DNA from: Octopus sinensis
Taxonomy: Eukaryota
Length of the DNA stretch: 64,000 nt
Assembly (NCBI RefSeq): GCF_006345805.1
Contig: NC_043009.1
Location: 52,824,001 to 52,888,000, forward strand
Direction of reading: 5' to 3'
In this document: positions 1 to 64,000 of the stretch, in pieces
How positions within the stretch are numbered: position 1 is the first letter of the stretch
Layout: each line of letters opens with the position of its first letter
Notes under the pieces: model-generated
The model's database searches: none
What the model was told of the DNA's origin: nothing
What the model saw: the letters and a program-made list of their open reading frames with translations, nothing else
Program-made: the position numbers and the translations under genes

Positions 1-51
1 TGGGGGTGAAGTCATGATTGGAATGCTTTGGTCATCGATCTGCTGCATGCA

Positions 52-368
52 ATCATCATCATCATTGTTCGACCGTGGTCGAGACTTTCATAGTCTTTTC
101 AAATGGCTAATAATGTGTGCACGCGCCACTACTACACACATTGGAAAGCATTGTACAACCAAGTACTAAAGAAGATCTTTCCTCCTCCATGAAACAAAGC
201 TGTTCCCGCTGGACGTCAACCCAGTATTTCTAAGCTACGGACCGAGTGATTTATTGTAAGGTTATCTCCCTAGATAGATTGCCTTCACTACGGCTAAGGA
301 GCCCTTTCTACCCCATGCAAACTGGCACAGGGCTAAACAAAAACAATCTCTGCTTCATCATGGGTTTT
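52..368 (-). mobile_element. Short non-coding insertion ending in the family B tail
   Basis: 52-85 is the exact reverse complement of 52598-52628 (plus tail); the rest is unrelated; it appears to interrupt another repeat (1-43 resumes at ~369). Confidence 0.55.
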
Positions 369-445
369 GTTCAATCAGGGCTGACCCGAGATTCAGTAAA
401 CAACAACAACAACAACAAAAATAGAGGTAAGTGGCATATGGTCAC

Positions 446-643
446 CTTGTAATTTGCCACAGTAGCTGGTTTGTAAGGATGGTCACTTTCAATGAGACAA
501 TAATGCTGATTGGTACCACAGGTGTCAGATTCTGATAACATTCCATCTTGATGGCCAGCGTAGGATGTGAGCACATTCTGGCTGTTTAAGGCTACGACTG
601 CAGGTAACACATCATGGATCAGTCCTAATATCTGTACAGCACC
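446..643 (-). CDS. MYCBP2: MYCBP2 exon w35 (198 nt, 0-0)
   Basis: [22 protein letters not shown]...[20 protein letters not shown]; donor gtgacc. Confidence 0.93.
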
Positions 644-3600
644 CTGTCAATGGAGAGAGAGAGAGAGATATATAGATAGGTAAATGGTAAAATGATGATA
701 GTGGAGGGAGAGGGAATAAAAGGAGGAGGGAAGAAGTGACGGAGAACAACAGAGGAAGAGTGATAGGCAGAGTATGTGAGAGAGAGATAGAGAGACAGAG
801 ATGGGGTGGGAGACAGTGACAGGCAGAGTGTAACAGAGAGCAACATAGAGAGAGCAACAAAGAGAGAGAGGGCAACAAAGAGAGAGAGAGAGAGAGAGAG
901 CAACAGAGAGAGAGAGGGAGAGAGCAACAGAGAGAGAGAGAAAGAGAAAGAGAGAGCAACAGAGAGAGAGAGAGAGAAAGCAATAGAGAGAAAGAGAGAG
1001 CAACAGAGAGAGAGCAACAGAGAGAGAGGGAGCAACAGAGAGAGAGAGAGCAACAGAGAGAGAGAGAGCAACAGAGAGAGAGAGAGCAACAGAGAGAGAG
1101 AGAGCAACAGAGAGAGGGAGAGAGCAACAGAGAGAGAGAGAAAGAGAAAGAGAGAGCAACAGAGAGAGAGAGAGAGAGAAAGCAATAGAGAGAAAGAGAG
1201 AGCAACAGAGAGAGAGAGAGAGAGAGCAACATGTGGAATGACAGACAGAGAGCAACAGAGAGTGAGAGACAGAGAGTGAAAGAGTGAGAGGAGAAGGAGA
1301 AAGAGACAAAGAAAGATAGCAATAGCAATAGAGAAAGAGAAACAGTTAAAGAAGGGAACTGGAAAAAGCAGTAGAGAAAGAAAACAAAAGATGAAGTGAT
1401 CAGTAGGTGGATTTGAAAGAGACAGAAATACTTGGAATGTATTGAGCTTACCCTTGGGTCTTGCGTGGCAACAGGTCCAATGTAGGCCAATACCAAAGGT
1501 AACAATGATGAAAACATTGGAGATTCACCCAAAATTTCTTTCGCTTCTTCAGCTACAAGAAAAACAAAAGACATACTGAATAGAGAAAGAGGAAGAACTA
1601 CAAATGGACAGTCCAAATTATACAATGAAGATGTATCTACAAATTCACATGACATGGTAAATATAGCAGCCAAATCTGACTCGAATCACACTCTGCCTTC
1701 TTAGAAAAGAACACCTCGGGCAATGAAGTAAAATATGTTCCACAAAAACTAGATTTTTCAAAATTTGTTTCATTTCAAGAGCCATTCCTAAAATCTTAAA
1801 ACTTGGCACACTCATTTATTCCATTTTTATGACTGTGTATAGACTTAATGATTGCCCAGAGATTGACACAGGCCTCCTCCACTATAAACTGTGCAAGTTT
1901 TGTGTTTCACTTCAAACTTTACAAGAGCAAACAACTGGTAGTATCCTTGACAGAACTGTATTCCTATACAATATTACTTATTTCTTTATTGCCCACAAGG
2001 GGCTAAACATAGAGTGGACAAACAAGGACAGACTTGTTTGTCCACTCTATGTTTAAGATTAAGTCGATTACATTGACCCCAGTGCGTAACTGGTACTTAA
2101 TTTATTGATCCCGAAAAGATGAAAGACAAAGTTGACCTCGGCAGAATTTGAATTCAAAACGTAACGGCAGATGAAATACCTATTTCTTTACTACCCACAA
2201 GGGGATAAACAAGGACAGACAAACGGATTAAGTTGATTAAATCGACCCCAGTGCGTAATTGGTGCTTAATTTATCAACCCCGAAAGGATGAAAAGCAAAG
2301 TCGACCTCGGCGGAATTTGAACTCAGAACGTAGTGGCAGACGAAATGTGGCTACGCATTTTGCCAGGCCTGCTAATGTTTCTGCCAGCTCGCCGCCTTCT
2401 TCCTATACAATATTACTGCTACTGCATCAGATACTTCAAAGGAGACCCCCATCATCTAGTATTATTAAGGGACTCTCTCAACCCCATTAAAAACTTCAAA
2501 GATGATACCATCACACAAAATTATCAACACCATTATCACAGTAAGCATGACTAATTTTAGAGAGAGACTCTAAAATTAAGTCAAGTCATTTAATCTCCTA
2601 GAAAAAACAGCAAAACCTCTGACTAGACCAAAATGTCTTAAACAAGGAAGGGCAGTGGGAAAATGATGGAGGATGATTGGAATAACTTTCTGATTAAATT
2701 TGAGCTGAAGCTATCATAGTTGAGTTCAACAACACAAGGTCATCACAAGATAAAATATCAATAAGTATAAACAACAATAGTGCAAATGTAGCTGTAGGCA
2801 TGACAACAGTGCACACTTTTATGACAACAGTGCAGATGTGACCCAAACAATTCCACGCATGTAACCATGACATAAATGCGCATGCCACAAAAATTGCACA
2901 TACTTTTGACAACAGTGAACATGTAACACATGTAGGCATGTCAAGGTACATGTGGCCACACCAATAGAGCACATGTAGCTATAGCAACAGGATGCATGTG
3001 GCCAGAACAGGCAACATGTATCCACAACAACAGACCACATGTAGCCATGTCAATATACATGTGGCTATGATAAGGTATACACAACAGCCATGTTGTCATG
3101 ATAACAGAGCACATGTAGCAATGATAGCAGCAAACAATCAGGCAGTAACATCTGTTGTTGGTAGGAAGAAAAAAGAAAAGAAAAGTACATGTGTGTTAGG
3201 GAAACTTACATGAAATTCCTCGAGCTCTATGAAGAATATCAATGGCTGACCGACAGATAGCATTGGTAATCCCTATAGCATCCTTCCGAGCCTGCATCTC
3301 GGCAAGGACTTTTGATTGATGTTGCTGGAATTCACCATCTTGAGAAGCACTGAAAACAACAACCAGAGTGAACATAGGTTACAGGTAGGGGAAAAGAATT
3401 GTCATTATTTTTATTTTTATGAATTTGTTTTGTAAGATTCTTGATGTGAAATCCTGTGTTGAAACAAATATTGATATATTTCAGGATGGTTGTATTTCTT
3501 TTTTTTTTTGCCAAATAAAAACACATATTATATAGCCATTCTTCACTTGTTTACTATTGTTATTATTTCATGTTCATTGCCTGAAAATCTTTCCTCACAC

Positions 3601-5482
3601 ACCTGTGACCTCTTCAGTAACTTTCCATCCTACGTGTCTCCATCTGAGAACAGAAGACATACGGGATAGGAAGTTGAAGAGGTCACAGGTGTGTGACAAA
3701 AGATTTCCAGACAAGGGACATAAAATAAGAACAGCAATAAACAAGGGAAGAGCGAATGTATAATGCATGTTTATTTGGCAAGAAAAAAGATCTTTGTAAA
3801 TCTTTACAATCAGAGGTTAAGAAAAAATAAAAGTTTTAAAAAAAGAGGAAAAGCAAAGTAAAAAAACTAACCTATAATAGACGATTTGAGGCAACTGTCC
3901 ACGCATGTGGTTAGTACCATTACTGCTGAGGGAACAGGATGTAAATGTGAAGGTGGTACCATCAGGACATTTCACTCGGCTTAAACCTCCATCGCCATTC
4001 AGGGTACGTGGACCATGGTTCCTTAAAAGGACAGCATACTTGACCCCTTCCTGGGTAGTAAAGAAAGAAGAAACAAACAAATGTTAGAGTCCTTTTTGTT
4101 GGACTAGGCACTACAGAGCAGAAGGACTTGGTACAAGGGAACAGAAGGACTTGGTACTATAGAGCAAATGGACCGGGTACTACAGAACAAATGAACTGGG
4201 TACTATAGAAGAGATGGACGAGGTACTGTAGAGCAGAGGGATTGGGTACTGTAGAGCAGAGGGATTGGGTACTGTAGAGCAGAGGGATTGGGAACTCTAG
4301 AGCAGATGGCATGCTTACTATGGAGCAGATGGACTGGTTATTGCAGGGCATTTGGACCAGGAACTATTGAGCAGATGGATCAGGTACTATAGATCAGATA
4401 GATCAGGTACTATAGAGGAGATGGACAGGTACAATAAAGCAAATGGAGGGGGTACAGATGGACCAGTAACAGAAGATGAGTTACTCAGATTGTGTTACTG
4501 TAACAGCCTCTACTCCTATTCTGCACCTCAGTGACTGGTAAATTGTTTCTTTTATATGCATGTTGTCATCATCATTTAACATCCGTTGTCCTTGCGGATG
4601 TATTTATTTATTTATTTCACATCATATTTAGTGAACCTTAGCATCGATGGTTGCGAGTTTCTAACAGGCCAATCTATGGTTCACTGAATCTCTGATGGTG
4701 ACGGTGACAAAGCAGTGTCTATGCAACTGAGAGAGAATAAATATCATACAAAATATTTTTATTCAATAACACTACTTTCTTTTAATTTTTTTCTTACCAA
4801 CATAAACATTAAGTAAAAGCTATAAACATGAATAGACTCACACACACATACACAAATATATTTATAGTGGCTTCAGCTGTCAATATGGCAATTTCTGTAA
4901 TGAGGTTGTCGCATTAGTAAGCTGGTAGTTTGTTTTATTTTATGCAGCTGCAATTTGCTCCCAAATAAACCAAGCATACTATTTTGATTTAGGTAACATG
5001 TTTATTTACAGATCAGAAAAAAAAAAAAAGGATCAAAGGTTCTTCCCGAACCATAGGCTTATAAGGCCAGTTTCCCAGATTCTGTGTTATATATATTTCT
5101 TACTGGACAGGACACCAGACCAGTGCAGGATTACTAATTTTTGCCAGGTGAGCTGGACTGCAGCAATATGAAATGATGTATTTGTTCAGAAACACAATGC
5201 ATTGCTTGGTGCAGGAATCAAAAGCACAATCTTACCGTTGTGTGTGCAACACCATGACTACTAAAACCACACATCTCCATTTATTTACAGACAGATGCTA
5301 CAATTGTTATTTTACATTGGCTGTTACACAGAGTGCCAGTAGCTAGCATGTGAAAAGAGAAAATATGTTTGTGCTTGGCAAGATAACAAAATGTTAAGTT
5401 TCAGAGCTTGGCGAGAAATGATCTTTGTTACATAAGGTCAGAGTGGCATAGATACCAGCAAGCCCAGAAAACTTCTTGAAGT

Positions 5483-5562
<80 letters not shown>

Positions 5563-8500
5563 GCTTTGTATTTCCTGTGCATCTTAATTTATAACCATGA
5601 TTTAGCATGAAACTGCATGAAATTTTCCATGCGATCATGCCACCATACAAATTCACCAGAACAATGACAGGCTGAAATATAGGCTAAAATCACCAGAGAT
5701 ATTGTGGACTTCATCTGTAAATGATCTCACAAGATTTCAGATATGAAGTCTTCTCTCTTGTATGTTACATCTGATTCCTCTCATGACTAACTTCTCTTTC
5801 AACACATTTGCACTTTGTCATACATGCACACTGATATTGCACATCCATCAGAGCATACAATCTTCAATTGTCTTCAATCTCTGCCTGCCTTCTGCATTTA
5901 TGGCCCACGTTTCACTACTATGGAGCATAAACATTTTTACATAAGCATCATGCAATCTGTTTTTTCTATCTGAGAGGAAGGAAAGAACAGACAGACAGGG
6001 GGAGAGTAAGAAGCAAAATGAGACAGAGAAAGAAAGAGAGAATGAAAAAGAGGGACAAACAGAAAAGGCAAATGCAAAAAAAAAAAAGACGAAAGGAAAG
6101 AAAGAATTAAGGGCTGTCTCACCTTGATTGGTACAGGACGGTCAAACTTTATCTCAGCAATGTCATTAACACAATCATCAGGGCCATATGAACCCTTGAC
6201 AATCTCGATACTATTCCATCGACTGGTATGTGACTGACTTGGATCACTATGACCTTCACTTTGCTACATATAAAAAAGACAACAACAACAACAACGATAA
6301 CAAAGGTTTTTTTTTATAACAGAGCCACGATGACTCAAATTTGGAGCAGGGAAGGGATGATGATGTAGTCAAATAAATTAACCCCAAAACGGACCTCTGT
6401 GGGACATGAACTCAGGACATAAAGGGCTGTAACTAAATATCCCAAGGCATTTTGTTTGATGTTCTAATTATGCAGCAAATCCACTGACCCTTAATAACAA
6501 TAATAATTTAATTACAATATTATTATTGATATTAGTTATAATTTAATAACAGTATTATCATTATTAGTATTAATAATAATAAGGCAACAAGCTGTTTCAT
6601 ATAAACAAAACTAATAATAATAATAATGATGATAATAATAATTTGCATAATAATAATAATAATTTGCATAATAATAATAATAATAATAATAATAATTTAT
6701 AATAATAATAATAATAATAATAATAATTTGTTCGAAGTTTGGCACAAGTCCAGCAACTTAGAGGGAAGTAGTTAGTTGATATCATTAACCCAGAACTAAA
6801 CGTTGTCAGCAATCTAATTTGGTGCTACCAAACAAATAACTACAGGAATAGGTCAATGAAGGTGAAGTCTTTCCAGGGTTGCCCAAACTGTTAAAAATAG
6901 CAGTCAATTTTTCTCTAACCATGTCCTACTGTCTGGGTAAATAAACAAGAAATTCACTGCACTGGCTACTGTTGTCTAAGATATACTATGCCAGAAGAAA
7001 AGATGTTATAATCAAAGTCAGAATGAACTCCGATGGTAAGCTACTCTATCAGAACCATTCTTGGGCTAAACAAGAACATAACACTGAAGGAGTCTCTATG
7101 CGTTTGCAATGCTTGCAAGAAATAGTAGTTAAACTTACTTCAATCAAACAGTTCTATGACCATGTATCTAAATAACATAAGACTACTCAACCAGATCTGG
7201 CCCGGGGGTTAAACAACAACAACAACAAATATACAAAAGAAAGGAACTTACATCATCCAAGAGCTCCAACTCGTATTCGTACTGGCCGCCAACTACACTT
7301 CCTCCATAGACGTAGACGCCAGCAATTAGGATGCCCGGCCTGTCAACACTGAACGCCACAGCATCAGGACTTCCATTGCCTGTGTTCCAATATGCTCCAT
7401 GGATGGTTCGAGTGAAACGGTTAGGAGTGACCAACAAAGGCCTAGAGGTACTGGCCAGATCGAGCTGCCAAAGAGAAAAATATTTCATTTACATTCCATT
7501 CTCTGTTTTATATACGAGTGTCATACACACAGGCATGGCTATAGGCGATGTCTTTGCCTATAGCTCTGTGCTAATCACAGCTAAAAATAGCAGCAAAAAA
7601 TTCACATCCTACTGACATTAAATAATGAGGTACTAAGTGCATCATGCCTTGGTCACGGTTGGATGGTCACATTTGAAATGATGTTGCTTGATGATGCTTA
7701 TCCGAGTCAGACACCACCATATCACACACCACATATGCAGGTATACACACACACACAAACAAACACCAGAGTACTTATAGTTTAGTTACCTGAGAATGCC
7801 GCAATTGTCATACACAACTGTCTTACCAACACCCATGCATGCATGAACAAACACGTGCACACACATACACACACACACAAACAAACAGTAGAGTTCTTAT
7901 AGTTTAATTACCTGAGATTGACTGCTACAACACACATCACATTCAGACACACACGCACACACACACACATACACACACAAATAGTAATTATAGTCTACTT
8001 ACCTCAGATCCAGTGGCTGACGCTGCCAGCTCACTAATCAGACATGACAGCAAGGCACAAGTGTTCGTCACCAATATCTGGGGGTAACTGGCTGGCTCCT
8101 TGTTAAGGGCCTGGCGTATCGGCACGGTTGCTATCAGCAGTAGTCTGTCGAGGACCTCCTTAAACGACGTGTGGCCACTGCCAATACCTTCCACCTCTGT
8201 GCGATAGGTCATGTGATCGACTAGGATCGGAAATCTGTGTGACTCGGCCAGGCGTGCTGCGCTGTTGGTGTTGTCATCAATGCTAATGGACTGTCGACGG
8301 AGTATCTCTTCAGTTTCTGGCTCGCAATTGATGGGCATAATATTGGTCAGTTTGATGGTTGGGTGAGTGAGGGCCTCCATAATTGCAGCCAGAAGACGAC
8401 CATACCCATCCATGTTGCTCATTCCCTGAGAAAACAAGTGACAGACAGACAGACAATGAAAAAGGAAGAAGCAAACAGATGTAGTGGATGTGAGTGTGTC

Positions 8501-10711
8501 TGTATGTGTCTGTATATGTTGTGTGTATAGCATGATGTGATATATGTGAATGTACAATGTGTACTGTGCATGTCAGTATTGTGTGTGCCACAAATGGCTC
8601 GCTATCTCCAGTGACCTCGCACAGGACCATTGAGCGTGGGCCGTCATGGTTTGTGATGCCGTCAAGACCAGAGAAGAAGCCGACTCAACCCGCCCCGGGT
8701 GAACGCCGTCACAAGTACAAGTAAGTAAGTGTATGCATGCATTGTGTGTGTATGCATGCAAGTGCTGTGTATATATACAACCAATGTGTACATTATGTAT
8801 TACATACATAACCTGTATATGTGCATGTATAGCATATATTGCATGTATAGCATATATTGCATGTATTATATGTTTGTATTGTTGTGTGTGTATTGTCTAT
8901 GCATTTATATTGACTACATCTATGTAGGTACACAGTCTGTGTATTTCATCTGGTCTGTGCACATATCATGTATATATGAGTAACATGCATGTCCAGTGCA
9001 CTCTATTTAAATCACCAGCTGCAATGGTTTGACAATGTCCAAAGAACATTGTAACACCAACTGTTGAAGATGCTTATGGAGAAATGCATAAAGGTGTGAG
9101 AGAAGCAGATCTATAATGAGAACAGTGATCAGCATTACTGCATTTTCAGCAACATGGTCAGCAATCCACCAAGTGACCACTAACTTCAGTATTTTGTCCA
9201 AGAAGAGAATTTTTGACTACTGTACCACCACCAGCAGTAAACAATATAAATGCGCCCTTTTAAAGCCTAGCCAGGCTCATGTGCCTGGTTTCCTGGTTTC
9301 AACGGCGTACATGTTCCCCAGCTGGACGGGACGCCAGCCCATCGCAGCGTTACTCATTATTGCCACCTGAGTGAACTGGAGCAACGTGAAATGAAGTGTT
9401 TTGCTCAAGAATACAACGCGTTGCTTGTTCCAGGAATTGAAACCACAATCTTACGACCAGGATGCTGACACCCTAACCACTAAGCCACGTGCCTCCACAG
9501 CAGCAATACATAGCTCATTATATTGGCCAATACTTTGACCACTGTGTGCTTGTGCTCAGGAAGTTCATCACTAAGTTACATTCTTAAAACAAAATATTAC
9601 AACAACACGGCACAGCACACCCAGCTGAGTCACAGAACTCACAGAATTTAATCACTGACACTATCCACACTATGCCACAGAACTTGTAGACTTGATTCTC
9701 AACTGCCACCTGCCCTAGATCAAAGAACTAACAGACTTTAATCAATAGCATAACTGCCCTATAGTACAGATCATAACAGCCTATAGTACAGGCTTCCATC
9801 ACCAGTGTCCCACATCCTGTATCACAGAATAACCAGAATTCAATCTCTAACACCACCACCCTTCATTCTCACAAGTACCACCCACTTTCACTAAGTGCTC
9901 ACTCCAAAACCCAGTGACCAATGGGGTCAACAACCTCAACTAAGAGCTAATAAGAGAGCCTTGCCTATCTATATCTGGTCCCTTCACTGACCAAAAATAG
10001 CAACATTCAAATCATCTAAAGAAGAGACTGATTCATTGGTTAACACTGTCCTCAACATAGCGAGTCTAAAAATTAAGTGACTTAGCTATGGTTAGAATGC
10101 CTTTGATTGTAGATAATGATTAACTTGGGGTTAAGTAACAACGTCAAAAGCAATAGCCACTATTTGTTCTCCCATAACCCTTTCTAAACATCGGGCACAG
10201 TCAAGGTTGTGAGGTGCAAGCATGACTGTGTAAGAAATTTTCTTCACAGTGATATGGTTTGGGGTTCAGTTCCACTGCACAGCACCTTATGTATTTGTGT
10301 GTGTGTGTGTACACACACATATATAAAAGTGTATAAGTATTACACGCTAGAAAAGCAACCAAACCCAAACCACTAAAAAAAGTAATTCCAAAAAGAATGA
10401 AAACAAAAATTATTTCTAGTTAATCCCAAACTCGAGTTTGGGATCAAATACAAATAATATATTAATATAATATATTAACTATAAATAATTTTGGTTTACA
10501 TTTTCTTTGGAATTACTTTTTTCGTGGTTTGGATTTGGCTGCCCCTGCTATCATGTAAGGCATCATGTCAAAAGTTACCTCTCTGTGTATAAATACCGAT
10601 ATATACTTTAAAATATGAAAATATGTTGTCTATTGACTTTTATTATGCATGCTAGCCACCAGTATGTAAAATTCTTCTAAATTTTCTACCCTTATAATTT
10701 TCACATTATAT

Positions 10712-10745
<34 letters not shown>

Positions 10746-12855
10746 GCATGTATACAGGGTTAGCCAAAAGTAACCCAACAGTAAATGAAAACCATTTAAT
10801 TACGCGAGTAAAACAAAAAATTATTTTATATGAGACTTTGCTAATAAATAGACAAAGAATTCAATTATTAAACATTCATAATTGAAATGAATAAATAAAA
10901 TTAAATATTAAGTATTTATGGAATTTTGATTTAGGGTTGTGTGTATGTGTATCTATATATTTATATATAATCATCATCGTTTAACATCCATCTTCCATGC
11001 ATGCACAGGTAGGACAGTTCTTTCAACTTCCATGTACCAAATCCAATTCCAAGGCTTTGGTTGGTCTGGCGCTACAGTAGAAGATACTTATCAAAGGTGT
11101 CATGCAGTGGGACTGAATCTGGAACCAGGTATTTGGGAAGAAAACTTCTTGCCATGCCTAGAGCATATGTTTGTATGTGTGAAAGTGTACATGTGTGTTC
11201 CTGCATGCATGCAATTAGATATAAATGTTAATATTCCATGTTTGCCATTGCTTGAGTAAAATGGTGATGATGTAGACATTACTTCTTGGCATTATGCCCA
11301 GTCATTGTGAGCTTTCACAGACTTCTGCAATAAAAAACAAAACCTTCCGTTGCGTCTGGGGAGAGTCATTTTCTTTTTGTGCCTTATGATTTAACACACA
11401 CACACCAGTAAAATTTCCACTTATTTCTTATTTTTATTTTCCTAAAATTTTCGTTGCGTCTTGCAACCTTTTCAATAGTCTTGACTCTTGACTATTGAAA
11501 AGGTTGCAAGATGCAAAGAAAATTTTAAGAAATTAAAAATAAGAAATAAGTGGAAATTTTACTGGTGAGTGTGTTAAATCATAAGGCACAAAAACAAAAT
11601 GACTCTGCCCAGACACAACAGAATATGCTTCAACACACGAACTCATATAAAGCATCTTGCAAACCAAATCCAAAAACGGAAAAAACAAAATGTTCCTTGC
11701 TTGAAAAATAGGTATGGGTTAACAATAGAAAGAGCATCCAGCCATAAAACCTTGCTTCAAAGGAGTCATCAAACTGATGCCATGATGGAAAAACAGAAGT
11801 TAAACAAATGAATAAACAAACAAAAACGAAATCACTCACCGGTTCCAACATAACCAGCAGATCACATAAACACAGCCATTTCAGGTTAGCAGTTGGATAA
11901 AAGGCATGGAAACATCCGGTAAAAGTGTCATGGCATGCAGACAGGATTTCTTCGGCCATCTGCCGAAATTCGGGACTTGTTGGTGGGTTGGAGAGTGAAA
12001 GCCTAACTTTCGAAGGACGGACCTCTTCAGCAAGAATCTTGCGAAGCAAATCTCTGGAGTTGCCAACACCTTCAGCCAATTTCATGGTTTCTGGTATGGT
12101 TTTTTTGCTGACAGCTAAAATCAAATGAGAAAAAGTTTAAAAGCAATCAGTAAGAATTTTTGTTTTTTTTGTTTTAAAATCTTCAAAGTATTTTAACAAT
12201 CATTCAACATCCATGTTCCAAGTTGGCATGGGTTGGACAAAATGGGTACATAATGGGCTTCTTTTTTTTTTTTTTGAGGGGTGGAGGCAATTAGATAAGG
12301 GTGCTTGATACAGGGTTGTTTTATTAGGGTAACGTAAGTGGGACTAAAACCTTTATTGGGTGTGGGGGGAGTAAAGGAGGAGCCAATGAAGAAGATATGG
12401 CTACATTAGAACAATCTCAATTGCCTCCAACTCAGGTATACAACAAATGGAAAATATTACAGCAGTAACAGTAGTAGTAACAGCAGCAGCAAGAGTAATG
12501 GTAATAGTGACAGCAGGTGCAAGAGTAATAGTAGCAGAGCAACAACAACAAGAGTAGTACAGGGTGGTCCAAAAGTCACTGTAAGACTGCAATCTTTCAT
12601 TATTTACATTATTTACATTTGACGGATATTTGTCCCCATCTTGTTTATTGTTAATGTTTCACCTGATATATCCTCCAGCCTTCATCAGGTGTCTTGGGAA
12701 AATTTCGAACCCGGGTTCTCATTCCTAAGGTATTTTTCGATATTATCATCATTATTATTATTCAGGTCACTCCCTGGAATCGAACTCAGAATCTTGGGGT
12801 TAAGAGTGGAGGGCTACTAACCCCAAGATTCCAAGTTCGATTCCAGACAGTGATA

Positions 12856-12907
<52 letters not shown>

Positions 12908-15900
12908 CAACAACATAAAAAATACCTTAGGAATGCGAACCCAGGTTCGAAATTTCCCCAAGACACCTGATGAAGGCTGGAGGGTATATCAGCTGAAACA
13001 TTGTGTTAACAACAAACAAGATAATGATGATGAGCAGCAGCAGCAGCAGTAGTAGTTACAGCAACAGTAGGAGTAATGATGGTAGCAGGTGTTAGAGATC
13101 ATCATCATCATTACATTGATTTCATTAAGCTTCCAGATCTAGCTCAAATGGTCCCATGTGACATGCAGAGTTCTTGCGACAGATATTAGGACAACATGAA
13201 CAACTGACAGTATAGAGTACCAAAGCAGAGATCATAACAAAATTAGGACAAAACATAAGCAGTAGGTAATATGAAGTAATTAGGGCAGAAGTAGTATAGA
13301 AGTACTAAAGTAGAGATGAGGTACTGCATCACAGTTTAGGACAATGTTAGGTAAATAGAGACAGCAGATAGATAGCATGGGGGGTACACATATTAGGACG
13401 ATATTTCAGAGTGGCTGGTGTGGAGTACCATGCATGAGGGAAAAGTATCACTGCATACAGATGAAGATATAAACTGGGATTAGAAATTTTACTTAATAAA
13501 GAGAGAGAAATAGTAGAGAAAGAAAGAGTAAGAGAAGAAAAAAAAAGAAAAAACTAGTAAGACAGAGCAGGAGGCTGAGAGGAGAAAGAGAGAGATGAGA
13601 GTTGGAATGAGAGAAAGATGGGGAGTGCATACCTCCATCAGAGAACACCTCATTAATGTAAATTTTAATGAGACGAAGGCAAGCTTTGCAGATGTAGACA
13701 AATCTTTGGAGATCGGAGACTAGTGCTGAACGGCTAATTCCTTTCAGTCCGTCAAGTTCAGCAGCGGAAGAATGGAAGGAAGACCACGCCCACTCCAAGA
13801 GATTTAATAAGGCATCGAAGCAACTCTGAAAAAGTAATTAATAAATTCAGTAATTATTTAATTAGAATAGTTTTTTAGAGTTTGCTGAATTAAGAAAAAG
13901 AAAAGAAAGATTTTTGTAGAAAATGACAATAAGTGCACGAAGCTAGTTTCTAACCATATATTACTGAAGTAACTGGACCCTAACTAAGGCACTGGTAAAA
14001 AAAAACAAAAAACAGATAGAATGAATACACACAAGATTTCTGAGAGCAGCACTTAATATCAAACGGTAATCCCATACAACAAATCACACTAAAGTTTCCA
14101 CCACTTCACAACAATCCTAATAATAAAAATAATAATAATAATGATAATGCTTTCAAATTTTGGCACAAGGTCAGCAATTCCAAAGTATTATCAGACTATG
14201 GATAACTAAATTACAACAGGTATATAGTCCACATTTTGTATTATAGGGCATTGTTGTACCATTCAAAACTTTTTATTCTTTACAAACAATACACAATGCT
14301 TCAAGAGAACGACAAGACACTCCTAATAATAATAATAATTGGTACAAGGCCAGCAATTTCAGGGAGGTGTGTAAGTTGGTTGCATCGACTTCGGTATTCT
14401 ACTGATACTTATTGACCCCCAAAAGGATGAAGGGCAAAGCTGATCTTGACAGAATCTTAACTCAGAATGTAGCAATGGGTGAGATACCACTATTTCGTCA
14501 AGCATGTAATAATTCTGCCAGATTGCCGCCTTTAATAATAATGATAGTAATCATCATTGTTTAATGTCCGTTTTCCATGCTAGCATGGGTTGGGTGGTTC
14601 GACCAGGATTTGGGAAGCCAGGAGGCTGCACCAGCCTCCAGTCTGATTTGGCAGTATTTCTACAGCTGGATGCCCTTCCTAACGCCAACAACTCTGTAAG
14701 TGCAGTGGGTGCTTTTTACATGCCATCAGCACAAGGGCCAGAGGATGGCTGGCAACGGCCACGATCAGTTAGAGCTTTTTATGTGCCACCAACACGGAAG
14801 CCAGTCAAGGCGGCGCTGACATTGGCCACATTCGGATGGTGCTTTTAATGTGCCACCGGCACAGGTATCACATTGACAATTTCCATTTGATTTTGATTTT
14901 GATGTTGATGTACTTGACTCAATAGGTCTCCTCAAGCACAGTAGGCTGCCCTATGATCCAAGGTAAGCACAGCAAGTCGTCCTGCGATCCAAGGTACTTT
15001 TGAATGGGCTGGTAATGCGAAACTGGTGCAGGATACAGCCGTGAACTCACTTTATTTGTCAGGTCTTCGCAGTCACAGCATATCTCCAGAGGTCTCGGTC
15101 TTTCGTCATTGCCTCTGTGAGGCCCGACATTCGAAGGTCATGCTTGACCACCTCATCCCATGTCTTCCTGGGTCTACCTCTTCCCTGGATTCTTTCAACT
15201 GTTTGGGAGTGGAACTTCTTCACACATCTCTCCTAATCCATCCATAGTACATGACCATACCAGCGCAAACATCTCTCTTGCATGCCACATCCAATGCTTC
15301 TTATGTCCAACATTTCTCTCAGGGCGCTTACACTCTGTCATGTGTGCACACTTACATTACACATCCAGCAGATCATGCTAGCTTCATTTCTTTTGAGTCT
15401 ATGCATGTCCTCCGCAGTCACAGTCCATGTTCCACTGCCGTGAAGCATGGCAGTTTGCACACATGCATCATACAATCTACCTTTTACTAAACTTTACCCA
15501 GGCTATACTTATTCTTGTGGTAACACTCTCTGAGCATCCACTCCAACTACTAACTTGGTCCCCTAGGTAGTAGAAGATATCAACTACTTCTAGTTTCTTC
15601 CCCTGGAGTGTGATGGAATCTGTTTTCAGAGCATCTGTGGTGTTTATTGCCCCTGTGCATCTGCTGCATACGAAAGCTATCTTCTCGGTTAATAACTTAT
15701 GATAGAAGTACAAGACTAGCAATTTTTTTAAGAAAGGACTTGATGCATGGTCAGTTCAATCAGTAGCAACCTAGTATTAAACAACAGTGTGATTCTCACA
15801 GTGAAGGAGCATCACCATGGGTCAACAGGAGAACTTCTACATGGTTGCTTCATCTGCTAAATGTAGCAACCAAATCTACCAAAATCACATCCTATCATTT

Positions 15901-17330
15901 CTAAAGACACATTGACTAATGTAGTTGACAGCGACTGACGCTGGCAGCGACTGACGTAGGCAGCGACTGACGTGGGCAGCGACTGACGCTGGCAGCGACT
16001 GACGCTGGCAGCGACTGACGCTGGCAGCGACTGACGCTGGCAGCGACTGACGCTGGCAGTGACTGACGTAGGCAGCGACTGACGTAGGCAGCGACTGACG
16101 TGGGCAGCGACTGACGCGGGCAGCGACTGACGCTGGCAGCGACTGACGCTGGCAGCGACTGACGCTGGCAGCGACTGACGCTGGCAGCGACTGACGCTGG
16201 CAGCGACTGACGCTGGCAGCGACTGACACTGGCAGCGACTGACGCTGGCAACGATTGACGTAGGCAGCGACTGACGCTGGCAGCGACTGATGTGGACAGT
16301 GACTGACATTGTCAGTGACAGCAACAACAAAGATACACTTACAGGTGATACAGTTCTGCTGAAGTCTTGAGTTAATATATGAGCAGGCTCTAAATGTTCA
16401 GCTTTTCGAGGAATTGACTGTCTGTCTGGTGATGGTAATCTGAAGAAGGAAAAAAGAACAACAATAACAATAATAATTGGGCCTAATATGGTCAGAAACT
16501 TTGAAAGGAAGAGGATTAGTCTCAACATTGTGATAGGTGCAAATGGGCATCATTACCATAATAGAAGCCGTTACTTATTTTTAACAATATTCTGCAAAAT
16601 TGTATTTGGTCATAAGGAAATATCACCTTGCTTGGAAACAGGTGAGGGTCAGTGACAAAAAGGTCATACACATATAGAAAAACTACAGCAATAAACTCCA
16701 TCTGACCCATACAAGCATAGAAATGTAGACGTTAAAACAATGATGATGATGTTGCACAGATGACCATACAAACTGTGAAGATGTCATCCTTTAAATTTGC
16801 TTTAACTCAAGTTTGGCTAAGACAGATTACAAGTTTGTAAGGAGCTTAAAAGTAGAAACAGAAAAGGATGAGAAAAGGGATTAAGAGAAAAAAAATTTCA
16901 ACCAACCTGTAAAGTAACTGCGGGATCTGTCCAGCATTCACATCGGTTCCATTGTTGGATTTCTTTGAACTCTTGAATTTAAACACCACTCTATGTAACA
17001 AGAGATACAAAGAAAGTCATGAATATAAAACGGAAGGCAATAATTTATGCACTTTAAGTCAACAAATCTTTTTATCTTTCTTTAAATTTTTCTTTAGAAA
17101 TTATTATCATCATCATCAATATTGGCAAACAGAATCATTAGCACACTGGACAAACTGCTTAGAAGAATTTCTTCCAGCTTTGTCTTCTGGGTTCAAATTC
17201 CAACAGGCCTGACTTTGCCTTTCAAGGTTGACAAAATAAGTACCAGTTGAGCACTGGCGGGGATCAATGTAATTGCCTAGTCCCTTTCCTTAAAGTTTCA
17301 TGACTTGTGCCTACAGCAGAAAGAATTATC

Positions 17331-17362
<32 letters not shown>

Positions 17363-19766
17363 CTTTTTTTTTTCTTCTTCTTTCAAATTTGCTTCCATTT
17401 CTTGCCAAATGTCTTCCCGACTCCTAGGGCAAAGAAACTCATAGTATACATTGGTAGGCCATTAAACTAAACTCACTAGTTCGTTAATTTTTTTTTTTTT
17501 TTGATAGAAATAAAGTTATTATTATTATTATTATTATCATTATTATTATTATAATAATAATAATAATAATAATACTATAAAACTGAGAGAGAGAGAGATT
17601 GAAAATTGCTTGGCACTATTTCTTTAGACTCATTATGTTCTGAGTGCAAATTCTACAGAGGTTAACTTTACCTTTCCTCTTTGCGAGGTCAATAAAATAA
17701 AGTACCAGTTGAGCAGTGGGGTCAATTTAACAGACTAGGCCTGATATATTTTGGCATCTGCCATGTAGCACCACTGATTTGGTGCAAAGTTATTTGATAT
17801 CCAGATGTTATGTTTTCATGTTTCCCTTGCTCTCTGTTTGTTTCTGGGCATATTTCTCTGTGTGTCTGAGGAGAGGGAAAGTGATTTCCTCAAATGTTTT
17901 CAATTAATAAATTGTAATGTCTCTCCCCCTCGTGGTCTGCCTGTGTTTATTTTTGCAAGTGTCTGTGTCTGTCTCCAGCACCAAAATGTACTGTCGCCAA
18001 AACAGTCTAAATGTCCAGTTAACCATGCCAAATTGTCAGTCTCCAAACTACTGCACCAAATCATTTTATTCCATAATTGACTGACTACTTGCCCTTAAAT
18101 CCTTCTCACATCACCAATCTAACTATTACTGTAACTCTTATGTGATAGCTGAGGATTTATTCTGTAACTAAGCATTCATCAGGAAACTAGAATCGACCTC
18201 ATGTCAACCAAGCAGACAGAAGCAAGTGCAGTTATGTATTTTTCCCAGCAGCACAAGAATGTATTGCATTAGCAGCAGCAATATGTTTGAATTTCAGATA
18301 CTTCAATACTAATCTGATACTTAAACCATGCAACCATTGGCTCCAACACCACCAGCTTTTGAGAGGCAATAGACTTTTTTTTTAAAGACACTTTAGGTAA
18401 GTTATGTGGTTTTAGAATCACTGGCAGTGCAAAATTAAAAAATGGAAAAAAATTCAGTGGTGATCATGCTTGGGATCAAATGTCTCCTGAATCAGAGTTG
18501 ACCAGGAGTTAATCAATCAATAAATCAATGCAAATACTCACTGATCTTCTGTAGTGACAACAGCCTGCCCACTTGATCCACAGTCACTACTTGGTCCAGA
18601 TATCCTAGCCCAAGCCACATACCATATATTAGCCTGGAGAGATACTGGCTCATAAAATAACATTGCATAGGTTTCTCTGGAAAACAAACAAGAAATGGAA
18701 TAAATTAATCTTCACAAAGGTAACAAAATCTGCTTAACATATATCTATATCTACTGACCTGTCTCTCTGTCTAAGCATCTATCTAGCTACTCACTTGTTG
18801 TGTGTGTGTGTGTGTGTTTATTCATATATAAATATTCTTCATTCCTATAGTCCACATTATCAATAACAATATTTATCTCTCATTGGAGCCACCATAATTT
18901 TAACACCTTGGAAGAAAACAAAACGACTTACCTGGCAGCACATTCAAACGGAATTTCTTCAGTTTCTGCTAACAGAGTTCCATCTTCTTCCTTGTCAGCA
19001 CCATCAAAGCCAAGTTCAAACAGCTGTATGAGACACACAGACACATAGATCAATGGTTCAAATAACAAACAGTCAGGACAGAAAATCAAAAAACAAACAA
19101 GCAGGACAGAAAATCAAAGATTGAGAGATTTGGGTGGATGTCTGTGTGTGTACACAACTAAGACATAAATATGTAATTTAACTTGCATCAACCTTACACT
19201 CACATTCACAGGTTTATGTAATGAGTTTAGTCTTTGAGCTTCATAGGCTCCTGACTACTCTCAATTTGTATTATGTATATATTTTTCTAATTTCATCACG
19301 TATTATGCTGCATACACCTCTTGTTTCTTTGATCAACTCTTAGATTTTAGAAATAGATTTTTCCTCACATGCAAACTTTGAGTGCATTCAATGAATCTTG
19401 TCCAATAAGAAATCATACATTTAAAACAACATGCCAACCAGTCAGTGCCACATGCCATCATCATCATTTAACGTCCGCTTTCCATGCTAGCATGGGTTGG
19501 ACGGTTCAACTGGGGTCTGGGAAGCCCGAAGGCTGCACCAGGCCAGTCAGATCTGGCGGTGTTTCTACGGCTGGATGCCCTTCTTAACGCCAACCACTCC
19601 GTGAGTGTAGTGAGTGCTTTTTATGTGCCACCGACACAGGTGCCAGACGAGGCTGGTGAATGGCCACGCTCGGATGGTGCTTTTTACGTGCCACCAGCAC
19701 GGAGGCCAGGCGAGGCTGGCAACGGCCACGATCGGATGGTCTTTGTTACGTATATATGTATGTGTG

Positions 19767-19853
<87 letters not shown>

Positions 19854-19907
19854 GTGTATGTGTATATATATATATATAATATATATATATATGTATGTGT
19901 GTGTATG

Positions 19908-19969
<62 letters not shown>

Positions 19970-22900
19970 CATGTTCCATGCTTGCATGGGTTAGACAAAA
20001 ATGTTTTTCAGTGCCTACTGGAATCATAATCCAGACACACCATAAATTGTGCAGACATGCTAAACACTAAGGCAATTGTCATTTTATTCATTCTTTCACT
20101 CATTCATCCATTCATCCATCCATTCATACATACATGTTTTGTGCATGTGTGTAATTGCACACACAATTACAGAGAAAGAGAGTGAGAAATGGTAAAGTGT
20201 AATGCATAAATGAAAATCAGAAGAATTCCTTTTGTTATTTGTTGCAGATTGCAGAAGAGATGGAAAAAGAAAGAAAAATGTTTCAGTTACAAGCATGTGA
20301 AGTAAGTATCTTTAATGACAGGACGGGCATCTGACTGTAAAGCAATGCTTTAGTAATATTTATTCGTCTGACCTTTACTACCACTGCAAAATAGACAATA
20401 TAATGGAACAAAATATCAGAATGAAAATTGTATTTTTACCATTCAGCTGGTCATTATATTTCTTGACCATCCAACACTGACATCAACAGATCAGCTGTCC
20501 TCTATTATAATGACCATCACTACTGGCATTTCAAGTTTACCAGGTCACTATGTAACTGACCACTAATAACTGATATCTACTTATTGCTAATGTATATGTA
20601 ATAAACCCTTAAAGAGAGAGCCCCAGGATGACCACAGTCCAATGACTGAAACAAGAAAAGGATAAAAGATAGATAGTCCTCAAAAACATTTAGTCATGGG
20701 ACCCCTAGGCTAATCCCTGCTTTGATAGTGAAAGTGGGCTTAACTCTAGCATTTAATCTAGCCATTTCTGGTCCAGATATTCTCCTGGCTTTATGTTAAA
20801 ACTGAGCAGATCCAATGTCTCACACCTACCCTACAAGGTCATTCTAAAAATAAACAACCACATCATAGAAATTGTGAAGCTATGAGAAAATGCATGATTA
20901 ATTCAAAACAATGTGAATAAATAAGGTTTACATTTGAAAAAGAAATCTGAATGGTCAAGAGTTAAAGTTGTATTTGTATGGCCTATTCTATCCATATCAG
21001 ATACCATAAGCATCCACATAAATCTTTGGCATTGCTAGCTTTCCATACTATGTGATTTTGGCACTGCTAGGTTTCCATACTTTGCGATTTTGGCGCTGAT
21101 GGCTCTCCATACTTTACGATTTTGGCGCCGATGGCTCTCCATACTTTACGATTTTGGCGCCGATGGCTCTCCATACTTTACGATTTTGGCACCGATGGCT
21201 CTCCATACTTTACGATTTTGGCACCGATGGCTCTCCATACTTTACGATTTTGGCACCGATGGCTCTCCATACTTTACGATTTTGGCACCGATGGCTCTCC
21301 ATACTTTACGATTTTGGCACCGATGGCTCTCCATACTTTACGATTTTGGCAACGATGGCTTTCCATACTTTACGATTTTGGCAACGATGGCTTTCCATAC
21401 TTTTCGATTTTGGCACCTATGGCTTTCCATACCTTTCGATTTTGGCACCGCTGGCTTTCCATACTTTCTGTGATTTTGGCATTGCTAGTTTTCCATACTT
21501 TCTGTTGGTCTCATTTGCAAACTTAAATCTTAAATATACATTAACTATATGAAGATATGATCTACTGGTGGTCAGTAATGTAGTGACTTTTTTTTTTAAA
21601 AGACTTATTTTAGCAGATGAACGTTTAAAGTTGTCTAATTTCTTCTTCTGTTTGTTGGCAGTATCTAATAAAAGTCAATGAAATCCGCACAAAGAAAGGA
21701 GTCGATCTACTACAACATCTAGTTGAATACTACCAAGCTCAAACCACGTAAGTCTCAATTTCATTTCCCATCACTTTGATGACATGCACTGCTCTCTCAC
21801 TCAATAATAATAATTTTTTTTTCCTGATGTACTCCATCAATATAAACATTTTATCAATGAATAAAACTAAATAATTTTAATTATAACTCCCACTCACACA
21901 AACACACACATTCATTGAAAGCTGAGTGTTCATTTGAACAAGTGCACATAACAGGAAACTCGGAGTAATGACAGTGTGAATGATCACTTCTAAGTGTATA
22001 AAATACATTCTACTACATGAATTGAGCACTCTTTCTAATGTTTGTACATCAATATACAGACAGATAGATAGAATCTTTATAACAAGTTTCCAAAAGTTAA
22101 AGACAGAAAAACAAGGGACTATATAATTTTATTTCCCATACCACTCAGATGCTATGTAAGAGCTAAATACAAGTGCCAAATTTTGTTTCAATCACGAAAA
22201 GTATGTTGCATCAGAGAATTTCTGTAATCTTTTACTAAAATCTAATCGGAGTCGATTAAATAAGTACCAGTTACACACTGGGGTCAATATAATCGACTTA
22301 ATCCGTTTGTCTGTCCTTGTTTGTCCTCTCTATGTTTAGTCCCCTGTGGGTAATAAAGAAATAAGAAAACAGCAATAGTTTAAGTAAATATAGAGTATCT
22401 TACCTTGATTCGTCCAAAATATTCTCCACGGCCTCCAAACAAGCCAAAGCCACCCAATAGTATATCGGTGTCAGACATAAAGCGAATAGCTTCAACTGAA
22501 TGGCCCGAATAACCCCAACCACCTCCATGACCTGCAGCAGACAAATAAATAAGGAGTGTTCTTAATAAGGACCACCAATGGTGGAAGGTAGGCAGGAGAA
22601 GTGCAGCAACAACAAACTGGAGCTTTCGTAACAACAAAAAAAAAGATTCATAGAGAGAAGTATTAAGATGGAGAAAAGAAAGAGAGAGAGTAACTTACTA
22701 TCAAATCTGTTAATAATTGAAAAGTCTTCTTTGGTGTAATCCTTGGTGGCCGCCCTCTTCTCCTTCGTCTCTTCGTACACCACCAAGTGTAGCTGTTGGG
22801 CAGTGGTCAATGTATCGAGACAAGCTACAAGTAGACACAAATACAAGAACACACATGAAGATAATCAACCAAATATTATGTACATATGTTTACTATTTGT

Positions 22901-25138
22901 GATGAAAGACAATATTTTTTAAGCTGCCACACAATGCAGGTTTCCTTAAGAGTAATTGAGACACCATACGTCATCTTAAAAATACATCTTTTTCTTCAAA
23001 TGAGAAGAGTTTATAAAATATCTGTAATGGAATTTTGGTGTTTACTTGGTTCTGTTAAATCCATGTCCACATCAATGTGGACTTGAATATTTCATTTCAT
23101 GTTTTTCCAGTCCATTCAGTTGTAAATGAATAAACCTTGCAACAGATTAATGTTCCGTTCAAGTGGAATCTTGTCTATATATTGCTGACCACACATTGTG
23201 TCCACATCTCTCCATTATTCACATCTCTTCACTGTCCACATGCCTTTCATGTCCACATTTCTTCCCTTTCCACATGTTGTTCAGTGTCCATATCCTTTCA
23301 ATATCTATACCTCTCTACTTTCTACACCTTTTTCCACTTTACCTTGCACATCCCTTTAGAGTCCACACCCCTTTACTTTCTATACCTCGTCAGTCTCCTC
23401 ATACTTTTAGTAACCACATCTTTTTCCTACCCACAGGGAGTGGACATAATCACTCAACCTGCTTGAAATAGCAGGTCAAAGCTCCTTCGAAACACACATA
23501 ACCTTCAAATCTCACATAAAGAACACACTGAATAAGATAGCCCTAGATAGCCATTAAAAAGATGGCACAGTCATGGCCTGAATGCCCTGATCATAGGCCC
23601 ACCCAAACAAAGTTAATGCAAGGGATTTTTAGTGATTAGGGAAGCCATATTTTGGTTACCATGCATTAGCACAGTGATGCTATGCCCACGTCAACCAATT
23701 AGAGTTGGCTACGAAAGGATACCAGTAGCAACTTCTGCCCAGGAGTAAAACGTACCATTTTCTATATAGTCAATGGAAAGACACAGGATGACCAACACAG
23801 TATATACCTCCTAGCAAACAGTTCCTAATTTCTTGCTTCAACTTAGCATCAGGGATACTTTCTAGAGTCCAGTTCTATCAACACAGTTGATACTGTGAAT
23901 AATTCTTTTTTTTGTCCCAACTAGCACAGACAAACTTACTATTGCTAGCTTAACATGGCTTACAAATTTTCACTCACACCAACGTAACTTATTTCGGCTT
24001 CCCTGACTCACATACATACCTTACATACACATACAGGCCTCAACACCCACTACAGGTCTGCAGTTGAACACTATTCCTCTTTTACTCCCTGATAGCACTC
24101 TTGACACTACTGAATAAAGTTTAATGTTATTTTATAAATTCACCTCCTGGATATTCTTTACTCAACGCGTCTGAAAGGAATCATCTTAAAAGGATTCTCT
24201 CTATAAAGTGCCTTCTGAAAATATCTTCTGCACACATCATGTTACACAATGAACGCATTACATACAGGAGGCTTTCATCACTGTTCTCATTAGCAACTCT
24301 CTCCTCTACTAATTACATTAGTAAAAATACAAATGTTACAGATTAAGTATTAACTGTAATTTCATTCTTTAAGGACCAGTCCCTATTGCTTCTTTCTAAA
24401 CCCTACCACAGGTACATGTGGTGCTTCATATGACTTTTCAGTTCTTTCATTTCTGTTTTTATGAGTTCTACACAACTCTTTAGAATTTACCAAAAGATTG
24501 CATCAATGAAACTCAATTGCAACTATATATACCAGTTTACTTTACTTGTGGAATACATATATCATCATAACAATGCACACACACACACACACACGCATAT
24601 ATATCTATATATATATATATGTGTGTGTGTGGACCCGCGCAGTTGTCGAGTGGTACCCGTGCGAGCGGAAACGACCACCCAGAAGGCCTCCATGACAGTT
24701 GAGTTATGATTTCAGGAGGAAGATTGGGATCACATGGATGAGAAAGGCATGATCCAGAGAGGAGTGGACAGCATGCCGTGACCAGCGGTGTCAAATGGAC
24801 GCCTGACGGACTGGTCAGTCAAGGTGATCAAGGTGATATATATATATATATATATATAGGTATTTTCTATATGTAGCACTTGGCCAAGCAAATGATGTAT
24901 AGTCCACAGATTCTCCATATAGAAGACAGTAGTGCTCAGAAGATTCAAACTTAGACTCTGATGTCTTTACAGAGGATCAATTCCGCAAGGTAAAGAATGG
25001 CAGTAAGAGGGATCAAGTTGAGCAGATGTGGAGGCAATTATGCAGATAAACATATTGGAGACATTAAATATATTAAATATAGTAGTTTGGGTATGAAATA
25101 CAAAATGTTTATATGTATACACACAAACCCATGCACAT

Positions 25139-25171
<33 letters not shown>

Positions 25172-28100
25172 TACATACATACACACACACACATACATAC
25201 ATACATACATATATACTTACCAAGCATGTGCAATGAACAATGTGACCTTGTGGAATAGGAACTAGCTCTTGTAGGTATATACATTTCGGGACTGAGGATG
25301 TTACAGAAGCTGGAGTCGATGCTGTAAAGAGGACGGGCCTCAGGAAGCAATACCATGTAGCAATTGATCAAATTCTTGCTGGGAGAATAACTGAAATGGA
25401 TACAAAGTCAGAAGTTCAGTAAACACACAAAACAAAAAAAAGAAAAACCTTATTTGATGAGATATTGCAAGGAAACTAGAACAGAACCAGAATGACAGAA
25501 CCTATTGTCCTTTGGTTTTGCAAACAAACGAGATTTTATAATTAACAATGTAATTAATTCCGAACCAGAAAACACTTCATCAGGTGGTGGATAGTCTTTT
25601 ATAAGGATACTACACAAGCATTGGATTAAATTACTATTTTCTTCTACAGATCTGTCACTGGTAAGTGATTAAGCAATTATCTGTGTGATAATTATCATAC
25701 AACATACACATGTGTTAAACATGTGGAAAGATTATATAATCTTTATAATAAAGAGTTTGAGTAAACCACCTATTGTTTAGCTCTCAAATACATGTATACA
25801 TGTGTGTGTGTGTGTGTATGTATATATATATATACACACACACACATATACAGTGTACTCAATGTATAAACTGTATATACATATCCATACTGTACATACA
25901 GTAAAAATATTTACATATAGGTATATATTTACAGATATACAAATTCATATTGTACATATAGTATAAATATTTTGTAAATGCATTTTTCATATATATATAT
26001 AGGTATTCTCATATGCCACTCACCTCCAAAGAGTGTCATACACTGGATCTAGACATACAGCATGGTGAAACAGGTTTTCTTGATCAGCCGAACTGAAACT
26101 GAAATGAAAGTAACAAAAGAGTTAGCTTTAGTTTTTAAATTTTCTGTTTTTTTTTTTTTTCAAATTGCTTCTTTTCATAATGAAAGAGAATTGTGGAAAT
26201 GTATTTTCAAGCAATTTTTTTCTTCGCAACTAAATCTCTTCTCACTCGTCACTAAGCACTTAAATGTCAGGGGGAAGTGGAAGCAGTTGTCTGCGAACAT
26301 ACTGAAGCAAATAAAAAATGTCTTACCCAGGAAGTTTAAATAAATAAATAAATAAGCCGTTTATCATTACTGACTCAGAAAAGTGATAGGCAACAATCGA
26401 GCCTAATTCGATTAAGAGATCAGATTACAGTTTAATGAAAATCATTGTGGGGGCCATGCTAGGCTAAAAATCAGAACAGAAAGAAGAGAGAGGTAATGGT
26501 TGAACCTGGCAGGACCAAAGATCAACATCAAGAGCATACAGAGGTAAAGCTGAGCCTAGTAAGGACTGAAGATCAAAACAAGGGAGAAGCAATGTCGAAC
26601 CTGAAAGGACTAGAGATCAAAGTGCAGTGAATAGAGAAGCAATTATGAGTCTGGCAGGATGGAAGACGATAAACACAGAGAAGGGAGAAGCAATATTGAG
26701 GCTGAAAGGACTGCAGATCAAAATACAGAGAATCGAGATGTAATGTTGAATCTGGCAGGTCTGAAGATGAAAACACAGAGAAGGGAGAAGCAATACTGAG
26801 GCTGAAAGGACTGCAGATCAAAATACAGAGAATCGAGATGTAATGTTGAATCTGGCAGGTCTGAAGATGAAAACACAGAGAAGGGAGAGGCAATATTGAG
26901 GTTGACCAGATCAGAAGTGAGAATCTAAAACAATAGGACCTGATACAGTAAGGCATACAGTCCAACCATGTGATTCTATAACTCCACTGCCACAGTAACT
27001 CTGCCAGAATCCTTTGTGTCTATTTCAAGAGATGAGAAGATAAATTTATTGATAAGATTGATGTAGACTGTTTTAATAAGAATTTTCAATAATAGAACAA
27101 AGCAACTAGTTTGGGGGAAAAGTTTCATTCGAGTGAAACATTCTCAGAATTTGGAGAGCATTTAGTTCATCAATCAAACTGGAGGAGAGTATAAGAAGTT
27201 GATCTCTGAAGGATCAGAACTCAGAGTATGAAGGAAAATAATGCTAAGCAGTTATTCCATCATTCTACTGTTTCTACATACCACAGACTGTAACAATTTG
27301 TGAAAACAATTCATTTCTAACACAGGCACAAAACCAGTTATTTAGCAAGAGGAGAACAGTTGATTTCATCGACCACACTACTTGACAGAGACATTTTGTG
27401 ATCTAGAAAGGATAAAAAGGATAAAGGGTGAAGTTGTCTCCAGCAGGATTACTCGTAACTAAATATCACAAGATGCTTTAACCCTTTAGTATTTAAACTG
27501 GCCATATCCAGCCAAAATATTTAAACTGTTTTATGTTCAAACTGACCAGATCCAGGCTCTCACACCTACCCTACAATGTTATTCTACATTAGGTAATTAC
27601 ACCATCAAGATCTTGAAGATATGAGATAATGCATGATTAATTCAAATCAATGGGAATCAATAGGCATTATGTTTGATAGAATAATCTGAACACTAAAGGG
27701 TTAATGATACTGCCAGTTCATCATCCTTGTAATAATAATGCTTTATTTCTCTGATTTCTAACAAATTTCAAAGTAAAGGAATATATAGTTGACAAATCAA
27801 TCTCGTTTGAACTGGAAATCAGAAAAATGACGACAAAAATGTTAATATGCTGCAATTTATTTTTAGGCAAACGACTAATATGTGTAATTTTTCTTTTCCC
27901 ATATTCTTAAATCTAGAAGAAAACTTATAATGGAATCCACCCAAATACATAACTGATACTTATTTCACTAACCATCCCAGAAGTAACTGTCAAGAAGGCA
28001 TCATAAATCTGATTTAACAAGACCCTTAATGATAGTAGCTATAAATACCATAACAGCATGGACAGTGAAAAGATTTTAGACAACTGTTGACAACATCTGG

Positions 28101-28415
28101 GATGATCTTTTTTTTCTTTTGTCCAGAGAGAGAGAGTGCATGCATGCATACATACACACTTATACACACACACACACACATACAGACAAAGGAGTGCTGG
28201 GAAGTTCCTGGCTTTGGATAAAATAACATACAGAAGGATCAGTTAATTATGATTTTATTCAGCATATTCCTCTCTCAGGTTCACACACTTATTGCAGCAA
28301 TCCTTCAGTTTTTCTAAGTTCTGTAAAAGAATTTGGAAGGTGGGCCTCCAACCAAGCCTTTTGCAATAGCCTCAAAGCCAGGAACTTTTCAGCACCCCCT
28401 CATATTTATGTGTGC

Positions 28416-28468
<53 letters not shown>

Positions 28469-29215
28469 AAAGCAGATGTTAAATGATACACACACACGTA
28501 TATATAATTCTGTTCTGAGCCCTCCCATGTAAAGCACAACCACATACCTTTTACAACAGCCATCATGTTTACTAATCATCAGACACTTCATAGTACAGCC
28601 ACTGTCTTCATTAACAGGAATTAAGCCTGGAAATAACATATTAGACAAAAAGGTCAGAAGGTCAAATAATGAAAATGTAGTTCAGTTGCAAGAGATGTGG
28701 AATACGTGTCTGTGTGTGCACGTGAGTGTATAGATGTGAACATAAGGATGCAGATGGTGTGTGAGTAAGTGGATGTGCATGGACAAGTATGAGCATATGC
28801 AAGTGTGCAAGTGTGTGAATGTAAGAGGGCTGGCTAACGTGTACTTTGGCAAGTGATTGTACACATGTGGGTGAATCACTACATGTAAGAGTGTGAATGT
28901 ATAGGGATACGAAATGCGGTGAGGTCAACAGAACAAATATTTTTCGGTCACAAAATGCTGGCTTCACATTTATATAGTTACACACACACACACACACATG
29001 CATGCGCGCACACACACACACACACACAAACTGCATCTTCAGTTTTACAACCCTCTTTTATTGTTTCATTCCACTCAGATAATTTAGAACTTCTTTAGCC
29101 AACTGTTATCATACATATACAATACATGACCATTCCATAGCAGCACATTTTTCCCTCGGCTCATTTCTAATGTCATTTATGTGTGTGTGCCTGTGTGTGT
29201 GCAAGTATATAACTT

Positions 29216-29253
<38 letters not shown>

Positions 29254-31492
29254 TATATGGTTCAAAATTAAACAAAAAAAGACAAACACAGCATGCTCAA
29301 CTCATTTATTTCCAGTCTTCATATATCCTCCACATTCAAAACCTGGGTTCAGAACCCTGCAACATGTCACCTCATTCACAAACATTATGCAATCTGCCCT
29401 TCACTCAGTGAAAGACTATTTTTGCAACCAGCAGAAGTAAAAAATCCCAGAACAATTTTCACTCTGTCTTTACTCCGGCTACTACATCTTCCTTCACTCC
29501 TAATTCTTTCTACTATAAGCACAAGGCCTCAAATTTTTCAGGGTGGGTTTAATCAATTGCATTGACCCCAGTGCTGAACTGATATTTTATTTCATCAATC
29601 CTGAAAGAGTGAAAGGACAAGTCAACCTCACTGACATCTGAACAGAGAATGCAAAGAGCCAGAAGAAATGCCAGAAAGCATTGTGTCCAATGTGGTGAAG
29701 ATCTGGCCAGTTCACTGCCTTTCCTCCACTGCAAAACAAGCCACATAGGCAACAGAAGCTGTAAATTACTTACAGGAAACATTCAAAACATCTCAAAGAA
29801 TTTATTTTATGGTTACTCTTAAATTTGCTGTATACAAAGTATTTCTTCCCTGTCAGCCTGTCTGTGATCCTGCAGCATTCCTTGTGCACCCGGTTTAGAA
29901 TTAGATCACAACTCCTCCAGAATTCTTATCTAATATCTCTCATCACATATCTAATAATTTTTGGCATACTGGACACAGCCACCTCCTTGACAGTAGAAGA
30001 GTTCTGTCCTGTTTCTTGTTAATTTATGCCCCTCCATTCTAGACTTTGTCACATGATTGTAAAATATTCTTTAATTCATCATCATCATCATCATCATCAT
30101 TTAGCGTCCGTTTTCCATGCTAGCATGGGTTGGACGGTTCAACTGGGGTCTGGGGAGCCCGAAGGCTGCACCAGGCCAGTCAGATCTGGCAGTGTTTCTA
30201 CAGCTGGATGCCCTTCCTAACGCCAACCACTCCGAGAGTGTAGTGGGTGATTTTATGTGCCACCGACACAGGTGCCAGACGAGGCTGGCGAACGGCCACG
30301 CTCGGATGGTGTTTTTATGTGCCACCGACACAGGTGCCAGACGAGGCTGGCAGACGGCCACGCTCGGATGGTGTTTTTATGTGCCACCGACACAGGTGCC
30401 AGATGAGGCTGGCAGGTGCCAGACGAGGCTGGCAGACGGCCACGCTCGGATGGTGTTTTTATGTGCCACCGACACAGGTGCCAGATGAGGCTGGCGGACG
30501 GCCACGATCGGATGGTGTTTGTTACGTCCATCCGATCGTGGCCGTCCGCCAGCCTCATCTGGCACCTGTGTCGGTGGCACATCTTCTTCAAATTTAGATA
30601 ACAAGAATCAAGTCATTCTTACAGAAGTTCCCACTCCTCCGTTATGGTTTGAAGAACTGTAATATACAGAAAGTGGTAGAAAATCAGCCCAGACAGGCAC
30701 ATCCCTGCATGCCTGATTTCTTGCTGACTTCATTGCTCACTATTATCGTGCTGACAGCATCCCTGTTAATGGCTTGCATGACTGCCACAAGCCTTGTATC
30801 TGAAGCTAATTTTCTTAGTACCAAAATGACTACAGAGCATGGTAGTTTGTCTGCCATGTCAGCTATCTTCTCCAGGTCAACGAATGCTAAGTGTAGTGGT
30901 TTACCTCTCATACCACACCTCTCTACTCATGCATTTCAACAACCACCTTTCATCATATCTTCATTAATGTTGGCAACAATGAAGTTCTGCAGCTGATAGG
31001 AAGAACAAATTTTTGGCAGTGGATAGGTTATACAGAAATACAGGCCAACACACATATTAAGTGATACATTCACACACGCACACACACGCACAGACAATTA
31101 TACATACATAGTGCGCAACAAGCCTGCTAACACAATGATAAATGGAACTCACCAATACAAGATTGATTGGCAAAGATGTTACAGCTAGTGAGTGTGTGAG
31201 CATTGATCAAAGATTCATCAATTCTCATGTACGTCTGATCACCACTGGCACCAATCCAAGTGGAACGGCGACCGTATCGAGCACCTGCAACACAAGCAGA
31301 AGAAAAGAATTTTGTCTTAATACATAAGTGAATTCATAAATATATATATATATATACACACACACATATATATATATACACACATACGTATATATATATA
31401 CACACATACATATATATAAATACACACACATACATATATACACACACACATATATATATACACACACACACATATATATATATACACATATA

Positions 31493-31524
<32 letters not shown>

Positions 31525-31709
31525 CACACACACATATATATATACACACACACATATATATATACACACATATATATATATATACACACACACATACATA
31601 TATACACACACACATACATATATACACACACACATACATATATACACACACATACATATATATACACATACATATACACACACATACATATATATACACA
31701 CACACACAC

Positions 31710-31771
<62 letters not shown>

Positions 31772-32375
31772 TGCATATATATAAATACACACACATGCAT
31801 ATATATAAATACACACACATGCATATATATAAATACACACACACATATATATATACACACATACACACACATATACACACACACAAACACACACACATAC
31901 ATACATACATACAAGTGTACATGCCTACACACACACACATCTCATAGCGCTTATACATGCTATTATGTACAGTAATGCCACAAAGTTTAAGTGAGTCTCT
32001 CAGCAAGTCTGAATGAAAACTGAACACATTAGTTGGTTGGATTTTCATTCCAACTTATTGAGAGCTTAGCAGCTGAAGAGCAGAGTCTGCTTTCATAGTA
32101 AAGCTAAATATATCTTTTATCTGTCTCGGTCAATAAACTGCAACCATATTGGGGCACCATCTCGAAGAACTTTTAGTCAAATGAATCAACCTCAGTATTT
32201 CTTTTTTTTTTATTTTCTTAAGCCTTGTACATATTCCATTCATCGATTTTTGCTGAACCACTAGGTTACAGGGATGTAAACAAACCAACACCAGCTACCA
32301 AGCAGTAGTGGGGGACAAACACAAGGCCAAAAACACATACACACGTGTGTATGTATGTATATATATTTATACATA

Positions 32376-32414
<39 letters not shown>

Positions 32415-33034
32415 TATATATACACACACATGCATATATATAAATACACACACATGCATATATATAAATACACACACATGCATATATATAAATACACACA
32501 CACATATATAATACACACACACACACACATATATATACACACACAACACACACACATACATACATACATACAAGTGTACATGCCTACACACACACACATC
32601 TCATAGCGCTTATACATGCTATTATGTACAGTAATGCCACAAAGTTTAAGTGAGTCTCTCAGCAAGTCTGAATGAAAACTGAACACATTAGTTGGTTGGA
32701 TTTTCATTCCAACTTATTGAGAGCTTAGCAGCTGAAGAGCAGAGTCTGCTTTCATAGTAAAGCTAAATATATCTTTTATCTGTCTCGGTCAATAAACTGC
32801 AACCATATTGGGGCACCATCTCGAAGAACTTTTAGTCAAATGAATCAACCTCAGTATTTCTTTTTTTTTTATTTTCTTAAGCCTTGTACATATTCCATTC
32901 ATCGATTTTTGCTGAACCACTAGGTTACAGGGATGTAAACAAACCAACACCAGCTACCAAGCAGTAGTGGGGGACAAACACAAGGCCAAAAACACATACA
33001 CACGTGTGTATGTATGTATATATATTTATACATA

Positions 33035-33103
<69 letters not shown>

Positions 33104-36100
33104 GACAGGTTTCTTTCAGTTTCTGTCTACCAAATCCACTCACAAGGCTTTGATCAGCCTGAGGTTATAATAAAAGACATCTGCCTAAGGTGCCACACAG
33201 TGGGACTGAACCCAGAACCATGCAGTTGGGAAGCAAGCTTCTTATCACGCATTCACACCTGCATCTCTATAGCCATGCCTGTGCTTTTACTTTTACTAAA
33301 GGACTTTGTGCCAGTGCTCCCGGTTGCTAGAACTTAACATACATATAATGTACAGTGTTACTAATCTCTGATAGTGCAGAGGTGTGTATTCACTGACTTC
33401 CTCTGTTTCAGACTCTTACACAAACCAGAAGCTAAGTACAGCATGTAATATTAATTAATAAGTAATAAAAAGAAAGAGGGGTTACTTAATCATCTTTAAT
33501 AGCTTACAGTTGTTTCCATTAAAAGGAACTTTGCACCAACTGTTGAGTGGAGAGAGGGTGGAATGAGCATAGCTGAATGGTTAAAGCATTCAGTCTGCAA
33601 TAATGAGGTTGTGGGATTGATTCCACAGTACAACAGTTCAGGTAAATGACTTCTACTAAATCTTGAAATTAGAAGTCTACCTGACTCTGAGTTCAGTCCC
33701 ACAACAAGGCACCTTGGCCACAAGTTTTCCACTATAGCTCTAGGCAAAGCAATGCCTTATGAATGAATTTAGTAAACAGAAACTACACGAGGTTTGTCAT
33801 GTGTGTGTGAGAGAGAGAGTCAGTCAGCGTGAGTGCATGCATATCAGTTTACAATTTATGCTAAGCTACAGCTAAAATAAGTGATGTCATCATTTGTAAC
33901 TCAGCTACAAGCAGTGACATCGCTATTTTCTGCTGGGTTTCAATCAGGAATGTTTGTGATATTTCCTATGAAAAACTCATCCATTAGCTCTGTGCTTCCA
34001 AACTCCTCTGAAATAAAAAGTTTCTTGTTTAAAAAAAATAGGTAGGAGCTGGCAACAGAAAGAGCACCAGGCAGTAAAAATCCTGGCTCGAGTACCTGCC
34101 CTTGTCAAAGGCACACTAGCATGGAAAAACAGGCATTAAACGAATGAATGATGAAATAAATCATTGGAATTTGAGACGACCAATAGCGGTGGAAGTTGGA
34201 GGGTGTCTGTGTTGGAACAACTCAACACAACCACATGGTTCTGGGTTCAGTTTCACTGCATGGCACTTTGGGCAAGTATCTTCCACTATTGCCTCAGGCC
34301 AACCAAAGCCTTGTCAGTGGATTTGGTTAAATGGAAACTGAATGGAAGCCTGTCATGTATATGCCTGTGTCTTTGTGTCCGTGTTTGTCCCTTGCCACCA
34401 CTTGACACCAGGTGTTGTGTTGACATCCCCATAACTTAATGGTTCAACTAAAGAGACCAATAGAATAAGTATCAGGCTTAAAAAAAAATGACTGAGGTCA
34501 ATTCATTTGACCAATATTCTTCAAGGTGGTGCCCCAGCATGGTCACAGTCCAATGACTGAAACAAGTAAAAGATAAAAGGTTTTGACAAATTCTTTCTTT
34601 GAAACATTTAGAAACTATTTTCTTTATTTTTGGTTTTGATGAACACCAGAAAGAAAAAAGAAAGCAAGAGAACCAACCAATGCCAGGAACAGGTCCAGGA
34701 ACTGTATACCAAGGATGGCTCTTATCCTTCACTCCACCATCTTCAGGACATACACGACCTAAAGCTCCTTTCTGCAAAAAATAAACCAGAAAAGAAAGAA
34801 AATATAAATTTAGAACAAACCAAGGAAATGGTTATCTTTGAATGGTATTAGACCTCACCAACCTGGAAGACAGATGTAAAACACATCAACCTTAAGGGTT
34901 TATGAGCAAATCTAGCTATAATCTTGTGAAACAGTTCTCAATTCCCAGAAAAGAACCAAAGCTCTTAAAGCAATGGCAAAAGCAGCTGAGAAGAGTTCCA
35001 ACAGGATCCAGTCAAAGAGGGATCGAAATGAGTTTCAAAAGGTATAATTTACCCTACACAGTCAACTAGTGTCTTTGATTGAACTAGTTACAACACCCAA
35101 GGTACCTTGGCTCTGGCACACCTTAACCATCCAGGAGGGCTGCAATACAGATAGTAGCATAGAATGTGGCAGCTGAGGCCCCCTTAGAGTGTAAGGAGTT
35201 AAGGACAAAAACACTTGCATGAGGGATAGAAGTGGGGTGCTTCTTCTCTGAAGACCTTCAGCTCTTCACCTCTTCCTAGAGGTTCTTACTGCTGATTGGC
35301 ACAAGACCTCACCAATCTGGAAGATTTAAAAGCTAGTCAAATAAACCCCAATATTCAGGTTAGTACTTATCAGGAGTTGAATTCAGTGCATAAATGGATG
35401 TAACACTGCCCTTAAAAACAATGACTGTTTCAAATTATGGCACAAGGCGAGCAAATTTAGGAGGAGGGGTAGTTGATTACATCAACTCCAGTACTTCACT
35501 GGTACTTATTTTATAGAGCCCCAAATATATGAAAGGCAAAGTTGATCTCACTACAATTTGAACTCAGAACATAAAAAGCCAGATCAAGGGCTAGAATTAA
35601 ATTGTGTAAACCATTTGGTTTAGTACCACCATTTCTAGCACTTCACCAAAAGTTTATCTCTGTATTTTTACGTTGACATTGGTTGGATATGCAGCACTTC
35701 AGGATATCTGACACAAACACAGAACTACAATACTCTGTTGTATACGCCACGGTCTTTTATGGTTATATGCCTTTCCCAGTGCCAACAATTTTATAGCATA
35801 GATGTGGTGCATTTATCATCCCACCAGCATCAGAGAGTCTCTATGCCAATATTAATGTCTCCACTGCCCAGTGTTAGTGGAAACACTCTGCTTTTAGATG
35901 GGTTCCTGAAGGATTCCAAGTCACATCCCTTCTTCTCTCTTTTGACATGTTCTCCGTGGCTAGATGCACAACATAGTGTCAGCCACTTTACAGTAAATTG
36001 AAACAATGACAATGATAAATTTGACAACAGAAATTGAGGTGGTGGTGGTGGCAGCGGTGATGATGATGATGTTGATGATAAGTAGATGTATTAACTTACC

Positions 36101-39100
36101 TGATAACTGCCACACGTATACACTTGGCCATTTGCTAGTAATATCACTGTATGACTGCTTCCAGCTGCCACTTGGACAGCTGATATTGGCAACAGGACTT
36201 TGGTAGGTACACCTCTGTAACAATAAGATACACCATTTCAAATTGAGGATTAATTTCATTAATTAATTAAAAAAAAAAGACCCCCATAAAAATGCCCAAT
36301 GAAGAGAGTCTAGTATGTGTATATGTATGTAAATATGTGTGTGTGTGTATGTGTAGTGATGTGTACAAGCCATATATAAAGAGTGAATGAAAGATTACAA
36401 AACAATATAATGAGGTAATGTGTGTGTGAGTTTGCATAAGCAAGTATGCATACATGGTGCCATCAGGATATGAATATACTGGGTGGTTGCTCAGAGCCTG
36501 CCCATGAGTTTAAAGGTCCAACACTAATCTATGTATGCAGTTTTGATGTCTGTAGGTGCCCCAGCACATTGCTTTACCAAGGGGCCTATAATGCAGTGAA
36601 GACAGATCTATATAAGTATGTATCCATATACATTTGTATTTGTATACATACAGAAATATTTGAACTGGCATAGGCATGGCTGTGTGGTAAGGAGCTTACT
36701 TCCCAACCACATGGTTCCAGGTTCAGTCCCACTGCGTGGCACCTAGGGTAAATGTCTTCTGATATAGTCTTGAGCTGACTAAAGCCTTGTGTGTGGATTT
36801 GGTAGAGGGAAACTGAAAGAAACCTGTCGTATATAGCTATGTGTGTGTGTCTTTATGTGTGTTTGTTCCCCCACTACAGCTTGACAGCTGGTGTTGGTGT
36901 GTTTACATCCCCATAACTTAGCGTTTTGGCAAAGAGAGGACAATAGAATAAGTACCAGGCTTTAAAAAAAAAAGACCTGGGGTTGATTTGTACAACTAAA
37001 ACCCTTCAAGATGGTGCCCCAGTATGGCCACAGTCAAATGACTGAAACAAGTAAAAGAATAAAAGATATAGAAATGCATGTTTGGATTCAGAAGAGAGAG
37101 AGAGGGAGAAAGAAATAGTGAGAGTTTAATGAGAAAGTCCCTTACCGTACAGCAACATCTCCGACACCAAGTTGACCGTATTGGTTGCTACCAAAAGTAT
37201 ACACATCACCATTCTGAAGCAGTACCACTGAAGATGTAAAACAAAACATAGTTTTAACAATAGTAGTAGTAGTAAGCGAGAAGAAAGAATTTTAATATGT
37301 TCATATAAAAACAGACTCTACCAAATGATAGCAACATCACGATAAATCTCTTCCCAAGCATATACAAAGGAGAAAATATTTGATATTTTTTGATAAAAAT
37401 AACTAAATCTCCTTTAAAATACACCTTACAGCCTCAAGGATGGACGCATTACACGATGTAGTTCTAGATACTCCATAGCTGAGAAAATAAAAGACGCACT
37501 GTTTATGACTAAAAAAAATCTATGACAATAAGTCTATTTTATCAGTAATGATATAGAGTTAAAGAACAGCAGAAAATTGCAGGAAACTCATAGATCCTTC
37601 TGCTCAACATGGGTTCAAAAAGGCCCTAGGTCATGTCTATGCAGAGAAGGAAAAGGTAGACACCTATATCATAGGTGTCTACAAAGGGTTTCTATGTGAC
37701 AGCTGACAACCATAAATCAGACCAGAGGCTGGAGCAAAGAACCAGCAAAATGGAAGGTGACATGATGGCGGAATGATACAATACATACAGCTCAAACAGC
37801 TAACAGACAGGAAAGGTAAAATGTAAGTGCACAACAAGGAACAAATACCAGGTTATTAGAAGAGAAAATAGACATCTGGTGTACTTGATTACGAGAGAAA
37901 CTCTAAGTAAGGGGTTTACCAATGTTCTACAGCAAGAGCATAGGGAACATGAAGTGTTCAAGATTGCAAAGCTGTATGGCTGTGAAGCCCAGGTATAACT
38001 GTGCAGTTAAGAAGCCTGATTTCTAGCCATGTGGTCTCAGGTTCAATGCCACTGAGTGGCACCTTGAGCAAGTTCCCTCTACAATAGCCCTAGGCTGAGT
38101 GAGTTGATTTATCATCATCATCATCATCGTTTAACGTCCACTTTCCATGCTAGCATGGGTTGGACAATTTGACTGAGGACTGGCGAACCAGATGGCTGCA
38201 CCAGGCTCCAATCTGATCTGGCAGAGTTTCTACAGTTGGATGCCCTTCCTAATGCCAACCACTCCAAGAGTGTGGTGGGTGTTTTTATGTGCCACCGGCA
38301 CGAGGGCCAGTCTTGCAGTACTGGCAATGGCCAGAAACTGAAAGACACTTGTCATGCGTGGTTTTCACACTTGTGATATTATACGATGCCTGTAAACAAT
38401 TATCACCTGTTGTGCAAGTGGTGCTGTTTGTTTCCAGTCTTTGGTGAAAAACATATTTGGTCATGGGGAAATAAAACATTACCTTTCCTGAAAACAAGTG
38501 AGGGTTGACAACAGGAAGGGCATCTGGCCATAGAAAAAATCTGCTTCAACAAAAATCCATTTGACCCATGAAAGCATATAAAAGTTAACATTGATGATGA
38601 TCACACACACACAAATCAGGTTACGTCCCATCCAGCTTCAGTGCAGTCAAAGAGAACACACCTACTACTCACTGTCTCCAAATGTATGGATATCAGCCTA
38701 TTAATCTTACAAAAAATGATGATTTAACAACTAAAATACACTTTTTCTCAAGGGTTTTAAACCCAAAATTGATTTAGCAAAAGACCACCATCATTACTTT
38801 CAGTTTGAAGTCAAGGAAGGAGTTGTGGCATAACCATTTACCATGCTAGAAATAGAAGCCAAAGTGAGTAAACAGTGGAACATGACACAATCTCTTGTCA
38901 AACCAACCAACTCATGCCAGCATGGAAAATGGATGCTAAATGATGATGATGATCTATGCTCTATCTACTTCTAATCATGTCCTACCGTGGCTTACAAAAA
39001 AAAAATATATATTTTGAACAGTATAGTCTCTTCTGAGACACAGAAAAGAGAAAAGATGCGACTGTCACATTTTGAACACTTTTGATCACAAGTCTGCTGG

Positions 39101-42100
39101 TTTAGGTCAGACCTGAAGTTAAACAACAACAACTAGTTTTTTTTTTTGTTTGTTTGTTTTTTTTTTACCTGAAGTATGTTATGTAAAACTTCACATTATC
39201 AATAATTATGCTAAATAGATATTAAACCACTAACCTGTGTGATGCTGTCCACAAGACACATGTGTGACTGGAATATCACCGTCACCAACCAGAATTTCAG
39301 CAGGTGGAAGACTAACCATTTTTGAATAGTCTGTTTCCAGTTCATCAACTTCACCTGCAAAAGAATAAAAAGAAATGAGAGAATTTATTTTATATAGCTT
39401 CTTTAACCATGATAATGTGAATAAAGCATGTTGAAATTCTATATTTTTGGTAATCCATCCTTTACAGTAAGCTGGGGTTGTTTTTTTTTTGTTTATTTTT
39501 TGTTGTTTTTTTTTAGTTGAACCTCTTCCAGTAACTTACGAATTTCAGTAATTTCTCAAGCATCTTATTCAACATGCTGAGTAAAACTGAGGTCAGTGAA
39601 TAATAAAAATCCTGTCACTCAGCTCTCACTACATATGAGTGGCATCACTCATTCTCGCACGTTCCCATAAACAGTTCCCTGGTTTGCCAGATCTTGTCAA
39701 ACTATCCAACTCATGCCAGCATGGAAGATGGACATTAAATGATGATGATGATTAGCAGTGCTTTTTTTCAAAACAGCTGGAATACCAGAGCTCAACAACA
39801 ACAACGGATCCTAAATCGGCAGTCAAAGAAAGCTGGCAGGGTGAGGGGAAGATTCTATACCTCTACTTCCACCCGTAAGTAAATCACAACAGTTTACCTC
39901 GAAATTTGATCTGCTTCATTCCTTTGCTTTTCGACTTTGGAACACGCTCAACTTTCTCGATTCGTTTTCCAATCTGCTCGAGAGGTTTCACACCGGGACG
40001 TCCTCCTGAACAGACAAAACAAAAAAAAAAAAATGATTACAATGAAATGAAGAATGAATGAAAAGATAATCATAACACTAACAAGAAGTTACAACAACAC
40101 ATCAAAATGCAAATGTGTTGATATTATACAAGTGGAAAGGTGCATGGCCGAGATGTTAAAATTACTGGGATTGTAATCATAATGTCAAGGGTTTGGTTCC
40201 ATATCCGGACGGTGCAATGTGTTCTTGAACAAGGGACTACATTTTGCCTTGCTCAAGACAAGTCTATTCAGCTGAAAATGTGTATCAGCCGAGTGCTGGT
40301 TCTGATCGATTTCTCCCTTGCTGTGACACCCTCAATAATCTGCCAAGTCAAAGGTAAGAGGGTCAAGAGGATGTGTCTGCACATGATTGCTGCATAGGCA
40401 CCATAACCAATTAGGAAAAGGATGGTATCTGCCAATAAGTCGTTCTCACTCATGAGCAACAAGTCTAGAGTGTGTTTGTAAGAGTATCAGTGTGTGTGTG
40501 TGTGCATGTATGTGCAGACATTTGTGTTTTTGTGTGCATGTGTTTGTGTAAGTGTGTGTGTGTGTTTAATTTTTTAAGTTATACAGGGATAGTGCCCAGG
40601 ACTTTTGCAAGTCTTCCAGGAGATCAATGTCATTGAAACTCAATTCATGATGTGTGTGTGTGTGTAGACAGTATGTAAAAATATAGATTATGAAAAAATA
40701 GTACTTTATACAGAGACAGAAAGAATAATAATTAGACAAAGGGTCTGGCTCAGAGACAGAAGTAGATATATAGATGGATAGAGAGATACACAGGTACTGC
40801 AAAAATGCATTGACAGATACTAGGACGCATAACACAAAGACATATCTGCAGAGACACATAAACAAACATACAGAAAGAGACAGAGATGGAGAGACAGACA
40901 GATGAACAGACAGACATATGGACAGACAGATGTATGAACAGACAGACAGACGTATGAACAGACAGACAGACGTATGAACAGACAGACAGACGTATGAACA
41001 GACAGACAGACGTATGAACAGACAGACAGACGTATGAACAGACAGACAGATGTATGAACAGACAGACAGATGTATGAACAGACAGACACATGAACAGACA
41101 GACAGACACATGAACAGACAGACAGACAGACACATGAACAGACAGACAGACAGACACATGAACAGACAGACACATGAACAGACAGACAGACAGACACATG
41201 AACAGACAGACATACACATGAACAGACAGACAGACATACACATGAACAGACAGACACATGAACAGACAGGCAGACACATGAACAGACAGGCAGACACAGG
41301 AACAGACAGACGGACACAGGAACAGACAGACAGACAGACACATGAACAGACAGACACATGAACAGACAGACAGACAGACACATGAACAGACAGACATACA
41401 CATGAACAGACAGACAGACACATGAACAGACAGGCAGACACATGAACAGACAGGCAGACACATGAACAGACAGGCAGACACAGGAACAGACAGACGGACA
41501 CAGGAACAGACAGACGGACACATGAACAGACAGACAGATGCATATGAAGAGACAGACAGACAGACAGACATACGAGTCGAAAGACAGCTAGACAGAGGTC
41601 AGATAAAGAGATGCGACAACATACCGGCTATGAGATCGTATGAAACAGGATGGTCGGGTTTGTTGGAGACGTCCTTGAGACCTCGGTCATTCAGTTGGTC
41701 AGATATTTCGCTCTCCCCTGCACAACTTTTGCATGCACCACATTCTGCACAGCCTGAATCCCCAGCACCGCAACCACAGGGTCTGTTTGATAGAAGAGGG
41801 TAGAAAGGAATATACAGATTGCAAAAGTAAGCGATACTAGCAGAATATTAAGGCGGCGAGCTGGCAGAACTGTTAGCACGCCAGGCGAAATGCGTAGGCG
41901 TATTTCATCTGTCGCTACGTTCTGAGTTCAAATTCCGCCGAGGTCGACTTTGCCTTTCATCCTTTCGGGGTCGATAAATTAAGTACCAGTTACGCATTGG
42001 GGTCGATGTAATCGACTTAATACCTTTGTCTATCCTTGTTTGTCCCCTCTATGTTTAGCCCCTTGTGGGTAGTAAAGAAACAGATACTAGCAGGAAGAGA

Positions 42101-45100
42101 GAGAGAGAGAGATACATGGTGATAGAGAAGAACAAGAGAGACAGAGACAAAGTGATGTTGAAAAAGAGAGATAGAGAGGAGAAAGAAGGTGCACAAAGCA
42201 TGGTTTTGGCGTTAAGAAGCTTCCTTTGCAACTACTTCGTTTTGAGTTCAATCACACTTCAGGGCACACAGGGAAAATGTCTTCTACTATAACCCTAGGC
42301 CAACCAATGCCTTGTGAACATGTGAATGAATTTGGTAGATGCAAACTATGTAGAAGTCCATCGTGTCTGTGTGTGCATGTGTGTGTGTGTGTACGTGTGT
42401 GTGTCACCTCCACACCACATGACAACCAGTGTTGGTTTGTTTATGTCAATGTAACTTAGCAGTTCACCATAGAGATGAGACTGATAGAAAAGGTACCAGA
42501 CTTGCAAAAATAAGTACTGGGGATGATTAGTTTGATTAAAACATGTCAAGGTTGTGCTCCAGTATGGCCACACTCCACTCACTGAAACAAATAAAAGATG
42601 AAAGAGACAGACAGAGTAAGTGATGTAGTGAGAGATAGAAAGTTACAGAGAAAGAAGTAGTCAGGATTTGAACTCAGAACAAAAGGGCAATGCTAAATAT
42701 AGCAAGGTGTTTCGTCTGTTGTGCTAACATTACTGCCAGTCCACAACAATTTCTTAGGCAGAAGGCAATGAATTTTGATAGAAATAGTCAAATTTATCCA
42801 AATTAATAACTGGTACTAAGATGAAGGCATTATAGCCTGGTGGTCAGAATGTTGCACTTACAATTGCAAGATCACGGTTTCAATTCACATACCAAGCAGT
42901 CTATCGTGTTCCTGAGCAATACACTTCATTACACTTTGTTCCAGTTCATTGAACTGGGAGTAACCCTGTGATGGACTGGCATCAGAAGGTATATCCCGAT
43001 CATGGTCCCTTATACACAATGGAAACCAAATAACTTGTCCTACAAGTCCTAGGACTTGAGACAGTAATATCTAGGGAGGTGATGACGAAGGATACAATCA
43101 AATTTGCCCCCAATTAATGATTGGTACTTATCAGCACCAAAAAAGGATGATGTTACTCTAGCAGAATTTGAACTCAAAACATAACGGGATGTAATTAAAT
43201 ACCAGAGAGTCTTTCACCCAATTTTTGTTGTATCTCACGAGGGTCTTTATGCTAATAATAAACTAACACACATGCACAGAGTCTATTTCACTTCTTCATT
43301 TTTTATTTTTCAGTTTAACTGTTTGAAGTCCTTTCCATTTTTATTTGCAGCCTCACTTCCCAAGATGCTACAAAACCTGTCCCAACACACGAGTTAACAT
43401 CAAGAATCTTGTAAACCAAATGCAGAAACCAGACATTTTATTCAATGCTTTACCAATTCTACCATCAAATACTCACACAAGGAAAACAACAAAGAATCTT
43501 CTACATAGTCACGCTACTTGCAAGACATAGCAACCAAATGTCCTTCAAATGATACTATAGGAAGAAGACATGCAATAATATAGTTCTGGATATGCAAAAA
43601 CGGATGGGATGGTCATGGTTGTAACGTCTTAGGTTGTAAGTCTATCTGAGTTAGATTTGACTTGGAGCTAATCTACAACAGTAACAACAAAAGCAACATA
43701 GTTCCCATACAACCAATTTCCTCAGCAAAATAAGGATAACAGTGACCCTTTGTAAAAAATGAACTGTGCAAGGTGGAGTGGCAGCTGCTGACCATTCCCT
43801 GAAGCAACACCATTGCAGTCATTCATCATCATCATTGTTCGCCAGACTTCACAGTCCATCATGGCATTACGGAGGTCCTGTTGCTGGATGCCTGTATCCC
43901 TGGAGTTTACATCAGGGTAGGAGAGTGTGCGTCCTCTGGTATTGCGAGTAGATGGCTTCCAGAGGAGAAGAGTAGACATTACCTCTTTTTCAGCTCTACA
44001 ACAATGCCCAGCAAACTGGACTCTCCTACCTTTCACAAGAGATGACACAGGTGGTAGTTTCCCATATATTTGCATTTTGGTTGGATGGCACCTCCACGAG
44101 AGATTTTGAACTCTCATAAGGAGGCGAGTGTAGGTTCCATCCAATGCAGGCATTACCACAGGACACAGGCTGATCACACCATTTGTTTTGGGATATACGG
44201 CCACTGCCCTCTCCTCATTCTGCTGCTTTACTCCCTTTTTTCTTTTCCTTTCTGATCTCTCTTTTTTTTTCCTGTTTCTTTGTATTTTAAATGTTATAAT
44301 TTAAATAAGAATAATATTTTCAATATATAAAAAAAAGCACCCACTACACTCACGGAGTGGTTGGCATTAGGAAGGGCATCCAGCTGTAGAAACACTGCCA
44401 GATCAGACTAGAGCCTGATGCAGCCTTTCTGGCTTCCCAGATCCCCGGTCAAACCGTCCAACCCATGCTACCATGGAGAACGGACGTTAAACGATGATGA
44501 TGAAAACAAAAAAACAAAAACAAAAAATATAATAATGAAGAAGTTCTTACAGGCCTGGGTTCCGATCAAATCGACCACTGCTAATACAATTGACACCATA
44601 GCCTGTACACTCGCCACATACGGTACACACCATACACTGATCGTGCCGCCAGCGATGTTTACCTGTGAATAAAGAAAAACAAAAAATATAAAACACATGT
44701 ACATTAAAGAATTTGTGCTTGTAAATATTGTTTCACAGCAACACTTAACCCTTTAGCATTTAAAATGACCATATCCGGCCCAAATATTCTGCTTGTTTTA
44801 TGTTCAAAAAAAGATAGAAAACTTCGAATGACCCGTCTTTGTTTTATGTTCCACATGCACCAGCTTAATTCAATTTGTCCCCAGTCGAAAGACATCTGTT
44901 GTTATGTCCTGTTATTATTCTTATTATATTTTTTTATTGTATTTTTTCCGTCCTTGTTTTTGTATACATTCGCTGCTTTCTTCCAAGAAGCTTAGTTTTT
45001 CCTTGGAGCTGGCCAGATTGGAGCAATCTCAAGAATAATCAGCCGAAATTGCAAGGATAATCTGGTTCTTGACTGAAGATAGAAAACTTCGAATGACCCG

Positions 45101-45194
45101 TCCTTGTTTTCTTTGTATCGTCTATCTGGATGTTTTGCTGTCCCTTTTTGTATCACCTAGTTCTCCGGATGTTTTGCGTTCTTGTCCTATTTTG

Positions 45195-45233
<39 letters not shown>

Positions 45234-46184
45234 CCACTCAGGCAGACCAAAGCCTTGTGAGTGGATTTGGTAGACGGAAACTGAAAGAAGCCCGTCGTAT
45301 ATATGTATATATATGCGTGTGTGTGTCTGTGTTTGTCCCCCTAGCATTGCTTGACAACTGATGCTGGTGTGTTTATGTCCCCGTTACTTAGTGGTTCGGC
45401 AAAAGAGACCGATAGAATAAGTACTGGGCTTATAAAAGAATAAGTCCCGGGGTCAAGTTGCTCGATTAAAGGTGGTGCTCCAGCATGGCCGCAGTCAAAT
45501 GACTGAAACAAGTAAAAGAGTAAAAGAGTAAGAGTATATATATACACACACACACACATACAATGAGCTTCATTTAGTTTCTATCAACCAAATCTGCTCA
45601 CAAGGTCAACCCAAGGTTATAGTAGAAGACACTTGCTCAAGGTGCCATGCAATGAGACTGAACCCAGAACAATGTGGTTGGAAAGCAAACTCCTTACCAC
45701 ACAGCCACAAGAAATACAATAATAACCATACATAGACACATTGGGGTTCGATAGAGAATGGAATGGATGGTAATAGATACCTGGTGGACAAATCACATCT
45801 TCATGTTCCCCCTCCTCCTCTTCTTCAGCCATATTGACATTGGAACTCCCTAAAAACAAAAACAGGTAAAAATCAATCAACAAGAAATTAATGTCTCGAG
45901 TACACGTACATCCATCGCAACCCACTCCCCCACCCTCACCCACTTTCAAGCTAGCACCTACATTCAGAGTAACAGGAGATTGAGATGAAATGGAGTTAAG
46001 GGTAGAAATTAGCATCATCATCATCATCAACATGTTTCCATTAGTTTCATGGCAGTTTCTACTCCACCATTACTTCTTTATCAGTATGTAATATTGTATT
46101 TATGTATTGTTGTAATTGTTTTGTTGTTTCTGATGTTATTTTATTGTTTTGTCCATCTGATGTGTAATATATCAACTATGTAAG

Positions 46185-46223
<39 letters not shown>

Positions 46224-49200
46224 GTTACTACAATCTCGGAGTGGTTGGCATTATGAAGGGCATCCAGCAGTAGAAACTCTGCCAGATCAAGATTGGAGCC
46301 TGGTGCAGCCATCTGGTTCACCAGTCCTCAGTTAAATCGTCCAACTTATGCTAGCATGGAAAGCAGACGTTGAATGATGATGATGATGATGATTATAGAG
46401 TGAAAGTGTATTATAGAGTGAAAGAGTAGTGTATACCATCTGAGTGACAATGGGGTACAAATTCACGAAGCCCAATATACCCATCGTGACTACTCATTTG
46501 ATAAGGGTACACCAGGCACATGTATCACAACCATATGTGCATGACATGGTGATCCCATATCAAGATAAACAGCACATTACCTCTCAGGTTGGGGCCCAGT
46601 TAGAATTTTCTTCAGGTCTAGTAGCCCATTCCGCTCAAAAGGTTTCTGAATATGGGTTGTTTAAGCATGATGAACAAAACACCAATGTTTTCAGTGAATT
46701 ATTCAAATCCCAAAGAATTCCTCTCAACATATGGCTATGATGCTCTCCCACTATTCCTGTTCATAATCAGAGATGCACATGTCATCAGCCACTAAGGGAC
46801 ATACTCAAGCAAATCTATGGTACAGTGCAGAACATTTGCTGTAGCCCTTCTTCTTCTTATTATTATTATTATGATTATCATTATTAAAGCAGCAAGCTGG
46901 TGGAATTGTTAGCATGCCAGGCAAAATGCTTAGCAGAATTTCATCCATCTTTACATTCTTAGTTCAAGTTCCACCAATGTTGACTTTGCCTGTCATCCAT
47001 TCAGGGTTGATAAAGTAAGTACCAGTTGAGCACTGGGGTTGATGTAATTGACTTACCCCCCACCCTGTAATTACTGGTCTTATGCCAAAATTTGAAACCT
47101 ATTATTTTTTATGCCTTTGTTTTGCAAGAACCCTGATGTGAAATCGTGGGTTGAAACACATATTGTTATATTTCAGGATAACCGTTTTCCCTTTCTTGCC
47201 AAATAAACACATGCACTATATGTTCGTTCTTCACTTGTTTATTATTGTTCTGATTTTATATTCATTTTATATTCACTTGTGACCTCTTCAGCAACACTCC
47301 ATCTCATGTGTCTCCTCTTGTTCTGTTTAGTCCATTATGGACAGGAGGAGACATATGGAATGGAGAGTCACTGAAGAGGTCACAAGACGTGTGATGAAAG
47401 ATTTCCAGACAATGGACATAACATAAAAATAAACAAGTGAAGACCAAATATATGGTGCACGTGTTCATTTGGCTAAAAATAAAAAAAAAAACGATCATCT
47501 TGAAATATAACAATATTATTACTATCATTATAACACCTGAAGTAGACTCTATAATGAGGTTTATCCCACTGCTTTTGTCAATCAATAATCTGTCAACTGA
47601 CCTTCTTTGGTGGTTCCTGGTGAATATTCCCTGCCACATTGACCCTTGTTGTTTATTCCAAATGTATATACAAGTCCTTTACTGGTCAGTACCACAGTGT
47701 GTGCTTTTCCTAATGACACCTGAGTGACCACAACGTCTTTCAAGTCAGTCACATGGCCTGCAAAATAAAAAAAAATTTAAATGCATCATAGAGATTAAGT
47801 ACCTTTTGGAACTGGCACAAATGAATGAGGATGGCTTAATCCTTTAGCATTCAGATTATTCTATCAAATGTAATGATTATTTATTCACATTGTTTCTAGG
47901 TTTTTAATTAATCATGCATTACTTTGTAGCTTAGAGATTTCAACGATATGATTGTTTATTTTTAGAAGGAACTTGTAAAGTTGCAAAAGCTGTATATGGC
48001 CAGTTTGAACATAAAATAGATAAAATATTTTGACAGGATATGAAAGGGTTAACCTTTTAGATATGCTAAAGGGTTAACCCTTTAGATACCAACCAGCTTA
48101 AGATCACTATTAGCCCTACAATTCAAATTCCCAGTTTTAACCCTTTCGTTACTGTATTGATTTTGAGATGCTCTGTATTTCTTTCAATTACATTAAATAT
48201 AACAAAGAATTTAGTAAAATAACTTAGTTATCATTAAGCTAGAGTTAGGAACATAAATTATGACTAAGGTTTGGTGGAAGATTTTAATTCAAAACTTATG
48301 AAAACTAGACATTTGTACTCAGAGCCAGAGCTGGTATCAGCCGGGTTGGTAACGAAAGGGTTAAAATAACCTAACTCAGAACCTTCCATAAAAATTTTAT
48401 GCCAATTTATGTTCCAAATGCTAGCTTAACAATGATGAAGTTATTTCACTATATTCTTCTGGTTGAAACAAAATCAGTGTATTTGAACAGAAATGTGGTA
48501 ACAAAAGTGCCGAGTAAGCAATATAGTAGCAACATGGCAGTGTTTTTAATATGGAACCATTTTCCAAATGGAGTACAAATTGCTCTACCAAAGTTGACTA
48601 TGCTTGAGTCTTCATGGCCAAGTTCTCCCCAGAAGTTTCAAACTTCAGGTCAGTTCTAAAAGAAACCATTCTATCAATACTACCGCAGTTTTCTCTATTC
48701 ATATAAAGGCAGCATTTGAAGGTGTATGGCTTAGTGGTTAGGGTATTCAGCTCATTGTCATAAGGTTGTGAGTGGAGGCACAATGGCCCAGTGGTTAGGG
48801 CAGTGGACTCGTAATCATAGGATTGTGGTTTCGTTTCCCAGACCAGGCACTGTGAGTGTTTATTGATCAAAAACACCTAAATCTCCAGGAGGCTCCGGCA
48901 GGGGGTGGTGGCAAACCCTGCCGTATTCTTCCACCACAACTTACTCTCACTCTTTCTTCCTGTTTCTGCTGTACCTGTATTTCAAAGGGCTAGCCTTGTC
49001 ACACTCTGTGTCATGCTGAATCTCCCTGAGAACTACATTAAGGGTACACATGACTGTGGAGTGCTCAGCCACTTGCACATTAATTTCACAAGCAGGCTGT
49101 TCCATTGATCAGATCAACTAGAACCCTTGTCGTCATAACCGACGGAGTGCCACGATAAGGTTGTGAGTTCAATTCCCAGTGAGAGAATCTTTAAGATGTA

Positions 49201-49855
49201 GCCGGCGATAGGGATGGGGATAAAGATTTCCTGAGATTGTTTGGTAACTGGGAATCTATCATCTTACTCATGTATTTGCGAGAAGGAATTAGATGGTGTT
49301 GGAGATATACATTAAATGATAGTGATAATGATATGTGGTTGGTGTTAGGAAGAGCATCAAGCTGTAAAAACCCTACCAAAACAGTGAAGCCTGATGCAGA
49401 TTTCTGCCTAGCCAGCTCCTGTCAAACTGTCCAGTCCAAGCCAGCATGGAAAACAGATGCTAAATGAAGATGATACATATATATGTATATATATATATGT
49501 ATACATGTATATATATGTTAAATGAAGATGATATATATATATATGTTAAATGAAGATGATACATACACATATATATATATATATATATAAATTTATATAT
49601 GAGGATAATATCGATATTTAAGTGTCGAAATTATCAAGTGGCCAGCATGAAAGAAATACCTTACAAAGGTAAAAAAATTTTTAACAATTAAAAATGAGGG
49701 TGTCTAAAAGACACCAACATGCCGAAATAGCAGTCGAAACACTGACTATAGTACCACGTTAAATGTTCATGGTGCGATATGAACATTTAACGTGGTACTA
49801 TAGTCAGTGTTTCGACTGCTATTTCGGCATGTTGGTGTCTTTTAGACACCCTCAT

Positions 49856-49903
<48 letters not shown>

Positions 49904-50918
49904 ATGTTAAATGAAGATGATACATACATATATATATATATATGTGTGTATATATGTATGTATATATGTATATATAGGTTATATGAAAATGATACATATA
50001 TATATGTTAAATGACGACAATACATATATATATATATATATGTTAAATGAAGATGATATATATATGTTAAATGAAGACGATATATATATGTTAAATGAAG
50101 ACGATATATATATATATTTATATATACACACACACACATACAAACAACAGGGTTCTTTCAGGTTTCATCTACCAAATCCACTAATAAGGTTTTGATTGGC
50201 CATACACATGTATGGATGCACACACACACACACACACACAGACACTTGCATACTTCATAGACACAAACACTCACTCACACTGGTTAGCAGCACCATTTTT
50301 ATGAAGTGAAACAGAAAAAAATTTTTGAATTAGTAGCACACCAAAACAGTAACAGTTACTCACCACTAGCATGATCACAATGCGTTGTGTCTTTTCCATA
50401 CATGAACACCTCCCCTTCTTTTGTTACCATTGCACTGCTGCCATTGTTACAGGCACCAAATATCACATTCTTACTCTCCATTCGGATCAGTTTCTTGGGC
50501 TTCATTGCTTTTGGTTGTCGACGAACTTTGGCTGGAATGAAAGAGAACGGGTATGAGAAACAGATAATTGGGCAAACATGGATGGAGAAACCGATAAACA
50601 GGCAAAGAGATGGATGGGGCAACAGCTAAATGGGTGAACAGATGGAGGGGAAACAGATGAGGGAAAATTTACAAAAAAAAAAATAATTCATTCCATTACG
50701 TTATTTGTTTTACGTCCGTTTTTTTATGCTACCATGGGTTAGATGAATACATATTAATGACACTGCTTTTACAGCCAAATGCACTACTTTTAGCTAAGCC
50801 TTAGCTGTTTTACAGGTAAATTAGTTTTCAGTCTACTTGTCTACTGGATGATTAAGAGGGAAATGTCAACAAATGTCAACCCAGTGATTTTTATGTAAAG
50901 AATATATATGTATGTATG

Positions 50919-50950
<32 letters not shown>

Positions 50951-53900
50951 AGCAGAATTTAGGCTAGTTACACTGCAGTTACTGTGTGTGTGTGTGTGTG
51001 TGTGTGTGCATATATATGCGCACACGCACACATACAAACAATGTGGAAAGAGGGGAGAGAAGGGCTAATGAAACCAGGGAAGAGACAGGGCAGAGGTAAG
51101 AGAAGAAGGGGACTGCTGAGAAGGCGAAAGGCAGGTGGGAGGGGGAGACAACTGGAGGAGAGAGAGACTAGTGGAAGAAAGACCGATGGATCATAAGAGA
51201 GGGAGGTGGGTGGAGAATGTGGGACGGGTAAGAGAGAGAGAGAGAGAAAAGGATGGATACTCTCTTTGCTCCAGTTGTCCCCTATCATCTCTTTTCTATG
51301 TCCCATTTCTTCCCTGGTTTCATTATCCCTTCTCTTCCCTCTTTCTACCTATCTCAATCTTCATTCTGCAGATTTCATATATTTTTCGTTTCTAATTTTC
51401 TTGTTATTGTTTGCATAACTTTTTTCTCTATTTCTAATTTTATATATCACTAGCAGTATCGCCCGGCATTGCTCGGGTTTGTAAGGGAAATAACTATATA
51501 AGCATTTTTAGAGAGTTATAGCCAAAAAAATAGCAAAAAAATGCATTAAAAATGGAAAAAAATTATGGTAAATTTTTTTTAAATCGTTGACTCATCGTAG
51601 ACATTTTTAGAGAGTTACTTCCTTTATATAATAGCGAAAAAATGCATTAGAATGGAAAAAAAAAATTATGGTAAATTTTTTTTTAAATCGTAGATACATC
51701 GTAGACGCGCGCTAATACCCAGAAGGGCTCGATATGAATCACGACTATAAGATACCCGGTTTTGGTTAAACTGCACCGCAAAATGTGGGAGTAGTTAGGA
51801 ATCTAAATCGTAGGAGACAGACACACAACTTCTCTTTTATATATAAAGATTTTTTATGTTGCTTTTTTCCATGTTTATAATTAATATTTATTTTCCTTAT
51901 CAGTTTTAGCTCACTGCCATAAATACAGACATGGCAGTGTTGTTAAGATGTTAGGGTGTCAAGGAGAAAAATGGGTGGAGGGGGCAGGGCAGAGACAGAC
52001 AAAGATGAAGGGGAGTGTAGAGAAAGAAACTTCAAAATCCAACTTACCAATGCTACTGTCACCATCTTCACCCCGTCGGGGCGTCCCCACAAAGAAGACA
52101 CTCCCATCATCAGCTATGAGCAGGGCATGCTGACTGTCATGACCTGTAGCAACTTGGACAATTTTTGGAGATTTTGTAATGGATAACTCAGCCCATTTCC
52201 CTGCCACGGGCCCACCTTGCTTGATACCTAGTGACTGTGATTTGCCAGAGTACAAGACCTGATCAAAGAAGACACAAAAGATAATTAAAAAAAACTTGCC
52301 ATTTTAAGAGTGGAATGAGATTTTCATGAAACAATAGGTGAAAGTACAACTATCTATCTATTCAGTTTTATTTTATATGAATTCTATATGTAGGCTATGT
52401 ATATTCACGTGTGGGTATGTGTATCTGAAAACGAGCCAATTTCTACTCTTCTCCTCTGGAAGCCATCCACTCGCAACACCAGAGGGCACACACTCTCCTA
52501 CCTTGATGTAATCTCCAGAGATACAGGCATCCAACGACAGGACCTCCGTAATGCTATGATGGACCGTGAAGTCTGGCGTAGCATGGTAAATTCTATTGTC
52601 TCGACCACGGTCGAACAATGATGATGATGTGTATTTATGTATGGGTATGTGTATGTATACATGTACCCTTTAACTGATCTACATGCTACCATGTACACTT
52701 ATCCCTTGTGTTCAACCTGCATTGCTACACTAACAACCTTACTCTATGAACTCTACTCACTCACATTTCATACCCTATGAACTCTTCTCACATCAGTAGC
52801 AGGCCAAAAAAGGGAGAGTAAGTTACCCCTTCCATCTGTAGATTGAGGTGGCACCTTGAGCAAGGGCTAGCAACTTCTTAGCCTCCCATGCCAGGGATAC
52901 AGTGAAGATGTCAACAGCAGGGCATTGGATAACCAACAACGCAGAGGAATTCTAGATCAATGGCTCAAAGGCGATTACAGCCAAGTGGAAGACCTGTATA
53001 CCATTAAATGATGGTTGAGCATCAACTAGCAAATTAGCTACTACTGAGGGACAGCCACTGCACATCACTTGGTACTTGGCATGGAGGTCCAGAGAGGCAG
53101 TCTAGAAGTGGGGAAAACGTCAACTGCCTTACACACCATCCAAAGACGTTTTGTTCTTGAACAGAACAGTCAACATCAACCTACAACAGATGGCCAACGA
53201 TACACTTCCTGCTACAGATAGATCCACTCAAAATTTCATTACCCTTAACTGCAGAAAGCAATTTTATATATCAAGCCATCTTTTGTTGAGAAATGTCATA
53301 TTTGAAACTATTTTTTGTCGAGACAGCATGGCTCAGTGGCTAGAGTGTTGGGCTCACAATCATGATGCAGTGAGTTCGATTCCCAGGCGGGTGTGTGTGT
53401 TGTGTTCTTGAGCAAGACACTTTATTTCATGTTGCTCCAGTTCACTCAGCTGTAGAAATGTGTTACAACATCACTGGTGCCAAGCTATATCAGCCTTTGC
53501 CTTTCCCTTAGATAACATCGGTGGCACAGAGTGAGGAGGTTGGTATGCATGGATGACTGCTAGTCTTCCATAAACAATGCTGCCCAGACTTGGGCCTTGG
53601 AAGGGAAATTTTCTAGGTGCATCCCATGACTATTCATGACCAAAGGGGGTTTTTTTTTTACCTATGACAAGTTTATCAACACAACATGACTTGCAAAAAA
53701 TATCAATTCTATTTTCTGGTAGATATTTTAACATCTTTATTGAAATAATCATGAGGTTTAATTTTGCAGTTAAAGGGTTAAACCAGTCCAACTTACCTTA
53801 CCACTGACGGTTCGGATGAGTGCAAATTCTTTACCAGCTGATATCGTTACCGCTTCTTCATCAAAACCAGTATCTGGACAATTGGGAGAGAAAGAAAAAA

Positions 53901-55680
53901 TTGGCAATGAGGCATTTGATAAAGTTATGTTGTTCTTTGAGTTGTTTTCATTTATGAAAAGAGTAGCATGAAAATGAAACAGAATGGAGATAAAGTACTA
54001 TGGAGACAGGTTACCATGGAGAGAGAGGGGGTGGCAGAGGGAGAGAGAGAGAGAGAATAGGATGGAAAATAAGAAGCTCAAGAACAGAGTAGCATGGGAA
54101 AAAATTGCTTAGAGACAGATTACTATGGGAGACAGCAGCAGCATAGGGATAGAGCAGCACGGGGACAGAGCAGCATGGGGATAGAGCAGCACGGGGATAG
54201 AGCAGCACGGGGATAGAGCAGCACGGGGATAGAGCAGCACAGGGATAGAGCAGCATGGGGACAGAGCAGCATGGGGACAGAGCAGCATGGGGACAGAGCA
54301 GCACGGGGACAGAGCAGCACAGGAATAGAGCAGCACGGGAATAGAGCAGCACGGGGATAGAGCAGCACGGGGATAGAGCAGCACGGGGATAGAGCAGCAC
54401 GGGGATAGAGCAGCACGGGGATAGAGCAGCACGGGAATAGAGCAGCACAGGAATAGAGCAGCACAGAGATAGAGCAGCACGGGGATAGAGCAGCACGGGG
54501 ACAGAGCAGCATGGGGATAGAGCAGCATGGGGATAGAGCAGCACGGGGATAGAGCAGCACGGGGATAGAGCAGCACAGGGATAGAGCAGCACGGGGATAG
54601 AGCAGCACGGGGATAGAGCAGCACGGGGATAGAGCAGCACGGGGATAGAGCAGCACGGGGATAGAGCAGCACGGGGATAGAGCAGCTGGTACTTTGGTAC
54701 AAGTAATGTTTCTTAAGCATTTATGACTTTTTAGCCATATATCAGAGCTACAACAAAAAGCATTCCAGCCATAGCTACCTGTCGTTTTGCACATTAGAAA
54801 CTACCTCATACAAAATGTCCTTCCGTTTATTTGTTTGTATTCCTAAGACAATAGGGCACAATAAAATATTTAGATCCTATTTCTGACAAGTCACACAATA
54901 AACACATAGCAGCCTCCATGTGATGTAGACAAAAAAAAGAAGAAGAAAAAAACAGAAAAGAAAAGAAAGAAACATATTACTTACTTATTGAGTGCCGATG
55001 AGAGTCTGAGTCAAAGCTTGACATCCCAAATGCATCCATACACTTTCTGGCCAACTTGAGAGGAACCTCGCTGACCAATGTCATGGGAGATTTGTTCGGG
55101 TCATAGGTTCGGACAACAAAACTATCCTGTCAGAATATAATAGATGTTTAATATATGTGTCAGTCATTTGTTCATTTAATGTCAATTTTTCTATGGCTTG
55201 GATAAAGACATATTTGGGACAAGATTTTACAAGAGGATACTTTTTCCGTCACCAAACCGTACCTGTTTATCCAGCAAGGGTTTTATGTGCATTACACACA
55301 CCTTCAAAGAATGTAAACATCACTCAGCATTTTACTTGAGCAAAGCCATGGGATGTCAATATTCATGTGCATTTACAAACACACACACAAACAAACATCC
55401 ATAATATATATACTCGCTCGCTCGCTCTCTCTCACACACACTAAAATTTACATACAACAGGCTTCCTACAGTTTCCATTTTCCAAATTCAAGTACAAGGC
55501 ATTGGTCAAACTAAAGCTATAGTAAAAAAAGACACAAGCCAAAAGTGCAATGGAGTTAGACTGAACCAGGAACCATATGGTTATAAAGCAAACTTCTTAA
55601 CCACACAGCCAATTTGTACTTACACAACCATACTTACACACACACACACATCCATAATATATGCATACTAACACACACAA

Positions 55681-55720
<40 letters not shown>

Positions 55721-56300
55721 AAATACGTAACAAGGATATCCAGAGGTAATGCAGTATGATCGTTTCATGCAACTCCATTTAACTGAACATATATATATAC
55801 AAGCTTTGTACAGATTCCAGTTTCCAAATTCAAGCACAAAGCATTGGTCAAACCAGAGCTATAGTAAAAAAAGGCTCATGCCAAAAGTGCAATGGAGTAA
55901 AACTCAACCAGAAACTATATGGTTACAAAGTGAACTTCTTAATCAAACACCCAGTTTGCACTTATACAACCATACTTATACACACACATGCACACACACA
56001 CACACACACATTTTATTCACCATTTGTTTCTCTGCAAGTATAAACTGGACACGTACTTATTTGAGACAATATTTCTATGAATGGATTCTCTTCCTGTCAC
56101 CAACCTTCACCTGTTTTACAAGTGAGAAAGCTTTCATTTCACAACTCCGAGAGCACAGAGCTTCATTCTCCAGGAGTGTAAACATAATGATACTGTCTTT
56201 TTACTTTTTTTTTTTTGCAGTAGTCAGATAATCTCATATACGAAATGAAGATAAATTTTATGCACACATGCATATACATGCACAAACACTCAACATATAT

Positions 56301-56346
<46 letters not shown>

Positions 56347-56695
56347 ACGCACACGCACACACACACACGCACACGCACACATCGCACGCACATACACGCA
56401 CACGCGCACACACACATACACACACACACACACACGCACACGCACACGCACACACACACACGCACACGCACACATCGCACGCACACACACACACGCACAC
56501 GCACACGCACACATCGCACGCACATACACACACACACGCGCACACGCGCACACACACATACACACACACACACGCACACGCACACGCACACATCGCACGC
56601 ACACACACACACACACACGCACACACACATACACACACACACACACACGCACACGCACACGCACACATCGCATGCACATACACACACGCACACAC

Positions 56696-56739
<44 letters not shown>

Positions 56740-59700
56740 GATGGGCTTTTATACAGTTTCAATCACCACTTGCACTCACACGGAATAGATCAGCCCAATG
56801 TGCCATGTGGTGGGGCTGAGCTTATAACCACATGGTTGCAAAGCAAACTTCTTAACCACACAGCCTACCATGCTCCATATATGTATGCATGCAAATATGT
56901 ATGTGTGTTCATATTTATCATCATCATCATTTAATACCTGCTTTCCATGCTGGCATGGGATGGACAGTTTGACAGGAGCCAGTCAGCTAGGGAGCTGCCC
57001 AGGTTCCAACTGTCTATTTTGGCATGGTTTCTACAGCTGGATGCCCTTCTTAGCACCAACCACTCCACAGAGTGTACTGGGTGCTTTTTTACAAGGCACC
57101 GACACGGGTACTTTTATGTGGATGCTTTTACGTGACACCAGCATGGGAACCTTTATGTGGCACCAGCATGGGTACTTGTATGCATGTACTTTTTCTTTGT
57201 CTGCACCATGTTCCTTTTTTTTTTTTTTTGCAAAGTAAACTTGTACTATACACATAAGCACCACTATGCAACATTTCTGTTCATTTTTTGTATCTCTAAC
57301 ATGTACAAAGAGGTGCTGAAAAGTTCCTTGCTTTGGGCAAAACAAAATACAAGAGGATCAGTTAATTATGATTTTATTGAACATATTCCCCTCTCAGATT
57401 CACACACTTATTGCAGTGGTCCTTCAGTTTTTTTCTAAGCCCTGTGAAAGAACTCAGAAGGTCAGGCCTCCAACCAGGCCTTCCTTGATACCCTTAAAGC
57501 CAGGAACTTTTCAGCACACCCCTGTAGCTTTTTATAGTTTCCATACTGATATGTAATTCATATGCCCAACTCTTGTATTCATGACATTCTGATCCCAGTT
57601 GCTACAAGAAACACATTCCAATCCCAGCTCCATCATATTTATAACATTTCATTCCCTCTTATTACACATACATTCTCTCTTCAATACTTACATGTATACC
57701 AACCACAGTTGTGACATTAAAGAAGAACAAAAATAAAAGAATATTTACATCTTTTGTAGCAGCTATTTGTCCAATATTCTGACCATCACTAAAAAGGACT
57801 GATGATCCTAGAGAAACATCTGAAAAGAGATATTTGGGAGAAATGCTTAAAAACAAGCAAAAATAAAAAAAGCATCACAAATAATTTCTCATCACAACAA
57901 TATCAAACAAATTAATCTAATCATTTTATTGTTTTCTTTTTTACTAATATCTGTATTTTATTTCACTCTCAAGGCATTGGTAGATACACAACTATAGTAG
58001 AAAATACTTGAACCAAGGTGGGGAATAGTAAGACTGAACTCAAAACCACATGGTTGCAAAGAAAACTTCTAATCATCATCATCATCGTTCAACATCCACT
58101 TTCCATGCAAGCATGGGTTGGAAAATTTGACTGAGGACTGGCGAACCAGATGGCTGCACCAGGCTCATATCTGATCTGGCAGAGTTTCTACAGCTGGATG
58201 CCCTTCCTAACGCCAACCACTCCGAGAATGTAGTGGGTGCTTTTACGTGCCACCGGCACGAGGGTCAGTCAGATGGTGCTGGCAACGACCACACTCAAGT
58301 GGTGTTTTTTATGTGCCACCTGCACAGGAGCCAGTCCAGCGGCACTGGCAACAACCTCGCTCGAATGTTTTTCACGTGCCAACAATGGCTGCCGGCACAC
58401 ACACAATATCTGTTATATTTTTTATTGTGTTAATAATAACTTTTCCGGTATCAATATCTTTACACATACATTTATAACCTGATCACTCATACCCCAATTT
58501 TTAAAGGACCACTTTGCCAATCCAAGGCATCTATAGCCAAATAAATACAACCTTCACAGACTGAACAACAATAATTTTAATTGAGGAAAAGAGAAGTCAA
58601 ATCATGTGAGAGTGTGTGTGTTTAGATGCGTATGTAAAGAGTAAAGACCCCCTTTGGTCATGAATGACCATGGGATTGCATCAAGAAAGTTCCTCTCTGA
58701 GGCACAAGTCTGGGCAAGGTTGTTTATGGAACAACAGCAGTGACCCATGCATACCGGCCTCCCCTCTCCACGCCACCGATGTTATCCAAGGGAAAGGGAA
58801 AGGCTGATACAGCTTGGCACCAGCGACATCACAACTCATTTCTACAGCCGAGGGAACTGCAGCAACATGAAAAAAAAGTGTCTTACTCAAGAACACAACA
58901 CAGCCCAGTCCGGGAATCGAACCCACTACCTCATGATTGTGAGCCCGACACTAACCACTGAAAATATGATGTATATCTATGGAAGTTGTCAAGGACAAAA
59001 ATACAATGCACGGTACTTCAAGTGTGTCACTAACCTTGTAACTGTACACGGCCTTCGATTTCAAGAGAAAAAGGATTTACTATGTACAAGATTCTCTTGT
59101 TTTCATTGCAAGGGTGGAAAAATAAATATTCCTGTAAAAAGAAGAAAAAAAATAAGTTTATACTGTACAAGACATTTTTTTTTCCAAATTAAACAAAAAC
59201 ACTAAAATATTTCACTAAGACTTATTTTTATTCCTTTATTTTCTTTACTGGCTTTAGTCATTGGACAGCAGCCATGCTGGAGTAATTGCTTTCATATTTA
59301 CCCTGGTATTTATTTCTGTCTGGTACTTAATTTATTTTGTATTTTGGAATAGCCATTATGTCAATAATAAACACATACACTGATACTATTTCATTTCTAT
59401 GGTTATTATTAGCCAATCTGTTAATGTTTAACCAAATAGATAATCAACCACTCCGAGAGTGTAGTGGATGCTTTTACGTGCCACCGGCACAAGGGCCAGT
59501 CAGGTAGTACTGGCAACGGCCACGCTCAAATTGCACTTTATGTTATGAATTTCAATCAAAAGAGGAGAGGTTGGTGAAGAAACCTAACTCAATATCTTCA
59601 ATTTGGTTTTCATGCCTATCATCACCTGTAGTCATGAATGCTGGATAATGACCGTAAAAGTACAAATATGAGTACAAGTTACCAAAATGAGGTTCCTCCA

Positions 59701-60805
59701 AAGGATCTCTGAAGTGACGTTACTTGACAGGATGTGTAACTTGAAAATCAGAAGTTTCTTAAAGTTGAGCTGCTGCTTCTCCAAGCTGAGAAGTCACAAC
59801 TCCACTACTACAAGTGGACATGTAATTAAGAATGTTGAAGGAAGGAGTCACAAGATGGATTTTTCAAGTCACGCCGACTGGCAGAGACTTACTAGTAGAC
59901 CAAGAACAAGATGATTAGATAATATACAAAATCTCAGTCAGTCACACTTGGGTATCCAACCAGAAAGAGTAATACTGGTTGCTTCTGATAGAATCCAATG
60001 GAGGAGGTGCTTGAAGAGTTTACAGTAACAACCTTCTTAAGAATAGTGAGCAGAGAAGATGTTAGGATGAAATAATACATTGGTCAAGCTGATAGATGAT
60101 GTTCGTTGGTCAAGTTGTTGGGAAAAAATTACTGTAAAACTTCAAATTACACATCACTCTTCTTATTTGTTTTTATTTGTTTATTATTGTTGTTTTTGGC
60201 TTTGTTTGGTTAAGTGATTTATCTTTATTGCTCATTACTACTTTACACAAGGAGTGAGCATGCATGTGGGAATGGGTTAATATTATTCCAAGGAATAGTT
60301 TAAAACAGATTTTATTTATTTTACAGTGTGTATGCCAAAAAATAGATGTAAAACACAATGATTCACACAAAAGGAAACAAACATTATGACGAAAAAATTA
60401 AGGTGAAATCTTGAAACACACACTTTCAGAAGACATCCAAAATCAGATAGCTGTGAAAGAGATGAAGATAATCCTTCTGATACAGTATTATGCAACCTCT
60501 GTTTACACAATACAAAAGCTCTTGTTTCAAAGTATTTTTGATCTAAATGAAAAGCCCTCTATCATAATGTAAATGACCTTCCATTCAGTTCTGAGCTGTA
60601 CATCTGCTTAATAATGGAAAAGTCAGTTATCTTACTAAATTTCTTACTAGATCGTTAATTTTAAAGACTTGATTGAAACGCTGTTGGTATATTTTAAAAG
60701 TATTTTCAAGGAAGTATTTTCTAAGAGAAAGAGTGAACTTACCCCAGCATATGCTAACCAACCACGGCCATTATGGAAATTCTCTTTGCAACTGTACACA
60801 TGACC
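446..60805 (-). CDS. MYCBP2: E3 ubiquitin ligase MYCBP2/Highwire/RPM-1 orthologue, internal 35-exon segment (partial gene)
   Basis: 35 GT-AG exons join in frame (4824 nt, no stops). Peptides match recalled human MYCBP2 collinearly, e.g. [83 protein letters not shown]. Confidence 0.97.
650..1330. repeat. (GA)n/GAGAGCAACA purine-rich simple repeat
   Basis: Direct reading; source of the spurious LS/RE ORFs. Confidence 0.95.
1452..1552 (-). CDS. MYCBP2: MYCBP2 exon w34 (101 nt, 1-0)
   Basis: [33 protein letters not shown]. Confidence 0.94.
3210..3349 (-). CDS. MYCBP2: MYCBP2 exon w33 (140 nt, 2-1)
   Basis: [46 protein letters not shown]. Confidence 0.88.
3508..3781. mobile_element. Fold-back (long inverted repeat) element
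   Basis: Arms ~125 bp with a perfect 22-bp core 3595-3616/3675-3696; same family at 47161-47515. Confidence 0.8.
3872..4050 (-). CDS. MYCBP2: MYCBP2 exon w32 (179 nt, 0-2), PHR2 end
   Basis: [59 protein letters not shown]. Confidence 0.97.
4100..4480. repeat. ~23-bp minisatellite (GTACTGTAGAGCAGAGGGATTGG), degenerate edges
   Basis: Period 23 at 4223/4246/4269. Confidence 0.85.
5700..5940 (-). mobile_element. Degenerate RTE ORF C-terminal fragment
   Basis: Minus strand reads [18 protein letters not shown]...WMCNISVH, parallel to 15300-15480. Confidence 0.65.
6123..6263 (-). CDS. MYCBP2: MYCBP2 exon w31 (141 nt, 0-0), PHR2
   Basis: [47 protein letters not shown]. Confidence 0.95.
7252..7464 (-). 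CDS. MYCBP2: MYCBP2 exon w30 (213 nt, 0-0), PHR2
   Basis: [55 protein letters not shown]...[10 protein letters not shown]. Confidence 0.97.
8003..8425 (-). CDS. MYCBP2: MYCBP2 exon w29 (423 nt, 0-0)
   Basis: [32 protein letters not shown]...[10 protein letters not shown]...[11 protein letters not shown]...[11 protein letters not shown]. Confidence 0.96.
8585..8730 (+). mobile_element. 3' remnant of a third RTE-like LINE, CAAGTA/AAGT tail
   Basis: ...[16 protein letters not shown]...STRPG*, then ACAAGTACAAGTAAGTAAGT. Confidence 0.6.
9250..9500 (-). mobile_element. tRNA-derived SINE family 3 (CORE-like plus V-domain-like segment)
   Basis: Minus strand head GGCTTAGTGGTTAGG...GTTTCAATTCC, then TTGAGCAAAACACTT and CTGCGATGGGCTGGCGTCCCGTCCAG. 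Related heads at ~5020-5270, 42830-43060, 48772-49150, 53325-53625, 58640-58960. Confidence 0.75.
10355..10542. mobile_element. Fold-back/MITE with internal 22-bp palindrome
   Basis: ~65-bp imperfect arms; ATCCCAAACTCGAGTTTGGGAT at 10423-10444. Confidence 0.7.
11345..11623. mobile_element. Fold-back element
   Basis: ~135-bp arms, 9-nt loop (11481-11489), perfect 32-bp core 11405-11436/11534-11565. Confidence 0.85.
11840..12114 (-). CDS. MYCBP2: MYCBP2 exon w28 (275 nt, 1-0)
   Basis: [27 protein letters not shown]...[32 protein letters not shown]. Confidence 0.96.
12600..13025. mobile_element. Two head-to-head copies of a tRNA-headed element carrying a hammerhead-like motif
   Basis: Arms ~12635-12800 and ~12817-13020 are diverged reverse complements; B-box GTTCGATTCC, (AAT)n, then CTGATGA...GAAA. 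Confidence 0.7.
13633..13825 (-). CDS. MYCBP2: MYCBP2 exon w27 (193 nt, 0-1)
   Basis: [64 protein letters not shown]. Confidence 0.94.
14549..15715 (-). mobile_element. 5'-truncated RTE-clade LINE (family A): ORF C-terminus, ~500-nt 3' UTR, (TGA)n-type tail
   Basis: Minus-strand peptides [66 protein letters not shown], with stops/frameshifts; continuous with the abundant CATGGAAAACGGACRTTAAA-(TGA)n end. Confidence 0.88.
15929..16322. repeat. 16-bp minisatellite (GGCAGCGACTGACGCT), ~24 units
   Basis: Direct reading; starts ~20 nt from the w26 donor. Confidence 0.95.
16343..16439 (-). CDS. MYCBP2: MYCBP2 exon w26 (97 nt, 2-0)
   Basis: [32 protein letters not shown]. Confidence 0.92.
16907..16990 (-). 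CDS. MYCBP2: MYCBP2 exon w25 (84 nt, 2-2), PHR1 end
   Basis: [27 protein letters not shown]. Confidence 0.97.
18542..18676 (-). CDS. MYCBP2: MYCBP2 exon w24 (135 nt, 2-2), PHR1
   Basis: [44 protein letters not shown]. Confidence 0.96.
18932..19023 (-). CDS. MYCBP2: MYCBP2 exon w23 (92 nt, 0-2), PHR1
   Basis: [30 protein letters not shown]. Confidence 0.96.
19455..19750 (-). mobile_element. RTE family A 3' UTR copy (5'-truncated)
   Basis: Near-identical to 30085-30340. Other minus copies at ~38112-38335, 56917-57175, 58072-58395, 61253-61437, 62672-62850. Confidence 0.85.
20248..20301 (+). CDS. ASAP: ASAP-family ArfGAP, BAR-domain exon a (54 nt, 0-0), antisense inside MYCBP2 intron w22-w23
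   Basis: ttatttgttgcag|[18 protein letters not shown]|gtaagt; recalled human ASAP1 [18 protein letters not shown]. Too short for the supplied ORF track. Confidence 0.85.
21035..21495. repeat. 32-bp minisatellite (TTTTGGCACCGATGGCTCTCCATACTTTACGA), ~14 units
   Basis: Direct, head-to-tail, no spacers; lies in the intron between the ASAP-like exons. Confidence 0.95.
21662..21747 (+). CDS. ASAP: ASAP-family ArfGAP, BAR-domain exon b (86 nt, 0-2)
   Basis: ttcttcttctgtttgttggcag|[28 protein letters not shown]+AC|gtaagt; recalled human ASAP1 [28 protein letters not shown]; joins exon a in frame. Confidence 0.88.
22404..22531 (-). CDS. MYCBP2: MYCBP2 exon w22 (128 nt, 1-0), PHR1
   Basis: [42 protein letters not shown]. 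Confidence 0.97.
22699..22824 (-). CDS. MYCBP2: MYCBP2 exon w21 (126 nt, 1-1)
   Basis: [41 protein letters not shown]. Confidence 0.95.
24632..24838 (+). mobile_element. 3' remnant of a fourth RTE-like LINE, (CAAGGTGAT)2 tail
   Basis: [31 protein letters not shown] resembles the RTE terminal GRP..RW.DD...WM..A.DR..W motif. Confidence 0.6.
25221..25390 (-). CDS. MYCBP2: MYCBP2 exon w20 (170 nt, 2-1)
   Basis: [56 protein letters not shown]. Confidence 0.92.
26024..26098 (-). CDS. MYCBP2: MYCBP2 exon w19 (75 nt, 2-2)
   Basis: [24 protein letters not shown]. Confidence 0.93.
26520..26930. repeat. Higher-order repeat: 100-bp dimer of ~50-bp monomers
   Basis: AAACACAGAGAAGGGAG recurs at 26671, 26771, 26871. 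Confidence 0.85.
27482..27700. mobile_element. piggyBac-type MITE (219 bp)
   Basis: TTAA|CCCTTTAG...CTAAAGGG|TTAA. Degenerate relatives at ~20740-20965, 44745-44810, 47840-48048, 63383-63490. Confidence 0.85.
28548..28626 (-). CDS. MYCBP2: MYCBP2 exon w18 (79 nt, 1-2)
   Basis: [25 protein letters not shown] vs recalled human KCLLINKVDGSCK. Confidence 0.92.
30075..30582 (-). mobile_element. RTE family A 3' UTR copy with ~60-bp tandem subrepeats and a terminal fold-back
   Basis: (CAT)n tail at 30075-30100, repeated ATGTGCCACCGACACAGGTGCCAGA units, 55-bp inverted arm at 30528-30582. Confidence 0.85.
30640..30990 (-). mobile_element. Degenerate RTE reverse transcriptase fragment
   Basis: [12 protein letters not shown]...LRKL...QAINRDAVS resembles RTE RT (KPLY-AFVDLEKAFD motif). 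Confidence 0.75.
31153..31284 (-). CDS. MYCBP2: MYCBP2 exon w17 (132 nt, 1-1)
   Basis: [43 protein letters not shown]. Confidence 0.96.
31340..31910. repeat. Compound (TA)n/(CA)n microsatellite; similar tracts at 19750-19968, 49480-50140, 5484-5560 (CT), 6615-6725 (AAT)
   Basis: Direct reading. Confidence 0.95.
31761..33078. repeat. Tandem duplication, period 659 bp
   Basis: ~470 bp of non-microsatellite sequence (31912-32385) is repeated without visible mismatch 659 bp later; breakpoints lie in (TA)n. Confidence 0.92.
34678..34771 (-). CDS. MYCBP2: MYCBP2 exon w16 (94 nt, 0-1)
   Basis: [31 protein letters not shown]; weak donor gttggt chosen because w17 needs phase 1. Confidence 0.88.
36100..36214 (-). 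CDS. MYCBP2: MYCBP2 exon w15 (115 nt, 2-0), RCC1 repeat
   Basis: [38 protein letters not shown]. Confidence 0.95.
37146..37227 (-). CDS. MYCBP2: MYCBP2 exon w14 (82 nt, 1-2), RCC1 repeat
   Basis: [26 protein letters not shown]. Confidence 0.96.
39235..39354 (-). CDS. MYCBP2: MYCBP2 exon w13 (120 nt, 1-1)
   Basis: [39 protein letters not shown]. Confidence 0.93.
39898..40005 (-). CDS. MYCBP2: MYCBP2 exon w12 (108 nt, 1-1), basic linker
   Basis: [35 protein letters not shown]; good splice sites and open frame, little recognisable similarity to human. Confidence 0.75.
40880..41570. repeat. (GACA)n-based compound repeat with CATGAACA interruptions
   Basis: Direct reading. Confidence 0.95.
41625..41782 (-). 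CDS. MYCBP2: MYCBP2 exon w11 (158 nt, 2-1), Cys-rich insert
   Basis: [52 protein letters not shown]. Confidence 0.93.
41849..42080 (+). mobile_element. tRNA-derived SINE family 1, full length
   Basis: A/B-box head (TGGCAGAACTG, GTTCAAATTCC), central CTTTCATCCTTTCGGGGTCGATAAA domain, probable TSD GATACTAGCAG at 41833 and 42083. Other copies at ~1967-2400 (two in tandem, -), 14350-14530, 17130-17320, 17600-17735, 22250-22362, 29530-29730, 35440-35580, 46885-47100. Confidence 0.85.
43846..44210 (-). mobile_element. 5'-truncated RTE/RTE-X-like LINE (family B)
   Basis: [48 protein letters not shown]...LLLWKP...[16 protein letters not shown], then (TGA)n. Confidence 0.85.
44338..44502 (+). mobile_element. 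RTE family A 3' end, plus-strand copy
   Basis: GGAGTGGTTGGCATTAGGAAGGGCATCCAGCTGTAGAAAC...GGACGTTAAACGATGATGATG. Other plus copies at ~46240-46393, 49325-49475, 63845-64000. Confidence 0.85.
44551..44662 (-). CDS. MYCBP2: MYCBP2 exon w10 (112 nt, 1-2), Cys-rich insert
   Basis: [36 protein letters not shown]. Confidence 0.96.
45781..45849 (-). CDS. MYCBP2: MYCBP2 exon w9 (69 nt, 1-1), acidic linker
   Basis: [22 protein letters not shown]; ends in conserved CPPG. Confidence 0.9.
47161..47515. mobile_element. Fold-back element, same family as 3508-3781
   Basis: Terminal TATTGTTATATTTCA/TGAAATATAACAATA; inner TGTGACCTCTTCAG/CTGAAGAGGTCACA. Confidence 0.8.
47602..47757 (-). CDS. MYCBP2: MYCBP2 exon w8 (156 nt, 1-1), RCC1-like
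   Basis: [51 protein letters not shown]; donor gtcagt. Confidence 0.95.
48141..48360. mobile_element. piggyBac-type MITE (220 bp) nested in a related element
   Basis: Perfect 12-bp TIR CCCTTTCGTTAC/GTAACGAAAGGG with TTAA on both sides. Confidence 0.88.
49686..49863. repeat. Perfect inverted repeat, 85-bp arms, 8-nt loop
   Basis: 49686-49770 is the exact reverse complement of 49779-49863. Confidence 0.95.
50364..50531 (-). CDS. MYCBP2: MYCBP2 exon w7 (168 nt, 1-1), RCC1-like
   Basis: [55 protein letters not shown]. Confidence 0.96.
51450..51849 (-). mobile_element. Non-autonomous Helitron (400 bp)
   Basis: Minus strand A|TC...CTAG|T; GC hairpin CCCGGCATTGCTCGGG (51462-51477) 8 nt from the CTAG; internal ~105-bp duplication. 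Confidence 0.85.
52048..52258 (-). CDS. MYCBP2: MYCBP2 exon w6 (211 nt, 0-1), RCC1-like
   Basis: [70 protein letters not shown]. Confidence 0.96.
52425..52629 (+). mobile_element. LINE family B 3' end
   Basis: [59 protein letters not shown], stop codon being the first TGA of the tail. Confidence 0.85.
53797..53873 (-). CDS. MYCBP2: MYCBP2 exon w5 (77 nt, 1-0), start of RCC1-like region
   Basis: [25 protein letters not shown]|gtaagt. Confidence 0.95.
54125..54687. repeat. 16-bp minisatellite (GCACGGGGATAGAGCA), ~35 units
   Basis: Direct reading. Confidence 0.95.
54985..55126 (-). CDS. MYCBP2: MYCBP2 exon w4 (142 nt, 0-1)
   Basis: [47 protein letters not shown]; KLARKC conserved. Confidence 0.93.
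56290..56737. repeat. (CA)n/(CG) alternating purine-pyrimidine tract, ~450 bp
   Basis: Direct reading. Confidence 0.95.
57306..57524. mobile_element. Tc1/mariner-type MITE (~220 bp)
   Basis: TA-flanked; TIR GTGCTGAAAAGTTCCT(T/G)GCTTT / AAAGCCAGGAACTTTTCAGCAC. Second copy ~28185-28404, partial inverted copy ~63672-63812. Confidence 0.85.
57749..57819 (-). CDS. MYCBP2: MYCBP2 exon w3 (71 nt, 1-0)
   Basis: [23 protein letters not shown] vs recalled human ILFTDGEYINQIAASRD. Confidence 0.9.
59035..59131 (-). CDS. MYCBP2: MYCBP2 exon w2 (97 nt, 0-1)
   Basis: strong pyrimidine tract ttcttctttttacag|[32 protein letters not shown]|gttagt; phase and length fit between w1 and w3. Confidence 0.8.
59640..59930 (+). 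mobile_element. Highly degenerate RTE-like ORF 3' fragment
   Basis: [22 protein letters not shown]... then GHV motif after a frameshift. Confidence 0.55.
60743..60805 (-). CDS. MYCBP2: MYCBP2 exon w1 (63 nt, phase 0-0)
   Basis: ttacag|[21 protein letters not shown]|gtaagt; aligns to recalled human GHIYNS...SWLGYAQ. Confidence 0.85.
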
Positions 60806-61441
60806 CTGTAAAGTGAAAAGACAAATACAGAAAGAGAAAATAAAATAATTTTAAAAAATGGTGAACTAGGTCCTGAAAAGAACCGCATCATATCATTTAC
60901 AAGCTCCATAATTCTCTATAGTCATTGCTTTCTATATTGTGTATGTTTATATATAGCATGATCGCCATCTGTATATAATGCATGTGTTTGTATGTATATC
61001 ATCATCATCATCATCATAGAGTGCATGTCTGTGTACATGTTTGTTTATTGTATTATCACTTTCATTGTTTTTACATCTGCTTTTCCATGCTGGGACAGGA
61101 AGGCCAGAACTCTCAAAACCTTTTGAGACACATGGCATTTTAGCATGTATAGCCAAAAAGACCAAAATGTATTGAGATTGAAAATGACGGGTGCATGTAG
61201 AAAACAAAGAATAGAGTACCCAAAACTACTTTATTAGTATGTAAACTATATATCATCATCTTCTAACGTCCGTTTTCCATGCTGGCATGGGTTGGATGAT
61301 TTGACTGAGGACTGGCAAGCCAGGAGGCTGCACCAGGCTCCAATCTGCTCTGGCAAAGTTTCTACAGCTGGATGCGCTTCTTAATGCAAGCCACTCCGAG
61401 AGTGTAGTGGGTGCTTTTTACATGCCACTGGCACAGGATTA

Positions 61442-61476
<35 letters not shown>

Positions 61477-61502
61477 TTATTTATATATATATATATATAT
61501 AT

Positions 61503-61900
61503 AGGCGCAGGAGTGGCGTGTGGTAAGTAGCTTGCTAACAAACCACATGGTTCCAGGTTCAGTCCCACTGCGTGGCACCTTGGGCGAGTGTCTTCTACTA
61601 TAGCCCCGGCCCGACCAATGCCTTGTGAGTGGATTTGTAGACGGAAACTGAAAGAAGCCTGTCGTGTATATATATATTAAGTGTGTGTGTATATGTTTGC
61701 GTGTCTGTGTTTGTCCCCCTAGCATTGCTTGACAACCAATGCTGGTGTGTTTACGTTCCCGTCACTTAGCAGTTCGGCAAAAGAGACCAATAGAATAAGT
61801 ACTGGGCTTACAAAGAATAAGTCCCGGGGTCAATTTGCTCGACTAAAGGCGGTGCTCCAGCATGGCCAAAATGACTGAAACAAGTAAAAGAGTAAAGAGT
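61503..61900 (+). mobile_element. tRNA-derived SINE family 2 (CORE-like, internal microsatellite), full length
   Basis: Head GGAGTGGCGTGTGGTAAG...GGTTCAGTCCC, CORE-like GGCACCTTGGGCGAGTGTCTT, internal (TA)n/(TG)n, tail ATGACTGAAACAAGTAAAAGAG. Other copies at ~36667-37066, 34195-34578, 42195-42602, 45236-45535 (+) and 32740-33245, 55460-55615, 55800-55950, 56737-56870 (-). Confidence 0.85.
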
Positions 61901-61929
<29 letters not shown>

Positions 61930-61931
<2 letters not shown>

Positions 61932-62652
61932 CATTATCATTTAACGTCCGTTTTCCATGCTAGCATGGGTTGGACGGTTTTGACTGAGGGCTGGCAACCA
62001 GATGGCTGCACCAGGTTCCAGTCTTGATCTGGCAGAGTTTCTACAGCTGGATGCCCTTCCTAACGCCAACCACTCCGATAGTGTAGTGGGTGCTTTTTAC
62101 GTGCCACCTGCACGGGGTCCAATCAGGCGGTACTGGCAATGACCTCGCTCAAATCTTTTTACACATGCCAACGATACAGGTGCCAGTGAAGCGACAATGG
62201 TAACGATCATGCTCGAATGGTGCCCTTTTACGTGCCACGGGTACGGAAGCCAGTTGGCTGCTCTGGCAACGATCACAACGATCACGCTCGGGTGGTGTTC
62301 TTGGCACCCTACTTGCACAGGCATAAGTGCCAGTAAGGCAACACTGGTAGCGATCATACTCAAATAGCCTCTCTGTCAATGATCACACTCATATGGTGCT
62401 CTTTGCACCCCGCTAGCTCAGATGCCAGTCATCGAAATGATTTGATTTCGATTTTGATTTGATTTTGATTTTGATTTGATTTCATTTGCCTCAACAGGTC
62501 TTCGCAAGCAAAGTTTAGTGACCAAAGAAGAAAAAGCTACACATAAGCGGGCTGGTTATGCTCCTGGCATAGGCCACGGGTTATGGTTTCATCTGGCTTG
62601 CCGGATCTTCTCATGCACAGTATATTTCCAAAGGTCTCGGTCGCTAGTCATA
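61930..62652 (-). mobile_element. RTE family A related copy: ORF end plus ~660-nt 3' UTR
   Basis: MTSDRDLWKYTVHEKIRQAR*, then an (ATCAA)-like tract, tandem GGCAC-containing subrepeats and the same terminal segment. Confidence 0.82.
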
Positions 62653-63489
62653 GGAACATCAAGTTAACATGTCATCATTGTTAACACTTAATGTCCATGT
62701 TCCATGTTGGCATGGGTTGGATGGTTTGATAGAAACTGATGTGTACAAGGGCTGCATCAAGCTCCAATGTCTGTTATGGCATGATTTTTATGGCCGGATG
62801 CCCTTCCTAACACCAGTCACTTTACAGCATAGACTGGATGCTTTTTTTGTGCCACCTACACTATTGAGGTCACCATACAGTTCACAGGACTACGGGCACT
62901 GGAGTAGGTGAGGGACAGGACAGCTTCATCCTATGAGAGTTGGGGTAGAACAGGTTCCATGCGCAGATCCAGAGATCTGCATGGCTACTCACATCTAGTA
63001 TAGGGAAAAAAGGATGGTGGTGGTGGTGATGGGGAAATGATTAGTAGGAGCTGCAAGACATAGATAATGGTGATAAGGTACCCAGGTGGCCCCAGAAAGC
63101 ACAAGCTGAATCCAAGTTCTAAATCCTGACTCACTGTAGACCTGGCACTCACTTCCAAAACAGCCTGCAAATAAATAATCTTCTGGACTGTGTAATAAGA
63201 AGGGACAGAATAAGGACGAAAGTAATCCCATATTTAGGTGTATATACATGTTACTCTGATGGGTTTGAATTAGAGTGTAACTTTAAACTTTGAAAAATAA
63301 ATTATTGTCACTGCTCAGAAACACCACAAAATGTCAGCAAGAGATTGAAGATTAAAATGAGAACAAAGAATTTGGAAAGAGTTTAACCTTTAACATTCAG
63401 ATTACTCTGTCAAATGTAATGCTTATTTATCCTCATTATTTTGAATTAATCATTCATTATCTGGCAGCTTGCAGATTTTGATGATATAA

Positions 63490-63672
63490 AGGTTTATCTT
63501 TTATATAGGGAGAATTCACAAAAAAAAAGACGCAGACAGGTGGTGTAGACAACAAACAGATGTATTAGTTTAACGCTCGGGAAGTGGAAAAGTCTTAAAC
63601 GTTTCGAACCTACACTCTTCCACAGAAAGGAACACAGAAAGAAACAAGGAGAGAAAATAAAGAATGTGTAGA
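63490..63672 (-). mobile_element. Short element with a hammerhead-like motif, interrupting a TTAA MITE
   Basis: Minus strand CTTT-CTGTGGA-A-GAGT-GTAG-GTTC-GAAACGTT at 63591-63630; flanked by two truncated MITEs. Confidence 0.5.
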
Positions 63673-64000
63673 GGCTAGAAAAAAACTGAAGGACCACTGC
63701 AATAAGTGTGCGAATCTGAGAGGGGAAATATGTTCAATAAAATTATAATTAACTGATCCTCTCGTATTTTGCTTTGCCCAAAGCCAGGAACTTTTCAACA
63801 CCCCTTTATACATATATATATATCTCATCCTTTAATATATGGCAAGTAAAAAGCACCCAGTACACTATTAAGTGATTAGCATTAGGAAGGGCATCCAGCC
63901 ATAGAAACTAGGCCACAACAGACAACAGGAGTCTGGGCAGCTCCATGCCAAGCCGTCCAACCCATGCAAGCATGGAAAGCAGACATTAAATGATGATGAT

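What the first reader, a model, noticed from the sequence alone, without database searches (positions are those of the whole stretch)
20248..21747. Two intact ASAP-family (BAR-domain) exons hidden antisense inside a MYCBP2 intron
Seen: two plus-strand segments with strong acceptors and GTAAGT donors splice in phase to [46 protein letters not shown] with no stops. Established (recalled): this matches the ASAP1/2 ArfGAP BAR domain, about 37/46 identical to human ASAP1. The 1360-nt intron between them is retained (MITE, SINE tail, 32-bp minisatellite), so this is not a retrocopy. I found no flanking ASAP exon (TKIEKEK... before, FFQDG... after) in the 20 kb upstream or 42 kb downstream. Inference: (a) a live ASAP gene interleaved antisense with MYCBP2 through giant introns, (b) a DNA-level duplicated/captured two-exon fragment, or (c) a misassembly.
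Basis: partly seen in the sequence, partly recalled or inferred. Interest (0 to 1): 0.88.

Follow-up and report, generated by a model that had tools for sequence, protein, structure and literature searches.

The report
Stray ASAP exon pair inside MYCBP2
Two intact exons of the membrane-trafficking gene ASAP sit alone, on the opposite strand, inside a short intron of the ubiquitin-ligase gene MYCBP2; they are most likely a small copied gene fragment, and less likely part of a working ASAP gene threaded through MYCBP2, which only whole-genome and RNA data can settle.

Summary
Plus-strand exons 20248-20301 (54 nt) and 21662-21747 (86 nt) have strong acceptors and GTAAGT donors. Joined, they give 46 stop-free residues of the ASAP BAR domain (ASAP3 BAR, PDB 9jih, E 6e-10; 37/45 identical to vertebrate ASAP1). 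Their boundaries match, to the nucleotide, those of ASAP genes in four other animals.

The minus strand encodes MYCBP2. Four exons splice into a complete PHR1 domain (E 1.4e-76 to mouse MYCBP2). The ASAP pair lies in the 3380-nt intron between the first two of them.

Searches with human ASAP1, invertebrate exon peptides and 120 ASAP BAR proteins found no other ASAP exon in the 64 kb.

In other animals ASAP is compact and carries no MYCBP2 exons. In one other invertebrate the same MYCBP2 intron is about 130 nt and empty. The arrangement is therefore derived.

The window alone cannot separate the three origins:
- Young DNA-level partial duplicate: about 0.45. It needs only one copy-and-paste event.
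- Live ASAP gene interleaved through introns longer than 20 kb and 42 kb: about 0.3.
- Repeat-anchored assembly or gap-fill error: about 0.12.

No sequence from this species could be retrieved. Interest is moderate to low.

The parts
20248..20301 (+). ASAP BAR-domain exon A: 54 nt, phase 0 to 0, reading [18 protein letters not shown]. The acceptor is ttgttgcag and the donor is GTAAGT.
   Evidence: E 2.3e-4; E 1.5e-7. In L003 and L006 the exon is also exactly 54 nt, with an AG acceptor at the same position.
20302..21661 (+). Retained intron between the two ASAP exons, 1360 nt. Without the inverted-repeat-bounded block it would be about 316 nt.
   Evidence: The same intron position (E|Y) occurs in L001, L003, L006 and L009, with lengths of 75-622 nt.
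20544..21587 (.). Candidate transposon-like block bounded by a terminal inverted repeat (TIR). The arms are 58 nt and 78% complementary. Inside it are old TE fragments at 20603-20671 and 20744-20966.
   Evidence: (inverted repeat I2). The internal fragments are 74-90% identical to other copies in the window.
21038..21467 (.). 32-bp minisatellite, 13.4 copies, 94% matches.
21662..21747 (+). ASAP BAR-domain exon B: 86 nt, ending in phase 2, reading [28 protein letters not shown] plus AC. The acceptor is tgttggcag and the donor is GTAAGT.
   Evidence: E 1.4e-8. The exon is exactly 86 nt, with the same end phase, in L001, L003, L006 and L009.
19024..22403 (-). Host intron of MYCBP2, between PHR1 exons X and W, 3380 nt.
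   Evidence: One search gives the exon coordinates and splice sites. The orthologous intron in L011 is about 130 nt and has no ASAP exon.
22404..22538 (-). MYCBP2 PHR1 exon X, reading ...[43 protein letters not shown], with donor gtaaga. It lies 657 nt from the end of ASAP exon B. The 5' limit is approximate.
18931..19023 (-). MYCBP2 PHR1 exon W, reading [31 protein letters not shown], with acceptor catacag and donor GTAAGT. The 3' limit is good to within 2 nt.
18541..18675 (-). MYCBP2 PHR1 exon Y.
16903..16989 (-). MYCBP2 PHR1 exon Z.
19456..19998 (+). Left-hand repeat bracket of the ASAP-bearing DNA. It consists of a SINE-like element (19456-19745), a TA/TG microsatellite (19751-19967) and a 28-nt truncated second SINE head (19970-19998).
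22240..22368 (.). Right-hand repeat bracket: a fragment of a dispersed repeat that has at least 6 other copies in the window.

Best explanation
The two exons are a young, DNA-level partial copy of the species' real ASAP gene. I think a roughly 0.5-2.2 kb piece of ASAP genomic DNA (exon A, its short intron and exon B, with some flanking intron) was pasted in reverse orientation into a formerly short intron of MYCBP2, between PHR1 exons X and W. The fragment lacks every other ASAP exon, so it cannot encode a protein by itself. It is expected to be inert intronic DNA. At most, its intact splice sites could be used in occasional antisense non-coding transcripts.

Shown: the identity of the exons, their conserved structure, their isolation within 64 kb, the identity of the host gene, and that the arrangement is derived.

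Inferred: the copy-and-paste origin, the existence of a parent copy elsewhere, and the lack of function.
For: 1. The pair is isolated. Three independent, increasingly sensitive probe sets found no other ASAP exon in the 20 kb upstream or the 42 kb downstream. The next exon's motif, FQDGLKTIEHF, is nearly invariant in invertebrate ASAPs, so it would have been seen.
2. In four other animals the neighbouring ASAP exons lie 0.1-2 kb away, and no MYCBP2 exon is present in those loci.
3. In another invertebrate the same MYCBP2 X|W intron is about 130 nt and has no ASAP exon. The arrangement therefore arose by adding ASAP DNA to this intron. A duplicate needs one event. A live interleaved gene needs several.
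4. The neighbouring MYCBP2 introns are short: about 155, 255 and 1551 nt (coordinates). The X-W intron is 3380 nt, and most of the excess is the ASAP-bearing block plus repeats.
5. The intron between the exons is retained, so the copy was made at the DNA level and not through mRNA.
6. From memory, not tested here: young gene duplicates in animals are often short, partial and inverted (Katju and Lynch 2003, C. elegans, median span about 1.4 kb).
Against: The exons show no decay at all. There are no stops or frameshifts, both splice-site pairs are strong, and the consensus residue is kept at every column that is at least 85% conserved across more than 90 ASAP sequences. That fits either a working exon pair or a copy only about 1-2% diverged from its parent, so the duplicate must be very young.

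No parent copy could be shown, because no sequence from this species was available. No target-site duplication, poly(A) tail or inverted-repeat pair enclosing both exons was found that would point to a mechanism.
Confidence: 0.45

Rival explanations
1. These are the working exons of the species' only ASAP gene, which is interleaved with MYCBP2. ASAP would be transcribed from the plus strand across MYCBP2, with one intron longer than 20 kb before exon A and one longer than 42 kb after exon B. Each of those introns would contain ten or more MYCBP2 exons on the other strand. A variant of this reading: ASAP already spans MYCBP2, and this pair is an alternative, mutually exclusive copy of exons A and B.
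For: The exons are what a constrained orthologue should look like. Exon lengths and phases are identical to those in four other animals. Acceptors and donors are strong. Every residue is seen in functional ASAPs, and the consensus is kept at all highly conserved columns. The few rare residues (A16, Q43) also occur in ASAPs of other lineages. The window has no gaps.
Against: The ancestral state is a compact ASAP gene and a separate MYCBP2 gene. Moving just two internal exons into another gene's 3.4-kb intron while keeping ASAP spliceable needs several steps, or an earlier nesting of MYCBP2 inside ASAP. No other ASAP exon lies in the 62 kb that flank the pair, while MYCBP2 exons there are only 0.15-12 kb apart. 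Exons A and B together are 140 nt, which is not a multiple of 3, so a duplicated pair could only be used in a mutually exclusive way.
Confidence: 0.3
2. This is an assembly or gap-filling error. A read from the true ASAP locus was placed into the MYCBP2 intron because both ends of the block are dispersed repeats.
For: The unique ASAP-bearing DNA (about 20000-22240) is bracketed on the left by a SINE-like element, a microsatellite and a truncated SINE head (19456-19998). On the right it is bracketed by a fragment of another dispersed repeat (22240-22368). Both repeats have many copies in the window.
Against: There are no N runs anywhere in the window. The error would need two repeat-mediated switches that return to the correct next MYCBP2 exon, in the right order and orientation, within 3.4 kb. 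Almost all unique DNA in this genome is bracketed by repeats, so the bracket alone is weak evidence.
Confidence: 0.12
3. The fragment was captured by a transposon (Pack-MULE, Helitron or LINE 3'-transduction type). It would then be the cargo of a mobile element and present in several copies in the genome.
For: The block sits among repeats.
Against: The 25 longest of the 177 inverted-repeat pairs found in 19000-22450 include none that encloses both exons. The only non-microsatellite pair lies inside the A-B intron. There is no poly(A) tail or recognisable target-site duplication at the edges. The window holds only one copy, and the exon flanks 20000-20543 and 21588-22239 are unique in it.
Confidence: 0.05

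Closest known systems
ASAP1/ASAP2/ASAP3 (ArfGAP with SH3, ankyrin-repeat and PH domains), BAR-domain exons
   Same: The 46 residues align to the BAR domain of ASAP3 (9jih_A residues 178-222, E 6e-10) and to Pfam BAR_3 positions 154-197. They are 37/45 identical to vertebrate ASAP1. The exon lengths (54 and 86 nt) and phases equal those of ASAP genes in other animals.
   Different: Only about 46 of roughly 1100 residues are present. The rest of the BAR domain and the PH, ArfGAP, ankyrin and SH3 parts are absent from 64 kb.
Young partial (DNA-level) gene duplicates and gene fragments in segmental duplications
   Same: It is short, it retains an intron, it is truncated at both ends, it is inverted relative to the host gene, and it is undecayed.
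   Different: The parent copy and the boundaries of the duplicated block were not seen, so the fragment's status as a duplicate is inferred.
Nested and interleaved antisense gene pairs. Examples recalled from memory: the 'interleaved' class in the Drosophila release 3 annotation, and the OMG/EVI2A/EVI2B genes nested in an NF1 intron.
   Same: Exons of one protein-coding gene lie inside an intron of another gene on the opposite strand.
   Different: Known nested cases usually involve a whole small gene inside one intron. Here only two internal exons of a gene with roughly 28 exons (recalled from memory) are present, and the partner exons would have to lie beyond ten or more host exons on each side. 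No transcript evidence is available.
Processed pseudogene / retrocopy
   Same: It is an isolated piece of a gene away from its expected neighbours.
   Different: The 1360-nt intron at the conserved E|Y position is retained, with consensus splice sites and no poly(A) tail. It is not a retrocopy.
MYCBP2 / PAM / Highwire / RPM-1 (the host gene)
   Same: The minus-strand exons encode RCC1-like repeats and two PHR domains. PHR1 matches mouse MYCBP2 PHR1 (3gbw) at E 1.4e-76.
   Different: Only about the N-terminal third of the gene lies in the window. The host gene itself shows nothing unusual.

Membership tests
ASAP family (BAR-PH-ArfGAP-ANK-SH3) | Sequence match to the ASAP BAR domain | tested here: met
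   The match to ASAP3 BAR (9jih_A) has E 6.1e-10. The Pfam BAR_3 match has E 1.5e-6 at 28.5 bits, below the 31.7-bit cut-off because only 44 of 235 profile positions are present. Identity to invertebrate ASAPs is 80-87%.
ASAP family (BAR-PH-ArfGAP-ANK-SH3) | Conserved exon boundaries and phases of the gene | tested here: met
   The A|B intron lies at E|Y in L001, L003, L006 and L009. Exon B is 86 nt and ends in phase 2 in all of them. Exon A is 54 nt in L003 and L006.
ASAP family (BAR-PH-ArfGAP-ANK-SH3) | Rest of the BAR domain and the PH, ArfGAP, ankyrin and SH3 domains in the same transcription unit | tested here: not met
   None is found in the 64 kb window with three probe sets. Whether they lie beyond the window could not be tested.
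Interleaved antisense gene pair | Exons of gene 1 inside an intron of gene 2 on the opposite strand | tested here: met
   The ASAP exons lie in the MYCBP2 X-W intron, 19024-22403.
Interleaved antisense gene pair | Exons of gene 2 inside introns of gene 1, meaning that flanking ASAP exons exist outside the window and are spliced to this pair | not testable with these tools
   No sequence or RNA data from this species could be retrieved. No cephalopod ASAP transcript was among the listed hits.
DNA-level partial gene duplicate | Intron retained and copy truncated at both ends | tested here: met
DNA-level partial gene duplicate | A parent copy exists elsewhere in the genome | not testable with these tools
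   The species' genome is not in any searchable collection.
Retrocopy / processed pseudogene | Introns removed, with a poly(A) tail | tested here: not met
   The intron is retained at the conserved position, and no poly(A) follows exon B.
Transposon-captured gene fragment (Pack-MULE / Helitron type) | Terminal repeats or target-site duplication enclosing the captured exons, and multiple copies | tested here: inconclusive
   None of the 25 longest inverted-repeat pairs found in 19000-22450 encloses both exons. The window holds one copy. The genome-wide copy number is unknown.
MYCBP2 / PHR family (host gene) | An RCC1-like domain followed by two PHR domains | tested here: met
   PHR1 scores Pfam E 5.8e-45 and 3gbw E 1.4e-76. 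The first PHR2 exon scores Pfam E 1.8e-9. An RCC1 repeat scores E 1.7e-9. All homology hits are on the minus strand.

The most novel reading that the evidence does not exclude
These are working exons of the species' ASAP gene. ASAP and MYCBP2, two large and ancient multi-exon genes, would then be interleaved on opposite strands over more than 64 kb, with ASAP splicing across introns that each hold ten or more MYCBP2 exons. A variant is that the pair serves as a mutually exclusive alternative to an upstream A/B pair.
Probability: 0.3. Interest if true: 0.5.

Novelty: new member of a known kind. Interest (0 to 1): 0.3.

Why it matters
If it is a copied fragment, it matters mainly for annotation. 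Two perfect-looking ASAP exons on the antisense strand can mislead gene predictors into building chimeric or giant ASAP models across MYCBP2. The locus would also be a clean, datable example of a very young partial duplication in a repeat-rich mollusc genome.

If it is instead part of the live ASAP gene, it would be an extreme case of two essential, highly conserved genes sharing one stretch of DNA on opposite strands. That raises questions about transcriptional interference and about how such a layout could evolve from two separate compact genes.

Either way, the answer needs only a genome-wide search and stranded RNA data.

Tried and rejected
1. Looking for further ASAP exons in the window.
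- I used human ASAP1 (recalled from memory and used only as a probe), 23 exon peptides taken from two invertebrate ASAP loci and 120 ASAP BAR proteins.
- Only noise turned up. The hit at 26352-26426 has stops on both sides and no acceptor. The hit at 11505-11648 contains two stops and has E 0.015 for a single query among 120. Both were rejected as chance.

2. Finding this species or a close relative in the public collections.
- All three homologue searches returned only other animals, and none of the listed hits was identical or near-identical to the window across an exon.
- Exact look-ups of 11 window ORFs found nothing.
- The nearest relative recovered (L004/L005, Logan runs SRR30680066 and SRR30680078) shares MYCBP2 exon X at 78% nucleotide identity. 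Its contig ends about 275 nt past the exon, too short to reach where ASAP exon B would lie.

3. Checking synteny elsewhere. ASAP loci L001, L003 and L006-L009 carry no MYCBP2 exons. MYCBP2 locus L011 has no ASAP exon. L010 ends at exon X.

4. Looking for a transposition signature (inverted repeats, target-site duplication, poly(A) tail) around the pair. None was found.

5. Other checks.
- The Rfam scan of the window gave no hits.
- Two literature searches returned nothing relevant.
- The retrocopy reading is rejected because the intron is retained.
- A chance ORF is rejected on the E-values and the nucleotide-exact exon boundaries.

Full report
**What is there**

Reading the sequence confirms the finding as written.
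- Exon A is 20248-20301 on the plus strand. It is preceded by a pyrimidine-rich acceptor (ccttttgttatttgttgcag) and followed by GTAAGT. It encodes [18 protein letters not shown].
- Exon B is 21662-21747. It has acceptor cttcttctgtttgttggcag and donor GTAAGT. It encodes [28 protein letters not shown] and ends two bases into the next codon.
- Joined, the two exons give 46 residues without a stop. The intron between them is 1360 nt.

**Is it more than chance, and what is it?**

- A tblastn of human ASAP1 (written from memory and used only as a probe) against the window hits only these two places, at E 1.4e-8 and 2.3e-4.
- The joined peptide matches Pfam BAR_3 (E 1.5e-6, profile positions 154-197). 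It matches the solved BAR domain of ASAP3 (9jih_A residues 178-222, E 6.1e-10).
- Among ASAP BAR sequences returned from the protein collection it is 80-87% identical to invertebrate ASAPs. It is 37/45 identical to vertebrate ASAP1 sequences (P0195, P0203).
- I fetched genomic ASAP loci from four other, unidentified animals (L001, L003, L006, L009). The exon boundaries agree to the nucleotide. The intron between the exons sits at E|Y in all four. Exon B is exactly 86 nt and ends in phase 2 in all four. Exon A is exactly 54 nt in the two loci where its upstream intron exists.

These are therefore real ASAP exons and not look-alike ORFs.

**The other strand**

Minus-strand ORFs carry RCC1-like and PHR-like peptides. 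Four minus-strand exons cover the PHR1 region:
- X, 22404 to about 22538
- W, about 18931-19023
- Y, 18541-18675
- Z, 16903-16989

They splice into a 150-residue sequence. It matches the whole Pfam PHR model (E 5.8e-45) and mouse MYCBP2 PHR1 (3gbw, E 1.4e-76).

Mapping 120 MYCBP2-like proteins onto the window gives 17 exon blocks, all on the minus strand, from 3.8 kb to 47.7 kb. Further RCC1-type ORFs lie at about 39.3, 50.4, 52.0 and 53.8 kb.

The host gene is therefore MYCBP2. The ASAP pair lies in its X-W intron, 19024-22403, which is 3380 nt long. ASAP exon B ends only 657 nt from MYCBP2 exon X.

**Isolation of the pair**

I repeated the search with exon peptides from two invertebrate ASAP loci and with 120 ASAP BAR-domain proteins. 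The exon that should follow begins with a motif, (N/T)YFQDGLKTIEHF, that is almost invariant in invertebrates, so it would be easy to find. Nothing credible appeared. The two best leftovers contain stop codons and lack splice sites. If this is a live gene, its flanking introns exceed 20.2 kb and 42.2 kb. Each would contain ten or more MYCBP2 exons.

**Comparative context**

- In the other animals' loci the neighbouring ASAP exons lie 0.1-2 kb away, and no MYCBP2 exon is present.
- In another invertebrate's MYCBP2 locus (L011) the same X|W intron is about 130 nt and holds no ASAP exon.
- The ancestral state is therefore two separate genes, with ASAP compact. ASAP DNA was added to this intron in the lineage of the window.
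- The neighbouring MYCBP2 introns here are about 155, 255 and 1551 nt. The X-W intron owes its length mostly to the ASAP-bearing block and to repeats.

**State of the exons**

I tabulated each of the 46 positions across roughly 90-150 ASAP sequences. Every window residue occurs in some other ASAP. The consensus residue is kept at every column that is at least 85% conserved. The few rare residues (A16, Q43, M11, R27, K10) are conservative changes or occur in other lineages. There is no sign of decay.

The intron between the exons contains a candidate inverted-repeat-bounded block (20544-21587). That block holds old transposable-element (TE) fragments, 74-90% identical to other copies, and a 32-bp minisatellite. 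Without the block the intron would be about 316 nt, which is in the range seen in other animals (75-622 nt).

**Weighing the explanations**

A retrocopy is excluded, because the intron is retained at the conserved position and there is no poly(A) tail. Chance is excluded. Three origins remain.

1. A DNA-level partial duplicate of ASAP.
- It needs a single copy-and-paste event.
- It explains the isolation of the pair and the inflated host intron.
- Because the exons are flawless, it must be very young, roughly 2% divergence or less.
- I could not show a parent copy.

2. A live ASAP gene interleaved with MYCBP2.
- It explains the flawless exons directly.
- It requires a multi-step history from two separate compact genes, and two giant introns in a region where the host's exons are closely spaced.

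3. A repeat-anchored assembly or gap-filling error.
- The ASAP-bearing unique DNA (about 20000-22240) is bracketed by a SINE-like element, a microsatellite and a truncated SINE head on the left (19456-19998). A dispersed-repeat fragment lies on the right (22240-22368).
- The window has no gaps.
- Two switches that return to the correct next exon are unlikely.

I rate these at about 0.45, 0.30 and 0.12. Transposon capture is a minor variant at about 0.05. No enclosing inverted repeat or target-site duplication was seen, and the window holds a single copy.

**Limits**

Nothing retrieved came from this species. Eleven window ORFs are absent from the protein collection. None of the three homologue searches listed a hit identical or near-identical to the window across an exon. 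The nearest relative found (L004/L005) shares MYCBP2 exon X at 78% nucleotide identity. Its contig stops about 275 nt beyond the exon. The window alone cannot decide between origins 1, 2 and 3.

**Verdict**

The more exciting reading, a live interleaved gene, is possible but is not the most parsimonious one. The case belongs to known kinds: a partial gene duplicate, or an antisense nested or interleaved gene. A genome-wide BLAST and stranded RNA-seq would resolve it. Interest is moderate to low.

Noticed in passing
window 19456-19745 and at least 13 other places (for example 30089-30376, 14550-14845, 58077-58367, 38119-38310, 61252-61437, 61930-62116): A SINE-like dispersed repeat with a head reading ...ttccatgctagcatgggttggacgg. 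Copies are 73-92% identical. Nine copies are in plus orientation (antisense to MYCBP2) and five in minus orientation. The sample is too small to read as a transcription-orientation bias.
   Followed up: partly
window 19970-19998: A 28-nt truncated second SINE head sits directly after the TA/TG microsatellite and is followed by unique DNA. It could mark the left edge of an inserted block, or it could simply be a broken repeat.
   Followed up: partly
window 11505-11648 (+): A weak resemblance to ASAP exon B: [27 protein letters not shown] against [29 protein letters not shown]. It contains two stops and has E 0.015 for one query among 120. It is probably chance in K-rich sequence. A decayed older copy is not excluded.
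   Followed up: partly
window 15929-16307, 54137-54686, 40921-41562, 26580-26905: Large minisatellite arrays in MYCBP2 introns: period 16 (23.7 copies), period 16 (34.4 copies), period 20 (31.6 copies) and period 100 (3.2 copies). They create long spurious ORFs on both strands.
   Followed up: no
window 32070-32261 and 32729-32920: Two identical 64-codon ORFs lie 659 nt apart, each next to a TA/CA microsatellite. This suggests a recent local tandem duplication of about 0.66 kb.
   Followed up: no
window 43722-44204 (-) and 52394-52618 (+): Related ORFs that look TE-derived, sharing ...[13 protein letters not shown](R/H)TLSY.D...[19 protein letters not shown].... They are probably remnants of a retroelement. 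They were not scanned against domain libraries.
   Followed up: no
L011 1313-1443 compared with window 19024-22403: The MYCBP2 PHR1 X|W intron position is conserved between the window and another invertebrate, but its length differs about 26-fold (about 130 nt against 3380 nt).
   Followed up: yes
whole window: No Rfam family reaches its gathering score on either strand. There are no N runs.
   Followed up: yes
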